Origin: an uncultured bacterium
Lineage (GTDB): Bacteria; Gemmatimonadota; Gemmatimonadetes; Gemmatimonadales; GWC2-71-9
Reading direction: 5' to 3'
DNA: 64,000 nucleotides
Assembly: GCA_965651205.1 (NCBI GenBank)
Contig: CBFGRM010000004.1
Span: 14,241 to 78,240, forward strand
Made by a program: the position numbers and the translations under genes. Positions 1 to 64,000 of this stretch are shown piece after piece; within the stretch, counting starts at the first letter, position 1; each line of letters begins with the position of its first letter. The notes beneath the pieces are model-generated. The model did no database searches and was not told the origin of the DNA. It saw only the letters and a list, made by a program, of their open reading frames with translations.

Positions 1-586
1 CCAGGAAGGTGGCGAAATCGGAACGGATTGACGCCTGCAACGTGCGCAGCGCATCCTGCAGACCCGGTTCGTCGGCCTGACCCAGCCGCACCTCCCACTC
101 CGCCAGTTCGGCGACCAGCTCGACCCACTCACGCCATTCGAGTGACTCGCCGCGCCGTCCCTCGAGTTCACGAAAGCGGGTGACGAAATCGCGCGACAAA
201 CGCTGCTGGCGGATCCGATCGCCCTCGAGCAACCGGGTAACCACCGTGAGCACCTGACGCGGGTTGACCGGCTTGATCAGGTAGTCGGCTATCTCGGCGC
301 CGATCGCGTCGCGCATCGTCGCCGTCTCTTCCGACTTGGTGACCATCACCACCGGCATCGCGGCGTCGATCGAACGGAGATGCGGCACCAGATCCAGGCC
401 GCGCGTACCGGGCATCTGCTCGTCCAGCAGCACCACGCCGTACGGCTGGCGACGGAGCAGAACCAGCGCGTCGTCGCCGTTGGTGGCGCGCTCGACCGAA
501 AACCCCTGTTGCTCCAGAAACAGCACCTGGGAATCGAGGGTCTCGATCTCGTCGTCAACCCAGAGGATCGTCTTGGGGCGCAGCAT
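1..586 (-). CDS. Response regulator: receiver domain followed by the start of a PglZ/alkaline-phosphatase-like output domain (PorX-like). The C-terminal part lies beyond the window start.
   Basis: Hand translation of the minus strand from ATG 586-584: MLRPKTILWVDDEIETLDSQVLFLEQQGFSVERATNGDDALVLLRRQPYGVVLLDEQMPGTRGLDLV...ADYLIKPVNPRQVL, then a helical linker. The frame is open to position 1, so it is absent from the ORF track (no stop in window). Confidence 0.8.
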   Translation of the reverse strand, partial: MLRPKTILWVDDEIETLDSQVLFLEQQGFSVERATNGDDALVLLRRQPYGVVLLDEQMPGTRGLDLVPHLRSIDAAMPVVMVTKSEETATMRDAIGAEIADYLIKPVNPRQVLTVVTRLLEGDRIRQQRLSRDFVTRFRELEGRRGESLEWREWVELVAELAEWEVRLGQADEPGLQDALRTLQASIRSDFATFL

Positions 587-619
587 ATTGGGAAAGCTAA
601 CTTCCCGTATCTTCCTGCA

Positions 620-1618
620 ATGCAGATCCTCCTGGTCCGGTTCTCGTCGATCGGCGACATCGTCCTCACCACCCCGCTGGTGCGGGCGATCCGGCGACGC
701 CATCCCGCGGCCCGCATCAGCTACCTGATCCGCGAGGACCTGGCCGATCTGGTCCGCCACAACCCGCACATCGAACGGGTGATCACCTGGCGCCACCGCA
801 GCCCGCTCCGACCGCTGGCCCGGCAGCTCCGGCAGACCGACTGGACCCATCGGCTCGACCTGCAGGGCTCGCTGCGGTCGCGCCGACTGCGCCGGCTGGT
901 GGGCGGCCAGTGGAGCGGCTATGCCAAGCACCGCTTCCGCCGCAGCCTGCTGATCGCGACCCGGCGTCGCTGGGGTGGTCACCTCGGCCCGGTGGTCGAG
1001 CGCTACGCCGAGGCCGCGAGCAGTCTCGGGATCACGCTGGACGACGGAGCTGCGGAGGTCTACACCTCGGTTGAAGCCGAACGGCGAGCGGCTGCATTTG
1101 CAGAAGAGCACCGGTTGGGTCAGCGGCGCAGACTGTTCGCGCTGGTCCCCGGCGCGGCACACTTCACCAAGCGCTGGCCGCCCGAATACTGGGCTGATCT
1201 TGTGGACCGGCTTTCACCCCACAACGACCTGGTGATCCTGGGCGGCAAGGCGGAAGCTGAGCTCGGGGCATCGCTGGCGGCCCGGGCCAGCCAGGGCGTG
1301 GTGTCGGCCGCCGGGCAGATGTCGCTGCTGGAGACCGCCGCGCTGCTCAAGCGCTCCGCAGCGGTGGCGGCCGGCGACACCGGCGTGATGCACCTCGCAA
1401 CCGCAGTCGGCACGCCCACCATTGCGATGTACGGCCCGGGGGTCGAGGAGTTCGGGTTCTTTCCGTGGCAGGCCCGGGCGCGGGTGCTCCAGGTCGACAT
1501 CGGCTGCCGACCCTGCTCGGCCCACGGCAGTGCCCGTTGCCCACGCGGCCACCACCGCTGCCTGCGCGACATCTCGCCCGAGACAGTGGCCCGGGCCCTG
1601 GAACGGCCACCGCGATGA
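620..1618 (+). CDS. Glycosyltransferase family 9 (LPS heptosyltransferase-like)
   Basis: Frame of track ORF 380..1618. The conserved part starts at ATG 620 (MQILLVRFSSIGDIVLTTPLVRAIRRRHP...), with C-terminal GDTGVMHLA and PTIAMYGP motifs typical of GT9. The upstream 80 codons overlap the divergent regulator. Confidence 0.8.
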   Translation: MQILLVRFSSIGDIVLTTPLVRAIRRRHPAARISYLIREDLADLVRHNPHIERVITWRHRSPLRPLARQLRQTDWTHRLDLQGSLRSRRLRRLVGGQWSGYAKHRFRRSLLIATRRRWGGHLGPVVERYAEAASSLGITLDDGAAEVYTSVEAERRAAAFAEEHRLGQRRRLFALVPGAAHFTKRWPPEYWADLVDRLSPHNDLVILGGKAEAELGASLAARASQGVVSAAGQMSLLETAALLKRSAAVAAGDTGVMHLATAVGTPTIAMYGPGVEEFGFFPWQARARVLQVDIGCRPCSAHGSARCPRGHHRCLRDISPETVARALERPPR

Positions 1619-2004
1619 CCGGTTCGCTACCGGCCCTCGATCAGTTGCTGGAGTTGCAGGAGCGGTTGCAGCGCGGCCCCCGCCGCGAGGGCGCCTTCGC
1701 GCTCTGGCTGGTGGCCCGGCAGGCCTGGGATCAGGGAATCGGCCCCGCCGAGATCGACCGGGGTGATCGAAGGCGGCTCAGTCTGCTGGCCCGGCGAATC
1801 GCCCCGTTGGCGGTGCCCAGGCCACTTTCGCGCGGCCTTGCCACCGCGCTCGATCACCTCGGAGACGGTACGCCGACGGCGGCACGGATCGCGTTGTCAC
1901 AGTTGGTGGCTCCCGCCAGGGAGGCGGTGGGAAACGAAGCGGGCGAAGCGATCGCGACCCTGGTCCGCGATCTCCACGCCCGTCATCGACCGACAGCCGA
2001 CTGA
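1615..2004 (+). CDS. Hypothetical protein (129 aa)
   Basis: ATG 1615 overlaps the GT9 stop (ATGA). It lies in the frame of track ORF 1465..2004. No motif recognised. Confidence 0.45.
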   Translation: MTGSLPALDQLLELQERLQRGPRREGAFALWLVARQAWDQGIGPAEIDRGDRRRLSLLARRIAPLAVPRPLSRGLATALDHLGDGTPTAARIALSQLVAPAREAVGNEAGEAIATLVRDLHARHRPTAD

Positions 2005-2005
2005 G

Positions 2006-2434
2006 TCAGCTTCCGCTGGCAGCCGCCGCCGCGGGTGCCGCGGCCGTATCAGGCTTGACCGCGGCGCCGGCCAACCGGACCAGGGTCCCTCCTGCCTCGA
2101 GCGCCTCGACCGTGACCCAGAGCGGCGGACCGTCCTGCTCCACGTAGAACGACGTCACCGAACCGGTCACGTCCTCGTTGACCAGACGGTAGGGTGCGTC
2201 GGACAGGATGGTGCGGTAGAACTCGACAATCGAGTCGCCCGGCAGCGGCGTGGAAAGGACCAGCACCGCGGCATCGACGCCGCCTTCGGTGCCCACCACC
2301 TGGCCGCCCTCGGGCAACGCGATGTTGGGGAGCACCTGGATCGGCGACAGCACTTCGGGCTCGGCCTCGGCGGCGTCGCCGCCGCACCCGGCCAGCACCA
2401 GGGCCGCGCTCAGCATCAGGACAGGCATTTTCAT
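2006..2434 (-). CDS. Putative lipoprotein
   Basis: Internal ATG 2434 of track ORF 2006..2470 gives MKMPVLMLSAALVLAGCGG, a signal peptide with lipobox LAGC. Confidence 0.65.
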   Translation of the reverse strand: MKMPVLMLSAALVLAGCGGDAAEAEPEVLSPIQVLPNIALPEGGQVVGTEGGVDAAVLVLSTPLPGDSIVEFYRTILSDAPYRLVNEDVTGSVTSFYVEQDGPPLWVTVEALEAGGTLVRLAGAAVKPDTAAAPAAAAASGS

Positions 2435-2537
2435 AGTCACAACCGTAGCCGCTGGCTCGGTGATCGGCAAGCGCCGATGCGTTGCCGCAAGGCGCGCCGG
2501 GTGGCTACTATCCCGCTTCTACCGAGGGGACGAAAAG

Positions 2538-3287
2538 ATGGCTGGACACAGCAAATGGAAGTCGATCAAGCACAAGAAGGCGGTAACTGACGCCCGCCGG
2601 GCCGGTGCCTGGACCAAGGTGATCCGCGAAATCACCGTGGCAGCCAAGGCGGGCGGCGGTGACCCCGGCGGCAATCCGCGGCTCCGCAAGGCGATTGACG
2701 ACGCCAAGGCCGTCAATATGCCGGGCGACAACATCGAGCGCGCCATCAAGAAGGGCACCGGCGAACTCGAGGGTGCGGTCTACGAGGAAGTCACCTACGA
2801 GGGCTATGGCCCCGGGGGCACCGCGCTGCTGGTCGAGGGTTCCACCGACAACCCGAATCGCACTGTCGCCGAGATTCGTCACGCCTTCTCGCGCAACGGC
2901 GGCAACCTGGGCGCCACCAACTCGGTGGCCTGGATGTTCGATCGCAAGGGTGAAGTGGTGATCCCGGTCGGTTCGCACAGCGAAGACAAGGCGATGGAAG
3001 ACGCGCTGGAGGCGGGTGCGGTCGATTTCGTGCGCGACGGCGACATCTTCGTGGTCACCACCGAACCCAATTCGTTCCACGCGGTGATGGATGGGCTGCG
3101 CGCCGCCGGCTACACGATCGAATCGTCGGAGCTCGCAATGGTGCCGCAGAACACCGTCGCTCCCGAGGCCGGTGAGGCGCAGAAGGTTCTCAAGCTGATT
3201 GAGATGCTCGAGGAACTGGACGACGTCAGCAAGGTCTTCAGCAACCTCGACTACGACGCCCTCGAACTCGAGGAGGCAGAGACCTGA
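2538..3287 (+). CDS. yebC: YebC/PmpR family DNA-binding transcriptional regulator
   Basis: MAGHSKWKSIKHKKAVTDARRAGAWTKVIREITVAAKAGGGDP... is the canonical family N-terminus. A GAGGGG Shine-Dalgarno lies 8 nt upstream. Confidence 0.95.
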   Translation: MAGHSKWKSIKHKKAVTDARRAGAWTKVIREITVAAKAGGGDPGGNPRLRKAIDDAKAVNMPGDNIERAIKKGTGELEGAVYEEVTYEGYGPGGTALLVEGSTDNPNRTVAEIRHAFSRNGGNLGATNSVAWMFDRKGEVVIPVGSHSEDKAMEDALEAGAVDFVRDGDIFVVTTEPNSFHAVMDGLRAAGYTIESSELAMVPQNTVAPEAGEAQKVLKLIEMLEELDDVSKVFSNLDYDALELEEAET

Positions 3288-3307
3288 CGGCTTCCGCCGG
3301 CCAACTC

Positions 3308-3805
3308 GTGCTCGGCATCGACCCGGGCACCGCCATCTGCGGGTTCGGCGTGGTGCGGGTCGGCAGCGATCAGCGCGCAATGCTGGTCGAATGCGGCGTG
3401 GTGCGCACTCGAGCCGGCGAACCACTCCCGACACGGCTGCTCACGATTTCCGACTGTGTGACCAGCCTGATCGAACGACACCGACCCGATGTGATCGCAC
3501 TGGAGAATGTCTTCCACGGCAACAACGCCCGCAGCGCACTGGTGCTCGGGCACGCCCGCGGGGTGGTGATGCTGGCCGCCGCCCGTCACGACATCGCGGT
3601 GGCCGAGATCACCCCGGCCGAAGTCAAGCGTGCAATCGGCGGCAGCGGTGCCGCCGGCAAGGAACAGGTGGCGATGATGGTGACCCGCTTGCTGCGACTG
3701 AGCGCCCCGCCGCGCCCTGCCGACGCCGCCGATGGCGTCGCAATCGCACTCACCCACCTGATCCGGATGATCCCCAGGCTCCGGCTCGCGGACGCACGGC
3801 CGTGA
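3308..3805 (+). CDS. ruvC: Crossover junction endodeoxyribonuclease RuvC
   Basis: MLGIDPGTAICGFGVV, ALENVF and DAADGVAIALTH motifs. Confidence 0.95.
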   Translation: MLGIDPGTAICGFGVVRVGSDQRAMLVECGVVRTRAGEPLPTRLLTISDCVTSLIERHRPDVIALENVFHGNNARSALVLGHARGVVMLAAARHDIAVAEITPAEVKRAIGGSGAAGKEQVAMMVTRLLRLSAPPRPADAADGVAIALTHLIRMIPRLRLADARP

Positions 3806-4386
3806 TCGCCACCCTTACCGGTGTGCTGAGCCACCGCGACCCGAGCGGGATCATCCTCGACGTGGGCGGAGTGGGATATTTCATCGAGGTGCCGCTCGGG
3901 GTGTACGAACGGCTGCCGGCCGCCGGCACCACTGTGGTGCTGCACACCGAGCTGGTGGTGCGTGAGGACGCCTGGTCGCTGTTCGGCTTCGATACCGCGA
4001 CCGACCGGGCCATCTTTCGCAGGCTGCTCGGCGCATCGGGTGTGGGGGCACGACTCGCCCTGGCGATCCTCTCCACGCTCGGAAGCGACCGGGCCGTGGG
4101 GGCAATCCGCAACCGCGACCTGGCCACCCTTTCGACCGTGCCGGGCATCGGTCGCAAGAAGGCCGAGCGGATCGCACTCGAACTCGGCGACCGGCTCGAC
4201 GATCTCGCCGGCGCAGGCGGCACGGGAGCGGTGAGCTCACCGTCGGCCGATGCGGTGCTGGCGTTGGTGGGTCTCGGCTTCCAGGCAGCCGCAGCCGAGC
4301 AAGCGGTGCGTCGCATCAGCGACGACGGCGAGCGTGACACGGGGGCACTGATCCGTCGGGCCCTCTCGGACCTTACCAGGACCTGA
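3802..4386 (+). CDS. ruvA: Holliday junction DNA helicase subunit RuvA
   Basis: GTG 3802 overlaps the ruvC stop (GTGA). VIATLTGVL...ILDVGGVGYFIEVP, plus helix-hairpin-helix PGIGRKKAERI. Confidence 0.95.
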   Translation: MIATLTGVLSHRDPSGIILDVGGVGYFIEVPLGVYERLPAAGTTVVLHTELVVREDAWSLFGFDTATDRAIFRRLLGASGVGARLALAILSTLGSDRAVGAIRNRDLATLSTVPGIGRKKAERIALELGDRLDDLAGAGGTGAVSSPSADAVLALVGLGFQAAAAEQAVRRISDDGERDTGALIRRALSDLTRT

Positions 4387-4388
4387 CG

Positions 4389-4574
4389 ATGATCTGGGAC
4401 ACCTCCAAGCCAGCAGTGACCGCCGAGTGGCAGTGCAGTCGCTGCGGCGTGACCAATCGCAAGTTGGTGGCGCCGGGCACTCGCGAAACGAATGACAAGT
4501 GCGTCCACTGCGGCAGTCGGCACATCGTCCGTCCCGGCCTCACGCCGGTGCGCTGGCAGGCCGAGGCTGCCTGA
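4389..4574 (+). CDS. Zinc-ribbon microprotein (61 aa) embedded in the ruvA-ruvB operon
   Basis: Track ORF 4389..4574 with C16-x2-C19 ... C38-x2-C41. It starts 2 nt after the ruvA stop and ends 1 nt before the ruvB start. Confidence 0.6.
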
Positions 4575-4575
4575 C

Positions 4576-5622
4576 GTGAGCGACGCAGGTCGGCGGCTGG
4601 AGATCACCACGCCCGACATCCTCCCCGAGGAGGTGTCGAACGATGCCGCACTCAGGCCGTCACGACTCGACGAGTTCGTGGGCCAGAATCAGGTGCGGCA
4701 GTCTCTCCAGATCGCGATCGACGCCGCCCGGGCCCGCGGCGACGCGCTCGATCACGTGCTGTTCTTCGGCCCACCGGGCCTCGGCAAGACCACCCTGGCG
4801 ATGCTGATGGCGCGCGAACTCGGCGTGCAGTGCCGGACCACTTCGGGACCGGTGCTCGAAAAGCCCGGCGACCTGGTGGGCCTGCTCACCGGACTCGCCC
4901 ACGGCGACATCCTGTTCATCGACGAGATTCATCGCCTCAAGCCGCAACTGGAGGAGTTCCTCTACCCGGCGATGGAGGACTTCCGCGTCGACGTCCGGCT
5001 CTCCGACGGCCCCAACGCACAGACGCTGCCGATGGCGCTCGAGCGATTCACGCTGGTGGGTGCCACAACCCGCTTCGGGCTGCTCACTCCGCCGATGCGC
5101 GCCCGATTCGGCTTGATCGAACGGCTGCACTTCTACTCCGAGGCAGACCTCGCCGGCATCGTGACCCGAAGCGCCGGAGTACTGGGCGTACCGATCACCG
5201 TCGACGGTGCCGCAGAGATCGCACGACGGGCTCGCGGCACGCCACGCGTGGCCAACCGGCTGCTCAGGCGGGTTCGCGACTACGCCGAAGTGCGTGCCGA
5301 CGGCGAGATCACCGCCACTGTTGCCGGTGCGGCCCTGGAGCGACTGAATGTCGACCAGTACGGGCTCGACGATATGGACATCCGCATCCTCGCCACCATC
5401 ATCGAGAAGTTCGCCGGCGGCCCAGTGGGCCTCGGCACCATCGCCGCCGCGGTGGGCGAGGACACCGCCACGCTCGAGGAAGTGTACGAACCGTACCTGA
5501 TGCAGCAGGGATTCCTGCAGCGCACGGCCCGAGGACGCGTTGCCACGCCGCGCGCCTGGCAGCGGCTCGGCGTGACCCCGCCGCCCGATGGCAGCGGACA
5601 GGGTTCGCTGCTCGATGGCTGA
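4576..5622 (+). CDS. ruvB: Holliday junction DNA helicase RuvB
   Basis: GTG 4576. [11 protein letters not shown], Walker [10 protein letters not shown], Walker [10 protein letters not shown]. Confidence 0.95.
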
Positions 5623-6661
5623 ACGCCACTATGCAACCGCCGACTTCGACTACCCGCTTCCCGACGCACTGATCGCCCAGACGCCGGCGTCGGTGCGCGA
5701 TGCCTCGCGAATGCTGGTGGTGCGCCGCGACGAAACAGCGACCCAGCCACTCACCGACGCAATCTTTGCCGACCTGCCGAAGCTGATTCCGCCCGGCGAC
5801 CTGCTGGTGTTGAACGCCACCAAGGTGCGCCACGCGCGGCTGCCCGGTCGGCGACCCGGCGGCGGCCCGGCCGAGGTGCTGCTGCTGCATCCGCTCGACA
5901 ACGGTGACTGGCTCGCAATGGGGAAGCCGGGTCGCGCACTGCAACCCGGCAAGCGGATCATCCTCGATGAAACGGCCAGCATCGAGGTCGTCGCCATCGA
6001 CGCCGAGGGCTACCGACAGGTTCGATTCACCGGCTGCGATGCCACCGAGGCAATCGACCGTTTCGGACTGCTGCCACTGCCACCATACATCGATCGCGAA
6101 CCCGACGACCACGACGAGGCGCGATACCAGACCGTGTACGCATCACGCGAGGGCAGCGTCGCCGCACCAACTGCGGGCCTGCACTTCACCACCGCGCTGC
6201 TCGACCAGCTTCGCAACGCAGGGGTGCGGATCACGGAACTGGATCTCGAGGTCGGCCCGGGAACCTTCCGGCCGGTGGAGGTCGAGAATCCCGCCGATCA
6301 CCCGATGCACCGGGAAAACTTCGAGATTCCCGATCACGCAGCATCTGCAGTGAGCGAGACACGACAGCGCGGCGGCGCGGTGTGGGCCGTCGGCACCACG
6401 GTGGTGCGCGCGCTGGAGAGCGCCGCCAACGACGACGGCACGGTGCGGGCTGGCCGTGCCGAGACCCGGCTGATGATCACGCCCGGATATCGATTCCGGG
6501 TGGTCGATCACCTGCTCACCAACTTTCACCTGCCGAGGACCACGTTGCTGATGCTGGTGGCCGCATTCGCCGGCCACTCGCGCACGATGGACGCGTACCG
6601 TCACGCGGTGGCCGCCCGCTATCGCTTCTTCAGCTACGGCGACTCGATGTGCATCCTGTGA
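5615..6661 (+). CDS. queA: S-adenosylmethionine:tRNA ribosyltransferase-isomerase
   Basis: ATG 5615: [24 protein letters not shown]... ending ...[12 protein letters not shown]. It overlaps the ruvB end by 8 nt. Confidence 0.95.
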
Positions 6662-6702
6662 CCCGACTCTTGTTGCCGGCTTATCCGGCCGGAGCGCGCT
6701 GA

Positions 6703-7824
6703 GTGTTCGACTTCCGGTTGGAGGCCACTGATGGTGCGGCGCGCGCCGGCACGCTTGCGCTGCCACACGGCACCGTGCGGACACCGTGCTTTATGCCGGT
6801 GGGCACCCACGGTGCGGTGCGCGGCCTGCATCCCGATGAACTCGAACGGGCCGGCGCCGAGATCATTCTCGGCAACACCTATCACCTGCACCTGCGACCC
6901 GGCGAGGACGTCGTGCGCACCCTCGGTGGACTGCACAAGTTCACCACCTGGTCGCGGCCGATCCTCACCGACTCCGGCGGCTTTCAGGTCTTCTCGCTCG
7001 CCGGGCTGCGCCGCCTCGACGAGGAAGGCGTGGTGTTCACCTCGCACATCGACGGCAGCACCCGCCTGCTGACCCCCGAACGCTCGATGGAGATCCAGGC
7101 AGCACTCGGTTCCGACGTGGCGATGGCGTTCGACCACTTGCCGCCAGGGCAGTCCAGCCACGACGATGCCCGTGTCGCGATGGAGCGGACACTGCGCTGG
7201 TTGGAGCGCTCGCGCGACCGGCACGCCGAGCTGGTGGCCAGTGATGGCACCCGGCAGACACTCTGGCCGATCGTCCAGGGCGGTGTCCACGACGACCTGC
7301 GGCGAGCCTCATTGGAGGGGATCCTGGCGCGCGGCGACTGGACCGGTATCGCGGTGGGCGGGCTGTCGGTGGGCGAACCCAAGCCGGTGATGCAGCGCGT
7401 GCTCGAGGGCCTGGAGCCCCATCTTCCGACCGACCTGCCCCGTTATCTTATGGGTGTGGGCTTTCCCGACGACCTGATCGCCGGGATCGCACGTGGCATC
7501 GACCTTTTCGACTGTGTCGCAGCCACCCGCAACGGCCGCCACGGCAGCGCCTGGACCGCCGATGGCAAGGTGCAGGTGCGCGGTGCCAGACTGCGGCTCG
7601 ACGACGGACCGCTCGACCCGACCTGCGACTGCGAGGCCTGCACCAGGTTTTCCCGGGGCTACCTCCGCCACCTGTTCGTGGTCGAGGAACAACTGGGCCA
7701 GCGGCTGGTCTCGATCCACAACATCCGCTTCCTGATCCGCATCGCCGAGCAGGCGAGGGCGCAGGTTTTCGCCGGAAGCTTCACGCAATGGGCCGAGCAA
7801 TGGCTGGCCCGCTACCACCAGTGA
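6703..7824 (+). CDS. tgt: Queuine tRNA-ribosyltransferase
   Basis: GTLALPHGTVRTPCFMPVGT, DSGGFQ, and the zinc site CDCEAC. Confidence 0.95.
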   Translation: MFDFRLEATDGAARAGTLALPHGTVRTPCFMPVGTHGAVRGLHPDELERAGAEIILGNTYHLHLRPGEDVVRTLGGLHKFTTWSRPILTDSGGFQVFSLAGLRRLDEEGVVFTSHIDGSTRLLTPERSMEIQAALGSDVAMAFDHLPPGQSSHDDARVAMERTLRWLERSRDRHAELVASDGTRQTLWPIVQGGVHDDLRRASLEGILARGDWTGIAVGGLSVGEPKPVMQRVLEGLEPHLPTDLPRYLMGVGFPDDLIAGIARGIDLFDCVAATRNGRHGSAWTADGKVQVRGARLRLDDGPLDPTCDCEACTRFSRGYLRHLFVVEEQLGQRLVSIHNIRFLIRIAEQARAQVFAGSFTQWAEQWLARYHQ

Positions 7825-7835
7825 GAGGGTGACCG

Positions 7836-8123
7836 ATGGGCAACAACGGAATGATGATCCTGCTGCTCCAGTTCCTGGCCATCGGCCTGGTGTTCTACTT
7901 CCTGATCATCCGGCCGCAGGGCAAGGCACGCGCACGCGCCGCCGAGATGCTCGCAGCAATCAAGAAGGGTGACGAGATCACCACCGCCGGTGGCATCGTC
8001 GGCAAGGTCAAGGAGGTCAAGGATCATCTGCTGGTGATCGAGAGCGGCACCACATCGCTGGTGGTGGAGCGCAGCCGGATCATCCGGGTGGGCGACACGG
8101 CCACGCCGGGAGTGCTCAACTGA
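7836..8123 (+). CDS. yajC: Preprotein translocase subunit YajC
   Basis: 95 aa with a single TM helix, FYFLIIRPQ and GDEITTAGGIVGKV. A GAGGGTG SD lies upstream. Confidence 0.9.
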   Translation: MGNNGMMILLLQFLAIGLVFYFLIIRPQGKARARAAEMLAAIKKGDEITTAGGIVGKVKEVKDHLLVIESGTTSLVVERSRIIRVGDTATPGVLN

Positions 8124-8662
8124 TGGCGATCCTGCCGATCCACGTGCTTGGCTCCCCGGTGCTCCGGGAGGAGGCAGTGGAAGTCACTGCATTCGACGAC
8201 GAGCTGCGCACGCTCGTTGCCGATATGTACGAGACGATGGACACGGCACTCGGCATCGGGCTGGCCGCCAACCAGGTCGGCATCGCCCGTCGCATCGCGG
8301 TGATCGACGCCGAGGAACAGCGTTTCGCGATGATCAACCCGCGCCTGCTCGAAAAGAGCCGCACCACCGCGACTGCCGACGAAGGCTGCCTCTCCATTCC
8401 CGACCTGTACGGCGAAATCACCCGGCCCGAATCCGTGGTGCTGGAGGCGGAAGACGAGCACGGCAACACTTTCCGCAAGGAGCTCACCGGGCTCCTGGCT
8501 CGCGCGGTGCAGCACGAGATCGACCACCTCGACGGAAAGATGTTCATCGACTACTTCTCGCCGCTCAAGCGCCAGTCGGCGGTTCGTCGCTGGAAGAAGG
8601 AACACCACGGTGAACCCCTCACCTGGACTCCCTCGCCCGAGGAGTCGGAAGCGGTCGACTGA
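8123..8662 (+). CDS. def: Peptide deformylase
   Basis: GIGLAANQVG, EGCLS and HEIDHL motifs. Confidence 0.95.
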   Translation: MAILPIHVLGSPVLREEAVEVTAFDDELRTLVADMYETMDTALGIGLAANQVGIARRIAVIDAEEQRFAMINPRLLEKSRTTATADEGCLSIPDLYGEITRPESVVLEAEDEHGNTFRKELTGLLARAVQHEIDHLDGKMFIDYFSPLKRQSAVRRWKKEHHGEPLTWTPSPEESEAVD

Positions 8663-9588
8663 TGCGGGTGGTCTTCTTCGGAACCCCCGACTTCGCAGTC
8701 CCGACCCTGGAAGCACTGCTCGCAGCCGGTGTCACGGTGGCCGCAGTGGTGACCCAACCTGATCGCCCGCGCACCCGCTCGCATTCGACGCTGCTGCCAT
8801 CGCCGGTAAAGCAGTGCGCCGTTGCAGCCGGTATTCCGGTGCTGCAGCCCGAGCGTCCCCGGGGCGCGGCATTCCTCTCCGAAATCGCGGCACTCGAAGT
8901 CGATCTCGGGGTCGTCGTGGCGTACGGGCATATCCTCCGGCCCGATCTGCTGGCGATTCCGCGACTCGGGATGGTCAACGTGCACGCGTCACTGCTGCCG
9001 CGCTGGCGCGGTGCGGCACCGATCCACTGGGCGATCCTGGCGGGCGACCGCGAGACCGGTGTGTCGGTGATGCGGATGGAGGCGGGACTCGACTCGGGAC
9101 CGGTGTGGCACGCGGTGCGCACCCGGATCGACGACGACACCACCGCCGGCGAACTGTTCGTGCGCCTCGGCGAACTCGGTGGCGAGGCGTTGGTAAGCGC
9201 GCTGCCGATGATCACTTCGGGTGTCGAGCCGACCGAGCAGGATGGCGCACTGGTGACCCTGGCACCCAAGGTGGACCGCGACACGGCTCGGATCATATGG
9301 CAGCAGCAGGCCGGGGCCGTGTCCTGCCGGATCCGCGCGATGGATCCCGCGCCTGGCGCGTGGACGACATTCGACGGCCAGCCGTACAAGCTGTTCGGGC
9401 CAACGGTGCCCGGCGATCCGGCCAGTGCAGCTCCCGGCACCATCGTCGCCACAACCGGGCGACTGGCGATTGCTTGTGGCGACGGCGTGGTCGAGGTGAC
9501 GGAAGTGCAGCCTGCCGGCAAGAAGCGACTGGCAGTTGCTCAATGGCTGCACGGCATCGCGGACCCGCGCGGTGGTCGCTTCGAGTGA
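8662..9588 (+). CDS. fmt: Methionyl-tRNA formyltransferase
   Basis: MRVVFFGTPDFAVPTLEAL and HASLLPRWRGAAPI. Confidence 0.95.
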   Translation: MRVVFFGTPDFAVPTLEALLAAGVTVAAVVTQPDRPRTRSHSTLLPSPVKQCAVAAGIPVLQPERPRGAAFLSEIAALEVDLGVVVAYGHILRPDLLAIPRLGMVNVHASLLPRWRGAAPIHWAILAGDRETGVSVMRMEAGLDSGPVWHAVRTRIDDDTTAGELFVRLGELGGEALVSALPMITSGVEPTEQDGALVTLAPKVDRDTARIIWQQQAGAVSCRIRAMDPAPGAWTTFDGQPYKLFGPTVPGDPASAAPGTIVATTGRLAIACGDGVVEVTEVQPAGKKRLAVAQWLHGIADPRGGRFE

Positions 9589-10211
9589 GCCATCTGCCGC
9601 GCGTGCTCGGCTATCTCGACGCGTCGATGGCGTCGCGCGACCGGCTCGATGCCGACCTTGCATCGTTCGCAACGGCCGGCAGTGAAGTTGCCATCGTGGC
9701 CCGGCATCCGGGTGCCACCGCCGAACAGCTCTCGCAACTCACGCTTCGGGCGGTGGCCGCTGCCCATCGGAGCCGCGCCAGCGTGTACACCAGCGGACGC
9801 AGTGACATCGCACGCGCCTGCCGCGCCGACGGAGTGGTGCTCCGGCGCGACGACCTGCCGGCCTCCGAGATGTCGTCAGGCCTGGTCACCCTGGCTGCGG
9901 TTCACTCGCTGGCAGAGGCACAGCAGGCCGCGCGGGAAGGTGTCCAGGCGTTGATCGTCGGAACAATCTGGCCCAGCGCGTCCCATCCCGGCCGCCCGGG
10001 TGCCGGACTCGAATTGGTGAGCGCTGTTGCAGCACTCGACCTGCCGGTGTTTGCCATCGGCGGCGTCACCCCCGAGCGGGCCGGCCAGGCCGTCGCAGCC
10101 GGAGCGTGGGGGGTTGCGGCGATCGGTTCGATCTGGCACGACGAGGAGCCCGGCACGGCGGCAATCGCGCTGCTAAAATCGATCCGCAAAGCGACTAGAT
10201 TTGGGGACTGA
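9585..10211 (+). CDS. thiE: Thiamine-phosphate synthase (TMP-TENI family)
   Basis: GTG 9585 overlaps the fmt stop (GTGA), in the frame of track ORF 8814..10211. C-terminal ...LPVFAIGGVTPERAGQAVAAGAWGVAAIGSIW. The N-terminus is divergent, so the start is less certain. Confidence 0.75.
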   Translation: MSHLPRVLGYLDASMASRDRLDADLASFATAGSEVAIVARHPGATAEQLSQLTLRAVAAAHRSRASVYTSGRSDIARACRADGVVLRRDDLPASEMSSGLVTLAAVHSLAEAQQAAREGVQALIVGTIWPSASHPGRPGAGLELVSAVAALDLPVFAIGGVTPERAGQAVAAGAWGVAAIGSIWHDEEPGTAAIALLKSIRKATRFGD

Positions 10212-10268
10212 CGCGATGGCCCGACCGGAGGTGCCGATTGCCCCGGAACGCCACGCATCCCGAAGCAG

Positions 10269-10481
10269 GTGAGGTACGATGTGCAGTTGACGATCAATGG
10301 CAATCTCCGCGAAGTGGCGGACCCCGGCACGGTGGAGCAGTTGCTCGCCGAGCTGGAGCTCGACCCCCGCGCCGTCGTGGTCGAACTCAACCGCGAAATC
10401 ATCCGGCGTCCGGCCATTGCCGCCACCCGGATTCACGATGGCGACGTGGTGGAAATCGTCCACTTCGTCGGAGGGGGTTGA
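10269..10481 (+). CDS. thiS: Sulfur carrier protein ThiS
   Basis: 70 aa ending ...EIVHFVGGG (C-terminal GG). An AGGTGAGG SD lies upstream. Confidence 0.85.
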   Translation: MRYDVQLTINGNLREVADPGTVEQLLAELELDPRAVVVELNREIIRRPAIAATRIHDGDVVEIVHFVGGG

Positions 10482-10482
10482 T

Positions 10483-11247
10483 ATGCTGGAAATCGGTGGA
10501 GTCACTTTCCGCTCGCGGTTGCTGGTCGGCACCGGCAAGTACCGCAGCAACGAGGAGATGGTCGAGGCGATCGATGCCTCGGGTGCCGAGGTCGTCACCG
10601 TTGCGGTGCGACGCGTGTCGCTCGATCGCAGCGATGCCAGCGGCATCCTGCATCACCTCAGTCCCGACAAGTATTTCCTGCTCAGCAACACCGCCGGCTG
10701 CTACAGCGCCGACGAGGCGATTCGCTACGCCCGGCTGGCGCGCGAGGCCGGCTTCAACGACTTCATCAAGCTCGAGGTGATCGGCGACCGCGAAACGCTG
10801 CTGCCCGACACCGCCGGCCTGCTCGAAGCGACCCGGGTCCTTGCGGCCGAGGGCTTCAAGGTGATGGCCTACACCAACGACGACCTGATCACCGCGCTCC
10901 GGCTGGAGGATGCCGGTGCGGTCGCGGTGATGCCACTGGCATCCCCGATCGGTTCCGGGCTGGGGCTGATCAACCCGTTCTTCATTCGCACCATCAAGGC
11001 CAGACTGTCGGTGCCGGTGATCGTCGATGCCGGTGTCGGCACCGCGTCGGACGCCTGCCTGGTTATGGAGCAGGGCGTCGACGGCATCCTGATGAACACC
11101 GCGCTCGCCGAGGCCACCGAGCCGGTGCGAATGGCGCACGCGATGCGGCTTGCGGTCGAGGCCGGTCGCGAGGCCTACCTGGCCGGTCGGATGCCGCGTC
11201 GCGAGGTCGCGGTCCCGTCGTCACCCGTTGCCGGGATGCTCGGCTGA
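10483..11247 (+). CDS. thiG: Thiazole synthase
   Basis: ATG 10483: MLEIGGVTFRSRLLVGTGKY, KLEVIGD, MPLASPIGSG. Confidence 0.95.
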   Translation: MLEIGGVTFRSRLLVGTGKYRSNEEMVEAIDASGAEVVTVAVRRVSLDRSDASGILHHLSPDKYFLLSNTAGCYSADEAIRYARLAREAGFNDFIKLEVIGDRETLLPDTAGLLEATRVLAAEGFKVMAYTNDDLITALRLEDAGAVAVMPLASPIGSGLGLINPFFIRTIKARLSVPVIVDAGVGTASDACLVMEQGVDGILMNTALAEATEPVRMAHAMRLAVEAGREAYLAGRMPRREVAVPSSPVAGMLG

Positions 11248-11297
11248 CCGACACCGGCCTGGCACCGCGTCGCGCCGCGCTCGGGATCCTGCTCACG

Positions 11298-12548
11298 GTG
11301 CGGCGCGGCGCGCCCTTCGAAGCAGCACTCGAGCGCGGTCTCGGCACACTTCCCGACCTCGACCGGCGGCTGGCCCACGAACTGGCCGCCGGCGTGCTGC
11401 GCCACGAGTCACAGCTCGACGCCGTGCTCGATCCGCTGATTCCCCGCGGACTGTCCACCGTCAACGCCAAGGTGCGCGACGTGCTTCGGATCGGCGCCTA
11501 CCAGTTGCGCTATCTGGAACGCGTGCCGGCACACGCCGCGGTCACCACCGCTGTCGACCTCGCGCGCGAAGCCGCCGGTGATCGTGTCACCGGCTTCGTC
11601 AATGCAGTGCTCAGGCGGGTCCCCCGCGACGACGACAGCACACCGGTCACTCCACCGCATCGTGACCCCGCAAGGCTCGCCGAGCGCTGGTCGCATCCGC
11701 AGTGGCTGGTGGAACGCTGGTTGGCGCGGTTCGGTTTCGACGACACCACGGCCCTGCTCCGCTGGAACAACCAGCATCCGCCGCTGGTGGCGCAGGCCGC
11801 GCGACTGACTCTCGACGAAGTGCGCCGCCGCTTCGACGAGGCCGGCGTGCGCCACTTCCCCGCACCGTGGGATGCCGGGATCGTCCTCGAAGAGAGTCAT
11901 CCCGATCGGCTGCCCGGATACGCCGAGGGTTGGTTCCTGATCCAGGACCCGGCGCAGGCGCTGGTGGTCCGCTTTGCGGGAGTGCCGCCCGGCGGGACAG
12001 CGTTCGACGCCTGCGCTGCACCGGGCGGCAAGACCGTGGCAATATCGGCCACGGCGGGTCGAGTCGTTGCAGCGGATGTGGCCAGGCGACGGTTGCCGCG
12101 CCTGCGTGCCAACATCACCCGAAGCGGTCGCGAAAACATCGACGTCGTGCTCGCCGATGCAGCTTTTCCACCGGTGCGCCCGTGCGATTTCGTGCTGCTC
12201 GACGCACCCTGTCTCGGCACCGGCACCTTTGCCCGTCACCCCGATGCGCGGCTGAGGGTTCAGCCCGACGCACTGATCCGGCTGGCCCGCGAACAGGCCA
12301 CCCTGATCGACGCCCTGGCCACCAGGGTCCGTCCCGGCGGGGTGCTATGTTACGCCACCTGCTCGCTCGAGCCCGAGGAGAACAAGCTTCAGGTCGACGC
12401 TTTCCTGGAGCGCAACAAGGGTTTCCGGCGCGAGCCGCTCGAAGGTGATTACCCGCTCGACGCCGACGGCGACCTCGAACTGCTGCCGCAGCGTGACGGA
12501 ATGGATGGTGCCTATGCGGCGCGACTTGTGAGGGTGGCGACCACGTGA
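11298..12548 (+). CDS. rsmB: 16S rRNA (cytosine-C5)-methyltransferase RsmB/Sun
   Basis: NusB-like N-terminal domain, then FDACAAPGGKT, DAPCLGTG and YATCS. GTG 11298 is the first canonical start; the frame stays open upstream to about 11244. Confidence 0.85.
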   Translation: MRRGAPFEAALERGLGTLPDLDRRLAHELAAGVLRHESQLDAVLDPLIPRGLSTVNAKVRDVLRIGAYQLRYLERVPAHAAVTTAVDLAREAAGDRVTGFVNAVLRRVPRDDDSTPVTPPHRDPARLAERWSHPQWLVERWLARFGFDDTTALLRWNNQHPPLVAQAARLTLDEVRRRFDEAGVRHFPAPWDAGIVLEESHPDRLPGYAEGWFLIQDPAQALVVRFAGVPPGGTAFDACAAPGGKTVAISATAGRVVAADVARRRLPRLRANITRSGRENIDVVLADAAFPPVRPCDFVLLDAPCLGTGTFARHPDARLRVQPDALIRLAREQATLIDALATRVRPGGVLCYATCSLEPEENKLQVDAFLERNKGFRREPLEGDYPLDADGDLELLPQRDGMDGAYAARLVRVATT

Positions 12549-13069
12549 AGCTCCGGACCGCAGGATGGATCGTCGGCGCAGTGCTGACGGCGATCGTGGC
12601 CGGAATCGCGATGTCGTGGTTGTTCTATCCGTCATCGCTCACACCCGGCGAGGTGGAACTGCCGTCCCTGCGCGGCGTGCCCGCGCAGGAGGCGATCAGT
12701 CAGCTCGCTACAGCGGGGGCCCGCGGCCGGATCGCACCCACCAGGATCGACGACCCCTCAGTGCCCTCCGGCTCGGTGTCGTGGCAGTCGCCGGTTGCGG
12801 GAACCGTGGTACCCGAAAGCACCGTTGTGATGCTCGGAGTGAGCGCCGGCACACCCCGGGTGATCGTGCCCGACCTGATCGACCTGGAGCCCGAGGCGGC
12901 CCGACGGGTGCTCGACGCGGCCGGACTCGTGGTGGGCAGCATCGACAGCAGCCACAGCACCGAGCCGGTCGGTGCTATCCTCGGCACGCGCCCCGAGGCG
13001 CGGCAACCGATTCGGGTCGGCAGCGAGGTCGAGTTGATAGTCAGCAAGGGTCCCAGGAGCAGCCAGTGA
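12545..13069 (+). CDS. Membrane-anchored PASTA-domain protein (two PASTA repeats, no kinase or transpeptidase domain)
   Basis: GTG 12545 overlaps the rsmB stop. N-terminal TM helix GWIVGAVLTAIVAGIAMSWLF. Two roughly 65-aa PASTA-like units (VELPSLRGVPAQEAISQL...VVMLGVS and VIVPDLIDLEPEAARRVL...VELIVSKG). Confidence 0.8.
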   Translation: MKLRTAGWIVGAVLTAIVAGIAMSWLFYPSSLTPGEVELPSLRGVPAQEAISQLATAGARGRIAPTRIDDPSVPSGSVSWQSPVAGTVVPESTVVMLGVSAGTPRVIVPDLIDLEPEAARRVLDAAGLVVGSIDSSHSTEPVGAILGTRPEARQPIRVGSEVELIVSKGPRSSQ

Positions 13070-13731
13070 GCGTGCGGATCGCCCCCAGCATCTTGAGTGC
13101 CGACCTTGGTCGGCTCGCCGAACAGTTGGCCCGGATCGAGGCGGGCGGCGCCGAGTGGATCCATCTCGACGTGATGGATGGCCACTTCGTCCCCAACCTC
13201 ACCTTCGGGGCACCGCTGCTCAAGGCGGTGCGCAAGTACAGCGAGCTGCCGATTGATGTCCATCTGATGGTGGAGCATCCCGAGCGCTACATCCGCGAGT
13301 ACGCCGATCTCGGTGCGGCAGTGTTCTCGTTTCACCCCGAGGCCACGGTGCACGTGCAGCGGCACCTGGTGGCGGTGCGCGAGGCCGGGATGAAGGCGGG
13401 ACTGGTGCTCAATCCGTCGACACCGGTGAGCTGGCTCACCGAGGTGATCGACGATCTCGACCTGGTGCTGGTGATGTCGGTGAATCCCGGCTACGGCGGT
13501 CAGGGCTATATCCCCGCGTCGACCGACAAGATCTCCCGAGTCCGCGCGTTGCTCGACCAGCACGATTCCGGTGCGGTGCTCGAGGTGGACGGCGGCATCA
13601 CCACCGACACCATCGCAGCGGCGCATCGCGCCGGCGCCGACACCTTCGTGGCCGGCACCGCAGTGTTCGGCACCGCCGACCCCGCCGCCGCCGTAGGCGC
13701 ACTCAGGCGCGCCGCAGGATCCGGGTCGTGA
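13066..13731 (+). CDS. rpe: Ribulose-phosphate 3-epimerase
   Basis: GTG 13066 (GTGA overlap). IAPSILSADL, HLDVMDGHFVPN, MSVNPGYGGQ. Confidence 0.95.
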   Translation: MSVRIAPSILSADLGRLAEQLARIEAGGAEWIHLDVMDGHFVPNLTFGAPLLKAVRKYSELPIDVHLMVEHPERYIREYADLGAAVFSFHPEATVHVQRHLVAVREAGMKAGLVLNPSTPVSWLTEVIDDLDLVLVMSVNPGYGGQGYIPASTDKISRVRALLDQHDSGAVLEVDGGITTDTIAAAHRAGADTFVAGTAVFGTADPAAAVGALRRAAGSGS

Positions 13732-14231
13732 AATACCTGCTGCCCCTCAGCCTGCTCGCCGTCCTGGGCTGCACGGTGACGCCACTCGGCGTCGGCTCCG
13801 AGGCACCCGACTTTGCCGCCGTTTCGCTCGCGACAGGCGAACCGGTGTCGTTCGTCGACGAATACGGCGGCAGTGTCACCCTGGTCAACATCTGGGCGAC
13901 CTGGTGCGGGCCGTGCAAGGACGAGATCCCCGCACTCGACACCCTCTATCGAGCGCTCAGCGACCGCGGCTTCAGGATCGCGGCGGTGAGCATCGACACC
14001 GAGGACTCGACCGTGGTGCGCAAGTTCATCGACCAGTTCGACGTCGCCTTCGACGTGCTGCACGATCGCTCACGCGAAATCGAACAACTGTACCAGACCA
14101 CTGGAGTGCCGGAATCCTTCCTGGTCGATCGCAACGGACGGATCGTGCGGATAGTTCACGGCGACCACCCCTGGGCCTCGCCATCGAACAGGCGAATCAT
14201 CGAGCAATTGCTGGTCGAGGAGACGAACTGA
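13728..14231 (+). CDS. TlpA/ResA-like thiol:disulfide oxidoreductase, lipoprotein
   Basis: GTG 13728 (GTGA overlap with rpe). Lipobox LAVLGC and the thioredoxin motif WATWCGPC. Confidence 0.85.
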   Translation: MKYLLPLSLLAVLGCTVTPLGVGSEAPDFAAVSLATGEPVSFVDEYGGSVTLVNIWATWCGPCKDEIPALDTLYRALSDRGFRIAAVSIDTEDSTVVRKFIDQFDVAFDVLHDRSREIEQLYQTTGVPESFLVDRNGRIVRIVHGDHPWASPSNRRIIEQLLVEETN

Positions 14232-14758
14232 TGCGGCAGTGGATGATGGTTGCAGCGGTGATCGCCGGGCTGGCATTGGGCGTGTGGGGACTGACACGCT
14301 TTGCCCCCGCCCCGGTGGGCGCCACCGTGGGTGAGCGGGCGCCCGACTATCGCGTGCTCGACATCGCCACCGGCGACTCGATCTACGTCCGCAGCGGCTA
14401 CGAGGGCTACGTCACGCTGGTGAACATCTGGGCCACCTGGTGCCTCCCCTGCCGCGCCGAGATGCCGTCGATGGAAGAGGTGTATCAGGACTACCGCGAT
14501 CGTGGCTTCCGGATCGCCGCGGTGAGCGTCGATGCAGGTTCGTCCGCGAAGGTCACCGATTTCGGCGAGGAACTGGGCCTCACTTTCGACCTGCTTCACG
14601 ACGCCTCGGGCGGCATCCAGCAGTCGTTCCGCACCCTGGGAGTCCCGCAGAGTTTCCTGCTCGATCGCGAAGGCGTGATCCAGTGGGTCGAACTCGGTGA
14701 GGAAGACTGGCGCAAGCCGGCCCACCGCGAGCGGATCGAGAAGCTGCTCGACGACTGA
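14231..14758 (+). CDS. TlpA/ResA-like thiol:disulfide oxidoreductase, membrane-anchored paralog
   Basis: ATG 14231 directly follows the previous stop. N-terminal TM helix and WATWCLPC motif. It aligns along its whole length with the preceding gene. Confidence 0.85.
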   Translation: MRQWMMVAAVIAGLALGVWGLTRFAPAPVGATVGERAPDYRVLDIATGDSIYVRSGYEGYVTLVNIWATWCLPCRAEMPSMEEVYQDYRDRGFRIAAVSVDAGSSAKVTDFGEELGLTFDLLHDASGGIQQSFRTLGVPQSFLLDREGVIQWVELGEEDWRKPAHRERIEKLLDD

Positions 14759-15801
14759 TGCGCGTGCTCGCGATCGAGACCTCGTGCGACGAAACGTCGG
14801 CCGCCGTGGTGTCACGCGACGGTGGCCGCGTCACGCTCGACGGAATGGCGATCCTGTCACAGGACATCCACAAGGTGTTCGGCGGCGTGGTGCCCGAGCT
14901 GGCCTCGCGCGCACATCTGGAAACCATCGGACCGGTTGCAGACGATGCCCTGGCGCAGGCCGGGATCGGGCTGGCCGACCTCGACGGCATCGCCGTCACC
15001 CGCGGCCCCGGGCTGCTCGGCGCCCTGCTGGTGGGTGTCACCTGGGCCAAGACCGTCGCCTGGCGCGAACAGTTGCCGCTGATCGGTGTGCATCACCTCG
15101 AAGGCCACCTGTTCGCACCCGTGATCGAGCATCCCGACGTGGAGCCGCCGTTTACCGCACTGCTGGTGAGCGGCGGCCACACGATGCTGCTCGACGTGCC
15201 GGCGTGGGGCGAGTACCACCTGCTCGGCGCCACTCTCGACGATGCGGCAGGTGAGGCATTCGACAAGGTCGGCACCCTGCTCGGACTGGATTATCCGGCC
15301 GGTGCGGCAATCGAGCGCCTCGCCGCCGAAGGTGACCCGGCGAAATACCGGTTTCCGCGGCCGCTGCTCAAGGGCAGCGCCGCCAAGGATCGCTGGAACT
15401 TCTCGTTCAGCGGCCTCAAGACAGCGGTGCTGCGCGCGGTGCAACTGAGCAACGATCCGACCGCCGAACGCGCTGATCTGGCCCGCGGATTCCAGGACGC
15501 AGTAATCGAGGTGCTGGTGAGCAAGACACTCGACGCCGCCGCCGAACACGGTCGCGAGTTGGTAGTATTGGGGGGCGGAGTCGCCTGCAACCGGACCCTT
15601 GCGGCAGCGGTCCGGTCGGCAGCACCGGCAGGTACCCGAGTCGCGGTCGCTTCGCCCAGGCTCAACACCGACAACGCGGCGATGATCGGGGCTGCCGGAA
15701 GCTGGCGACTGGGGCGCGGTGAACGCGACGACGCCGCGCTGGCCGCCGCCGATTCGCTGCCACTGCCAGGCCTGACCATTCACGGAGATGCCACCGCGTG
15801 A
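14758..15801 (+). CDS. tsaD: tRNA N6-adenosine threonylcarbamoyltransferase
   Basis: MRVLAIETSCDETSAAVV and GVHHLEGH. TGATG junction with the previous gene. Confidence 0.95.
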   Translation: MRVLAIETSCDETSAAVVSRDGGRVTLDGMAILSQDIHKVFGGVVPELASRAHLETIGPVADDALAQAGIGLADLDGIAVTRGPGLLGALLVGVTWAKTVAWREQLPLIGVHHLEGHLFAPVIEHPDVEPPFTALLVSGGHTMLLDVPAWGEYHLLGATLDDAAGEAFDKVGTLLGLDYPAGAAIERLAAEGDPAKYRFPRPLLKGSAAKDRWNFSFSGLKTAVLRAVQLSNDPTAERADLARGFQDAVIEVLVSKTLDAAAEHGRELVVLGGGVACNRTLAAAVRSAAPAGTRVAVASPRLNTDNAAMIGAAGSWRLGRGERDDAALAAADSLPLPGLTIHGDATA

Positions 15802-16649
15802 CCCTAGTCTACACGCTCAGCTTCAACATCGGCACGATCGAGATCACCGGTTTCGGAATCACGATGATGCTGGCGTTCCTGGTCGGCACCTGGCTGGTGG
15901 ATCGTGAGCTCAAGCGACACGGCCTGGCCTCCGACTACGCTGGCGAAATCCTGCTGGGCGCCGTGATCGGCGGCATCGTGGGCGCCAAGCTCTGGTACGC
16001 CGCGCTGCACGGCCCCGAGACGCTGTTCGCGCGGGCCGGCCTGGTCTACTACGGTGGTTTCCTGGGTGGCACCCTGGGCGTCATCCTGGTCGGCTGGCGC
16101 CGCCGGGTCCCGATCCGCTGGACGATGCACCTGGTGGCACCTGCCCTGGCCGCGGGATACGCCATCGGTCGGGTCGGCTGCTACGTCGTGGGAGACGACT
16201 ACGGCGTGCCCAGCACCCTGCCCTGGGCGGTCGCATTTCCCGAGGGCTCACCCGCCTCGTACGCCGGCGTGATGGTCAGTTCATTCGGCATCACCCCGCC
16301 TCCGGGGAGCACCCCCGAGACCCTGCTGGCCGTCCACCCGACCCAGCTCTATGAGGTGGCGGTGATGCTGCTGGTGTTTGCGCTGCTCTGGGCCTGGCGC
16401 CGCAAGCCGCTGGGAACCGGCTGGCTGTTCGGCGCCTACCTTATGCTGGCCGGAACCGAACGGTTCCTGGTCGAGTTCCTGCGGGCCAAGGACGACCGGT
16501 TCCTGGGTGCCTTCACCTACGCCCAGGGCACCTCGGTGGCGATGTTCCTGGCCGGATTGGTACTCTGGCGTATGCTGGCCGACCGGCCCGCTCAGGCCCC
16601 GGGCGAGTGGCTCAAGGCGGGTGGCAAGGCCGCCGACGGGAGCCGTTGA
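15798..16649 (+). CDS. lgt: Prolipoprotein diacylglyceryl transferase
   Basis: GTG 15798 overlaps the tsaD stop. Polytopic membrane protein with IGRVGCYVVGDDYG and HPTQLYE motifs. Confidence 0.9.
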   Translation: MTLVYTLSFNIGTIEITGFGITMMLAFLVGTWLVDRELKRHGLASDYAGEILLGAVIGGIVGAKLWYAALHGPETLFARAGLVYYGGFLGGTLGVILVGWRRRVPIRWTMHLVAPALAAGYAIGRVGCYVVGDDYGVPSTLPWAVAFPEGSPASYAGVMVSSFGITPPPGSTPETLLAVHPTQLYEVAVMLLVFALLWAWRRKPLGTGWLFGAYLMLAGTERFLVEFLRAKDDRFLGAFTYAQGTSVAMFLAGLVLWRMLADRPAQAPGEWLKAGGKAADGSR

Positions 16650-16669
16650 CCCCGACTTTTTGCCCCCGC

Positions 16670-16698
16670 TTGACACACCTTTGATCAGGCCGTATGTT
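16670..16698 (+). promoter_or_regulatory. Near-consensus sigma-70-type promoter (TTGACA - 17 nt - TATGTT)
   Basis: TTGACA at 16670-16675, a 17-nt spacer, and TATGTT at 16693-16698. It sits 21 nt after the lgt stop, with no + strand CDS downstream. Confidence 0.6.
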
Positions 16699-16704
16699 CA
16701 GTCC

Positions 16705-16853
16705 GTGATGGTCGTCGGAGGGTCGGCGGCCGGAAAAAGTCCCAGGACGAAGAAGGGTGGAGCGAACACATCTGTTCGTCTCCGTATACTCAGGGGGCGT
16801 TCTGGGACCTCTCGACGAAACGGCCCGCCAGCGATGGCGGGCCGTTTCATTTG
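16705..16853 (+). ncRNA. Candidate orphan structured small RNA (about 150 nt), family not recognised
   Basis: Bounded by the promoter above and an intrinsic terminator. Nested helices: 16712-16722/16808-16818, 16739-16746/16801-16808 and 16746-16751/16775-16780. There is no plausible ORF, since the only open frame runs through the terminator. Confidence 0.45.
16818..16853. terminator. Bidirectional intrinsic terminator between lgt/sRNA (+) and the FTR1 gene (-)
   Basis: A 10-12 bp GC-rich stem ACGGCCCGCC / GGCGGGCCGT with a 6-nt loop. It is followed by TTTCATTT on the + strand and TTTCGTCG on the - strand. The convergent FTR1 stop is at 16883. Confidence 0.7.
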
Positions 16854-16882
16854 CCGCAGCTACAGCCCACCGCCTAGAGGCG

Positions 16883-18790
<1,908 letters not shown>

Positions 18791-18869
18791 TCTCTGCGTG
18801 GGTATCCCGGCAATCTATGGCAACACAGTCGGGATTCACAACTGCCTGTCGGGAACCGCTGACACGCAC

Positions 18870-19247
18870 TCAGCCTTCGAGCACCGCCACTGCGGCCGCG
18901 ATGTCGCGTGAGTGAGAAATCGAGAGATGGATCGTCACGCCCGGATGTGGCGCCAGCAGTTGCGCTGCCCGGCCGATCAGTTCGATCTCGGGGCGCCCGT
19001 CGGGCAGCTTGCGCACCGACACCTCGCGCCAGCCGATCGGGCGCGCGCCCGGCAGCACTTGCAGTGCCTTGTACACCGCTTCCTTGGCGGCGAGTCGTGC
19101 GGCCAGGGCCGGCGCGGGATCGAACAGTGACTCGACGTAGTGTCGTTCCTCGTCGGTCAAGGTGCGGTCGAGCAGTCGGCCGCCCAGTCGCCCGAGCATC
19201 TCGCGCACGCGATCGACCTCGACCACGTCGAGCCCGATGTTCACCAC
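18870..19247 (-). CDS. acpS: Holo-[acyl-carrier-protein] synthase
   Basis: VVNIGLDVVEVDRV...EAVYKAL...ISHSRDIAAAVAVLEG. The start is GTG 19247 or 19244; GTGGTGA overlaps the upstream stop at 19243-19241. Confidence 0.9.
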   Translation of the reverse strand: MVNIGLDVVEVDRVREMLGRLGGRLLDRTLTDEERHYVESLFDPAPALAARLAAKEAVYKALQVLPGARPIGWREVSVRKLPDGRPEIELIGRAAQLLAPHPGVTIHLSISHSRDIAAAVAVLEG

Positions 19248-19858
19248 GGCCACGGCAGGCTCCAGAACCAGTCGCTGACAGGGGTGAACCAGCCGGGTGC
19301 CGGCACCAGTCCGCCGAGCAGCGCGGCGATCACGACCGCCAGGGACAGCAACACTGCGGCAATGATCACGAACGGCCGCCAGGGGCGACGCCAGTTTTCG
19401 ATGTCGCGCGCGACTCCGGTCCAGTGCATCAGCTCGGCGTCGGCGAGCCGCACCGCTGCACCCCACGCAGCTTCCAGCTCAGCGCCGCGCATCCGGGTCA
19501 GTGCGTCGTCGCGCTCCGGCCCTGCCATCCGCTCCAGCGCTGCGCCCTCTGCGAGCAACCGGTTGAGCAGCGAATCCGCAGCATCAGCATCGGGACGCGC
19601 CTCAGCCAGTCGGCCTGCGGGATACCTCGACCGCGCGGCAGCCCGGTCGATCCGCGCCTCGGCCTCGGCGATCACGTGGTCGCGAAGCGCTCGGGCGGCC
19701 TGCTCCCACGCGGCCAACCAGGCATCACCGTCGAGTCGCTCGCGGCTGTTGAGCGCCACGATCTGGTCAACCAGTGCGAGCCGGGTCGGGTCGTGAGGGC
19801 GGCCGCGCGGCGGTGCCGCCAACCGCCCCAGCGCGGGTGCCACCGGGTTGGTGTTCAC
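19241..19858 (-). CDS. Hypothetical protein with a C-terminal TM helix (205 aa)
   Basis: GTG 19858 overlaps the HAD stop (GTGA). Ala/Arg/Glu-rich helical region, then PFVIIAAVLLSLAVVIAALLGGL. No motif recognised. Confidence 0.55.
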   Translation of the reverse strand: MNTNPVAPALGRLAAPPRGRPHDPTRLALVDQIVALNSRERLDGDAWLAAWEQAARALRDHVIAEAEARIDRAAARSRYPAGRLAEARPDADAADSLLNRLLAEGAALERMAGPERDDALTRMRGAELEAAWGAAVRLADAELMHWTGVARDIENWRRPWRPFVIIAAVLLSLAVVIAALLGGLVPAPGWFTPVSDWFWSLPWPW

Positions 19859-20568
19859 GCGGCGGCCAGTGACAGGATTGCGTTCACGGCGTCTTCCGTG
19901 GCACTCAGGTCGTCAAACGCTGCGTGCGCACCTGCTGCCTGCAGTTCGGCAACGCTGTACGATCCAGTGGCCACCGCCACCGCGCGCACGCCGAGTGCCG
20001 CACCACAGGTCACATCCGCAGGGGTGTCGCCGATGATCACGATCTCTTCGCCCACCGGGACGCGACCGAACAGTGGCCTGGCCCGTTCCACCGCGATCGG
20101 TGGCAGCATCGGCCGGTCGGCGTGATCTGACCCGTAGGCGCCGATCCGGAAGCGGCCGGGATCGATACCGGCTGCTCGCAACTTGAGTCCTGCTCCCTTG
20201 ACCACGTTGCCCGTGAGCAGACCGATGCACACTTCCGGGCGCGCTTCGAGTGCGTCGAGCAGCTCGACGATTCCCGGCAACGGCCTCACCAGGCTGCCTC
20301 GGCTGGTCAGTTCATCCTCGAGATGCGCCAGGTAGCGATCCAGCAGCTCGTTGATCACCTCGGTGGTGGCGCGATCGCCGTGACCGGCGGCGTGATACAA
20401 CTCGCGCACGATCTGCGGATCGGTCTTGCCGTCGAATCGGACCGTGTCGAAGAACGAATCGGGATCGGCGAACGCATCGTCGAACGCCAGCCGGATCGCC
20501 GACCGACCCGCGGAGGCACTGGAGAGCAGGGTGCCGTCGATGTCGAAGAGAACCAGGGTGCTGAGCAT
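19855..20568 (-). CDS. HAD-superfamily hydrolase (phosphoglycolate phosphatase-like)
   Basis: ATG 20568 (TGATG junction). Intact motif I LVLFDIDGTLL, motif II GLLTGN, motif IV VIIGDTPADV. Confidence 0.85.
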   Translation of the reverse strand: MLSTLVLFDIDGTLLSSASAGRSAIRLAFDDAFADPDSFFDTVRFDGKTDPQIVRELYHAAGHGDRATTEVINELLDRYLAHLEDELTSRGSLVRPLPGIVELLDALEARPEVCIGLLTGNVVKGAGLKLRAAGIDPGRFRIGAYGSDHADRPMLPPIAVERARPLFGRVPVGEEIVIIGDTPADVTCGAALGVRAVAVATGSYSVAELQAAGAHAAFDDLSATEDAVNAILSLAAA

Positions 20569-21347
20569 CAGGTCAGGCGCCTCACCATTACCAATCGAGT
20601 CCGGAGGGACGCCGCCCGGCTCCCGGGTGTCCACGACTCCCGCGTCACCTGTCCGGTTGCCAGGGTGCTGTGCACGATGGTGTCGGCGTCGGCTGCAATG
20701 GCGACCTCGACAATCTGGTCCGAGTCTTCACCGCGGAAGAACAGCAGGTCGCCGCTGGCCACCTGATCGAGCGGCACGGCGGTGCCGAGTGTCGCCTGGT
20801 CGCCCACCATTCGCGGCATCGGAATGCCGCGCGCGAGGAAGGTGGTCTGCACCAGGCCGGTGTCGTCGATGCCACCATCGGTCACCCCGCCCCACAGGTA
20901 CGGGGTGCCGGCAAACTCGCGCCAGGCCCACTCCGCCGGCGACAACAGGTGTGCCTCGCGGATCACCTCGCCGATGCCCTGAATCCTTCCGGTGCGAATC
21001 CTGGCGGGCCTGCCATCCGGCAGGCGAACCCGTTCGTTGCCGTCTATCAGCAACCGCGCCCGGTGCGGCGCCCTCAGGCGCGCACCCGAGACCTCCAGCT
21101 CGGCACCGGTGGACCAGCCCGCGCCTACCAGCCAGCTATCGGCCTCGCCGGTGCTGGTGAGTTGCAGGTAGCCGCGATGCACCCAGCCGCTGCAGTCGTC
21201 GAGCAGGGTGTGCACGTGCAGCAGGTCGGCGTCGGTGCCGATTACCCGTGCGGCCTCTCCGAGTACCAGTTGGGTGACTTGTTCGGCAGCCAGCGAGGCG
21301 CTGGCAAGCACCGGGGCGACACGCACATTGGTGATCACGGCACTCAC
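20568..21347 (-). CDS. NlpC/P60-family cell-wall peptidase with an N-terminal SH3-like region
   Basis: GTG 21347 (GTGA overlap). AGTPYLWGGVTDGGIDDTGLV in place of the usual catalytic-Cys segment, with GDLLFF and a distal His region. The track ORF 20568..21482 N-terminal extension was rejected. Confidence 0.75.
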   Translation of the reverse strand: MSAVITNVRVAPVLASASLAAEQVTQLVLGEAARVIGTDADLLHVHTLLDDCSGWVHRGYLQLTSTGEADSWLVGAGWSTGAELEVSGARLRAPHRARLLIDGNERVRLPDGRPARIRTGRIQGIGEVIREAHLLSPAEWAWREFAGTPYLWGGVTDGGIDDTGLVQTTFLARGIPMPRMVGDQATLGTAVPLDQVASGDLLFFRGEDSDQIVEVAIAADADTIVHSTLATGQVTRESWTPGSRAASLRTRLVMVRRLT

Positions 21348-21535
21348 GCGCCCGAGTCTCCTCCCGAGCACGTCCGGCAGCGGGTGATGCCGCGGATGGT
21401 GCACATCAGGCACACGAATGTGCCACAGCCGTCGCAGGGATAGCCCTCCGACGCCCGCTCCTCGCGACCGCACGAGCGGCACAGCATTGCATCGCGTTCT
21501 GCGAGCGGCGGGCGCGGCGTGGTTCCCATACTCAC
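21344..21535 (-). CDS. Cys-rich microprotein (63 aa, four CxxC pairs)
   Basis: GTG 21535 overlaps the regulator stop (GTGA), and its own stop overlaps the NlpC/P60 start. CxxC at residues 19/22, 34/37, 42/45 and 53/56. Confidence 0.6.
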   Translation of the reverse strand: MSMGTTPRPPLAERDAMLCRSCGREERASEGYPCDGCGTFVCLMCTIRGITRCRTCSGGDSGA

Positions 21536-22926
21536 TGCTGGATGGCGTAGCGCTTGATCTTGGCGATCAGCGTCGCGCGGGAAATACCGAGCTCCTCGGC
21601 GCTGCGGGTGCGGTTGCCGGAGTGGTGCTTGAGAGTCCGCTCGATGTGCATCCGTTCCACCTCATCCATCGTGAGCGGCGTGTGCCGCCGGTCGAAGGGT
21701 CCGGGCCGGGCGCGAAACTCTCCCGGAAGGTGCTCGATACCGATGGCCGGGTGCCCTCGTGCCAGCAGCAGTGATCGTTCGAGCACGTGTCGCACCTCGC
21801 GCAGGTTACCCGGCCACGGATGCGACGTGAGGCGGTCGAGCGCCTCGTCGCTGAGCTCCATCGGTGAACCGGGCGAGGCACCGGCGAGCTGGTTGAGCAA
21901 CCGCTGGATCGCGGCACCGACATCGGCACGGCTCAGGTCGCGAAGCGGTGGCACCGTCAGCGACATCGCCTTGAGCCGGAAGTACAGCTCCCGCTCGAAG
22001 CGGCCCTCGGCCTGTTCGATCGCGGGATCGTGCGAGGTGGTAGCCACGATCCGCACGTCCACCGGAATCTCGCGAGTGCCCCCGCTGCGACGGAAGGCGC
22101 GCTGCTCCACCATTGCCGCGAGCTGGACCTGGACTCCGATCGGCGCGGCGGTGATCTCGTGCAGCGCAAGGGTGCCCCGATCGGCGATTTCGACCAGACC
22201 GGCACGCGACTGCTCGGCAGGCTGGCTGAGCGGTGCGTCGATTCCGAACAGCGTTGTTTCCAGCCCGGCCGGCTCGGCGGATGCCGCCACGATCTCGATG
22301 AACGGCTCGTCGGCGCGATTGGAGAGGTCGTGCAGCATCCGCGCGATCCGGCGCTTGCCGGTGCCGGGTTCGCCGCGTACCAGGATCGCGGGCTGGTTGC
22401 TGCGGGCCAGTACGGTGAGCTTCTGCCGGAACTCGCGCATCGGCGGCGAATCGCCCAGGGTGGCGACACCACTTGCGTCACTGCCGCGACCAATCAGGGT
22501 GCGATTGACCCGCCTGAGCCGCACCTTTTCGGCGGCGCGATCTGCAGCCGCTCCGAGGTGATCGAGATCGACCGGCTTGGTCAGGAAGTTCTCCGCCCCG
22601 TTGCGCATCGCCTGCACCGCCAGGGACACCTGACCGTCGCCGGTCAGCACGATCACCGCAGTGTCGCTGCCGCGGAGCCGTTCGAGCACCTCCAGGCCGT
22701 CGATCCCGGGCAGGTGCAGGTCGACCAGCACCAGGTCCGGCAACGTTCGCCCGAAGGTGGTGAGGCCGGCCTCACCGGTGAGTTCGCGGTGCACGTCCCA
22801 GCCACGCTGCGCGAAGAACTCGCCCAGCGAGCGCAACAGGGCGATGTCATCGTCGATCAGCAGGATGGAATCGGCCACAGGCGGAGTCCTGACCGCAATG
22901 AGTGAGGGGTGGCGCGGCTCGGGCAA
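21532..22926 (-). CDS. NtrC-family response regulator (REC + AAA+ + Fis-type HTH) with a degenerate sigma-54 interaction module
   Basis: REC domain ILLIDDD...LVLVDLHLPG...TKP. Walker A GEPGTGKRRIA. C-terminal HTH AEELGISRATLIAKIKRY. The GAFTGA position reads IDAPLSQPAEQS, and the Walker B position reads GTLALHEI. Confidence 0.9.
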   Translation of the reverse strand: MPEPRHPSLIAVRTPPVADSILLIDDDIALLRSLGEFFAQRGWDVHRELTGEAGLTTFGRTLPDLVLVDLHLPGIDGLEVLERLRGSDTAVIVLTGDGQVSLAVQAMRNGAENFLTKPVDLDHLGAAADRAAEKVRLRRVNRTLIGRGSDASGVATLGDSPPMREFRQKLTVLARSNQPAILVRGEPGTGKRRIARMLHDLSNRADEPFIEIVAASAEPAGLETTLFGIDAPLSQPAEQSRAGLVEIADRGTLALHEITAAPIGVQVQLAAMVEQRAFRRSGGTREIPVDVRIVATTSHDPAIEQAEGRFERELYFRLKAMSLTVPPLRDLSRADVGAAIQRLLNQLAGASPGSPMELSDEALDRLTSHPWPGNLREVRHVLERSLLLARGHPAIGIEHLPGEFRARPGPFDRRHTPLTMDEVERMHIERTLKHHSGNRTRSAEELGISRATLIAKIKRYAIQQ

Positions 22927-22956
22927 GGCAATGGCGAGCCGGCCACCGGTAATGTA

Positions 22957-23883
22957 TCACCGCCTCGGGGCGGGTGGGCGCGGCAGCATCACGCTGATCG
23001 CGCGGGGAACCACCTCCACCGAGAACGGCGTCTCCCCACCGGGCTCGCCGTCGAACTGCACCGGGTGAACCTCGCCGTCGGCGACCTCCACCGTGAACTT
23101 GCTGCCGCGGACGTATCCCACCAGCGCGTCCTCGCCGAAAGTCCCGGTGCGCTCGGTCACCAGGTCCCACATCGCCCGCATTGTTTCAGCCACGGTGTCG
23201 CCGCGGACCACCATCAGGTCGAGCTCGCCGTCGAACGGCGAAATGCCGGCGCCCAGCCGCATCATTCGCGGGAACACCTCGCCACAGTTCGCGATCAGTA
23301 CCATTGCCGCTTCCGCCTCGTGCAGCTTGCCGTCGACGGTGATCCTGAACGGGATGTTGCGGATCTCCGGCAACACCTTCAAGGTGGTTGCCACATAGGC
23401 CATCATCCCCCAGCGGTGCTTGGAGGCGGAGTCGGTCTCTACCATCACCCGGGCATCGATGCCGGCCCCGGCAGCCACCGCGAAATAGTGATCGCCATCC
23501 TTGCGGTTGAGGCGGCCGAGGTCGATCGCGCGCGGCAGCCCGTCCACCATCATCTGGGTGGCGCGGATCGGATTGATCGGCAGTCGCAGGTTTCCCGCCA
23601 GCAGGTTGCCGGTACCGCCCGGGATGAGTCCCAGTGCAGTCGAAGTCCCCACCAGCGAGGCCGCGGCCTGCATCGTGGTGCCGTCGCCACCGAACACCGC
23701 CACCACGTCGACCTCGTCCTCGACCGCCTGGGCTGCCATCCGGCGTGCGTCGCCGGGTCCGCCGGTCGCCTTGATCTCGAGATCCCAGTTGGCGTTGCGG
23801 ATCGTGTTCTCGATGCCGACCAGCGTCGAGGGGTCGGTGCGCGCGGCGTTCGGGTTGGCAATCAACAGTGCACGAGTTCGCAA
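22957..23883 (-). CDS. Diacylglycerol/lipid kinase family protein (YegS/BmrU-like)
   Basis: ALLIANPNAA..., VVAVFGGDGT, LGLIPGGTGN. TTG 23883 lies 1 nt after the tamB stop. The alternative ATG 23952 would overlap tamB by 68 nt. Confidence 0.8.
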   Translation of the reverse strand: MRTRALLIANPNAARTDPSTLVGIENTIRNANWDLEIKATGGPGDARRMAAQAVEDEVDVVAVFGGDGTTMQAAASLVGTSTALGLIPGGTGNLLAGNLRLPINPIRATQMMVDGLPRAIDLGRLNRKDGDHYFAVAAGAGIDARVMVETDSASKHRWGMMAYVATTLKVLPEIRNIPFRITVDGKLHEAEAAMVLIANCGEVFPRMMRLGAGISPFDGELDLMVVRGDTVAETMRAMWDLVTERTGTFGEDALVGYVRGSKFTVEVADGEVHPVQFDGEPGGETPFSVEVVPRAISVMLPRPPAPRR

Positions 23884-23884
23884 C

Positions 23885-26800
23885 TCAGTACTCCCGTTCC
23901 CAGAGCAGATCGCCACCGAGCTGGTAGCGTCGCGGAATATTGTTGAAGCCATCTCCCAGCCTGGCACCAATGCACGACTGCACCGGCTCGGCCGACGCCT
24001 GCACCCGCCAGTCCCGCGCGAAACGATACTCGATCGTAGCGCCGAAGTTGCGGGCCGAAAACGATTCCGACTGGCCGCCACCGAGACAGAAGCCCGCGTT
24101 GACCGTCACGAACCAGCGACTCCCCAACTGGACACCGGCGGCCAGCGACGTGAACGATCCCACGTCGGTGCCGCGCGACGGAATGCCCGGCCGGATCTCG
24201 AACAAGTCGAGTCCCAGGTTGGCCTCCTGAACCAGTTGCCGCTCGACCTCGCCCGAGATGGTCGCCAGCGCCATCTGGATCGCCAGTTGACTGCCTGCCT
24301 GCTGGGCGGAGTTGCCGGCCAACTGGAACTCGGGTCTCCCGAACATCAGGTAGGACAGGATGTCCCGCTCCGGAATGTCGCGACCCGGCGAAGATAGTTC
24401 CACCTGCGGCACCTGGATGGTCCCGGTGATCCTCGCCACGATCGGGATCTCGTCGCCATCGTAGGCCCGCACCAGGTAGCTGGCCTGGATGTCGAGTTCG
24501 GCATTCAGGTCGGCCGTGCCGAGATAGGTGACCGTTCCGCGGTCGATGGTGAACTTGCGGTTGATCAGGCCACGGACGTTCAGGGTGTATTCGCCCCGCG
24601 GCGTGTCCAGCTCGCCTGCAACGATGTAGGCCCTGCCGGTCTTGCTCACCTGCACCGTGCCCTCGAGCTGGATCTCCGCCTCGGCGGAGCGCAGCCACAC
24701 GTCGCTGCCCACCACGACAGTGAGGTTCTCGATCCGGAGCGAGTCGAGGAAGCGGTTCTGGAACGCGGCTCCCAGTTGCTGGCGACGCAGTTCCTCGACA
24801 TCAACCAGGTCCCGGTAGGCCGGATCCTCCAGATCGATGACGTTCTTGTTGATGATATCCGAGAAGTAGACATCGCTCGACGTGATGGTGACCGAGTTGC
24901 CGCGCAACACCGGTCGGCTGAGTGGGCCGGTGAGCGTTACCGTGCCGGTCGGCCTGGCCACCAGAAATCCCGGCACGTTGATCGCCAGGAATCGCCGCGA
25001 CGACAGGTTCAGGTTGAGCACGGTGCGGCTGAGATCCTCGAAGCGCACCGAGCCGTCGATTGCCAGTTCACCTTCGTCGCTGGCAAGCGTCAGTCTCTCC
25101 ACGACAAGCGAGTCACCCGCAAAAGTTGCCCGTCCCTGAATCGGCCCGTAGCGCACGCCAAGGTTGGGGATCGTGGTGCGACCGAGATAGACGGCGGCAT
25201 CGCCCGCCAGCTCGGGTTCATCCCAGGTCCCGCCGATCGTGAGGTCGAGTGACATCGCTCCCGTGGTGCTGCGGATCGACGTGGTGAATGCCTCGAGCAG
25301 CGCCAGTTCGGCGGAGTCGGCGGTGGCGCGAATCTCGATCGGCCCCGGCAGGCGACGATTCTCCCGCGCGGCCAGCGCCAGGTCGAACGGCACGTTCGCA
25401 TCCACCTCGAGCACGGGTTCGCCCAGCCGCCAGAATGTCACGTTGGCGCGTGCGGTGTTGTCGGCATAGTCGTATGCGGCACGCAACAGGGGCGGAGTGG
25501 CGGCCCCGAAGCGCGGCCCGGTGACCATTGCGTTGCCCCGCAGCAACGGGGCGTTGCGGGTGCCGCCCAGCCGGAAGTCCAGTTGTGCCAAGCCACCCAC
25601 TTCGGAGGTGTCGCGGCCCAGGACAGCGTAGATGTCGGCCAGGTCCAGCCCGATTATCGATGCCTCCAGCTCACCGGTGCCGACACCCGGCAGGGCACCG
25701 GCCAGGGTCATCAACCCGGAACCGTCGTCGGTGCGGAGAACCAGGGTGTCGGTGAGCGTGATGACGCGGTCCCCCAGCGTGAGCACGGCGGGATCTTCGA
25801 GTGTCCACTGTTGTCTCGGCAATCCGAGTCGCAGCGAATCGATCCCCAGTCGGTCACCGTCCGGGCCGGCGATGCGCCAGCCGCCGATCGCAAACCGTGA
25901 TTCGCGCAGGCGCCCCGAGGCCGCTGCATTGAGCGAATCGGCCGAACCGCCGAGCACCACGCGCAAGTCGGTGCCGACCTGGCGACCCTTGGCCAGCGAG
26001 TCGATTCGCGCGTCGAGGTGAATGCCCTGAGTGGAGAGCGAATCGGCGGAGATCTCCGCGGCGAGCTGACCGATCGACCAATCGTCAACCCGCACATCCC
26101 CTGCTTCCACCAACCCTGCGATGGCCGGCTCCTCGACCGACCCGAAGGCGATCAGTTGAGCGCTGGCGGTGCCGCCCAGCGGCAGGTAGCTGGCGGAATC
26201 CGGTTCGAGTCCGAAGGTGGCGCGCACCAGCGAATCGAACGGCTCCAGCGAGAATCCCGCGGCCTCGATCCGCATCATCCCCGAATCGGCCGCCGTCCAC
26301 CCCAACGAACCCTGCGCCAGCAACCCGCCGCTCGACCAGTTGACCGAGAGCGAGTCGGTCGAGAGCACGGCGCCGTCGGAATTGATCGCTCCCTGCACGC
26401 CGCTCAGCGTAAGGCCGCCGATCCGCGACTGTCCCAACTCGAGTCGGGCCGTTCCGATCGGTGCGGAGCCCGAATCGATCACGCCATCGAGCGTCATCAA
26501 CCCGTTGATGGCGGTGTTGCCGCCGCGACCAAGCACTGCCTCCACATCCAGCCGTCGCACGTCGAGCAGCAGGTTGTCGAACCGATAGCGCGGGGCAGTG
26601 GCGCCGATCACGCCTTGCGCAACGACGTCGCCGATGTCACCCGTGAGATCGGCATCGATCTCCAGCGAGTCGAGCGGCCCGTTGGCGATCACCCTTCCCG
26701 ACACACCACCGCGCGGAGTCAGCGCGGGGTAACCGGTGCGCAAGCCGTCGAACGAGAGCCGGTCGAAGCGCGCATCCATCCCGATCGCCAGAGGTTCGCC

Positions 26801-28297
26801 CCGGGTGTCCAGCCTCACCGTGCCGATCAGTCGCGACAGCGATCCCTCAGGGGCCTGATGCTCCGCGGTGCCCTGGAAGGTGACATCCTGCCACGGTCCA
26901 TCGAGCCGTCCCACCAACCGCATCCGTCCCGGCAGCGCCACCGCGGGGGCCTGGACAGTCACCGTGGCGAGCGCCACCGACGACTCGTTCAGCACGAAGT
27001 TGTCGAAGGTCGCACCGGCAGCGCCGCCGAACGACACCGAACCTTCGAAGTCGAACGAGGAAGTGGCCGGTCTCGCCGGGAGGTGATCCCGAAAGGTCAT
27101 CGTCCCGGCAAGTCGGATGTCGCTCTGGTAACCATCTGCCTGCAGCCGGCCATCCAGGCTGCCCCGGAACGGCAGTGTGTCGAGGTAGGGCCGCACCACT
27201 TCGAGGCTGACGGCCTCCAGCACCAGGTCGAGGTCGCGCACTCCGACGCCGCGATCATCATCGAGTATCGCCACCAGCCGGCCCGCCGCGCGCGAGCCGG
27301 CGTCGCCGAGATGGAGATCCTCCAGCACGAATTCGGTGTGCCGATTCGTGGTCGACAGCGCCACCACAGAACCGCGTCCGCCCCAGTCGGGAAAGTCGGG
27401 CTGGATCCAGCGCAGGTCGCGGAGCGCCACCGTGTCCGCTTCGAGAGCGAAGTCGTAGCGGATCGTGTCGTCCGGCCAGCGCACCGCACCGCTGCCGTGC
27501 ACCACGGTGCCAGGCAGCGCGGCCTCGCTGAACTCGAAGCGCAACGAGTCGGCCTTGGTGATCACCTGACCCTCCAGCGCCACGATGCTGAGCGCGGGAT
27601 CGGTGAGATCCGCGTTCAACTCCGCGATTTCCACCAGGATGGGATCGTCTTCCGGGGTGGAGATCCGGATCAGCGGCAACCGGGCGTCGACACCGGTCGC
27701 GCGATACACCCTCACCGGTCCGTCGCTGCCCTCGGTGATCTCGGGTTGGGCCGGCTCGGCGCCGCGCGCGCTGATCGGCTGCCTCGGCGGTCCGGGCGTG
27801 GTCGGCACGTCCACTCGCAGCACCGCACCGTTGAGCACCACGTCGCGCAGCTCGACCCGCGGCGGCGGGCCATCGCCACCGCCCTGGCCGGCGCGGAAAA
27901 TCTCCTGGTAATTCCAGCGACCACTGCGCAGTCGCTGGATGTGCAGGTCGGGCTGCTGCAAGTCGAGTTCGCGAATCACGATCCGGCCGGCCAGCAGTTC
28001 CGGCAGCAGGTACCGCGCCTCCAGTCGCGGTATCCGCGCCAGCCGCACGCCGGTGGAATCGCGGATCACCACGTCCTCGAGAACCAGGTGACGGATGATG
28101 CTGCCCCGGATGCCGCCGATCGACACATCGCCGGCCACGTTGCTGCTGATCACGTCGGTGAGGATCCGCGCCGTGAGTGCGCGACCAGGCGGAGTGTACA
28201 TCAGTGCCAGCGCAGTGCCGATCACCGCCGCCACGATCACCAGCGGAGGGCCGACCGACCACGCGATCACCCGGCGCAGAACCCGGCGCCACGACAT
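23885..28297 (-). CDS. tamB: Translocation and assembly module protein TamB (AsmA-like, 1470 aa)
   Basis: N-terminal signal-anchor, a long beta-rich repetitive body, and a DUF490-type C-terminus. It pairs with the upstream Omp85 gene through a TGATG junction at 28299-28295. Confidence 0.85.
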   Translation of the reverse strand: MSWRRVLRRVIAWSVGPPLVIVAAVIGTALALMYTPPGRALTARILTDVISSNVAGDVSIGGIRGSIIRHLVLEDVVIRDSTGVRLARIPRLEARYLLPELLAGRIVIRELDLQQPDLHIQRLRSGRWNYQEIFRAGQGGGDGPPPRVELRDVVLNGAVLRVDVPTTPGPPRQPISARGAEPAQPEITEGSDGPVRVYRATGVDARLPLIRISTPEDDPILVEIAELNADLTDPALSIVALEGQVITKADSLRFEFSEAALPGTVVHGSGAVRWPDDTIRYDFALEADTVALRDLRWIQPDFPDWGGRGSVVALSTTNRHTEFVLEDLHLGDAGSRAAGRLVAILDDDRGVGVRDLDLVLEAVSLEVVRPYLDTLPFRGSLDGRLQADGYQSDIRLAGTMTFRDHLPARPATSSFDFEGSVSFGGAAGATFDNFVLNESSVALATVTVQAPAVALPGRMRLVGRLDGPWQDVTFQGTAEHQAPEGSLSRLIGTVRLDTRGEPLAIGMDARFDRLSFDGLRTGYPALTPRGGVSGRVIANGPLDSLEIDADLTGDIGDVVAQGVIGATAPRYRFDNLLLDVRRLDVEAVLGRGGNTAINGLMTLDGVIDSGSAPIGTARLELGQSRIGGLTLSGVQGAINSDGAVLSTDSLSVNWSSGGLLAQGSLGWTAADSGMMRIEAAGFSLEPFDSLVRATFGLEPDSASYLPLGGTASAQLIAFGSVEEPAIAGLVEAGDVRVDDWSIGQLAAEISADSLSTQGIHLDARIDSLAKGRQVGTDLRVVLGGSADSLNAAASGRLRESRFAIGGWRIAGPDGDRLGIDSLRLGLPRQQWTLEDPAVLTLGDRVITLTDTLVLRTDDGSGLMTLAGALPGVGTGELEASIIGLDLADIYAVLGRDTSEVGGLAQLDFRLGGTRNAPLLRGNAMVTGPRFGAATPPLLRAAYDYADNTARANVTFWRLGEPVLEVDANVPFDLALAARENRRLPGPIEIRATADSAELALLEAFTTSIRSTTGAMSLDLTIGGTWDEPELAGDAAVYLGRTTIPNLGVRYGPIQGRATFAGDSLVVERLTLASDEGELAIDGSVRFEDLSRTVLNLNLSSRRFLAINVPGFLVARPTGTVTLTGPLSRPVLRGNSVTITSSDVYFSDIINKNVIDLEDPAYRDLVDVEELRRQQLGAAFQNRFLDSLRIENLTVVVGSDVWLRSAEAEIQLEGTVQVSKTGRAYIVAGELDTPRGEYTLNVRGLINRKFTIDRGTVTYLGTADLNAELDIQASYLVRAYDGDEIPIVARITGTIQVPQVELSSPGRDIPERDILSYLMFGRPEFQLAGNSAQQAGSQLAIQMALATISGEVERQLVQEANLGLDLFEIRPGIPSRGTDVGSFTSLAAGVQLGSRWFVTVNAGFCLGGGQSESFSARNFGATIEYRFARDWRVQASAEPVQSCIGARLGDGFNNIPRRYQLGGDLLWEREY

Positions 28298-30393
28298 CAG
28301 AACGCGTGCCCGATCGAGAAGTGGAAGGTGAAGTCGCGGTTGCGATCGCGACGATCCGACGCGCGCACCTGGACCAGGTCACCGTTCTCGGTGCTGGTGT
28401 AGACCGCGCCGCGCTCGAGCTGGTAGGGATTGTATCCGACGTCGAATCGCACCGGGCCGAGCGGTGAAGCGATCCGCAATCCCGCACCCGGCGTGACCCG
28501 GATGCCGGCGGAACCGGTCCGCGACCACAGCGCCCCGGCGTCGACGAAGGTCACCAGGCGGAACCGGTCCGACAGGAACGGTGCCGGGAAGCGCAGTTCG
28601 AGATTGGCAATCGCCACCCGGTCGCCACCGGTCGCCGCGACCCTGAGTGCGTTCGGATTGTAGGTGGTGTCCGCACCGGTCACGGTGATCGAGTCGCGCG
28701 GGATCACGTAGACCACCGGGCCCAGTTCGTTGCGGTCGTAGCCGCGCAGGTCGTTGGCGCCGCCGGCATAGAAGCGCTGTTCGGGCGGCACGAACGAGGT
28801 GCGCTCCCCGGCGAGGTCGATCTGGGGCGAAAAGATCACTCCTCCGCGCAGGTGTCCGGCCACCACCACGTTGCGGGTGAGCGGCCGATAGATCGAGGCA
28901 TCGGCCACCAGGCGGGTGAACTGCTGCAGCTCGGAGGATCCCAGCAGTGCGCTCGACACCGTCGCCTCTGCCGACAGCATCGTGCCTCGCGTCGGGTCGA
29001 GCAGGTTGTTCACCCGTTGCCTGGCCGCGCCCAGCGTCAGCATCGTGAGCACCCTGCGCTCGCGCAACTGTGCCACGTCGTCGCTGACGCAGGCGTTGAA
29101 GAACTGGCAGAACGACACCTGGTTGGCGCGGGTCTGTCCATAGGATATCCGGTAGCCGAGCGTCACCGGGATGCGACTCACCGTTTCGCGGGTGATCGCC
29201 ACCTCGGCGCCGACTTCCTCGCGCATATAAACCGCGTACTCGCTGCGGCGCTCGGAGAAGATCGTCAGCGACAGGGTGTTGTCGGGCGACAGGAATGCGT
29301 GCCGCCTCAGCGTCACGTCGATGCCGAAGTTGGCCAGCTCCGATCCCACGGTGTCGGCCTCGAGCGAGGAACAGATCGACCTTTCGGCCCCGAAGCCGAA
29401 CGGCGAACCGACACCGATCTTCGACAATCGACCCGAGATGTCCACCACCCTGCCGTTGCCCAGGAAGTTGCGGGCCGTCCACCCGGCGCCCACCCGGAAG
29501 CAGTCGTTGGTGGCGTAGCCGACCGAACCGCGCGCCCGGTGACTGCGCCCCTCGGTGACATCCACCCTGATCGGCACCACCGTGTCGCCAGGAGCGTACG
29601 CCGTGGTGTCGATCCCCACGGTCGCGAAGCGGAAGAGTTCGCTGGCATACAGCGAGCGCTGCGACCGGTACAATGCGTCGAGTCGATACGGCCTTCCCTC
29701 GCGCACGCTGACCAGCGAGGCGATGAAGGCCGAGTCGACATCCTCCTGGCCACGCACCTCGATCGGACCGAACACCGCGGCGGTGCCCGGGCTGGCGAGG
29801 AAGGTGACGGTGCCTCTTCGGGTGGCCGAGTCTGCCCGCGCCGCCCGATCGACGGTGGCCGATGGGTAACCGGCATTGCGGAGCCGCTCCGCCAGTGTGT
29901 CGGCTGTCTCCTCGATCCGGAAGCGGTTGAACGGATCCCCCTCGGCGAGTGGCAGGTCCCGCGTCAGCGTCGGGGCATCGGCCACCCCTTCCAGTCCCTC
30001 CACCGCAATCGCGCTTATCCGGGTCGGCTCGCCTTCATCGATGTGAAAGGTGATCTCCACCGTCTCGTCGCTGCGCTCGACGGTGGTGTCCACCTGGACT
30101 TCGAAGTAGCCGCTCAGGCGGTAGAGCAGCCGGATCCGTTCGACATCGGCGCGAAAGGCCCGTTCACTGAAGGTGCGCGTTTCGCCGGCGCCCAGCCATC
30201 GAATCAGCACGCTGCGCGCCAGCCACGACGAGTTGGTGGTGGCGATCGCGGCTTGCAGGGCGAGATCCTCGATGGCGCGGTTGCCGTCGAACTTGAGTCC
30301 ACGCACGATCAGCGGCCCGTCCTGGGCGGCGAGCACGGGGGCGAATGTCGCCAGGATCAAGCTGAGACCAACCGATCGGATCAACCGCATCAT
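28297..30393 (-). CDS. tamA: Omp85/BamA-family outer-membrane assembly protein (TamA-like by pairing with tamB)
   Basis: Signal peptide MMRLIRSVGLSLILATFAPVLAAQ, POTRA-like repeats (IVRGLKFDGNRAI..., ISAIAVEGLEG...), and a C-terminal beta-barrel ending ...FTFHFSIGHAF. Confidence 0.85.
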   Translation of the reverse strand: MMRLIRSVGLSLILATFAPVLAAQDGPLIVRGLKFDGNRAIEDLALQAAIATTNSSWLARSVLIRWLGAGETRTFSERAFRADVERIRLLYRLSGYFEVQVDTTVERSDETVEITFHIDEGEPTRISAIAVEGLEGVADAPTLTRDLPLAEGDPFNRFRIEETADTLAERLRNAGYPSATVDRAARADSATRRGTVTFLASPGTAAVFGPIEVRGQEDVDSAFIASLVSVREGRPYRLDALYRSQRSLYASELFRFATVGIDTTAYAPGDTVVPIRVDVTEGRSHRARGSVGYATNDCFRVGAGWTARNFLGNGRVVDISGRLSKIGVGSPFGFGAERSICSSLEADTVGSELANFGIDVTLRRHAFLSPDNTLSLTIFSERRSEYAVYMREEVGAEVAITRETVSRIPVTLGYRISYGQTRANQVSFCQFFNACVSDDVAQLRERRVLTMLTLGAARQRVNNLLDPTRGTMLSAEATVSSALLGSSELQQFTRLVADASIYRPLTRNVVVAGHLRGGVIFSPQIDLAGERTSFVPPEQRFYAGGANDLRGYDRNELGPVVYVIPRDSITVTGADTTYNPNALRVAATGGDRVAIANLELRFPAPFLSDRFRLVTFVDAGALWSRTGSAGIRVTPGAGLRIASPLGPVRFDVGYNPYQLERGAVYTSTENGDLVQVRASDRRDRNRDFTFHFSIGHAF

Positions 30394-30586
30394 CTGAATC
30401 TGGTTTCTTCAAGGGGTTACGCCAACCCGAGGGCACCGGGACCGCATACCCAACCGACGTGCCACCGGACCGGGCTATCACACCCTGCCCCGCAACCGGC
30501 AAGGGTATTCTTCTGTTGTCCCTGCAAATTTTCCTCATTCCCGGGTCACCGGTCCGCAGGAGTCGGTCCCGGTCCACGAGCCGCCA

Positions 30587-32077
30587 ATGACTGGAATACG
30601 CTGGTCCGCCCTCGCCCTGATGACTCTGGCCCTTGCCGCGCTGCCTCGGACGGCACCGGGGCAATCGCTGACCCGGCGCCTCGAGGCCAGGCTCGATCAG
30701 CCGCAACTGCTCCGCCACCACTGGGGAGTCGCGATCGAGGACCAGAGTGGCCGCCTCCTCTTCGGGCGCAACGCCGGCCGGTTGTTCATCCCGGCCTCCA
30801 ATACCAAGCTGATCACCAGTGCAGCCGGGATCGTGATGCTCGGCCCGGACTTCACCGTGCGCACCTCGGTCTACGGTGCCGGACCGGTGATCGATGGAGT
30901 GCTGCACGGCGACCTGGTTCTCTATGGTCGAGGTGACCCGACCTACTCCCGGCGCTGCTACGATATCGATGAGGATCGCCCCGGTGCCTGCGACGAGGAT
31001 CCGGCCGCCAAGCTGCGCGACCTGGCGCAGCAACTCCGCGAACGCGGTATCCGCTGGATCGACGGTGACCTGATCGGCGACGGCTCGTACTTCGACGAGG
31101 AACTGGTCCATCCGGCGTGGGAGACGTACGACCTGAACTGGTGGTACGCCGCGCCGGTTTCGGGACTCGGCTTCAACGACAACTCGATCGACGTCGAGAT
31201 TGCGGCGGCCGACTCGGGCGAGGTGCAGCCGCAGATCAACTTCGGTCCCGATGTCGGTGCGGCATTCATCGAGAACCGTGCCGTGATCGGCGCGCGCGAC
31301 GCCGAGCGCACGTTCGACATCATCCGCGATCCCGACGGCCTGCGATACGTGGCCAGCGGCGTGGTGCCGGTGGGTTCGCAGCGGCGCACCGAAAACGTGG
31401 CAGTGCTCGATCCCAACCGCTACGCCGCACTGGCGTTCCGCCGGGAATTGCTGGCGGCCGGCATCGTGGTGCGGGGAACCGTCCTGTCCACGACAGATTC
31501 CACCGACTATGCAGTTGCCCGGGCCACACCCGCACTGGCCGAGGTCAGTTCGCGGCCCCTGTCCGACTGGGTGTTTCCGGTGCTCAACACTTCGCAGAAC
31601 TGGTTTGCCGAGATGATCCTGAAGCAGCTCGGCCGCAGGTTTGGCGCTGCCGGTTCGTGGCAGGAGGGCCTCGAGGTGGAGCGACGCTTCCTGATCGATT
31701 CGGTGGGAATCGACAGCACGATGTTCGAGCTTGCCGACGGATCCGGGCTGGCCGCAAAGAACCTCGTGGCACCGCTGGCCTTCACCCGGTTGCTCAACTG
31801 GATGCGCAGCCATCCCAGTTACGATGCCTTCGCTGCCGGACTGCCCCAGAGCGGTGAACCCGGTTCGTTGCGGCGCCGCTTCGTCGACACACCGCTCGCC
31901 GGACGGGTGCGCGCCAAGACCGGCACGATAACCCGGGTAAACACGCTGAGCGGCTACGTCGAACGCGCCGACGGCCGGGTGTTCACCTTTTCGATCCAGG
32001 CCAACAATCACACCCTCGGATCGTCCGGAATGCTGCCGGCCATCGACTCGGTGGTGGTGGAACTGGCCCGGCCCTGA
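30587..32077 (+). CDS. dacB: D-alanyl-D-alanine carboxypeptidase/endopeptidase (PBP4, peptidase S13)
   Basis: Signal peptide, SxxK motif PASNTKLIT, and KTGT near the C-terminus (RAKTGTITRVNTLSGY). Confidence 0.9.
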   Translation: MTGIRWSALALMTLALAALPRTAPGQSLTRRLEARLDQPQLLRHHWGVAIEDQSGRLLFGRNAGRLFIPASNTKLITSAAGIVMLGPDFTVRTSVYGAGPVIDGVLHGDLVLYGRGDPTYSRRCYDIDEDRPGACDEDPAAKLRDLAQQLRERGIRWIDGDLIGDGSYFDEELVHPAWETYDLNWWYAAPVSGLGFNDNSIDVEIAAADSGEVQPQINFGPDVGAAFIENRAVIGARDAERTFDIIRDPDGLRYVASGVVPVGSQRRTENVAVLDPNRYAALAFRRELLAAGIVVRGTVLSTTDSTDYAVARATPALAEVSSRPLSDWVFPVLNTSQNWFAEMILKQLGRRFGAAGSWQEGLEVERRFLIDSVGIDSTMFELADGSGLAAKNLVAPLAFTRLLNWMRSHPSYDAFAAGLPQSGEPGSLRRRFVDTPLAGRVRAKTGTITRVNTLSGYVERADGRVFTFSIQANNHTLGSSGMLPAIDSVVVELARP

Positions 32078-32122
32078 GCGCCCGCATCGCCCCCGGGTTG
32101 CCCGGGGGTCTACATTTGCGCG

Positions 32123-33508
32123 ATGTCAATCGACCCGACCACCCTCAGGATCGCCATCATCGGTGCCGGTCCGTCGGGGTTCTACGCCGCCGAGACGATC
32201 CAGAAGGCCGTGCCGCAGGCGCGGATCGACCTGTTCGATCGACTGCCCACGCCGCACGGCCTGGTCCGCGGTGGCGTCGCGCCTGATCACCCCAGGATCA
32301 AGTCGGTCACCCGGGTGTTCGAGCGTATTGCGGCCCACCCGAACACCCGTTTCATCGGCAACGTCGAGGTTGGTCGCGATGTCACGCCGGCGGAACTGCG
32401 CAGCAATTACGATGCGGTGATCTACGCCGTCGGGGCGCGCACTGATCGGCACCTCGAGATCCCCGGCGAGGACCTGGCTGGCAGTCACGCCGCCACCGAA
32501 CTGGTCGGCTGGTACAACGGGCACCCCGACTATTGCGACGCCACCTTCGACCTTTCCGCCCACGCCGTTGCCATAGTCGGTCTCGGCAACGTCGCGATGG
32601 ACGTCACCCGGATCCTCGCCCGCAAGGTCGACGACCTGGCAACCACCGACATCGCCGATCACGCGGTGCAGGCACTTGAGACCTGCAACATCAGGACAAT
32701 TCACGTTCTCGGTCGTCGTGGGCCGGTGCAGGCAGCGTTCACCACCCCGGAACTGCGTGAGCTGGGCGAACTCGCCGATGTCGACGTGCGGGTCGATCCG
32801 CGCGACCTGATGCTCGATCCGGTGAGCGACGCGTATCTCAACGAGGCCAGCGACCGCACCGCCGCCAAGAATCTCGAAGTGTTGCGCGAATGGGCCGCAC
32901 GCCCGGAGCGAGCGGCACAGCGCAGGATCGTGTTCCACTTCGGAGTGTCGCCGGTCGAGGTACTCGGCGACACGCGGGTCACCGGCCTCCGGGTCGCCCA
33001 CAACCGGCTCGAACCCGACGGCCAGGGCGGGGTGCGTGCGGTGACCACCGATTCCACCTTCGTGCTGGACGTGGGCTTGCTGTTCAGGTCGGTGGGTTAT
33101 CGCGGCGTGGAGCTGGCCGGAGTGCCGTTCGACCCGATGCGCGGCGTGATCCCCAACGTCGGTGGTCGAGTGGTGGAACACGCCGGCAGTCACACCCACG
33201 TCGACGGCATATACGCCACCGGCTGGATCAAGCGCGGTCCCAGCGGCGTGATCGGCACCAACAAGGTCGACGCCAGTCAGACCGTCGACAACCTGCTCGC
33301 CGACGTCACCGCCAACCGCATCACCGCGGCCACCGGATCGCCGGACGCGCTGCTCGACCTGGTCAGGCAGCGCGGTGTGCGGATCACCGACTGGACCGAC
33401 TGGCAGCGACTCGACAAGGTCGAGATCGAGCGCGGCAAGCCCGCCGGCAAGCCGCGGGAAAAGGTGGTGCGGGTCCCCGAGATGCTGGAGACGATCGACA
33501 GGGACTGA
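32123..33508 (+). CDS. NADPH:ferredoxin (adrenodoxin-type) reductase, FprA-like
   Basis: IAIIGAGPSGFYAAE, LVRGGVAPDHP, and a second Rossmann motif VAIVGLGNVAMDV. Confidence 0.85.
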   Translation: MSIDPTTLRIAIIGAGPSGFYAAETIQKAVPQARIDLFDRLPTPHGLVRGGVAPDHPRIKSVTRVFERIAAHPNTRFIGNVEVGRDVTPAELRSNYDAVIYAVGARTDRHLEIPGEDLAGSHAATELVGWYNGHPDYCDATFDLSAHAVAIVGLGNVAMDVTRILARKVDDLATTDIADHAVQALETCNIRTIHVLGRRGPVQAAFTTPELRELGELADVDVRVDPRDLMLDPVSDAYLNEASDRTAAKNLEVLREWAARPERAAQRRIVFHFGVSPVEVLGDTRVTGLRVAHNRLEPDGQGGVRAVTTDSTFVLDVGLLFRSVGYRGVELAGVPFDPMRGVIPNVGGRVVEHAGSHTHVDGIYATGWIKRGPSGVIGTNKVDASQTVDNLLADVTANRITAATGSPDALLDLVRQRGVRITDWTDWQRLDKVEIERGKPAGKPREKVVRVPEMLETIDRD

Positions 33509-33541
33509 CACCCTGCAGCGCCGCGCCTTACATTGGAGACT

Positions 33542-34093
33542 ATGACTCTCCGGATCTACACCCGAACCGGCGACACCGGCCAGACCGCGCTGTTCGGCGG
33601 CGGCAGGGTGAGCAAGGATCATCCGCGGGTTGCCGCCTACGGCGACGTGGATGAACTCAACTCCGTCATCGGCCTGGTCCGCGCCACGGCACCAGCCGAT
33701 TTTCTTGACGAGCTGCTCGAATCGATCCAGCGCGACCTCTTTTCGATCGGCGGCCACCTGGCCACACCCGACCCCGAGAAGGTGCGCAAGGCACTGGCCA
33801 AGGCCGAGTTGTCTTCCGAACAGGTCGACCGTTTCGAGCGAACCATCGACGAGGCCGACGCCGAGCTCGAACCGCTCAGGGCGTTCATCCTTCCGGGCGG
33901 CACCGCCAAGGCAGCGGCCCTGCACGTGGCGCGCACCGTGTGTCGCCGGGCGGAGCGTCAGGTGGTGGCTCTTGCCGCCAGCGAGCCGGTGCCGGCGGAG
34001 TTCCTCACCTACCTCAATCGGTTGAGCGACCTGCTCTTCACGCTGGCCCGACTCGCCAACCATCGCGCCGGCACCGGAGACGTCACCTGGTAG
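33542..34093 (+). CDS. Cob(I)yrinic acid a,c-diamide adenosyltransferase, PduO type
   Basis: ATG 33542: MTLRIYTRTGDTGQTALFGGGRVSKDHPRVAAYGDVDELNSVIG. The track start (TTG 33533) is an alternative. Confidence 0.9.
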   Translation: MTLRIYTRTGDTGQTALFGGGRVSKDHPRVAAYGDVDELNSVIGLVRATAPADFLDELLESIQRDLFSIGGHLATPDPEKVRKALAKAELSSEQVDRFERTIDEADAELEPLRAFILPGGTAKAAALHVARTVCRRAERQVVALAASEPVPAEFLTYLNRLSDLLFTLARLANHRAGTGDVTW

Positions 34094-34161
34094 CCACCTG
34101 CAAGGTTCGTCACCCCGATGGCGAGACGCCGGTTTTCGTCGCGGCCGGGGCAAGCGCTCAC

Positions 34162-35157
34162 GTGCTCGACTTGCTGCCGACTGAACTGCGCAATCATCGA
34201 GCAGTGGTGATCACCGACACCAACGTGTCTGCCGCACTGCCACACCTGCTGCACGGCCTGCCGAGGCTCACCTTCCCGGCCGGTGAACAATCAAAGAACG
34301 TCGGCCAATGGTCCGAGTTGTCCGAACGGATCCTCGCCGGCAGGGTCGATCGCCGCACCGTCATCGTGGCGCTCGGCGGCGGCGTCACCACCGACCTCGC
34401 CGGATTCGTGGCGGCGACGCTGCTGCGCGGCGTGCCCTGGATCGCCGTGCCGACAACCACCCTGGCAATGGTGGACGCTGCGATCGGTGGCAAGACCGGC
34501 ATCGACGCCGCTGTCGGCAAGAACCTCATCGGCAGCTTCCATCATCCCGCCGCGGTGATTGTCGACCCGCTGCTGCTCGACACCCTGCCCGACATCGAGT
34601 ATCGCAACGGGCTTGCAGAAGTGGTCAAGCACGCCGCCCTGGCCGACGCCGCGATCTGGGTGGGGTTGGAGAGCGATGTCAGCGCGATCCTGGCGCGCGA
34701 CACCGCGGTGGTGACCCGGATGCTCGCCGACTCCGCCAGCATCAAGGCAGCAATAGTCACCGAGGACGCGCGTGAGGCCGGACGCCGTGCCGTGCTCAAC
34801 CTAGGACACACAGTCGCCCACGCCATCGAGCACGCCACCGACTACCGGACGCCGCACGGCGCGGCAGTTGCAATCGGTCTGGTGGTCGAGACCCGCGTCG
34901 CCGAGAATCTCGGTGTGGCGACCGCTGGCACCACCACCCGGATCACGGCCCTGCTCGACCAACTCGGCCTTCCCGTGAAGGCGCCGGAAGGACTTGGCCT
35001 GGCGCGGTTCAGGCAAGCACTGCTGGTCGACAAGAAGAATCGTGACGACCAGATCCACTGCGCGCTCCTGGCCGCAATCGGACGAGTCGCCACCACGGAA
35101 TCGGGCCACTGGACCCGGCCCGTCGACGCCGAAATGCTGGTTGACGCCCTGGGCTGA
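34162..35157 (+). CDS. aroB: 3-dehydroquinate synthase (start uncertain)
   Basis: VIVALGGGVTTDLAGFVAAT, VPTTTLAMVDAAIGGKTGID, NLGHTVAHAIE. GTG 34162 is the first canonical start that does not overlap the upstream gene, but AroB-like sequence continues upstream to about 34090. Confidence 0.8.
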   Translation: MLDLLPTELRNHRAVVITDTNVSAALPHLLHGLPRLTFPAGEQSKNVGQWSELSERILAGRVDRRTVIVALGGGVTTDLAGFVAATLLRGVPWIAVPTTTLAMVDAAIGGKTGIDAAVGKNLIGSFHHPAAVIVDPLLLDTLPDIEYRNGLAEVVKHAALADAAIWVGLESDVSAILARDTAVVTRMLADSASIKAAIVTEDAREAGRRAVLNLGHTVAHAIEHATDYRTPHGAAVAIGLVVETRVAENLGVATAGTTTRITALLDQLGLPVKAPEGLGLARFRQALLVDKKNRDDQIHCALLAAIGRVATTESGHWTRPVDAEMLVDALG

Positions 35158-35418
35158 GCAAGCGCCGACGGGATCTCCACATCATTCCACAACGGCGCCG
35201 AGGCCCCACCCCCAAGGCCGCCAACAACTTGGCCGTTCGGTGCACACCGGGTGGACAACCAGGATGTGGACAGTGTGCAGCAACGCGGCAAGTCTGGATG
35301 TCACAAGTCGTTGCGATGTAGACATTTACGACCCCTTGACAGGGCCACCGGCGAGGCCAGATTGCGGTATCCATCGCAATTCCGGTAGCTGACCAAACAC
35401 TGCCAATCGAGTGGGCCT

Positions 35419-36318
35419 ATGCCCCGAACCAAGCGCCGTGCCCCGCGACGCATCGCGACCACCGCTCCTGCACCTGCCGGAGACGCATTCGAGCAGTATC
35501 TCAACGACATCCGCGACTTGCCGATGGTTGCCGACATCGAAGAGGAGCGCGATCTGGCCCGGCGCGCGCGCGCCGGTGATCAGGACGCGGCGGATCGACT
35601 CGCCACCGCCAATCTCCGCTTCGTGATCGCGTTCGTGAAGCGGTATCAGGGACACGGCCTGGAACTCGGCGACCTGGTGGCAATCGGCAACGAGGGTTTG
35701 TTGCGCGCGGTCCGCAAGTTCGACCCCGACCGAGGCGTCAAGTTCATCTCGTATGCGGTCTGGTGGGTGCGGCAGGCGGTGCTCAAGGCGCTCGCCGAAC
35801 AGACCCGATCGGTGCGCTTCCCGCTCAATCAGAATGCCGCTGCGGTCCGGTTCACCAAGGCGCAGGGACTGCTGGCGCAGGAACTCGGCCGCACTCCCAC
35901 CGATCAGGAACTTGCAACCGCGCTGCTGCAACCGATCGACGACATCCGCCGGGCTCGCAGGCTGTTCGTGACCGAAGTGTCACTCGACGCCCCGGTGGAC
36001 TCCGGCGACCGACGCTCGGCGACACTCGGCGAACGACTTCCATTCCACGAGGCCAACGAAATCGAGACTCGCACCGACGAGATCCTCCGCAAGGATTTTC
36101 TCGATCGCCTCTTCCGCCGCTATCTCACCCCCCGCGAACGACGCATCCTGTCGCTCTACTACGGTCTCGATCCCAGCGAAACCACGCTCACGCTCGAACA
36201 GATCGGCGACACACTCGGCGTCACCCGCGAAAGGATACGGCAGCTCCGCGAGCGCGCCTTCGCCAAATTGCGCGACTGCCCCGAAGTGAAGTCACTGGGC
36301 TCTTTCCGAGCCGCCTGA
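35419..36318 (+). CDS. RNA polymerase sigma factor, sigma-70 family (RpoD/RpoS-like, regions 2-4, no long region 1)
   Basis: NLRFVIAFVKRY, region 2 FISYAVWWVRQAV, region 4 LTPRERRILSLYYGL...TLEQIGDTLGVTRERIRQL. Confidence 0.9.
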   Translation: MPRTKRRAPRRIATTAPAPAGDAFEQYLNDIRDLPMVADIEEERDLARRARAGDQDAADRLATANLRFVIAFVKRYQGHGLELGDLVAIGNEGLLRAVRKFDPDRGVKFISYAVWWVRQAVLKALAEQTRSVRFPLNQNAAAVRFTKAQGLLAQELGRTPTDQELATALLQPIDDIRRARRLFVTEVSLDAPVDSGDRRSATLGERLPFHEANEIETRTDEILRKDFLDRLFRRYLTPRERRILSLYYGLDPSETTLTLEQIGDTLGVTRERIRQLRERAFAKLRDCPEVKSLGSFRAA

Positions 36319-36390
36319 CCCCGCCCCACGGGCAACGCCGGGCAGCTCTTCCCGGTGGGCCTATCTTTCGGGTATGTGGAGTGCGGCAGC

Positions 36391-37593
36391 GTGAGCGACA
36401 CCATACTCGACCTGCTTGGTCGGATCGCCGGGAACGATGCAGTCCGTCGTGAACCCGGCGGGATGGCGCGGGTCACACCCACCGCCACCACTGCCGTTGC
36501 CGGTATCCTCGGTGTCGCGCACGATGAGGGCTGGCGGGTGGCAGTCGAGGGCAACGGCACCTGGCGCGCCGAAGATGCACCGGCCGACGTGATCATCTCG
36601 CTGCGTGGCCTTGACGAGACCTGCCACACGGAACTCTCCACCCAGAGCGTAGTCGTCGATGCGGGCGTGTCGCTCGAGCGACTCCGTCGCAGCGTGCTGG
36701 AGCAGGCGGCCTGGCTGGCGCTCGATCCGCCGGGCCGGCCCGATCGCAGCGTCGGCTCACTGGTGGTGACCGCAACCGCTGGTCCGCTCCGTGCCGGCTT
36801 CGGCGGGGTGGCCGAGCAGTTGAAATCAGTGACGGTGGCCAGCGGCGACGGTCGGGTGGTAGTGATCGACTCCGAGCGCGATCCCGAACTGTTGGCGCTC
36901 CACGCCGGCGGCTTCGGCGCCCTCGGCATCGTAACCGGCTGCGAGCTGCGGCTCCGACCCCTCCCACAGGCCGACGCGACCTGGGCGATTCAAGCGCCGC
37001 GCGACTCCCTCATTCCTGCCGCCGGCGACCTCCGCGCCAGCGGCCAGCCCGTGGCCGCCGCCGAATTGTTCTCGCCTGCGCTCGCCACCGAGGGCGAGTG
37101 GACCCTGGCGGTCCGCTTCGTGGGCGACCCGGACACGGTGGACGCGGCCGCGCGGTACCTGCCAGCGATACCGGGCGCCCGGTGGCAGCCGATCCTCGAC
37201 GGTGGCCACCAGACGCTCTGGCGGAGTGCCGGGCGGGCGGTGACCACGGTGCCGGTCACCATCCGGCTGGCCGTGCTGCCCGAGGGCCTGAACGACACCA
37301 TCGACCTGGTGGTCGCCCGACTCGGCGAAGGGATGCAGAGTGCGGGCGTGGTGAGCGGCGGAGTCCGCTGGAGCGGAGTGGCCGACACCGATGCACTCCG
37401 GACGATCCGCCAGGAACTCGCGCTGCGCGAGGTGCCACTCATCATAGAACGTGCGCCGTGGCGGGTTCGTCGCGCGCTCGGACACTACGGTGCGTATCGC
37501 GACCGACCGGCAACCGCATTGTCGCGACGACGCCAGGAGTTTGATCCCGCAGGGGTGCTGGTCACCGCACTCGATGGCGGGCAGGAGCCGTGA
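36391..37593 (+). CDS. FAD-binding oxidoreductase (PCMH-type, GlcE-like)
   Basis: GTG 36391 within track ORF 36355..37593. N-terminal FAD-binding fold (VAGILGVAHDEGWRVAVEGNGT...VVVDAGVSLERL...GSLVVTATAGP...). The subfamily assignment is weak. Confidence 0.7.
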   Translation: MSDTILDLLGRIAGNDAVRREPGGMARVTPTATTAVAGILGVAHDEGWRVAVEGNGTWRAEDAPADVIISLRGLDETCHTELSTQSVVVDAGVSLERLRRSVLEQAAWLALDPPGRPDRSVGSLVVTATAGPLRAGFGGVAEQLKSVTVASGDGRVVVIDSERDPELLALHAGGFGALGIVTGCELRLRPLPQADATWAIQAPRDSLIPAAGDLRASGQPVAAAELFSPALATEGEWTLAVRFVGDPDTVDAAARYLPAIPGARWQPILDGGHQTLWRSAGRAVTTVPVTIRLAVLPEGLNDTIDLVVARLGEGMQSAGVVSGGVRWSGVADTDALRTIRQELALREVPLIIERAPWRVRRALGHYGAYRDRPATALSRRRQEFDPAGVLVTALDGGQEP

Positions 37594-38483
37594 TGCACCT
37601 GTTGGAGACAACCCCCGATCGACTGGCCACGCTGCAGGAACAACCGCACGCGATTCCCCGCAGCGACATCGTGCTGCGAGTGGAAGGTCCGGGAGCGGTT
37701 TCCTGCCTGCAGGGCTTGTTCACCAATGACATCGAACGGGCCGGCACGGAGTCACTGTTGTGGGGTGCGGTGCTCACGCCCAAGGGAATGATCATCACCG
37801 ATTGCTGGATGAGGCGACGGGACGACACCGTGCTGGTGATCGTGCCGGCATCCGGAATCGATGCGGTCGCCGACCTGTTCCGTCGCTCGCTGCCACCGCG
37901 ACTCGCCAAGGTCACCAACCTGGCCGATTCGATGCGCACCTGGTGGCTCACTGCAGGAGATGCCGCCTCGACTGCACCGGGCGAAGTTGTGGTGCCGACC
38001 GGATCGGCGCCGTTTGCGGCAATGTTGCTGACCGACGCGACGGTCGATGCCGCCACGCTGCAGGCAGCGGGTTGGCACGCTGCCAGCCCGGAAGCCGCGG
38101 ATATACTGGCATTGCTGGCAGGATGGCCGGTACACGGCCGCGAGATCGACGAGCGCACCCTGATTCAGGAAGTCAGATTCGACGAGCTGGAAGGCGTCAG
38201 GTACGACAAGGGTTGCTACGTCGGCCAGGAGACTGTTGCACGCCTGCATTTCCGTGGTCACCCAAACCGGATGCTCCGCGCCATCGAAGGCACCGGTGAG
38301 TCACCTGTCGATGCAGTTGTCACGCACGGAGATGGTCGCGAAGTGGGAACCGTCGCCACGCTGTTGCGACTGGGATCACGTTGGCTGGCGTCGGCAAAGT
38401 TGCGCCGCGAGGTGGTGGCTGGAGATCGCGTATCGGTGGGCGGTCGCGTCGGCGTGGTGACCGAATTCCGGGAAGTTGCCTGA
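37590..38483 (+). CDS. ygfZ: Folate-binding YgfZ/GcvT-like protein
   Basis: Start overlaps the previous stop (GTGATG). LQGLFTNDI, LTPKGMII, and the signature KGCYVGQETVARLHFRG. Confidence 0.8.
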   Translation: MMHLLETTPDRLATLQEQPHAIPRSDIVLRVEGPGAVSCLQGLFTNDIERAGTESLLWGAVLTPKGMIITDCWMRRRDDTVLVIVPASGIDAVADLFRRSLPPRLAKVTNLADSMRTWWLTAGDAASTAPGEVVVPTGSAPFAAMLLTDATVDAATLQAAGWHAASPEAADILALLAGWPVHGREIDERTLIQEVRFDELEGVRYDKGCYVGQETVARLHFRGHPNRMLRAIEGTGESPVDAVVTHGDGREVGTVATLLRLGSRWLASAKLRREVVAGDRVSVGGRVGVVTEFREVA

Positions 38484-38494
38484 GCCCCAAACGC

Positions 38495-38524
38495 GACACC
38501 CCGCGACGAGTGTCACGGGGTGTC
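38495..38524. terminator. GC-rich hairpin between convergent genes (possible terminator, no U-tract)
   Basis: GACACCCCG (38495-38503) pairs with CGGGGTGTC (38516-38524) across a 12-nt loop, between the ygfZ stop and the stop of the small lipoprotein gene. Confidence 0.4.
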
Positions 38525-38551
38525 GGGGTGCATCATCCTGCTTGCTTCGGC

Positions 38552-38764
38552 TCAGTGGGCCGAGTCACCAACCATATGCTGCATACTGTCGACGATCGCA
38601 CCGGCGCTGTCCATAAGCGCGTTGGCGCTGTCGGCCATCGCCTCCACGGTGTTCTCGACCGACTCGGCCGCAGCAGCGGCCGTGCTGTCGATCGCACCCT
38701 CGTCAGTCTGCTCGCCGCAACCAGCAACGAACACGAATGCTGCCGCCATCAGGAACTTCCGCAT
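38552..38764 (-). CDS. Small repetitive lipoprotein (70 aa)
   Basis: MRKFLMAAAFVFVAGC lipobox. The mature part is a run of about 7-aa A-x-x-D-S-x-x units and ends MQHMVGDSAH. Confidence 0.6.
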   Translation of the reverse strand: MRKFLMAAAFVFVAGCGEQTDEGAIDSTAAAAAESVENTVEAMADSANALMDSAGAIVDSMQHMVGDSAH

Positions 38765-38848
38765 CGCCTCTCCCTATGGATGTGATTGCTGAATGGTGAT
38801 CGTGGCCCGTGCCGAGCGCCGGCCGCAATCGCCCGATGCACCATTCGC

Positions 38849-38876
38849 AAGTTATGGCCTGCACCGGGGCTGTCAA
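38849..38876 (-). promoter_or_regulatory. Putative sigma-70-type promoter for the small lipoprotein gene
   Basis: On the minus strand, TTGACA (38876-38871) - 16 nt - TAACTT (38854-38849). This leaves a leader of about 80 nt with an 8-bp stem GAATGGTG/CACCATTC and a GGGAGAGG SD. Confidence 0.45.
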
Positions 38877-38943
38877 GCAGGATGCCGCGGGCTAACATCG
38901 CATCCAGCCAAGCTTTGCGCGAGACGCCCGAACAAAGACCGAA

Positions 38944-39573
38944 TCAGGACGACCGGCTGAGCAGCGGCCCGGCAGCCGCCACGATCACGTCCGCCGCCCG
39001 TTCCAGGCCGAGCCATCCGGTGTTGAGAGTGAGGTGGTAATTGCGCGGGTCGTACCAGTCGCGGTTGTACCATTGCCGGTGATACCGGGCCCGGTTGGCG
39101 TCCACTTCCTTGACCCGCTTCTGGGCGGCCTCGGCCTCCAGACCCAGCCGTTCAGCCACCACGGTGGCGCGGTGATCGATCGATCCCACCAACCGGACGT
39201 GCAGCGCGTCGACCCTGGTGCCGAGCAGGGCAACGGCGGCCCGGCCCACCACCACCACGTCCCCCTCCGCACAGGCGTCGGCGATCACCTGCTCGGAGAT
39301 CCGCACCAGCCTGGCCTCCTCCGCCTCCGGGAGTTCGACGTTCTCGCTGCTGAGCAGTTCGGGCGTGGCGGTGGACAGGGCGCGTGCCAGGCGTTCGATG
39401 AACGACGGGCCGCGCTCCTCGCGCTCCGCCACGTCGCTGGGGCTCAGTCCGGCGCGCCTGGCCACCTCGTCGACCACCTGGTTGTCGACCAGCCGCCAGC
39501 GGATCTGTTCCGCAACCAGCCGGGCCACCGAGGATCCACCGGCGCCGTACTCACGCGAAATGGTGATGAACAT
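38944..39573 (-). CDS. Cytidylate kinase-like family protein
   Basis: ATG 39573 abuts the upstream MFS stop. MFITISREYGAGGSSVARLVAEQI... (P-loop-like GAGGS). Confidence 0.8.
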   Translation of the reverse strand: MFITISREYGAGGSSVARLVAEQIRWRLVDNQVVDEVARRAGLSPSDVAEREERGPSFIERLARALSTATPELLSSENVELPEAEEARLVRISEQVIADACAEGDVVVVGRAAVALLGTRVDALHVRLVGSIDHRATVVAERLGLEAEAAQKRVKEVDANRARYHRQWYNRDWYDPRNYHLTLNTGWLGLERAADVIVAAAGPLLSRSS

Positions 39574-40820
39574 CAATCCTCCTGTACGGACCACAGTCCG
39601 CTTCGCAGGGCCAGCGCACCAAGCATCGTGACCACGCCGCTGATGAAGATGGCCCTATCCGTGCCGAACCGCTCGGCGATCGCACCGGCCTGGAACGCGC
39701 CGATCGGCGCCAGGCCAAGCACCACGAACGAATACACCGACATAACCTGCCCACGAAGGTGGGCCGGTGCGGCGAGTTGAAGCGACGTCGCGGTGGAGAT
39801 TCCGTTGGTGGCCATTGCCGCCCCGGCCAACCCCAGGCAGGTGAGCGCGGCGGGCAGCGAGTGCAACTGGGACAGCAGCATCACGCTCGCTGCCAGCGCT
39901 ATCGAGCCACTGCTGGCCAACCGGCCTCGCGGCACCCTCCTGCCCACTCCTCCCACGATGATCGCCCCGGTCGCCGCGCCGAGTCCCAGTGCGGACGTGA
40001 GCGCGCCGTAGCTCGAGGCGCCACCGCCCAGCATCTCGCGCACGAACACCGGCAGGATCGGGATGAACGATACCGCGAACACCGAGATGAACATCATCTG
40101 CAAGGTCAGTGATGACAGCACCCGGTTGCCACGGATGAAGCGGATCCCGGTGAAGATGGACGGCTTCGCCGTCTGCGTCCTGCCCGGCGCCCGATATTCG
40201 ATCCGGAACAGGCTGATCAACACCGCGAGATAGCTGATTGCATTGATCAGGAAACACACACCCGATCCCAGCAGCACCAGCAACACGCCGGCTACCGAGG
40301 GACCGACCACCCGGGCGAGGTTGTAGATCGTCGAGTTGAGTGCTGCGGCGGAGACGAGGTCCTCGTACGGCACCAGCTCGACCAGGAATGCCTGCCGGGC
40401 CGGCACCTCGAAGGCCGTGGCCAGGCCGTGGATCGCCGCCAGGCCCCAGATCATCTCCACTGTCACGACACCGGACAGCGTCAGCGCGGCCAGCGTCGAC
40501 GCCTCCAGCAGCATCACCGACTGCAGCACGATTATGAAGCGGCGCTTGTCCACCCGGTCGGCGACGAGTCCACCGTACAGGGTGAACAGCAGGATCGGCA
40601 GCGTGTTGAGCGTGGTGACCAGGCCGACTGCGAAGGCCGAGCCGGTCAGTTCCAGCACCAGCCAACCCTGGGCGATCTGCTGCATCCAGGTGCCGATCAG
40701 CGAAACCGTCTGTCCGGCGGCGAACCTGGAAAAATCCCTGTGCTTGAGCGCCCGGAACGGGCCGCTGAGCAGGGCGGCCCGAACCGGGTCGAACAGCCGT
40801 TGCAGCCTGGGCTGCATCAC
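39573..40820 (-). CDS. MFS transporter
   Basis: 415 aa with about 12 predicted TM segments. FRALKHRDFSRFAAGQTVSLIGTWMQ is typical of the EntS/MFS_3-like group. Confidence 0.85.
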   Translation of the reverse strand: MMQPRLQRLFDPVRAALLSGPFRALKHRDFSRFAAGQTVSLIGTWMQQIAQGWLVLELTGSAFAVGLVTTLNTLPILLFTLYGGLVADRVDKRRFIIVLQSVMLLEASTLAALTLSGVVTVEMIWGLAAIHGLATAFEVPARQAFLVELVPYEDLVSAAALNSTIYNLARVVGPSVAGVLLVLLGSGVCFLINAISYLAVLISLFRIEYRAPGRTQTAKPSIFTGIRFIRGNRVLSSLTLQMMFISVFAVSFIPILPVFVREMLGGGASSYGALTSALGLGAATGAIIVGGVGRRVPRGRLASSGSIALAASVMLLSQLHSLPAALTCLGLAGAAMATNGISTATSLQLAAPAHLRGQVMSVYSFVVLGLAPIGAFQAGAIAERFGTDRAIFISGVVTMLGALALRSGLWSVQED

Positions 40821-42247
40821 CGCCAGCGAATCGTCTTCACCTTGCGCCCGCGAGGCAGGGTTTCGTTCTCCTGCGCACCGTTGATCAGGGCGATCTCCTG
40901 TGCGGTTGCGGCATTGTTGCTGGCGTTCGCCAGCGCTGCCGGCGTGGTGTTGGAATTGAGCGTGATCACGTTGATCTCGCGCACGCGCCGGAACGCCTGA
41001 TTCGACGCCGTGGGGGCGAACGACCGCAGCACCTGGTCGATGGTGCGGCCGTGGGTGTTCCAGGCGCTCGCCAGCGTCAGGCCCAGGAACTGGTACACGG
41101 TACCGCCGTGCTCGACGTGCAGCACCTCACCTGCGAGCTGCTGGCCCTCGCTGCTGCTGGCGGTGAACTGTGTCAGCACGCCGCGAAGCCCCCTCAGGTT
41201 GACACTCTGCGCTGGACGTGCAGCGACACCCTGCTGCGAGCTGAACGCCTGCGCCGCAGCGGCTGCGGTCGACTGCTCCACGCCCGACAACACCACCTGC
41301 GCCTGGCCGTTCGGCTCCGCCATAATCACCTGGGTCGCATAGTTGGCGTGCTGCCAGTTCTGCGGCAGCGCAAACTGGAACCGCAACACCGGGTGCAGAT
41401 AGCGACCTTCCTCGAAGTAACCCTGGCGCGGATCCTGACCGTACACCATTCCGTCCAGCAGGTCGAGGAACTTGTCGCGCTCGGTGCGCAAGTTGACATA
41501 ACTGGTGACAGTGTCGGCGGCGCGCTGACTCGCCTCGACCCGGTCGCCCGGATCGGGGTGGGTCGACAGGAAAGCCGGCAACCGGTCACCACTGCCCGAC
41601 GATGCGCCGATCCGCTCCAGCGTGCGGAAGGTCTTGGGCATCTCGCGCACATCATAGCCCTGCTGCAGCGAGTAGCGATGACCGAGTTCATCGGACTGCT
41701 TCTCGTCGTCGCGACCGAACTTGAGAAACAGCATCGACGCACCTGCCTGCGCCAGTTGGCCGATCCCGCCACCGACGATGTCGGGTGCGGCAATCGCTCC
41801 GGCAATCAGGCCTGCCTGTGCCAGGGTGGCGTTGGACATCTGCGTCACCGAGTGCTTGGCGGTGACGTGACCGATCTCGTGTCCCAGCACCCCTGCGAGT
41901 TCGGCCCCGGAGTTCATCACCGAAAGGATGCCGCGAGTGACGAAGATGAACCCACCCGGCGCCGCGAAGGCGTTGATCATAGCGTCGTCGAGCACGTGGA
42001 ACTCCCACGGCAGATCGGGCCGCTCGGAGGCACGCGCCATCTTCATTCCCATTTCACGGATGTAGGCGACCAGCTCAGGGTCGTCGTAGAAGCCCGTCTG
42101 CGCCGCCGAGGCCGCCAGCGACTGGCGCCCCATCTCGATCTCCTGTGCCTCGCTCACCAGCGAAAATTCCCGCTTGCCGGTGACCGGGTTGGTCGCACAG
42201 GCGGCCAGCAGGATGGCGGTGAGCGCTGCTACCGAAAAAGTACGCAT
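40817..42247 (-). CDS. M48-family zinc metalloprotease, lipoprotein
   Basis: ATG 42247: MRTFSVAALTAILLAAC lipobox. HEIGHV zinc motif. AAGGGGA SD 6 nt upstream. Confidence 0.85.
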   Translation of the reverse strand: MRTFSVAALTAILLAACATNPVTGKREFSLVSEAQEIEMGRQSLAASAAQTGFYDDPELVAYIREMGMKMARASERPDLPWEFHVLDDAMINAFAAPGGFIFVTRGILSVMNSGAELAGVLGHEIGHVTAKHSVTQMSNATLAQAGLIAGAIAAPDIVGGGIGQLAQAGASMLFLKFGRDDEKQSDELGHRYSLQQGYDVREMPKTFRTLERIGASSGSGDRLPAFLSTHPDPGDRVEASQRAADTVTSYVNLRTERDKFLDLLDGMVYGQDPRQGYFEEGRYLHPVLRFQFALPQNWQHANYATQVIMAEPNGQAQVVLSGVEQSTAAAAAQAFSSQQGVAARPAQSVNLRGLRGVLTQFTASSSEGQQLAGEVLHVEHGGTVYQFLGLTLASAWNTHGRTIDQVLRSFAPTASNQAFRRVREINVITLNSNTTPAALANASNNAATAQEIALINGAQENETLPRGRKVKTIRWR

Positions 42248-42284
42248 TGGCTGTCCCCTTGGGTGTCCACGTATCATACCGGCC

Positions 42285-43580
42285 GTGACCACGAATCTGC
42301 CACCACTAGAGCCCAGGACTCCCTGGACCGGCTGGACTCCGGCCGGTGGTTCGCCACTGCCGGCTCCGGTCGGCAATGCCGACCCCCGAATCTCGTTCCT
42401 GCTCAACCTGGGCCGGGCCCTGCACACCTCGGGCTACTCGGCCGACCGGCTCGAGGAGGCCCTCTCGCTGGCCAGTGACCAACTCGGGCTCGAGGCCAAT
42501 TTCTTCTCGACCCCCACCTCGATTATGGCCTCATTCGGCCCGCAAGACGACCAGCGGACCTTTATGCTCCGGGTCTCTCCCGGGGATTCGAACCTGGCCA
42601 AGCTGGCCCGGGTCGACCAGGTCACCCGCGACGTGCTGACCGGCCGGCTCACCCCCTCGGAGGGCACCGCGGCGATCGCGGCGATCGAATCGGCCAAGCC
42701 CGACTACGGCCCGGGGATCACCACCATCGCCTTCGGAGTGGCATCGGCCAGCGCGGCCCGCTTCCTCGGCGGAGGCCTGAGCGAGGTCGTCCTCGGCTTG
42801 CTGGCCGGCCTGGCCATCGGCGGACTCGCCCTGCTGGCCGAGCGCCACGCCGGACTGGCCCGGGTGTTCGAGCCGGTGGCTGCATTCACCGGCTCGGTTC
42901 TGGTAACGCTCGCGGCCGCCGCGGGTGCACCAGTGGCGGTGCTGCTGGCCACCCTCGCCGCGGTGATCATCCTGATCCCGGGTCTCACCCTCACCACCGC
43001 CATCACCGAGCTTTCGACCAGGCACCTGGCCTCCGGCACCGCCCGACTGGCAGGTGCACTGGTGCTGCTGCTGGGAATCACCTTCGGGATCGCGCTGGGT
43101 GCCAAGATCGTCACCCTCGTCACCGGACCGATCCCGCGCATCGACCCGGTGCCGCTGCCGGGCTGGACCCTGTTCGCGTCGCTGGTGACCGTGTCGCTGG
43201 CCTTCGTGGTGCTGCTCAAGGCCGAGGTTCGCGACACCGGCTACATCATCGCGGCCGGCGGCCTTGCATTCCTCGGTGCACGACTCGGCGGCAACCTGCT
43301 GGGACCGGAACTGGGAGCCTTCGGCGGAGCGCTGCTCACCGGCATCGGCTCGCGCTGGTACTCGCGCCTCACCAACCGGCCGTCGCAGATCACCCTGGTG
43401 CCGGGGCTGCTGCTGCTGGTGCCGGGGTCGATCGGCCTGCGCTCGTTCACCGAGATGCTCGAGGGCGAGGCGATCTCGGGTGTCGAAGGCGTGTTCCGTG
43501 TGGCGCTGATTGCGGTGTCGCTGGCGTCGGGCATCCTGATCGCCAGACTGGTGACACCCAAGCGGGGCCTGCTGGAGTGA
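42285..43580 (+). CDS. Threonine/serine exporter family protein (ThrE-like, DUF1212 + DUF3815)
   Basis: GTG 42285 in the frame of track ORF 42174..43580. LNLGRALHTSGYSADRLEEAL..., followed by about 10 TM segments. Confidence 0.8.
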   Translation: MTTNLPPLEPRTPWTGWTPAGGSPLPAPVGNADPRISFLLNLGRALHTSGYSADRLEEALSLASDQLGLEANFFSTPTSIMASFGPQDDQRTFMLRVSPGDSNLAKLARVDQVTRDVLTGRLTPSEGTAAIAAIESAKPDYGPGITTIAFGVASASAARFLGGGLSEVVLGLLAGLAIGGLALLAERHAGLARVFEPVAAFTGSVLVTLAAAAGAPVAVLLATLAAVIILIPGLTLTTAITELSTRHLASGTARLAGALVLLLGITFGIALGAKIVTLVTGPIPRIDPVPLPGWTLFASLVTVSLAFVVLLKAEVRDTGYIIAAGGLAFLGARLGGNLLGPELGAFGGALLTGIGSRWYSRLTNRPSQITLVPGLLLLVPGSIGLRSFTEMLEGEAISGVEGVFRVALIAVSLASGILIARLVTPKRGLLE

Positions 43581-43582
43581 GG

Positions 43583-43620
43583 CCGGGGCGCCGCGACCGT
43601 TCCGCGTCGTTGCGCCCCGG
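43583..43620. terminator. GC-rich hairpin between convergent genes (possible terminator, no U-tract)
   Basis: CCGGGGCGC (43583-43591) pairs with GCGCCCCGG (43612-43620). Confidence 0.4.
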
Positions 43621-43631
43621 TGTCGTGCGGA

Positions 43632-44588
43632 CTAGTCGACGGGATCCACGCTGCGGTAGGCCTGCACCACGCGCGCTTCTCCCTCGGCGCCTGGTCGGGA
43701 ATTGCCGTGCTCCATCCCCACCACACCGGTGAATCCCTTGCGCTTGAGGTGTCCGAACACATTGGCGTAGTTGATCTCGCCGGTGCCGGGTTCGCGACGT
43801 CCGGGGTTGTCGCCCACCTGCACATAGCCCACCTCGTCCCAGGCGCGATCGAAGTTGGGAATCAGGTTGCCCTCGGTGATCTGCTGGTGGTAGATGTCGA
43901 ACAGGATCTTGCACGCCGGTGAATCGACCGCGCGACAGATCTGGTAGGCGTGCGGTACCCGGGCCAGGAACATCCCCGGGTGATCACGACGGTTGAGCGG
44001 CTCCAGCACCATCACCAGTCCGTGCGGCTCCAGGCGCTCCGCAGCCCGGCGCAGGATCTCCACCGCATTGGCAGTCTGGTACTCGGGCTCCAGCCGGTGA
44101 GCGATGTCGCCCATCACCACGGTCATCCACCTTGCGTTGACGCGCTTGGCCACCTCGATCGAGGCGTCCACGTCGGCCAGGAACGAATCGCGGAAGTCGT
44201 CGCCGCCCGCGGCAAATGTCACCTTGCCGAACGCGGTGTCGGGGTTGACGACGAACACACCCATCCGCATCCCCAACCGGGCCATCGCATTGGCGATTCG
44301 CTCCTGGTCGGCAACGCTGCGGCCGCGCATCCCGTTGTCCTCCAGCGAGCGGAACCCCTGCTCGTACATCCATTCGAGCTGCGCCACCGGATCTTCGCCG
44401 GCGGAGTGGCGGAACATCCCGAAATGAGGCGCATAGTCGAGCGCGAACGGCTGCCCGCTGTCGCTGGCCGGTGTGCTCGCACCCAGGCTGCTGGCGGCTG
44501 ACACCGCCGCCCCGACTGATCCCACGAATGCCCGCCGATCCATCATCGCCCTCGCTGACGGTTGAGAGTTCTCGTTCACCGCTTGCAC
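43632..44588 (-). CDS. Sugar phosphate isomerase/epimerase (hydroxypyruvate isomerase-like TIM barrel) with a TAT signal
   Basis: MMDRRAFVGSVGAAVSAASSLGA twin-arginine signal and a xylose-isomerase-like barrel. Confidence 0.8.
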   Translation of the reverse strand: MQAVNENSQPSARAMMDRRAFVGSVGAAVSAASSLGASTPASDSGQPFALDYAPHFGMFRHSAGEDPVAQLEWMYEQGFRSLEDNGMRGRSVADQERIANAMARLGMRMGVFVVNPDTAFGKVTFAAGGDDFRDSFLADVDASIEVAKRVNARWMTVVMGDIAHRLEPEYQTANAVEILRRAAERLEPHGLVMVLEPLNRRDHPGMFLARVPHAYQICRAVDSPACKILFDIYHQQITEGNLIPNFDRAWDEVGYVQVGDNPGRREPGTGEINYANVFGHLKRKGFTGVVGMEHGNSRPGAEGEARVVQAYRSVDPVD

Positions 44589-44598
44589 GCAGTCCGCT

Positions 44599-45894
44599 TC
44601 ACCAGCCCTGGTCGAAGTTCCGATCCAGCCTGGTCTCCCCCGGCATCGGCACCGGCGGCACCGCCAGTGGTCCGAAGGCGATCGGGTCGGGCAGCAACGA
44701 CTGCCCGCTGGCGATCAGCTCATCCATCGTGACCGGTTGCCCGGTGTAGGCCGATTCCCTGCCGAGAATTGCAGTGAGCGTGCTCTCCGCGATGCGACGT
44801 CCCTCGTTGAGGGGCTTGCCGGCGCGGATGCTCGCCACCAGGTCGCGATGTTCCTCGACATACGGGTTGATGCCCTCCAGGACCGGATGCTGCCAGCTTG
44901 TTGCTCCGGCGATCTGGTCGTAGCCGTTCGACGTGCCGCGCGTTCCCTGGAAGAACTCACCCACCCTGGAAGCGGTGCCGTCCTGCTGCCTGCACATCGA
45001 CCAGACCCGCTGCCCGCCCGGGTATTCGAACTCCACCGTGAAGTGATCGAAGATGTGGCCGTAAGCCGGATCGGTGCGCACCTGCCGACCACCGCTCGCC
45101 AGTGCGCGCACCGGTGCACTGCCGATCACCCAGTTGGCGACATCGATGTTGTGAACGTGCTGCTCGACGATGTGATCGCCCGACAGCCAGGTGAAGTAGA
45201 GCCAGTTGCGGAGTTGCCACTCGGTGTCGGTCCAGTCCGGTTTCCTGGCGTGATTCCAGAGTCCACCCTGGTTCCAGTACACCTGGCCGCTGATCACGTC
45301 GCCGATGGCACCGTCGTGAATCCTGCGGATCGTCTCGATGTAGCGCGGATCGTGACGTCGCTGGGTTCCCGCAACTATCGCCAGTCCCTGCCTTGCTGCG
45401 CGGTCGGACGCCTCGATCACCTCCAGGGCGGTGGCCACGTCCACCGCCACCGGCTTCTCCGTGAACACGTGCTTGCCGGCGGCGATTGCCTTGCTCAGGT
45501 GAGCCGACCGGAAAGCAGGCGGCGTGGCGAGGATCGCCAGGTCGATATCCGCGGAGAGCACCTTGTCGATCGCATCGAATCCGACAAAGGTGCGCTCCTC
45601 GGTCACCTGGTAGCCAGCAGCATACTGCGGCCGCTCCGCGATCCAGCGCGACAGTTGCTCACGTGAACTCGCCAGCTTGTCGGGAAACAGGTCGCCCATC
45701 GCGACGATCGAAACGTTTTCGCTGGCAACCAGTGCGTCGCGCGCCGCGCCGGTCCCGCGACCGCCGCAGCCGATCACTCCGATCCGGATCGGGTCGGCGT
45801 CCGGGCGGCCGATCCCGAACGCCCTCGACGGCAGCGATGCAGCCAGCGCCGCAGTTGTGGTGGTGGCCACGAAGTCACGTCGGGAAATGGTCAC
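44599..45894 (-). CDS. Gfo/Idh/MocA-family oxidoreductase with a TAT signal
   Basis: GTG 45894: VTISRRDFVATTTTAALAASLP. Rossmann motif IRIGVIGCGGRG. Confidence 0.85.
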   Translation of the reverse strand: MTISRRDFVATTTTAALAASLPSRAFGIGRPDADPIRIGVIGCGGRGTGAARDALVASENVSIVAMGDLFPDKLASSREQLSRWIAERPQYAAGYQVTEERTFVGFDAIDKVLSADIDLAILATPPAFRSAHLSKAIAAGKHVFTEKPVAVDVATALEVIEASDRAARQGLAIVAGTQRRHDPRYIETIRRIHDGAIGDVISGQVYWNQGGLWNHARKPDWTDTEWQLRNWLYFTWLSGDHIVEQHVHNIDVANWVIGSAPVRALASGGRQVRTDPAYGHIFDHFTVEFEYPGGQRVWSMCRQQDGTASRVGEFFQGTRGTSNGYDQIAGATSWQHPVLEGINPYVEEHRDLVASIRAGKPLNEGRRIAESTLTAILGRESAYTGQPVTMDELIASGQSLLPDPIAFGPLAVPPVPMPGETRLDRNFDQGW

Positions 45895-46655
45895 GGCATC
45901 CTCGCAATGCGGAATCCTGCAAATGGGCCGTCGGAAAGCCACCAACGGCTCTTGGGAATCTGGGGATCGGTCTGGTTCCAACTCGGTTCCTGCCGGTGCC
46001 TGGTCTCCGTGGTTACCAGCGAATCGCGATACGAACCACCTCGCAGCCACGGCGTGCCGTCCATACCGGTGACCCACTCACCGGCGTTGCCCAGCAAGTC
46101 GTACAGGCCGAGTGCGTCGGGAGCGCCACTCCCCGAGCGACTCGTGGTGACGCCGCCATCCTCGGCGGTCCACGCCGCATCATCGCCGGGACCGCCGTCG
46201 GGAAATGCCAGGTCGGCGGCACGCTGCCACTGTGCATCGGTCAGTACGGCGTACCGATTTCCTGTCCGTTCCGAGAGCCAGCGCACGAACCGTGTGGTGG
46301 CGCCGTGGGTGATCGAAATTGCCGGATAGCCACGATGTCCGAAGCCGCGATCCGGCGCACCGTACGGTCGCGAGGGCCTCAAGCGGGCGTCGACGCTGTC
46401 ACGCTGGCCCCGCGGCACGTCGAGCCGCAGGTAGAAGATGTCGTAGAGTTCCCAGGGCACTTCGTGACGACCGATCAGGAAGCTGTCGACCATCACCGTG
46501 TCACCGCCCACCACCACCTTGCCGCCCGGGACCTCCACCAGCTCCCACGACATTCTGAGCCCCGGCAGCGAATCGCTCACAATCACCGGCTGTTGCGAAA
46601 GCAGGGTCGGCGCAATCAGCACCGGCAACACCAGGGCAGGACAGGGTAATTTCAT
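45891..46655 (-). CDS. Formylglycine-generating enzyme (SUMF1) family protein
   Basis: ATG 46655: MKLPCPALVLPVLIAPTLLS signal peptide. GLYDLLGNAGEWV and RGGSY motifs. Confidence 0.8.
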   Translation of the reverse strand: MKLPCPALVLPVLIAPTLLSQQPVIVSDSLPGLRMSWELVEVPGGKVVVGGDTVMVDSFLIGRHEVPWELYDIFYLRLDVPRGQRDSVDARLRPSRPYGAPDRGFGHRGYPAISITHGATTRFVRWLSERTGNRYAVLTDAQWQRAADLAFPDGGPGDDAAWTAEDGGVTTSRSGSGAPDALGLYDLLGNAGEWVTGMDGTPWLRGGSYRDSLVTTETRHRQEPSWNQTDPQIPKSRWWLSDGPFAGFRIARMP

Positions 46656-46658
46656 CCG

Positions 46659-47615
46659 ATGCTCGTCACGCGGGGAATCCCTTCTGTCAAGTGGTTGGCA
46701 CCGCTCGCGGCGCTGCTGCTCAACTTGCACCCTTTGCCGCTCCAAGGGCAGGGGGGTCGCCATCAGTGGCGCCAGGTCCACCTCGGCGTCGAGGTGACCA
46801 TCACCGCCTACGGCAACCGCGACACCGCCGAAACTGCCGCAATCGCCGCATTCAGGACCATCGCTGACCTAGAGGCGATCCTCAGCGATTGGCGGCCCGA
46901 CAGCGAGCTGCGGCGACTCAGCCATCTGCCGCCCGACACCTGGCAACCGATTTCGCCGGTGCTCGGCAGCGTGCTCGCACTGGCACTCGACTTTGCCGCC
47001 GCGAGCGACGGGGCGTTCGACCCCACCATCGGCCCGCTCACCCGGATCTGGCGCGAACAACGGCGCACCGGCAAGACAGCCGACAGCGCCACCGTCGCCC
47101 TGGCCCGACAGAGTGTCGACTGGCGTGCGGTGGTGCTGGATACCGCCGGTTCACGGATCCGGCTCACCAGGCCGGGTATGCAGTTCGACCTGGGCGGCAT
47201 CGCCAAGGGCTGGATTCTTGATCGCGCACTCGGGACAATGCGGCTGCACGACACTCCGATCGCTCTCCTTGAGGCGGGCGGCGACCTGCTCGCAGGCGAC
47301 CCCCCGCCCGGCAGCGCCGGCTGGCGGATCGCCGTGGCCGATACGGTGGCAACCATCAGCAATTCAGCGCTAGCGGCATCCGGTCCGTCGATGCAGTTCA
47401 CCGTCGACCCTGATGGCACCACGCGGTCGCACGTGATCGATCCCGCCACCGGTCGGGGCCTCACCGGCAAGCTCGAAGTTGCCGTGCGAGCATCATCGGG
47501 CGGTGTGGCCGATGCCCTGGCCACCACGCTGACACTGGTGCCAAGGCAACGGTGGCCGGCGTTGTTGGCACGATTCGGCGGCGAGCTGGTCGCTGCAACC
47601 GGATCAGGGCGCTAG
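46659..47615 (+). CDS. apbE: FAD:protein FMN transferase (ApbE family)
   Basis: ILSDWRPDSELRRL and FDLGGIAKGW motifs. Its stop TAG shares the palindrome CTAG (47612-47615) with the stop of the convergent gene. Confidence 0.85.
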   Translation: MLVTRGIPSVKWLAPLAALLLNLHPLPLQGQGGRHQWRQVHLGVEVTITAYGNRDTAETAAIAAFRTIADLEAILSDWRPDSELRRLSHLPPDTWQPISPVLGSVLALALDFAAASDGAFDPTIGPLTRIWREQRRTGKTADSATVALARQSVDWRAVVLDTAGSRIRLTRPGMQFDLGGIAKGWILDRALGTMRLHDTPIALLEAGGDLLAGDPPPGSAGWRIAVADTVATISNSALAASGPSMQFTVDPDGTTRSHVIDPATGRGLTGKLEVAVRASSGGVADALATTLTLVPRQRWPALLARFGGELVAATGSGR

Positions 47616-49348
47616 CGGACTCCGTGACCAATGGTGCCGAGTTCACCGGCCACGATCAGTTCATCGATTCCGCCGAGCCCGAGCCAGAAACCCACCTGCT
47701 CGACTTGCACCGCCGTCCAACCGTCCTGATCCAGCCGGAAGAGATGACCCACCTCCCCGGCGATGTACACCACGCGATCAACCTCGTGGATAGCCCGCAT
47801 CGAATTGAGACTGGGTCCGAGTTGCCTGCTCCAGGTGCCGTTGCGGTAGTAGAGCAGTACGCCGTTGTCTCCAACCACGTAGCCATCACCCTGTTGGCGC
47901 ATCAGCACCGCTCGGAGGTTCTGTTGGGTCGGCACCTGGACTTGTGCCAACCGCGAGCCATCCCAGCGCAGCAGTGTGCCGCTGTCACCCACCACTATCA
48001 GTCGATTCCAGTCGAGACCGCCAACGTGCCGCAGGAACTTGAGCGTGGGTGACGCGACCTGGCGCCAGGCGCCACCTTCGCGTACCAGCACCACTCCCCC
48101 TTCGCCGACCGCCATCGCCCGAGTGCCGTCGTACCACACGGCACGAAGCAATCCCACGTAGGGAACATCTTCCTGGCGCCAGGTGACACCGTCAAAGTGC
48201 AGCACCGTGCCGCTGTCGCCCACCACGATCCGGTCATTGCCATCGGGTCCGGCGATGCCGTAGAGCGATGCCGGAGTGGGTATCGTGATCGATCGCCAAC
48301 TGCCGTTCTGTCGCTCGAAAGCCGCCCCGCCCTGCCCCACCACCATCGGGTTGCCCACCGCAGGTGCGTGCAAGGTGTAGAGTCGGCTGCCACTGTGCGA
48401 CGCGCGCCACTGATCGGCTTCGTCCAGGATCGCGCCGTACCATCCCACTACGGTGCGGCTTCCGGGTGCTCCGGTGATCGCGCGCAAGTTCTCGTGCAAC
48501 GCGGGTTCGATCAACGGTTGCCAGGACAGGCCGTCTCCCTCGAACAACACGCCACCGTCGCCCACCACCACGAAACTGCCGGGCCCGTTGCTGCGAACAT
48601 CGAACAGGTTCTGCTGGGTGGGCGTGGAGGTGAGTTCCCAACTGTCGCCGTCGCGGAGCAGCACGGTGCCGCCGCTGCCCACGGCGACGAAGCGACCGGC
48701 ACCGTCGCCTGCAACCGCGAACAGGGTCGCCTGCGTGGGTGAGGGCACCGAACTCCACGTCACGCCTCCGTCGACGCTCTCGACGATGGTTCCACTCTGG
48801 CCGACCGCCACCAGGTCGTCCTCGCTGGTGCCGGCAAAGCCCCAGATCTCGGTGCCCACCGGCACCTGTGCGCGAGTCCAGACCCCGTCGTCGTGGCGCA
48901 GGATGGTACCGGCGGTGCCGCCTATGAACATCCGCTCGCCGTCGAGTCCCCACAGGTCCAGCAGAATCGCGTTGTTGTCGAGCGGCATCACCTCCCATAT
49001 GGGTGACCCGACATCACGTGCCAGCAACTGGTGGCCGGCCACGATCAGGATCCGACCGTCGTCGTGCTGCCAGATCCCGGTGATGATCCCTTCCACCGGA
49101 ACCGACTCGAAGGCCCAGTCGCCTCCGTCACGGTAAAACAGCGCGGCGACGTTGCCGCCCACCCAGACCCTGCCGTCACGGGCAGTGAACGCCGCCAGCA
49201 ACGACGCATCGGTCAGGCCGCGCAACACGTTGTCGATCCGCACCACCGGCACTCCAGGAGGTGGCGGCGGGCTCGGCTCGGTGGTGCGGCCGCAGCCGAC
49301 CAGCAGCAGCGACACCGACAGCACACGGAGGCAGGTAGAAAAAGACAT
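47612..49348 (-). CDS. Beta-propeller repeat lipoprotein (about 13-14 Ycf48/BNR-like blades)
   Basis: ATG 49348: MSFSTCLRVLSVSLLLVGC lipobox, then a PPPPP linker. About 14 repeats of h-h-V-G-x-x-G-x-h-h-x-x-D-G-x-x-W (about 40 aa each). The 158-codon N-terminal extension in the track ORF has poor third-position GC. Confidence 0.75.
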   Translation of the reverse strand: MSFSTCLRVLSVSLLLVGCGRTTEPSPPPPPGVPVVRIDNVLRGLTDASLLAAFTARDGRVWVGGNVAALFYRDGGDWAFESVPVEGIITGIWQHDDGRILIVAGHQLLARDVGSPIWEVMPLDNNAILLDLWGLDGERMFIGGTAGTILRHDDGVWTRAQVPVGTEIWGFAGTSEDDLVAVGQSGTIVESVDGGVTWSSVPSPTQATLFAVAGDGAGRFVAVGSGGTVLLRDGDSWELTSTPTQQNLFDVRSNGPGSFVVVGDGGVLFEGDGLSWQPLIEPALHENLRAITGAPGSRTVVGWYGAILDEADQWRASHSGSRLYTLHAPAVGNPMVVGQGGAAFERQNGSWRSITIPTPASLYGIAGPDGNDRIVVGDSGTVLHFDGVTWRQEDVPYVGLLRAVWYDGTRAMAVGEGGVVLVREGGAWRQVASPTLKFLRHVGGLDWNRLIVVGDSGTLLRWDGSRLAQVQVPTQQNLRAVLMRQQGDGYVVGDNGVLLYYRNGTWSRQLGPSLNSMRAIHEVDRVVYIAGEVGHLFRLDQDGWTAVQVEQVGFWLGLGGIDELIVAGELGTIGHGVR

Positions 49349-49578
49349 CGGGGCGCCCCAAAGGACGCCCCGATGGTTGCGATCGGCAAGGTCTCCTTGC
49401 CGGAGCTCTTCTTGACCTTCTTCCACTCGGTTCCATCCTCGACCTTCCCGGACTTGTCCTTGCGACACTTGTCCTCGAAGCCGATGAAGGCACTCACGCC
49501 GTCCCGACGACTGGCCAGCAACCAACGCCGACCGTGAACCATTCGCTGCAGCCACTGAGACCCTCCCAACCACTGGCG

Positions 49579-50688
49579 TCAGCGACCTCGGCGCTGAGCC
49601 ACCACGTGGGCGCGATGCGCCTCGAACAGCAGCGTGCCGAAGCAGGCCAGGATGGCGGCCCCACCCACCAGCAGCGGCCTGGCACCGGCCATCACTGCCG
49701 CAATTGCCGCCGCCAGCATTGCCGGAACCAGGGCACCCTTGGGCCAGCGCTGTTCGCTGCGACCGCGCCACTCTGCCACCGCATAGCCCAACGCGGTGAA
49801 GCCCGCGGCGATGGCCAGCCATTCCAGCACTACCTCTCGACCGGATGGCGCCGGGAAGGCCAGTGCCACCGGATCACCGATTCGGACCGCGAACCAGGGT
49901 GCCATCCCCAGCAGCACCGCCAGCACGCCACCTGGCTCCACCCGTCGATCGGCTCGTCGGCGTCCCCACCAGCTATCGCCGGCCAGGCAGGCGAGCCCTG
50001 CCACAGCGACGGCGGCCAGGCCGCGAAGCGGTTCCGACGACAGGCCGGGCAGGGCTGCTGTGAAGGCCCAGGCGCCGAGGATCGGCCAGAGCACTCCCGG
50101 CCGACCCCGGGTGCGTTCCGCGTTGCTTCGGCCCGCCGCGGCGACCGCCGCCCCACCGGCGGCGGCCAAAGCCAGCGTGGGCAACCAGCGGGTGGTGGTG
50201 AGCCCTTCGATCCAGATCAGCGGTACCAGCAGCCAGGCCAGCGCCACCAGGGGAAGGTCGAGGAACAGTCTGCCGGTGATGCCGTCGGGCCCGGCCAGTC
50301 GGCGGCGGACCAGTGCGGAACCGGAGGCACCCACCCAGGCCCCCAGACCGTTGGCTGCCAGGTCACTGAGGGTGGTCCAGCGGCCCGGCAGGAAGAGCTG
50401 GGTGATCTCGATGCCCAGTGACAGGCCCAGCCCGAGGATCGCGGTGCGCCACACGCCAAACCGGCGTTCGAGCAGGAACCCGAGTGGCACGAACAGCGCC
50501 AGGTTGAGCAGCACGTCGGTGCGACCATCGGCACCGCCGGGCACCAGCAGGATCCGGTCGAACGAGGCAGGCTCCAGCCTGAACGGCGACAGCACGATCA
50601 CCGCCACCACCCCGGCGAGGTAGCCGAGGAGGAGGCGATCGAGGCGCCGGGTGGCGCCGGGAACCGGGTCAGGCATTGACTCGCTCAT
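49579..50688 (-). CDS. VanZ-like family membrane protein with an extended polytopic C-terminal region
   Basis: VLLNLALFVPLGFLLE...GIEITQLFLPGRWTTLSDLAANGLGAWVG (VanZ core), followed by about 6 more TM segments. Confidence 0.75.
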   Translation of the reverse strand: MSESMPDPVPGATRRLDRLLLGYLAGVVAVIVLSPFRLEPASFDRILLVPGGADGRTDVLLNLALFVPLGFLLERRFGVWRTAILGLGLSLGIEITQLFLPGRWTTLSDLAANGLGAWVGASGSALVRRRLAGPDGITGRLFLDLPLVALAWLLVPLIWIEGLTTTRWLPTLALAAAGGAAVAAAGRSNAERTRGRPGVLWPILGAWAFTAALPGLSSEPLRGLAAVAVAGLACLAGDSWWGRRRADRRVEPGGVLAVLLGMAPWFAVRIGDPVALAFPAPSGREVVLEWLAIAAGFTALGYAVAEWRGRSEQRWPKGALVPAMLAAAIAAVMAGARPLLVGGAAILACFGTLLFEAHRAHVVAQRRGR

Positions 50689-50734
50689 AGCATTATGATA
50701 TCATCTCGATGTCACCCAAATACTGGAGAATGCG

Positions 50735-51604
50735 ATGATCAAGGAACGTCCGGCCAAGGCTGTCAGGGGTATCCTGCCGCTGCTGCTGTTGACACTGATG
50801 CTTTTCGGTTCGATCGCCAGCCTGATCCGTGCCGGGGTCACCGAGAGCAGCAGTTGGGGCCTCGGTGGCCTGTTCGTTCTGGTTCTCAGCCTGGTCCTGT
50901 TTCCCGGCCTCTTCGCGGTCCAGCCCAACCAGGCCCGCGCCCTGACGCTGTTCGGCGAGTATCGCGGCTCGATCAAGGAAGAGGGACTCTGGTGGGTCAA
51001 TCCGCTGATGGGCAAGAAGGCGGTGTCGCTCCGGGTCCGCAATTTCGAGACTGCCAAGCTCAAGGTGAACGACAACGACTCCAATCCGATCGAGATCAGC
51101 GCGGTGGTGGTGTGGCAAGTGATCGACAGCGCCGAGGCGTTGTTCGAGGTCGACAACTACGAGGACTACGTCCAGGTGCAGAGTGAGTCGGCGGTGCGGA
51201 CACTGGCGACCCAGTATCCCTATGACGCTCATTCTCCCGGCACGGTCTCGCTCAGCCACAACGCAGACGACATCTCCGAGCGACTCGCCACCGAGGTGCA
51301 GGATCGGCTCCAGAAGGCCGGCATCCGGGTGCTCGAGACCCGGATCACCCACTTGGCGTATGCTCCCGAGATCGCCGGTGCGATGCTGCGTCGCCAGCAG
51401 GCGACCGCAATCATCGCGGCACGCGAGAAGATCGTCGAGGGTGCGGTGTCGATGGTCGATATGGCGCTCAAGCAGCTCGACGAGGGTGACATCGTCAAGC
51501 TAGACGAGGAGCGCAAGGCGACGATGGTGTCGAACCTGCTGGTCGTGCTCTGCTCCGATCAACCGATGCAACCGGTGGTCAACACCGGCAGCCTGTACAC
51601 GTGA
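50735..51604 (+). CDS. SPFH/band-7 domain protein
   Basis: N-terminal TM helices, then [32 protein letters not shown]...[19 protein letters not shown] 6 nt upstream. Confidence 0.9.
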
Positions 51605-51610
51605 TGCGTC

Positions 51611-51781
51611 GTGGCTGAACGCAAGCCGTTCCTGCTCAGGCTCGACCCGGCGCTGCACGATGCGTTGCAGCGCTGGGCGGCCGATGACCTGCGATCGCTC
51701 AACGGGCAGATCGAGTTCCTGCTGCGGGAGGCGGTGCGACGGGCCGGCAGGGGCACTCCCGAGCGCAAGGATCCCTCCTGA
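51611..51781 (+). CDS. Arc/ribbon-helix-helix family small DNA-binding protein (56 aa)
   Basis: Hand-translated, as it is below the ORF track size cutoff. GTG 51611: [56 protein letters not shown]. This is the beta-strand/helix/helix pattern of Arc/HicB-type RHH proteins. It starts 6 nt after the SPFH stop. Confidence 0.6.
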
Positions 51782-51787
51782 CACAAC

Positions 51788-52465
51788 TCACGAGTACCGT
51801 GCCAGGTGCTGCCACAGTGGCGAACCCGGCCCGCCGATCGCCGGCAACGTGATGTCGGCGAACATTGCAGCACCGGGAGCCGACCCCACCGCGATCACTT
51901 CACGGCAACGGGCCGCAGCCGCGGCGAGTCCCGCACCGACACTGTGCACCAACGCCACCGCCTCGCCTGCGTCGATCCGCCGAGTGAGATGATCGGGGTG
52001 AGGCACTCCGCGCTGATCGGCTGCCACCAGCCATTCGCTGTCGTGCACCACCAGGCCGACACGTTCGGCTGCCCGGGCGGCCAGGTCTCCGGGGAATGCC
52101 ACCAGCACGGCCAGTCTTGCGCCACTGGCGGCAAGATGACGCCAGCCGTCGAGTGCGTCCGCCACCGGCTTGACTGGACCGCTTCCGGCCCAGGTCGCGA
52201 TACCCTGTTCGGCCGATAGCACCAGTTCGTCCAGCTCCTCCAGCAGCTCGAAGCGACCGTGGCCCTCGATCAGGGTACGGATGGCGTGGGCCGGCGCCAT
52301 ACCCGCCACCTGATCGACCGCGCCGCGCCGCAACTCCAGCCCGGCCCGCACCAGCGGTGCACCGATCGCCGCGGCTATCGCACCACCGTCGTCCAGCAGT
52401 GGCCCGACAAGCTCGAGCAACAGCAGGAGGCCACCTGCGCTACCTTTCTCAGTGTCGTCAGTCAC
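51788..52465 (-). CDS. HAD-fold-like protein with all catalytic motifs apparently degenerate
   Basis: GTG 52465 in track ORF 51788..52492. By eye it is colinear with phosphoglycolate-phosphatase-type HADs, but motif I reads LLLELVGPLL instead of hhhDxDGTL. Confidence 0.5.
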   Translation of the reverse strand: MTDDTEKGSAGGLLLLLELVGPLLDDGGAIAAAIGAPLVRAGLELRRGAVDQVAGMAPAHAIRTLIEGHGRFELLEELDELVLSAEQGIATWAGSGPVKPVADALDGWRHLAASGARLAVLVAFPGDLAARAAERVGLVVHDSEWLVAADQRGVPHPDHLTRRIDAGEAVALVHSVGAGLAAAAARCREVIAVGSAPGAAMFADITLPAIGGPGSPLWQHLARYS

Positions 52466-52498
52466 GCCCGACCTTTCACCCGGATGGAACACCAGACA

Positions 52499-52966
52499 AT
52501 GACGCGATCAGCACTGCTCCCGATTGCACTGCTCAGCCTGGCCGCCGCCTGCGCCGACCGCAACGCCGACGACGCGGCCGTCAACGATTCTGTCGCCGCG
52601 ATCGCACCGGAGATCCCGCGCAACCCGCGCATAATCGCCTGGGATGTCGGCCTCGCAGTCGACACCCTCGACAGACTGGTCGGCGGCACATTCCAGTCGA
52701 TCGAGGCGGCCGACACTCTCTATGTCTCGGTGCGCACCCAGTATGTCGCAGCAGGCACGCCGATCTCCATCGTGATGCGCAACAGCTCCGGTGCCACGGT
52801 GGACTCAGCAGCCGTGACGTCGGGGACCCCCGATGCCGACGCGATCGCCCGGGTGCTGGCAACCCTCCCGGTCGCCGCAACGGCCCCCGAGGGTCAGTAC
52901 CAGATCGAGGCGCTGCTCGACGGCGTGTCGCAGGGTCAGCGTCCGCTGGCCATCGGCGGCAACTAA
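52499..52966 (+). CDS. Putative lipoprotein
   Basis: ATG 52499: MTRSALLPIALLSLAAAC lipobox. The alternative ATG is at 52484. Confidence 0.6.
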   Translation: MTRSALLPIALLSLAAACADRNADDAAVNDSVAAIAPEIPRNPRIIAWDVGLAVDTLDRLVGGTFQSIEAADTLYVSVRTQYVAAGTPISIVMRNSSGATVDSAAVTSGTPDADAIARVLATLPVAATAPEGQYQIEALLDGVSQGQRPLAIGGN

Positions 52967-53448
52967 CCGAGGGCGTCCCAGTCGACCTTCTTGTGGCTGC
53001 CGTCGCAGAACGGCTTGTTGGCGGATCGGCCGCAGCGGCAGAGGGCGCACGAGGTACCCTCCATCAGCGTCTTGCCGGCGGCGTCGACGACCCGGAACCG
53101 ACCAGTCACCAGCAATGGCCCGCGATCGCTCGCCTTGATGGCGGTCGCGGGCTGGCCCTCTCGACCTGCGTCAGGCACCCGGTCTCCGGGAATGTCGCGC
53201 GGGTCCTCGGTACCAACCGGAAGCACCGCCGTCACCAGCTCGGCCTGCAGCGCACCGGACGGACACTTGGCCACCGCGTACAGGACTTCCTGCGGCTCGG
53301 CCTTGCCGGGATCGATCCAGCGGCGACGACGGATGTCGAACACTTCCGGCAGGGTCGCAAGACAGACGCCGCTGTGGATGCACTTGGCCGGATCGAAGGT
53401 GACCCGCACCTGGCGTGTTTCGTAAACCTGCAAGCGACCTCGGGACAC
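52963..53448 (-). CDS. Fusion of a divergent 4Fe-4S mono-cluster domain (DUF1271-like) and a CDGSH iron-sulfur domain
   Basis: GTG 53448. VRVTFDPAKCIHSGVCLATLPEVFD...VAKCPSGAL, then C-terminal CRCGRSANKPFCDGSHKK. Confidence 0.75.
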   Translation of the reverse strand: MSRGRLQVYETRQVRVTFDPAKCIHSGVCLATLPEVFDIRRRRWIDPGKAEPQEVLYAVAKCPSGALQAELVTAVLPVGTEDPRDIPGDRVPDAGREGQPATAIKASDRGPLLVTGRFRVVDAAGKTLMEGTSCALCRCGRSANKPFCDGSHKKVDWDALG

Positions 53449-53582
53449 TGCCCCTCCCTGGACGTATTCACATTGTGGCGGGATGCCCCAAACCTCCCCC
53501 TTTTCGGCTGCACGGGCAAGAGGGCGGATGCGCCGTCCATTTTCCGGTGGCACGGCCCGGGCGCGACCGGTAGACTGTGGGT

Positions 53583-54650
53583 ATGACTACCGCCACCGCA
53601 CTTCCGTCCCGCCGCACCCTGCTTCGAGCCGTCGCCGAACGCGACGCGGAGTGGGATGGCCTGTTCGTGTTCGCCGTGCGCACCACCGGCGTGGCGTGCC
53701 GACCCAGTTGTCCGTCGCGTCGCGCGCGCGAGGAGCACCTGGAATTCTTTCCCGGCATCGCCGATGCAACCGCAGCCGGCTATCGCGCCTGCCGTCGCTG
53801 CCGTCCCGATCAGCAGGCCGCCGCGCCGGAGTGGTGGGATCGCGCCGTGGCACTGGCTGACGCCGCCGGCGAGTCGCGCATTTCGGATCGCGACCTCAAG
53901 GACGCCGGCATCGATCCGGTTCGGGTGCGTCGCTACGCGCGACGCGCCTACCAGCAGACCTTCCACGCCTGGCTGCGCAGCCGTCAGGTCGCCGCCGCGC
54001 AACGTCGCCTGCACCGCGGCGAACCGCTGGACCGGGTGATCGTCGAGTCGCGCTGGCAATCGCACAGCGGTTTCCGCGATGCCTTCGCCCGTGTCGCAGG
54101 GCGAAGTCCCGGGCGGGCCCGCCAGTCCGAACCGATTGCGGTTGCGGTGTGGCAGTCGCCGATCGGTCCGCTGGTGACTGCTGCAGTGGATGATGGCGTA
54201 TGTATGCTGGAGTTCGGCGACGAGCGCCGCATCAGCCAGCAGGTCGCTTCGCTGCATCGCTGGTTTGGCGGCCCGGTGGTGCACGACAGCCATCCGCACC
54301 TGGCAGCGCTGCACCAGCAGCTCGACGAGTACTTCAAGGGCAGTCGCACCGAGTTCACGGTTCCGCTGGTGATCCGCGGCACCGATTTCGAGATGGCAAC
54401 GTGGAACGCACTTCGTGAGATCCCGTACGGCACCACCGTCAGTTACGCCGACATCGCGCGCCGAATCGACAATCCGAACGCGGTGCGTGCGGTGGGGTCT
54501 GCCAACGGGCGCAACCGGATCGCAATCGTGATCCCCTGCCACCGGGTGGTCAACTCCGACGGTGCGCTGGGTGGATATGGCGGCGGATTGTGGCGCAAGC
54601 GGCGCCTGCTTGAGATCGAGAGTCGGGGCGCACCGGCACTTTCCGGCTGA
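53583..54650 (+). CDS. ada: Bifunctional Ada: methylphosphotriester-DNA methyltransferase/AraC-type regulator plus O6-methylguanine-DNA methyltransferase
   Basis: FVFAVRTTGVACRPSCPSRRAR...CRRCRP (Ada zinc domain), an AraC HTH in the middle, and the C-terminal MGMT active site IPCHRVV. The start is ATG 53583 or GTG 53577. Confidence 0.85.
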   Translation: MTTATALPSRRTLLRAVAERDAEWDGLFVFAVRTTGVACRPSCPSRRAREEHLEFFPGIADATAAGYRACRRCRPDQQAAAPEWWDRAVALADAAGESRISDRDLKDAGIDPVRVRRYARRAYQQTFHAWLRSRQVAAAQRRLHRGEPLDRVIVESRWQSHSGFRDAFARVAGRSPGRARQSEPIAVAVWQSPIGPLVTAAVDDGVCMLEFGDERRISQQVASLHRWFGGPVVHDSHPHLAALHQQLDEYFKGSRTEFTVPLVIRGTDFEMATWNALREIPYGTTVSYADIARRIDNPNAVRAVGSANGRNRIAIVIPCHRVVNSDGALGGYGGGLWRKRRLLEIESRGAPALSG

Positions 54651-54656
54651 GTCGGT

Positions 54657-55367
54657 TCAGATCAGCTTGATCGCCGCGATCACCAGCACCACGCCCAGGG
54701 TCGCCTTGATCGCGGGACTGGGCAGGCGCCTGGCACCGAGCCACGACCCAAGTCCACCTCCAGCCACCACCGCCACCGCCCACAGCGGCAGCGATTCCGG
54801 CAGAGTGGTTATTCCCGGCAACTGCCCCAGCAGACCCGACGCAGAGTTGGCAAGGATGAACACCGCCGAGGTGGCGGCGGTGGTGCGCAGATCGGCCCAG
54901 CCCGACAGCAGCAGCACCGGACTCAGGAAGATTCCGCCACCCACCCCCGTGAGACCGGCCAGCAGTCCCAGCACCGCACCGACCACCATCGCAACCGACA
55001 GTCTGGGTGGGGTGCCCGCACGATCATCACTCCTGAACCGGATCAGCAGTCGCAGCGCCGAGAGCAGCAGCACCACGCCGACCACGCTGCGATACACTTC
55101 GACCGGCAGCGCCAGCGTTCCACCCAGGTAGGCCAGCGGCACCGAAGTGACCAGGAACGGCCAGGTCAGCGACCAGCGGAAGTGCCCGGCGCCGATGAAG
55201 CTGCGTGCCGCCAGTGAAGCCACCAGCAGGTTGAGGATCAGCGCCGCTGGCCGCATCTCGTGGGGCGCCACGCTGACAAGCGCCATCACCGCCAGGTATC
55301 CCGACGCACCCGCGTGTCCGACCGATGAGTACAGCAGCGCAACCACGAAGAACAGCACAGCCGACAA
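54657..55367 (-). CDS. Sulfite exporter TauE/SafE family protein
   Basis: Polytopic membrane protein. MSAVLFFVVALLYSSVGHAGASGYLAVMAL and an internal repeat ...GLTGVGGGIFLSPVLL. Confidence 0.85.
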   Translation of the reverse strand: MSAVLFFVVALLYSSVGHAGASGYLAVMALVSVAPHEMRPAALILNLLVASLAARSFIGAGHFRWSLTWPFLVTSVPLAYLGGTLALPVEVYRSVVGVVLLLSALRLLIRFRSDDRAGTPPRLSVAMVVGAVLGLLAGLTGVGGGIFLSPVLLLSGWADLRTTAATSAVFILANSASGLLGQLPGITTLPESLPLWAVAVVAGGGLGSWLGARRLPSPAIKATLGVVLVIAAIKLI

Positions 55368-55371
55368 GCGG

Positions 55372-55758
55372 CTATCCCTCGCTGACTGCCGCCACAGCGG
55401 TGATCTCCACCCGACAACCCGGCTTTAGGTCGGCGCCTCCCACAATCGCCCTGGCCGGACGATGCTGGCCGAAATGCCGGGCGCAGGCGCGATTGACGCC
55501 GGCCCAGTCGTCGCGCGAGATCACGAACACCTGCATCGACACGGTCAGCTCGAGCCGGCTTCCGGCGGCATCGAGTATCCGCGAGATGTTGCGAAGCACC
55601 AGGTCGGTCTGCACTTCGGCGTCACCCTCGATCACTGCACCGGTGTCCGGATCGATCGGCAACTGGCCGCTCACGTGGACCAGGCCGTGGCACACGATTG
55701 CCTGGCTGTAGTGGCCCGCCGGCGATGGGGCCCGGTCGGTGTGAACCGGTCGCGGCAT
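55372..55758 (-). CDS. ridA: RidA/YjgF family reactive-intermediate deaminase
   Basis: APSPAGHYSQAIVCHGLVHVSGQLPIDP...ARAIVGGADLKPGCRVEI. Confidence 0.9.
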   Translation of the reverse strand: MPRPVHTDRAPSPAGHYSQAIVCHGLVHVSGQLPIDPDTGAVIEGDAEVQTDLVLRNISRILDAAGSRLELTVSMQVFVISRDDWAGVNRACARHFGQHRPARAIVGGADLKPGCRVEITAVAAVSEG

Positions 55759-56891
55759 CAGGGTTGCCCGGCGCGATGACGCGCAATCAGGTCGCGTACT
55801 TCATCGACCGGCAGCGCTGACACGGTCCGGTTGACCGACCGCACGGTGGTGGCCTGCAGCAGCGAGTTGTAGATCGCCTCCTCCGTGGCCTCGATAGCAG
55901 CCAGGAAGATCGGCGAAATCGCATCGTCAGCCACCACGACGTCGGTGCGTCGTGCCTCGCCGCGCGGCCTGCGCACCGACTCGGCGGTGGAGAAGGCCAG
56001 CACATAGTCGCCCGAGCCGTTGGAGCCATCGGCACCGGTGCGCGCCAGCCCCATCATCCCGCGCGCGGCCAGGCGCTGCAACTGACGTTCGTTGAGGGGT
56101 GCGTCGGTGGCGATCACGATGATCACCGACCCGTCGCCGCGTTCAGTCATAACCGCGTTGCGATACGAGTGGCGGCCGAGTTCCTCGCCCACCGGAATCC
56201 CTTCCATCACCAGCACGCCGCCGTAGTTGGTCTGCACCAGCGCCCCCACCGTGAAGCCGCCGAGTGATTCGGGCAGCCGACGGGATGCGGTGCCGATGCC
56301 GCCCTTCCAGCCGAACGCCGACGTGCCGCGCCCGGCGCCGACACTTCCCTCGGCGACCGGGCCGTCGGTGGCACTCTCGATCGCCTGCACCACCTGTGAC
56401 GGCGTGATCGGCCGATGCCTGATCGCGTTGAGGCCACCGTCGTTGGTTTCGCCCACCACCGCGTTGATGGAGCGGACCCGCTCCATTCCCGGTTGCGCCA
56501 GCATCCAGCCGATCATTGCATCGGCAGCTCGCCACACGCAGAGTGTGCAGGTGAGCAGGATCGGTGTTTCCAGTTCGCCAAGTTCGGCGACTTGCGACAC
56601 GCCGAGAAACTTGCCGAAGCCGTTGCCGACGTGAATTGCCGCGGGCACTCGCTCGAGGAACACGTTGCCGCCGTGCGGCAGGATGGCGGTGACACCGGTG
56701 TTGATCGTGTCGCCGCTGGTCACCGTCACCTGGCCCACGCGAACACCGGCAACGTCGGTGATCGCGTTGAGGGAACCGGGTGGGAAGATGCCGGGTGAAA
56801 GTCCGATGTCACGGGCGCGCGGTCGCGCTTCCTGCGCAGTCACCGGCTGCACCAGCGGCAACAAAAGCAACAGCATCAATGCCGATTTCAC
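55758..56891 (-). CDS. P1/DmpA family aminopeptidase (peptidase S58)
   Basis: Signal peptide. NAITDVAGVRVGQVT...NTGVTAILP and GSVGAGRGT motifs. Confidence 0.85.
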   Translation of the reverse strand: MKSALMLLLLLPLVQPVTAQEARPRARDIGLSPGIFPPGSLNAITDVAGVRVGQVTVTSGDTINTGVTAILPHGGNVFLERVPAAIHVGNGFGKFLGVSQVAELGELETPILLTCTLCVWRAADAMIGWMLAQPGMERVRSINAVVGETNDGGLNAIRHRPITPSQVVQAIESATDGPVAEGSVGAGRGTSAFGWKGGIGTASRRLPESLGGFTVGALVQTNYGGVLVMEGIPVGEELGRHSYRNAVMTERGDGSVIIVIATDAPLNERQLQRLAARGMMGLARTGADGSNGSGDYVLAFSTAESVRRPRGEARRTDVVVADDAISPIFLAAIEATEEAIYNSLLQATTVRSVNRTVSALPVDEVRDLIARHRAGQP

Positions 56892-57226
56892 TTGATTGCT
56901 CCACCGCCGCTGCCGGCCCAGGTGCCGATGCCGGTCATCAGTGTGCCACCGGCCAGGAATGCAACCTGATCCGGCGCGGTGGCCGCGAGTGAGATCCCCA
57001 GTGCCATTCCGACCAGCCCGCCGATTGCCGCACCGCGGCCGCGCTCCGGGTGGAGCACCCGACGCCGCTGGGCAATCGGCACCATCACCAGCACCCCGAT
57101 GGTGCCGACAACACTGGCCAGCACGAACGACACATCGGCCCCGGATGGCATCCCGAGCAGTGCGCCGATCAGCACCGCAATCGCGGGGATGATCGAGGCG
57201 ACGACCAACAGGCGCAGTGTCGCCAC
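56888..57226 (-). CDS. Hypothetical small membrane protein
   Basis: GTG 57226 lies 1 nt after the upstream stop. About 4 hydrophobic segments rich in Gly/Ala. No motif recognised. Confidence 0.5.
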   Translation of the reverse strand: MATLRLLVVASIIPAIAVLIGALLGMPSGADVSFVLASVVGTIGVLVMVPIAQRRRVLHPERGRGAAIGGLVGMALGISLAATAPDQVAFLAGGTLMTGIGTWAGSGGGAIK

Positions 57227-57227
57227 G

Positions 57228-57644
57228 TCAGGGCTGCCGCATCGAGAGTGACTGACGTCCGCCGCCCAGCGCGAACAGGGGCGTGCCCAGCACACCCGCC
57301 AACCACAGCCAGGTCGGATGGGGCAGCCCGGTGAGTTCCGAGAACACGTAAATCGTGGCGATGATGGCGAACAGCCACACCACAGCGGCTGATTCCGAGG
57401 TGCGGATAGCGATGGTGCCTCCGGCGTAGGCGGCCAGCCACCAGCCCAGCACCATCAGGCCGAGCCGGATCATCGGGAACTGACCGGCCTCCAGCGCACG
57501 CCTTATCGACTCCGGATCGGTGACGTCAATCGAAGCTGGCAGCGGGTGTACCTGGGCACTGATTTCCTCGATCGCCAACACGATCACGGCGGCGACGATG
57601 AGGGCTGCCAAAAGGCCGATGATGCTTCTTGCGGCTTGCGACAT
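57228..57644 (-). CDS. Hypothetical membrane protein
   Basis: ATG 57644: MSQAARSIIGLLAALIVAAVIVLAIEE..., with 3-4 TM segments. Confidence 0.55.
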   Translation of the reverse strand: MSQAARSIIGLLAALIVAAVIVLAIEEISAQVHPLPASIDVTDPESIRRALEAGQFPMIRLGLMVLGWWLAAYAGGTIAIRTSESAAVVWLFAIIATIYVFSELTGLPHPTWLWLAGVLGTPLFALGGGRQSLSMRQP

Positions 57645-57719
57645 CTGGTTCCCGTGTCCGAGGGCTGGACCTAAGGATGGCACATCCCGCCGGGATCGGC
57701 CACCCCTTCACCCGGGACG

Positions 57720-58562
57720 TCAGCGCGCGGAGAAGGTATCGCAGTTGCGGGGATCGCCGCTGTCGAAGCCGCGCTTGAACCACGTCATCCGCTGTTCCGA
57801 GGTGCCGTGAGTGAAGGTCTCCGGCTGCACCTCGGCCCCTGCGGTGCGCTGCAGCCGGTCGTCACCCACTGCTGCTGCGGCGGTCAGCCCCTCCTGAAGG
57901 TCGCCCGGTTCGAGTCGACCGTCGCGTGCCGCCTGGGCCGCCCAGATCCCGGCGTAGCAGTCGGCCTGCAGCTCGAGCCGGACCGACAGCGCGTTGGTCT
58001 GGTCGGGACGCCGCCGCGACGCCTCGGCCACTGCGGCGTTGGACCCCTCGAGGTTCTGGACGTGGTGACCGATCTCGTGTGCCAGCACATACGCCTCGGC
58101 GAAGTCACCCGGCGCGCCGAATCGCTGCGAGAGTTCGTCGTAGAACCCGAGGTCGATGTACACCTTTTCATCGGCCGGACAATAGAACGGGCCGGTGGCC
58201 GAACCTGCGGTGCCACAGGCGGAGGACACCGCGTTGCGGAACAGCACCAGCCGGGCGTCGCGCCAGGCCGTGCCGGTCTGCGGCAGCAGTCGGGCCCACA
58301 TCGCCTGGGCGTCGTCGAGCACGAAGGAGACGAACCGCACCTTTTCTTCCTCGGCCGGATCATCCAGCGGTGCCGCCTCGGTGGCCGCCACTGGTGCGTT
58401 CTGTTGCACGGCACCGATCAGCGTGAGCGGGTTCTGCTTCGTGATCAGGGCGAACAGAACCACCAGGACCACGCCACCGAGTCCCAGTCCGCCGGCCCTG
58501 CGCATCCCGCCGCCACGACGGTCCTCGAGATTGGCCGAGCGGCCACGACGTTCCCAACGCAT
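57720..58562 (-). CDS. Neutral zinc metallopeptidase (YpfJ-like)
   Basis: N-terminal MRWERRGRSANLEDRRGGG and a TM helix, then AYVLAHEIGHHVQN. Confidence 0.85.
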   Translation of the reverse strand: MRWERRGRSANLEDRRGGGMRRAGGLGLGGVVLVVLFALITKQNPLTLIGAVQQNAPVAATEAAPLDDPAEEEKVRFVSFVLDDAQAMWARLLPQTGTAWRDARLVLFRNAVSSACGTAGSATGPFYCPADEKVYIDLGFYDELSQRFGAPGDFAEAYVLAHEIGHHVQNLEGSNAAVAEASRRRPDQTNALSVRLELQADCYAGIWAAQAARDGRLEPGDLQEGLTAAAAVGDDRLQRTAGAEVQPETFTHGTSEQRMTWFKRGFDSGDPRNCDTFSAR

Positions 58563-58576
58563 CCAAGCCCCCCCGT

Positions 58577-61282
58577 TTACCGGTCTCGTGCCTCCCGCCC
58601 GCTGCCCACCCGGAGCAGATATCGCGGGTCATCCCTTGCCGATGCAAAGTCGTGCCATACCTGTCCGTGGCGCCAGTGCCAGCCACTCACCCCGGTGTTC
58701 CGGGCCTGCGCCAGCAGCAGCAATGCGCGATCGGTGGCACCCGCTACTGCTGCAACCCGGGCGCGCCCCAACAGGATGTCACCCAGATCCCACGGTTCGC
58801 CCTGTTCGAGCAGCCGGGCTGCACGGGTGGTGTCCCCCATCCGCGCCGCGAGAACCGCCACCGCGGTGCGATTGCCCAGCCGGTCACCCAACCGGATCAG
58901 TCGCGCCTCGGCCAACTCGCGGGCCTGCTGCCATTTCTGCTGGCCCCAGAGTGCTGCCAGCAACCAGTAGCCGTGCGCATCGCTGTCGGGGTCGGCTGCG
59001 AGTCGCCTTCGAAGCCAGCGTTCGCCATCCGCAAAATAGGCTGTGGCGGCCTCGGCGTGCCCGTGGGCCTGCAACTCCTCGCCTGCCACCACTCGCATCG
59101 CTCCCTGCGACCAGTAGACATTGTCCGGCAACGGTTCCGCCGCTGCCAGCAGCGAATCAAGCCGCTGACGATCGCCCATCGCAGCCATTGCCCGCGCCTG
59201 GATCACCCAGGCCACCCGCTGTCCCGGGTGTCGCCTCGTCATCTCCAGGGCGTCGGCGATTTCAGCGCGATGATCGCCAAGCTGGTGATGGGCGTAGCTG
59301 CGCTGGCTCCAGTATGCGGGCCAGCCGCGCATCGGTCCCAGGTCGGGGTCGAGTGAATCGAGTTGTGCCAGGGCCTCCGCTGGCCGGTCGAGACTGCCGA
59401 GCGAGTGGGCGACGTTGTAACGCGCGCGCGAACCGGGCGCGGCCTCTGCTGCGCGCATTGCGGCCTCGAGTGCCGTCGGCGTGTCGCCCCGCAAGCCCGC
59501 CGCGATGAACTCCGTCATCGCAAGCTGGTAGCTGCTGATAGCATTGCGGCGCAACATCACCTGCCGCACCAGCGAATCGGCCAGCGGCATATCGCTGTCG
59601 TTCCACGCCGCGTACGCCGCGCTCACCAGTGCGGCAGTGAAGGTGGTGTCGAGTCGCCAGGCGGCTATCATCTCGTCGTATGCGTCGCGATACCGGTAGG
59701 CATTGAAGTCGTCCATCGCCACGTCGTACACGCGGTACGCGGCATAGGTGGGCGGATGCTCGGCGAAGGCGCCCCTCTCGGGCAGGCGGTCGTCGCGGTG
59801 CATCGCCAGCGCACCCAGCAACCTTTCGCGCAACAAACGGATTCCGACGGTGGCAGAGTCGCGGTGCACGCTCACCAACGGCGTCGCCGTGAGCACCAGA
59901 TCATCGCGAACATCGACAATCTCGGCCTGCAGGTGAAGCGTGTCTCCGGTGGCATAGATGCGCCCCTGCACCAGGGTGCCGGCGCCGGTCCGGCGGACGA
60001 TCGCGTCCGCCTGGCTGGTACCGTCAGCCTCGGCAGCGGCGGCACGCGAGGCAGTCCAGGCAACCACCTTCAGTCCACCGGCCTCGTGCAGGCCCTGCGT
60101 GATCCAGTCGCCGCCCAGGCGACCGAGCGCTGCCAGGGTGGAGTCACCGGTTTCGTCCACCAGCGGAGCCACCGCAATCGGCTGCACCAGTCGATCCACC
60201 CGGAGGGGTGGCTCGCCTCGAAAGCCCCACCACCCCACCGACACGACAATTGCCAACGCTGCCACCAGCCAGGGCCAGCGCGGGCTCCGGGGTGCCACCG
60301 GAGCGAGCATCGCCTCCAGGGCCGTCGCCAGGCTGCGCGCCCTCGGCGGCCGCTCAGCGGGATCGACCTGGAGCGCCGCTTCTATCAGCGCGATCAGCGC
60401 TGGCGGCACATCGGGATTGTCGATCCGGCTGGTCGCCACACCGCGCTTGCCGGTAAGCATCTCGCGCGCGAGCAGTCCCCAAGCGTAGATGTCGGTCCGG
60501 TGATCCACCGGCGCGCCAGCGGCCTGCTCCGGAGCCATATACCCGGGCGTGCCGATGGCGAATGTCGGATCGGTGCGCGCATCGGCACTGACAGGCGCCG
60601 GGTTGTCGATCTTGGCCACTCCGAAGTCGAGCAGGAACGCGTGACCACCCACTGAGAGCACATTGTCGGGCTTGAGGTCGCGGTGAACAACACCAGCCTC
60701 GTGCGCGTACGCGAGGGCGTCGGCGATGTCACGCAGCAGCGCGATGGTGGCGTGGACCGGTTGGGCCCCCGACTGGTCGAGTCGCTGCCGCAGCGTCACG
60801 CCTCCCACATACGGCATCACGTAGTAGCGCAACCCGTCGGCCTCGCCCGAGTCTATCAGCGCAAGGATGTGGGGATGACTGAGCCGGGCGGCAATGCTCA
60901 CCTCGTCCGCAAAACGACGCGGACCGATCGCCGCCGCGAGCCCCGGCTGCAGCACCTTGATGGCAATCTGGCGATCGTGCTTGACCTCGCGGGCCAGGTA
61001 CACCGACGACATCCCGCCACTGCCCAGCAGTTCGCCCAGTTCATACCGACCGACAAGCGCACGCTGCAATCTGGCGCGCAGATCCTCCTCCGGCAGGTTC
61101 ACTGCCCGATGATCAAGCACGCCCACTCGTTCGTGAGCACGCAGCATCCGCTGCACCTCATCGAGCAGGTCGGGGTCGTCGCCGGCTGCGGTGGTGAGCC
61201 ACTCGACACGTCGGTCGGCCGGATGCTCCAGTGCCTGCTCGAACAGCGATTCCACGCGTGCCCACCGCGCGGGATCGGTCAC
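58577..61282 (-). CDS. Ser/Thr protein kinase with a TM helix and a large extracytoplasmic TPR-containing region (901 aa)
   Basis: GSGGMSSVYLA...AIKVL, HRDLKPDNVL, DFGVAK, GTPGYMAPE. TM helix WPWLVAALAIVVSVGWWGF. TPR-like C-terminus. Confidence 0.9.
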   Translation of the reverse strand: MTDPARWARVESLFEQALEHPADRRVEWLTTAAGDDPDLLDEVQRMLRAHERVGVLDHRAVNLPEEDLRARLQRALVGRYELGELLGSGGMSSVYLAREVKHDRQIAIKVLQPGLAAAIGPRRFADEVSIAARLSHPHILALIDSGEADGLRYYVMPYVGGVTLRQRLDQSGAQPVHATIALLRDIADALAYAHEAGVVHRDLKPDNVLSVGGHAFLLDFGVAKIDNPAPVSADARTDPTFAIGTPGYMAPEQAAGAPVDHRTDIYAWGLLAREMLTGKRGVATSRIDNPDVPPALIALIEAALQVDPAERPPRARSLATALEAMLAPVAPRSPRWPWLVAALAIVVSVGWWGFRGEPPLRVDRLVQPIAVAPLVDETGDSTLAALGRLGGDWITQGLHEAGGLKVVAWTASRAAAAEADGTSQADAIVRRTGAGTLVQGRIYATGDTLHLQAEIVDVRDDLVLTATPLVSVHRDSATVGIRLLRERLLGALAMHRDDRLPERGAFAEHPPTYAAYRVYDVAMDDFNAYRYRDAYDEMIAAWRLDTTFTAALVSAAYAAWNDSDMPLADSLVRQVMLRRNAISSYQLAMTEFIAAGLRGDTPTALEAAMRAAEAAPGSRARYNVAHSLGSLDRPAEALAQLDSLDPDLGPMRGWPAYWSQRSYAHHQLGDHRAEIADALEMTRRHPGQRVAWVIQARAMAAMGDRQRLDSLLAAAEPLPDNVYWSQGAMRVVAGEELQAHGHAEAATAYFADGERWLRRRLAADPDSDAHGYWLLAALWGQQKWQQARELAEARLIRLGDRLGNRTAVAVLAARMGDTTRAARLLEQGEPWDLGDILLGRARVAAVAGATDRALLLLAQARNTGVSGWHWRHGQVWHDFASARDDPRYLLRVGSGREARDR

Positions 61283-61899
61283 GGATCCTCCCGCTCGGCA
61301 TCGAGTTCGGCGTGCAGCCAGGCGCGGGCCTTGGCCCAGTCGCGCTGCACGGTGCGGGTTGTGACACCCAGGCTGCGGGCGGTCTCGTCCTCGGACAGGC
61401 CCGCGAAGAAGCGCAGCTCCACGACTCGCGCCAACCGCTCGCTGCGAGCGGCGAGTCGGGTCAGTGCGTCGTCGACCGCTATCAGGTCGTCGAGCGGTAC
61501 CGCGAAGCCGAGACGGTCATCGGCAATCGCGAGCTCGATCGCCTCGCCGCCACCGCGCTTGAGAGTGAGGCGGCGGCGGGCGTGATCTACCAGGATCTGG
61601 CGCATCGCGCGCGCAGCAATGGCAAGGAAGTGAACCCGGTCGACCGGACGTGGTGCATTGGGTCCCGCCAGCTTGAACCACGCCTCGTGCACCAGCGCGG
61701 TGGGCTGCAGGGTATGACCCACCGCCTCGATCCGGAGCAGTCGGTCTGCGATCTCGCGCAACTCGCCATAGAGCCGCGGGAAAAGTTCCTCGGCGCGCTC
61801 GTCGGATTCCGGTTCGGAAAAGCCAGATTCGTCCATCAGCCGACCCAGATCGGTAGGATGATCAAGAATATACCGTCCGGTACCGTGCCAGCGGCTCAC
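61279..61899 (-). CDS. ECF-type sigma factor of the kinase-associated class
   Basis: GTG 61899 overlaps the upstream stop (GTGA), and its own stop overlaps the kinase start (ATGA). ELFPRLYGELREIADRLL...GHTLQPTALVHEAWFKL...DRVHFLAIAARAMRQILVDHARRR...KRGGG. Region 4 LSEDETARSLGVTTRTVQRDW. Confidence 0.85.
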   Translation of the reverse strand: MSRWHGTGRYILDHPTDLGRLMDESGFSEPESDERAEELFPRLYGELREIADRLLRIEAVGHTLQPTALVHEAWFKLAGPNAPRPVDRVHFLAIAARAMRQILVDHARRRLTLKRGGGEAIELAIADDRLGFAVPLDDLIAVDDALTRLAARSERLARVVELRFFAGLSEDETARSLGVTTRTVQRDWAKARAWLHAELDAEREDP

Positions 61900-62834
61900 G
61901 GCGCGCCCCGTTCAAGTGGCGGGTGGGCCGCGGCGGCATCGAGGAACTCCTGCCACTCTGCCCACAGCCCCGCAATCACGCCGGTGCGGAAGAAGCCGAA
62001 GTGCCCGATCCGATCGGCCTGTCCCGCCGGGGTCAGATGGCGATGAACCACCGAGGCGGCCCGGCGATATTCGCGCAGCAGCGCCTTCACTGCCGCATCG
62101 GGGGCGATCGGGTCGTCGCTGGCAGAGTAGGCCAGCACCGGGGCAGTCACGTCATCGAGGCCCCGCCATTGATCGTGGTAACCGGGACTCCGGCACCAGC
62201 GGGCCCATTCCAGCGCCACTCCCTCGGGCAACGGCTCGCCCATTCCGAACCAGTGCGACGGGAAGCTGTGGCGCAGGCGAGCGAGAAGCGGTACCACCAC
62301 GTACCAGAACGGCCCGAGCAGCAGCCGCTGCCGCCACGACCAGTGACCGAGCCAGCCGTGCTGGGAGCCGACCAGGATGATGGCATCGAGCCGCGACGAG
62401 TTGCTGGCCAGCGCCACCGCCTGACCGCCGAACGAGTGCGCAACCAGCACCACCGGATCACCTGCGGCCCTCTGCTCAGCCCAGGAAATCGCCGCAGCCA
62501 GGTCCTCGCTTCCCCAGCGACTCATCGAGAGCCGGGGTTCACAGTGGGCGATCCCGAAGCCGGACTCCGCGATGCCGCGCCAGTCCCAGGTGAGCACGTC
62601 CCAGCCGTCTGCGGCAGCGTGGCAGGCGTAGTCGCGATAGAAGCGCTGCGGGACCCCGACCGCACCGGCTATCAGCATCACGCCTCGTCGTTGGCCCCGG
62701 GCCTTGAACCGCGTGCCAGCGATCGGACAGCCGTCGTCGGGACAGATGACCAGCGACGCGATGGCTGCACCACCGGTACTGCCGGAATCGAGGGGCATCG
62801 GGGCGGTCTCCGCCTGGAACGGGTATGGGGGCAC
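61896..62834 (-). CDS. Alpha/beta hydrolase
   Basis: Nucleophile elbow VLVAHSFGGQ and a distal His (DRIGHFGFF). The alternative start is ATG 62798. Confidence 0.7.
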   Translation of the reverse strand: MPPYPFQAETAPMPLDSGSTGGAAIASLVICPDDGCPIAGTRFKARGQRRGVMLIAGAVGVPQRFYRDYACHAAADGWDVLTWDWRGIAESGFGIAHCEPRLSMSRWGSEDLAAAISWAEQRAAGDPVVLVAHSFGGQAVALASNSSRLDAIILVGSQHGWLGHWSWRQRLLLGPFWYVVVPLLARLRHSFPSHWFGMGEPLPEGVALEWARWCRSPGYHDQWRGLDDVTAPVLAYSASDDPIAPDAAVKALLREYRRAASVVHRHLTPAGQADRIGHFGFFRTGVIAGLWAEWQEFLDAAAAHPPLERGAP

Positions 62835-62874
62835 AGGCCTTGATGCGGCGACCGCGCCCCGAACCCGACATTCC

Positions 62875-63588
62875 TCAGCGCGGTACGGTCAGGATCCGTT
62901 CCCAGCGGATGGCGGTAAGGAACGGCAGCGGCTTCCAGCTCGATGGATCCCAACTGTAGTAGATCAGCACCGGCGTGCCGCGGACGTTCTTGCGGGGGAC
63001 CAGTCCCCAGAAGCGCGAGTCACGCGACTGGTCGCGGTGATCGCCCATCATCCAGAGCGAATCCCGCGGCACCAGCAACGGACCCCAGTCGTGAACGTCG
63101 GGGAGATAGCTGTCGGCTGAGTCGCCGACATAGTGAGGCAACTGCATCGACCGCATCATCTGCCGCGTGCCGGGGTCGACGTGCCAGGTGGGCTCGGTGG
63201 ACTGTGCATATGGTTCCTCGAGCGGCGTGCCGTTGCGGAACAGCACGCCAGCCCGCATTTCCACCGTGTCACCACCGACACCGATCAACCGCTTGACCAG
63301 CATCGAGTCCTCGACCGGCGACTTGAACACCACGATGTCACCGCGACGCGGTTCGCGGACCGCTGGTGTGCGGACGTCGATCAGCGGCACCTTGGCGCCG
63401 TACAGGAACTTGTTCACGAACAGCACGTCACCCACCATCAGGGTGCGCTCCATACTCGGGCTCGGGATCCGGTATGCCTGGATCACGAAGCTGGTGAGCA
63501 GCACCCACGCGACTACCGTCCAGACGATGGCCTTGATCCATTCCTTCAGCTTGTCGTTGCTCGACTTGGCCTGTTCCGGCTTGGTCAT
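62875..63588 (-). CDS. lepB: Signal peptidase I
   Basis: ATG 63588 overlaps the msrA stop (ATGA). IPSPSMERTL (Ser box), GDVLFVNK, GDHRDQSRDSRFWG. Confidence 0.9.
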   Translation of the reverse strand: MTKPEQAKSSNDKLKEWIKAIVWTVVAWVLLTSFVIQAYRIPSPSMERTLMVGDVLFVNKFLYGAKVPLIDVRTPAVREPRRGDIVVFKSPVEDSMLVKRLIGVGGDTVEMRAGVLFRNGTPLEEPYAQSTEPTWHVDPGTRQMMRSMQLPHYVGDSADSYLPDVHDWGPLLVPRDSLWMMGDHRDQSRDSRFWGLVPRKNVRGTPVLIYYSWDPSSWKPLPFLTAIRWERILTVPR

Positions 63589-64000
63589 TCCGGCATCACC
63601 TTGAGTCGGTGGCTCCACTTGCTCCGCAGCTTGGCGACCTTGGGCGCGATGGTGGCCTGGCAGTACGCCGAACCCGGGTTGAGTCTGAAGTAGGTCCGGT
63701 GATACGCCTCTGCGGGCCAGAATGTTTCGAGCGGTTGCACGGTGGTGACGATCGGATCAGCGAAAGTGTCCGCCAGTGATGCGATCATCTCGCGCGCCTC
63801 GCGCGCCTGCTCGGCGTCGATCGCGAAGATCGCCGAGCGATACTGGCTGCCCACATCGGGGCCCTGACGATCGAGCGTGGTGGGGTCGTGGAAGGCGAAG
63901 TAGATCTCGAGAATCTCGCGATAGCCGATCACGCTCGGGTCGAAAGTCACCCGCACCACCTCGGCGTGGCCGGTGGTGCCGCTGCACACCTGCTCGTAGG
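63585..64000 (-). CDS. msrA: Peptide-methionine (S)-S-oxide reductase MsrA (N-terminus beyond the window end)
   Basis: ...YEQVCSGTTGHAEVVRVTFDP...GPDVGSQYRSAIF...AEAYHRTYF. The frame is open to position 64000. Confidence 0.9.
   Translation of the reverse strand, partial: YEQVCSGTTGHAEVVRVTFDPSVIGYREILEIYFAFHDPTTLDRQGPDVGSQYRSAIFAIDAEQAREAREMIASLADTFADPIVTTVQPLETFWPAEAYHRTYFRLNPGSAYCQATIAPKVAKLRSKWSHRLKVMPE

Follow-up and report, generated by a model that had tools for sequence, protein, structure and literature searches.

The window, the 64-kb stretch of DNA from an uncultured metagenome-assembled genome that was analyzed here, very probably contains a real, independent gene for a structured RNA of a new family, located on the + strand at 16705–16856 (Table 1). 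The RNA represents a new family, though of a kind already known, the bacterial stand-alone small RNAs; features that typify this kind are found here at the sequence level, namely promoter motifs of its own, a terminator hairpin, the absence of a same-strand ORF downstream, and variation that tracks pairing, not codons. The gene occupies the gap between the convergent genes lgt and FTR1, which public gene calls for the same contig leave empty. An initial annotation of this DNA had described a 233-nt gap holding an orphan, promoter-to-terminator structured RNA; the stop codons of the two genes, at 16649 and 16883, agree with that length, and conserved promoters, a covarying fold, and a terminator hairpin support the description.

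Table 1. Features of the predicted RNA gene and neighboring genes, in window coordinates
Feature	Position	Strand	Sequence or pairing	Basis or remark
-35 hexamer	16670–16675	+	TTGACA	TTGAC(A/G) kept in 27/31 G1 homologues
-10 hexamer	16693–16698	+	TATGTT (TAnnnT)	TAnnnT 16–18 nt after -35 in G1 homologues
Predicted small RNA transcript, ~150 nt	16705–16856	+		Both ends predicted: 5' from promoter spacing, 3' from terminator tail
P1, variable 5' hairpin	16710–16731	+	16710–16718 pairs with 16723–16731	Minimum-free-energy fold
A-rich linker	16732–16738	+	CGGAAAAA	Family consensus RAAA directly 5' of P2
P2, 5' strand	16739–16749	+	GUCCCAGGACG	Covariation
Internal loop, 5' side	16750–16754	+	AAGAA	Invariant in 55 covariance-model hits found without pattern
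P3 arm	16755–16791	+	P3a GGGU/ACUC, P3b GGAG/CUCC, P3c CGAACA/UGUUCG	Covariation
Internal loop, 3' side	16792–16797	+	AGGGGG	Invariant
P2, 3' strand	16798–16808	+	CGUUCUGGGAC	Covariation
Pyrimidine-rich single-stranded linker	16809–16816	+	CUCUCGAC	Family consensus CUCYY
Predicted terminator hairpin and tail	16817–16856	+	16817–16830 pairs with 16835–16848; loop GCGA; tail AUUUGCCG	Fold
lgt	15798–16649	+		PF01790
FTR1 iron permease fused to cytochrome c domain	16883–18790	-		PF03239, PF13442; convergent with lgt
Sigma54 activator gene	21532–22926	-		Pfam

To assess the conservation of the RNA, species-representative genomes were searched for the lgt loci closest to that of the window, and the top 80 were used; their Lgt proteins are 54–69% identical to that of the window. 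Almost all of these loci are labelled Gemmatimonadales, Gemmatimonadota, or Gemmatimonadaceae, with a single Acidimicrobiia label. Queried with the gap, blastn and nhmmer recover homologues just downstream of lgt at up to 95% nucleotide identity over ~120 nt; across soil Gemmatimonadales this non-coding stretch is therefore much better conserved than the protein that flanks it. The alignment presents, in order, a -35 element TTGACAG, a -10 element TAnnnT, a 5' hairpin whose sequence and length change from genome to genome, a near-invariant core of ~83 nt, a CU-rich linker, and a covarying terminator stem. Alignment of the regions downstream of lgt in relatives was the check that the initial annotation had proposed, and its outcome is a highly conserved family with abundant compensatory changes. 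A covariance model of the core returns 55 hits in 47 of the 80 loci (E < 1e-8), all on the lgt strand, and exactly one copy in the window, on the + strand.

Beyond these genomes, metagenome contigs were searched with a context-free pattern, CGAAGAAGRGT-N22-45-ACTCAGGGGGCG, which matched at least 120 contigs, many of them from JGI environmental projects (Ga-prefixed names). Among the matches listed, almost all carry a same-strand lgt upstream, a convergent FTR1–cytochrome c gene downstream, or both if the contig is long enough; viral contigs gave no match to the same pattern. The family thus far comprises more than 170 distinct sequences. The RNA is missing at 32 of the 80 lgt loci (about 40%), where lgt abuts FTR1 or other genes, and one locus (L073) keeps a shortened relic. 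The family is therefore accessory, present in many but not all Gemmatimonadales, rather than a universal or core housekeeping RNA.

The minimum-free-energy fold of the transcript (-79.3 kcal/mol; z = -5.1 relative to shuffles) consists of three separate hairpins: a 5' hairpin (16710–16731), a long hairpin with an internal loop (16739–16808), and a 14-bp GC-rich hairpin (16817–16848) followed by AUUUGCC. Across the 55 aligned sequences, 96.8% of cells fall in standard pairs, and both partners have changed in 17 of 25 pairs. These values are not equalled by any of 500 shuffles, and sliding the structure by 1–3 columns leaves only 29–46% of cells paired. An independent metagenome set (109 sequences among the matches listed) behaves similarly, with 95.7% of cells paired, 14 pairs double-changed, and again 0 of 500 shuffles reaching these values. 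P2 is an 11-bp helix in which every cell is paired (100%) and 7–8 pairs have undergone double compensatory changes; its sequence alternates wholesale between GUCCCAGGA/UUCUGGGAC and GUGGYAGGU/AUCURCCAC. In the arm above it, P3a never breaks and is invariant except for G/A at one position. P3b and P3c covary, with GC to AU changes and 9–10 double-changed pairs: P3b alternates between GGAG/CUCC and GAAG/CUUC, and P3c varies at most pairs. The arm also holds a bulged U (16779), an asymmetric loop GUAU on its 3' side, and an apical loop CAUC. P1 is a different kind of element, forming a local hairpin in most homologues (median z = -1.35, 63% below -1) with no conserved sequence. The single-stranded linkers are conserved in composition: three positions of the A-rich linker are 89–92% A, and five positions of the pyrimidine-rich linker are 93–97% pyrimidine in first or only copies, a bias that second modules do not share.

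The fold also indicates which strand is transcribed. Of 54 sequences, 44 have G-U at one conserved pair and 42 at another, and read from the opposite strand these pairs would become A-C mismatches; the transcribed strand is therefore the + strand, as is also indicated by the covariance-model hits, found on that strand only, and by the orientation of the promoter. The initial annotation had drawn three nested helices on this strand, of which one was right. Its 16739–16746/16801–16808 helix corresponds to the outer 8 bp of P2 and covaries. A closing helix between 16712–16722 and 16808–16818 is paired in 42% of cells, at the level of the slid controls, and its 5' segment makes a local hairpin instead. 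The third, GACGAA/TTCGTC at 16746–16751/16775–16780, is broken at three of its six pairs in 17–26 of 54 sequences, and is rejected also because it is incompatible with the covarying P2 and P3c.

The strongest constraint in the family lies between these freely varying helices. In the set found without the pattern, the bases that never change are C-G, G-C, AAGAA, and GRGU on the 5' strand, and ACUC, AGGGGG, and C-G on the 3' strand. Together they make up a purine-rich 5 x 6 internal loop and the pairs that close it, amounting to 23 constrained bases; the one exception in the loop is a paralogue with a single extra A. The core varies from 49 to 55 nt across the family through indels of 1–6 nt, which would break a reading frame; this, together with the compensatory changes in the stems, excludes a protein-coding origin of the conserved stretch.

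Promoter assignment benefits from the same comparison. The initial annotation had placed a sigma70-like promoter, TTGACA-17-TATGTT, at 16670–16698 on the + strand, and the hexamers are indeed there; its further statement that this is the best such promoter in the window needs qualification, as its 10/12 score is tied by a match at 50676–50704. The 64-kb window holds five sigma70 hexamer matches, no more than shuffles give, so that the hexamers alone are not evidence; the evidence is that 27 of 31 close homologues keep them at a constant distance. The family divides by P2 sequence into two subgroups, G1 (that of the window, with GUCCCAGGA) and the larger G2 (with GUGGYAGGU). The sigma70-like promoter is found in those 27 of 31 G1 members, with the -35 box 72–93 nt upstream of CGAAG, and is lacking in G2. 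There, 100 of 121 copies have TGGCAC-N5-TTGC, the sigma54 -24/-12 consensus with 10-nt spacing, scored as a match at 9 or more of 10 positions and starting 62–67 nt upstream of CGAAG. This motif occurs in only 1 of 31 G1 members, and no more than 1.3% of 130-nt windows drawn at random from these loci contain it. Judged from these motifs, promoter type is subgroup-specific, sigma54-type in most relatives and sigma70-type in the subgroup of the window. Recurrent inverted repeats upstream of the G2 sigma54 motif (GTCAAA-N-TTTGAC, TAAGY-N17-RCTTA, and GTC-N9-GAC) are of the kind to be expected at binding sites of enhancer-binding proteins.

A G2 copy without the sigma54 motif is in most cases the second member of a tandem pair of modules with neither promoter nor terminator between them, which argues that both modules lie in one transcript; one such pair, at 8981–9177 of locus L127, is followed by a single terminator at ~9181–9206. 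Second modules keep the AAGAA/AGGGGG loop and have lost the CU-rich linker. In two further loci, L017 and L034, the complete gene is present twice in tandem, each copy with its own promoter and terminator.

At the 3' end, the initial annotation had called an intrinsic terminator with a stem of 10–12 bp; a GC-rich hairpin is present, and its stem is 14 bp, at 16817–16848. The fold model points to this hairpin as the terminator of the RNA. Its stem covaries, and a very stable hairpin (13–17 bp) lies at the same place in 93% of homologues, with a median z of -5.4. The tail that follows, AUUUGCC, is U-poor and without a canonical U run, and a consensus terminator scan made no call. The hairpin lies 34 nt from the FTR1 stop codon. 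Transcripts of lgt, and those of FTR1 from the opposite strand, probably stop at this hairpin too.

None of the 4227 Rfam 15 models matches the 64-kb window or 13 homologous loci at the gathering threshold, in keeping with the initial annotation, which had recognized no known family and asked for such a scan. At permissive E-values the window gives weak matches of 12.7–19.8 bits to unrelated families, confined to the terminator hairpin and the lgt stop region, and a two-module homologue gives only noise (at most 20.7 bits, relative to gathering scores of 35–218). A search of the full-text literature on small and regulatory RNAs in Gemmatimonadota returned nothing describing this RNA or any regulatory RNA in the phylum. 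Individual classes and motifs were also considered. In 6S RNA (RF00013) the two ends join in a single long, irregular helix that has a large bubble at its center, whereas the supported fold here is three separate hairpins, with no Rfam match. By eye, the loop does not fit a kink-turn, which needs G-A/A-G pairs adjoining a 3-nt bulge, or a sarcin-ricin/loop E motif, which requires an AGUA that is absent here. Also by eye, it shares only GAAGAA with the ATP-aptamer loop GGAAGAAACUG, and a likeness to RNase P CR-I, GAGGAAAGUCC, is confined to G1, since G2 has another P2 sequence. Pairing of the G-run with the CU-rich linker as a pseudoknot was rejected, the linker being unconserved and at the far end of the 11-bp P2.

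Several known systems nonetheless resemble the RNA in architecture. Among the closest parallels are GlmY and GlmZ of the Enterobacteriaceae (RF00126 and RF00128), paralogous RNAs of ~150–200 nt with stem-loops, a single-stranded stretch, and a terminator. Their promoters are of sigma54 type, with an activator at upstream inverted repeats, or of sigma70 type among related species. Their structured part is read by the protein RapZ, the single-stranded stretch of GlmZ base-pairs, and the pair controls glmS. The Gemmatimonadales RNA shares the stand-alone organization, the stem-loops with a single-stranded stretch and terminator, the paralogous copies, and the sigma54/sigma70 switching, and the two-part arrangement of protein-read structure and pairing stretch is the model that we propose for it. 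It differs in lacking any sequence or covariance-model similarity (neither RF00126 nor RF00128 matches, so that membership is rejected), in belonging to another phylum, and in having a purine-rich internal loop as its conserved element; it is not known to be linked to glmS.

CsrB, RsmY, RsmZ, and the Pseudomonas RNA CrcZ act in trans through repeated protein-binding modules, whose number varies between relatives; CrcZ has a sigma54 promoter with an NtrC-type activator. The present RNA likewise has a repeatable conserved module in varying number and, in G2, a sigma54 promoter as in CrcZ. But these sponge RNAs use short hairpin loops with GGA, or stretches rich in A, repeated from 4 to 20 or more times, whereas the module of the Gemmatimonadales RNA is an internal loop in which 23 bases are constrained, it occurs in one or two copies, and no loop has a conserved GGA. 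Membership of the CsrB/RsmZ type was rejected on this ground, since GGA triplets fall in variable positions or stems and none is conserved across the 55-sequence alignment. Qrr of Vibrio and Pxr of Myxococcus are sigma54-dependent base-pairing RNAs with a conserved linear seed, usually encoded beside their activator gene. They share with our family the sigma54 promoter, the restriction to a lineage, tandem duplication in some genomes, and stem-loops followed by a terminator. Their conserved linear seed sets them apart, and the sigma54 activator gene nearest to the Gemmatimonadales RNA is 5–8 kb away in a block that is syntenic in any case. Finally, Chlorobi-1, Acido-1, and Bacteroidales-1 are lineage-specific orphan structured RNAs in Rfam that came from comparative genomics. 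The present RNA is like them in being restricted to a phylum or order, supported by covariation, apparently equipped with its own promoter and terminator, and without known function, and distinct from them in that no Rfam 15 model matches at the locus.

The best overall explanation, which we favor by a modest measure, is a stand-alone RNA that acts in trans as a regulator and whose invariant loop docks a partner. The invariance of both strands of the loop between freely varying stems, and the duplication of modules that keep the loop and lose the linker, speak for a site at which a specific partner docks. This partner would most likely be an RNA-binding protein, titrated or recruited by the RNA much as RapZ is by GlmY/GlmZ, or as other proteins are by CsrB, RsmZ, and CrcZ, although that more specific assignment of the loop falls somewhat short of even probability. 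The CU-rich linker by the terminator may add base-pairing to Shine-Dalgarno-like sequences, and the level of the RNA would be set by transcription, through a sigma54 activator in most lineages and through sigma70 in the lineage of the window. More tentatively still, the AAGAA/AGGGGG module could be a new RNA receptor for a dedicated protein or small ligand, and the RNA the first riboregulator of Gemmatimonadota, a protein-titrating or adaptor-type RNA comparable with GlmY/GlmZ or CsrB yet unrelated to either, sigma54-switched in most lineages and rewired to sigma70 here. Against the favored explanation it counts that the modules, one or two, are far fewer than in classical sponge RNAs, that base-pairing small RNAs just as typically have a pyrimidine-rich linker by the terminator, that the terminator tail is U-poor, and that no RNA chaperone is obvious by Pfam among 33 window ORFs (coordinates 380–47615).

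It is this linker that lends some weight to a base-pairing RNA, a rather unlikely but by no means negligible reading in which the linker, ACCUCYY, would be an anti-Shine-Dalgarno-like seed and the hairpin a scaffold or chaperone handle. The seeds of many small RNAs sit directly 5' of the terminator, as the linker does here, and its pyrimidine bias is accompanied by a CUC start in most sequences. GGAG or GAGG lies upstream of the start codon in 10 of 45 window genes, relative to a background of 7.5%, and the separate tandem paralogues in L017 and L034 are of a sort found with many base-pairing small RNAs. Beyond CUC, however, the linker sequence is unconserved; by far the strongest constraint falls on the 23 bases of the loop and its closing pairs; and second modules keep that loop without a CU-rich linker. 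Nor was a target found. The 64-kb window holds no complement to the strands of the invariant loop, and a screen of 1 Mb of related loci gave a single recurrent complement to CGAAGAAGGG, located within the coding sequence of FTR1 where it specifies the peptide motif PLKPFFG. This match was rejected as a target: synonymous sites vary freely, 26 of 132 sequences are exact, and the window has two mismatches. It is better taken as a coding coincidence, because it follows codon choice for Pro-Phe-Phe-Gly/Ala and is absent in most loci. Docking and base-pairing are not, on the analogy of GlmZ, which does both, mutually exclusive.

The confinement of invariant bases to an internal loop between covarying helices is also the usual signature of ligand binding, and the doubled modules are reminiscent of tandem aptamers. 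A trans-acting or orphan aptamer, sensing or sequestering a small molecule or metal ion, or a ribozyme with the loop as catalytic core, is accordingly conceivable, if improbable; the many guanines could, speculatively, coordinate soft metal ions. Yet no expression platform is apparent: no convincing same-strand gene lies 3' of the RNA in nine loci with inspected gaps, the terminators are very stable, and no competing pairing is seen by eye. A riboswitch or antiterminator was rejected on these grounds, no Rfam riboswitch or ribozyme model matches, and a regulated sigma54 promoter would fit a regulator better than a sensor. Still less probable is a cis-acting 3' UTR or shared bidirectional terminator of the tsaD-lgt operon, affecting mRNA stability or convergent termination. 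In the window the lgt stop codon is only ~20 nt from the -35 box, with no terminator between, so that part of the RNA could come from lgt read-through and processing, and the hairpin at 16817–16848, given its closeness to the FTR1 stop, could terminate both strands. But conserved promoters of two sigma classes stand at fixed distances upstream, and these dedicated promoters make a purely cis-acting element unlikely. In G2, moreover, ~200 nt separate lgt from the RNA and hold the promoter and upstream repeats, a near-invariant 23-base loop would be unexpected for a stability element, and many relatives have lgt abutting FTR1 directly. A small protein gene (for example, the 50-codon minus-strand ORF at 16698–16850) or the 5' leader or riboswitch of a downstream gene is scarcely credible. 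The gap can accommodate ORFs of at least 50 codons, as can any stretch of DNA so rich in G+C, but a small ORF was rejected in view of the frame-breaking 1–6 nt indels in the core, the pairwise compensatory substitutions, and the variability of the 5' part, and the public gene calls are empty here. The initial annotation had likewise judged the RNA to be neither a 5' leader nor a riboswitch, a view that the convergent FTR1 and the nine inspected gaps bear out.

Gemmatimonadota are among the most abundant soil phyla, and the stand-alone RNA described here provides a family of over 170 distinct sequences that is backed by covariation, in which 23 constrained bases mark out a candidate recognition site, and that is ready for Rfam submission as it stands. 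The rewiring between sigma54 and sigma70 promoters, and the existence of one-module and two-module forms, together constitute a natural experiment, and the RNA itself is a concrete bait for the RNA-binding proteins of Gemmatimonadota.

The neighborhood of the RNA is itself conserved. The syntenic order is AhpC-tsaD-lgt-RNA, followed on the opposite strand by FTR1, phosphopantetheinyl transferase, HAD, NlpC/P60, a sigma54 activator, and a lipid kinase; FTR1 is convergent across homologous loci with enough flank. In the window, Pfam recognizes only minus-strand genes from 16883 to 30393 (FTR1, phosphopantetheinyl transferase, HAD hydrolase, NlpC/P60, the sigma54 activator, lipid kinase, TamB, and an Omp85 protein), and the next + strand gene begins at 30587, in agreement with the earlier observation that no + strand gene follows for 13 kb. 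The sigma54 activator gene is present in the syntenic block also at loci that lack the RNA, and for this reason its proximity is a lead only. The spacing between the RNA and FTR1 is wider in most genomes than in the window, and in the nine loci with inspected gaps the intervening DNA holds extra minus-strand genes, recognized by eye as RraA-like and DinB-like.

In the larger subgroup of the RNA family, G2, which covers most of L031-L200 among the homologous loci, a sigma54-type promoter, TGGCAC-N5-TTGC, lies upstream of the RNA in 100 of 121 copies among the matches listed, and the sigma70-type is absent there. On these motif matches, the finding of a sigma54-type rather than a sigma70-type promoter in G2 indicates that the predicted promoter class of the RNA is exchanged between lineages.

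In alignments of the upstream regions, inverted repeats recur 5' of the sigma54 promoter in G2 loci. They take the forms CCCAAGTCAT-N-ATGACTTGGG, GTCAAA-N-TTTGAC, TAAGY-N17-RCTTA and GTC-N9-GAC, and are probably sites for an enhancer-binding protein. An NtrC-type response regulator gene lies 4.7 kb from the RNA in the window; its position is constant, 5.4-7.8 kb from the RNA, in every long homologous locus, and it is held also in loci without the RNA.

Several loci carry the conserved hairpin module (P2/P3) as a tandem pair (L127, and likewise L039, L064, L065, L076, L080, L085, L104, L108, L118, L126, L148 and L167). Because no promoter or terminator separates the copies, a single two-module transcript is predicted; its second module retains the invariant loop and is missing the CU-rich linker. 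L017 and L034, unlike these shared-transcript pairs, harbor two full RNA genes in tandem.

The L073 segment begins its sigma54-like match with TGGCGCATAGACTGC; downstream comes AAAGTGGTAGAGCGAAGAAG, leading directly into a terminator hairpin. This looks like a degenerate RNA copy, and an internal deletion seems to have removed the RNA in this lineage. In two genomes without the RNA (L022 and L024), a GAGGTAA-like heptamer is repeated in runs between lgt and FTR1, with its reverse complement, TTACCTC, on the opposite side of a hairpin.

In L001 and L019, near-identical copies (86-97%) of the RNA's own terminator hairpin sequence, GAAACGGCCCGCC...GGCGGGCCGTTTC, recur at a distance of 2.5 kb within the locus, which suggests a reused terminator or a repeat element. 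Six metagenome contigs (L082, L088, L093, L094, L096 and L120) stop within the RNA, 5-14 nt 5' of CGAAGAAG, probably reflecting assembly breaks at a sequence common to co-occurring strains.

Many relatives, though not the window, have additional minus-strand genes between the RNA and the iron permease gene FTR1; by eye, these look like RraA, DinB and a small monooxygenase. The fusion of FTR1 with cytochrome c is kept throughout the order. The window's other 10/12 sigma70-like match lies 30 nt upstream of the start of an ORF (50735-51604).

Coordinates of features in the window and homologous loci
Feature	Position	Strand	Detail
Sigma54-type promoter	L084:3471-3485		motif match
Sigma54-type promoter	L127:8930-8944		motif match
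Inverted repeats upstream of sigma54 promoter	L127:8886-8914		example
NtrC-type response regulator gene	window 21532-22926	-	receiver domain, sigma54-interaction domain, HTH_8
Tandem modules	L127:8981-9210		
Sigma54-like motif to terminator hairpin	L073:4957-5056		
Heptamer runs	L022:4835-5030		
Heptamer runs	L024:4930-5010		
Terminator-hairpin copy	L001:7519-7552		within the 86-97% range
Terminator-hairpin copy	L019:7448-7499		within the 86-97% range
Extra gene(s), RNA to FTR1	L084:3638-4120	-	
Extra gene(s), RNA to FTR1	L086:8457-8954	-	
Extra gene(s), RNA to FTR1	L116:3605-4416	-	
FTR1 with N-terminal cytochrome c domain	window 16883-18790	-	635 aa
Sigma70-like site	window 50676-50704	+	TTGACT-17-TATCAT, extended -10 TG
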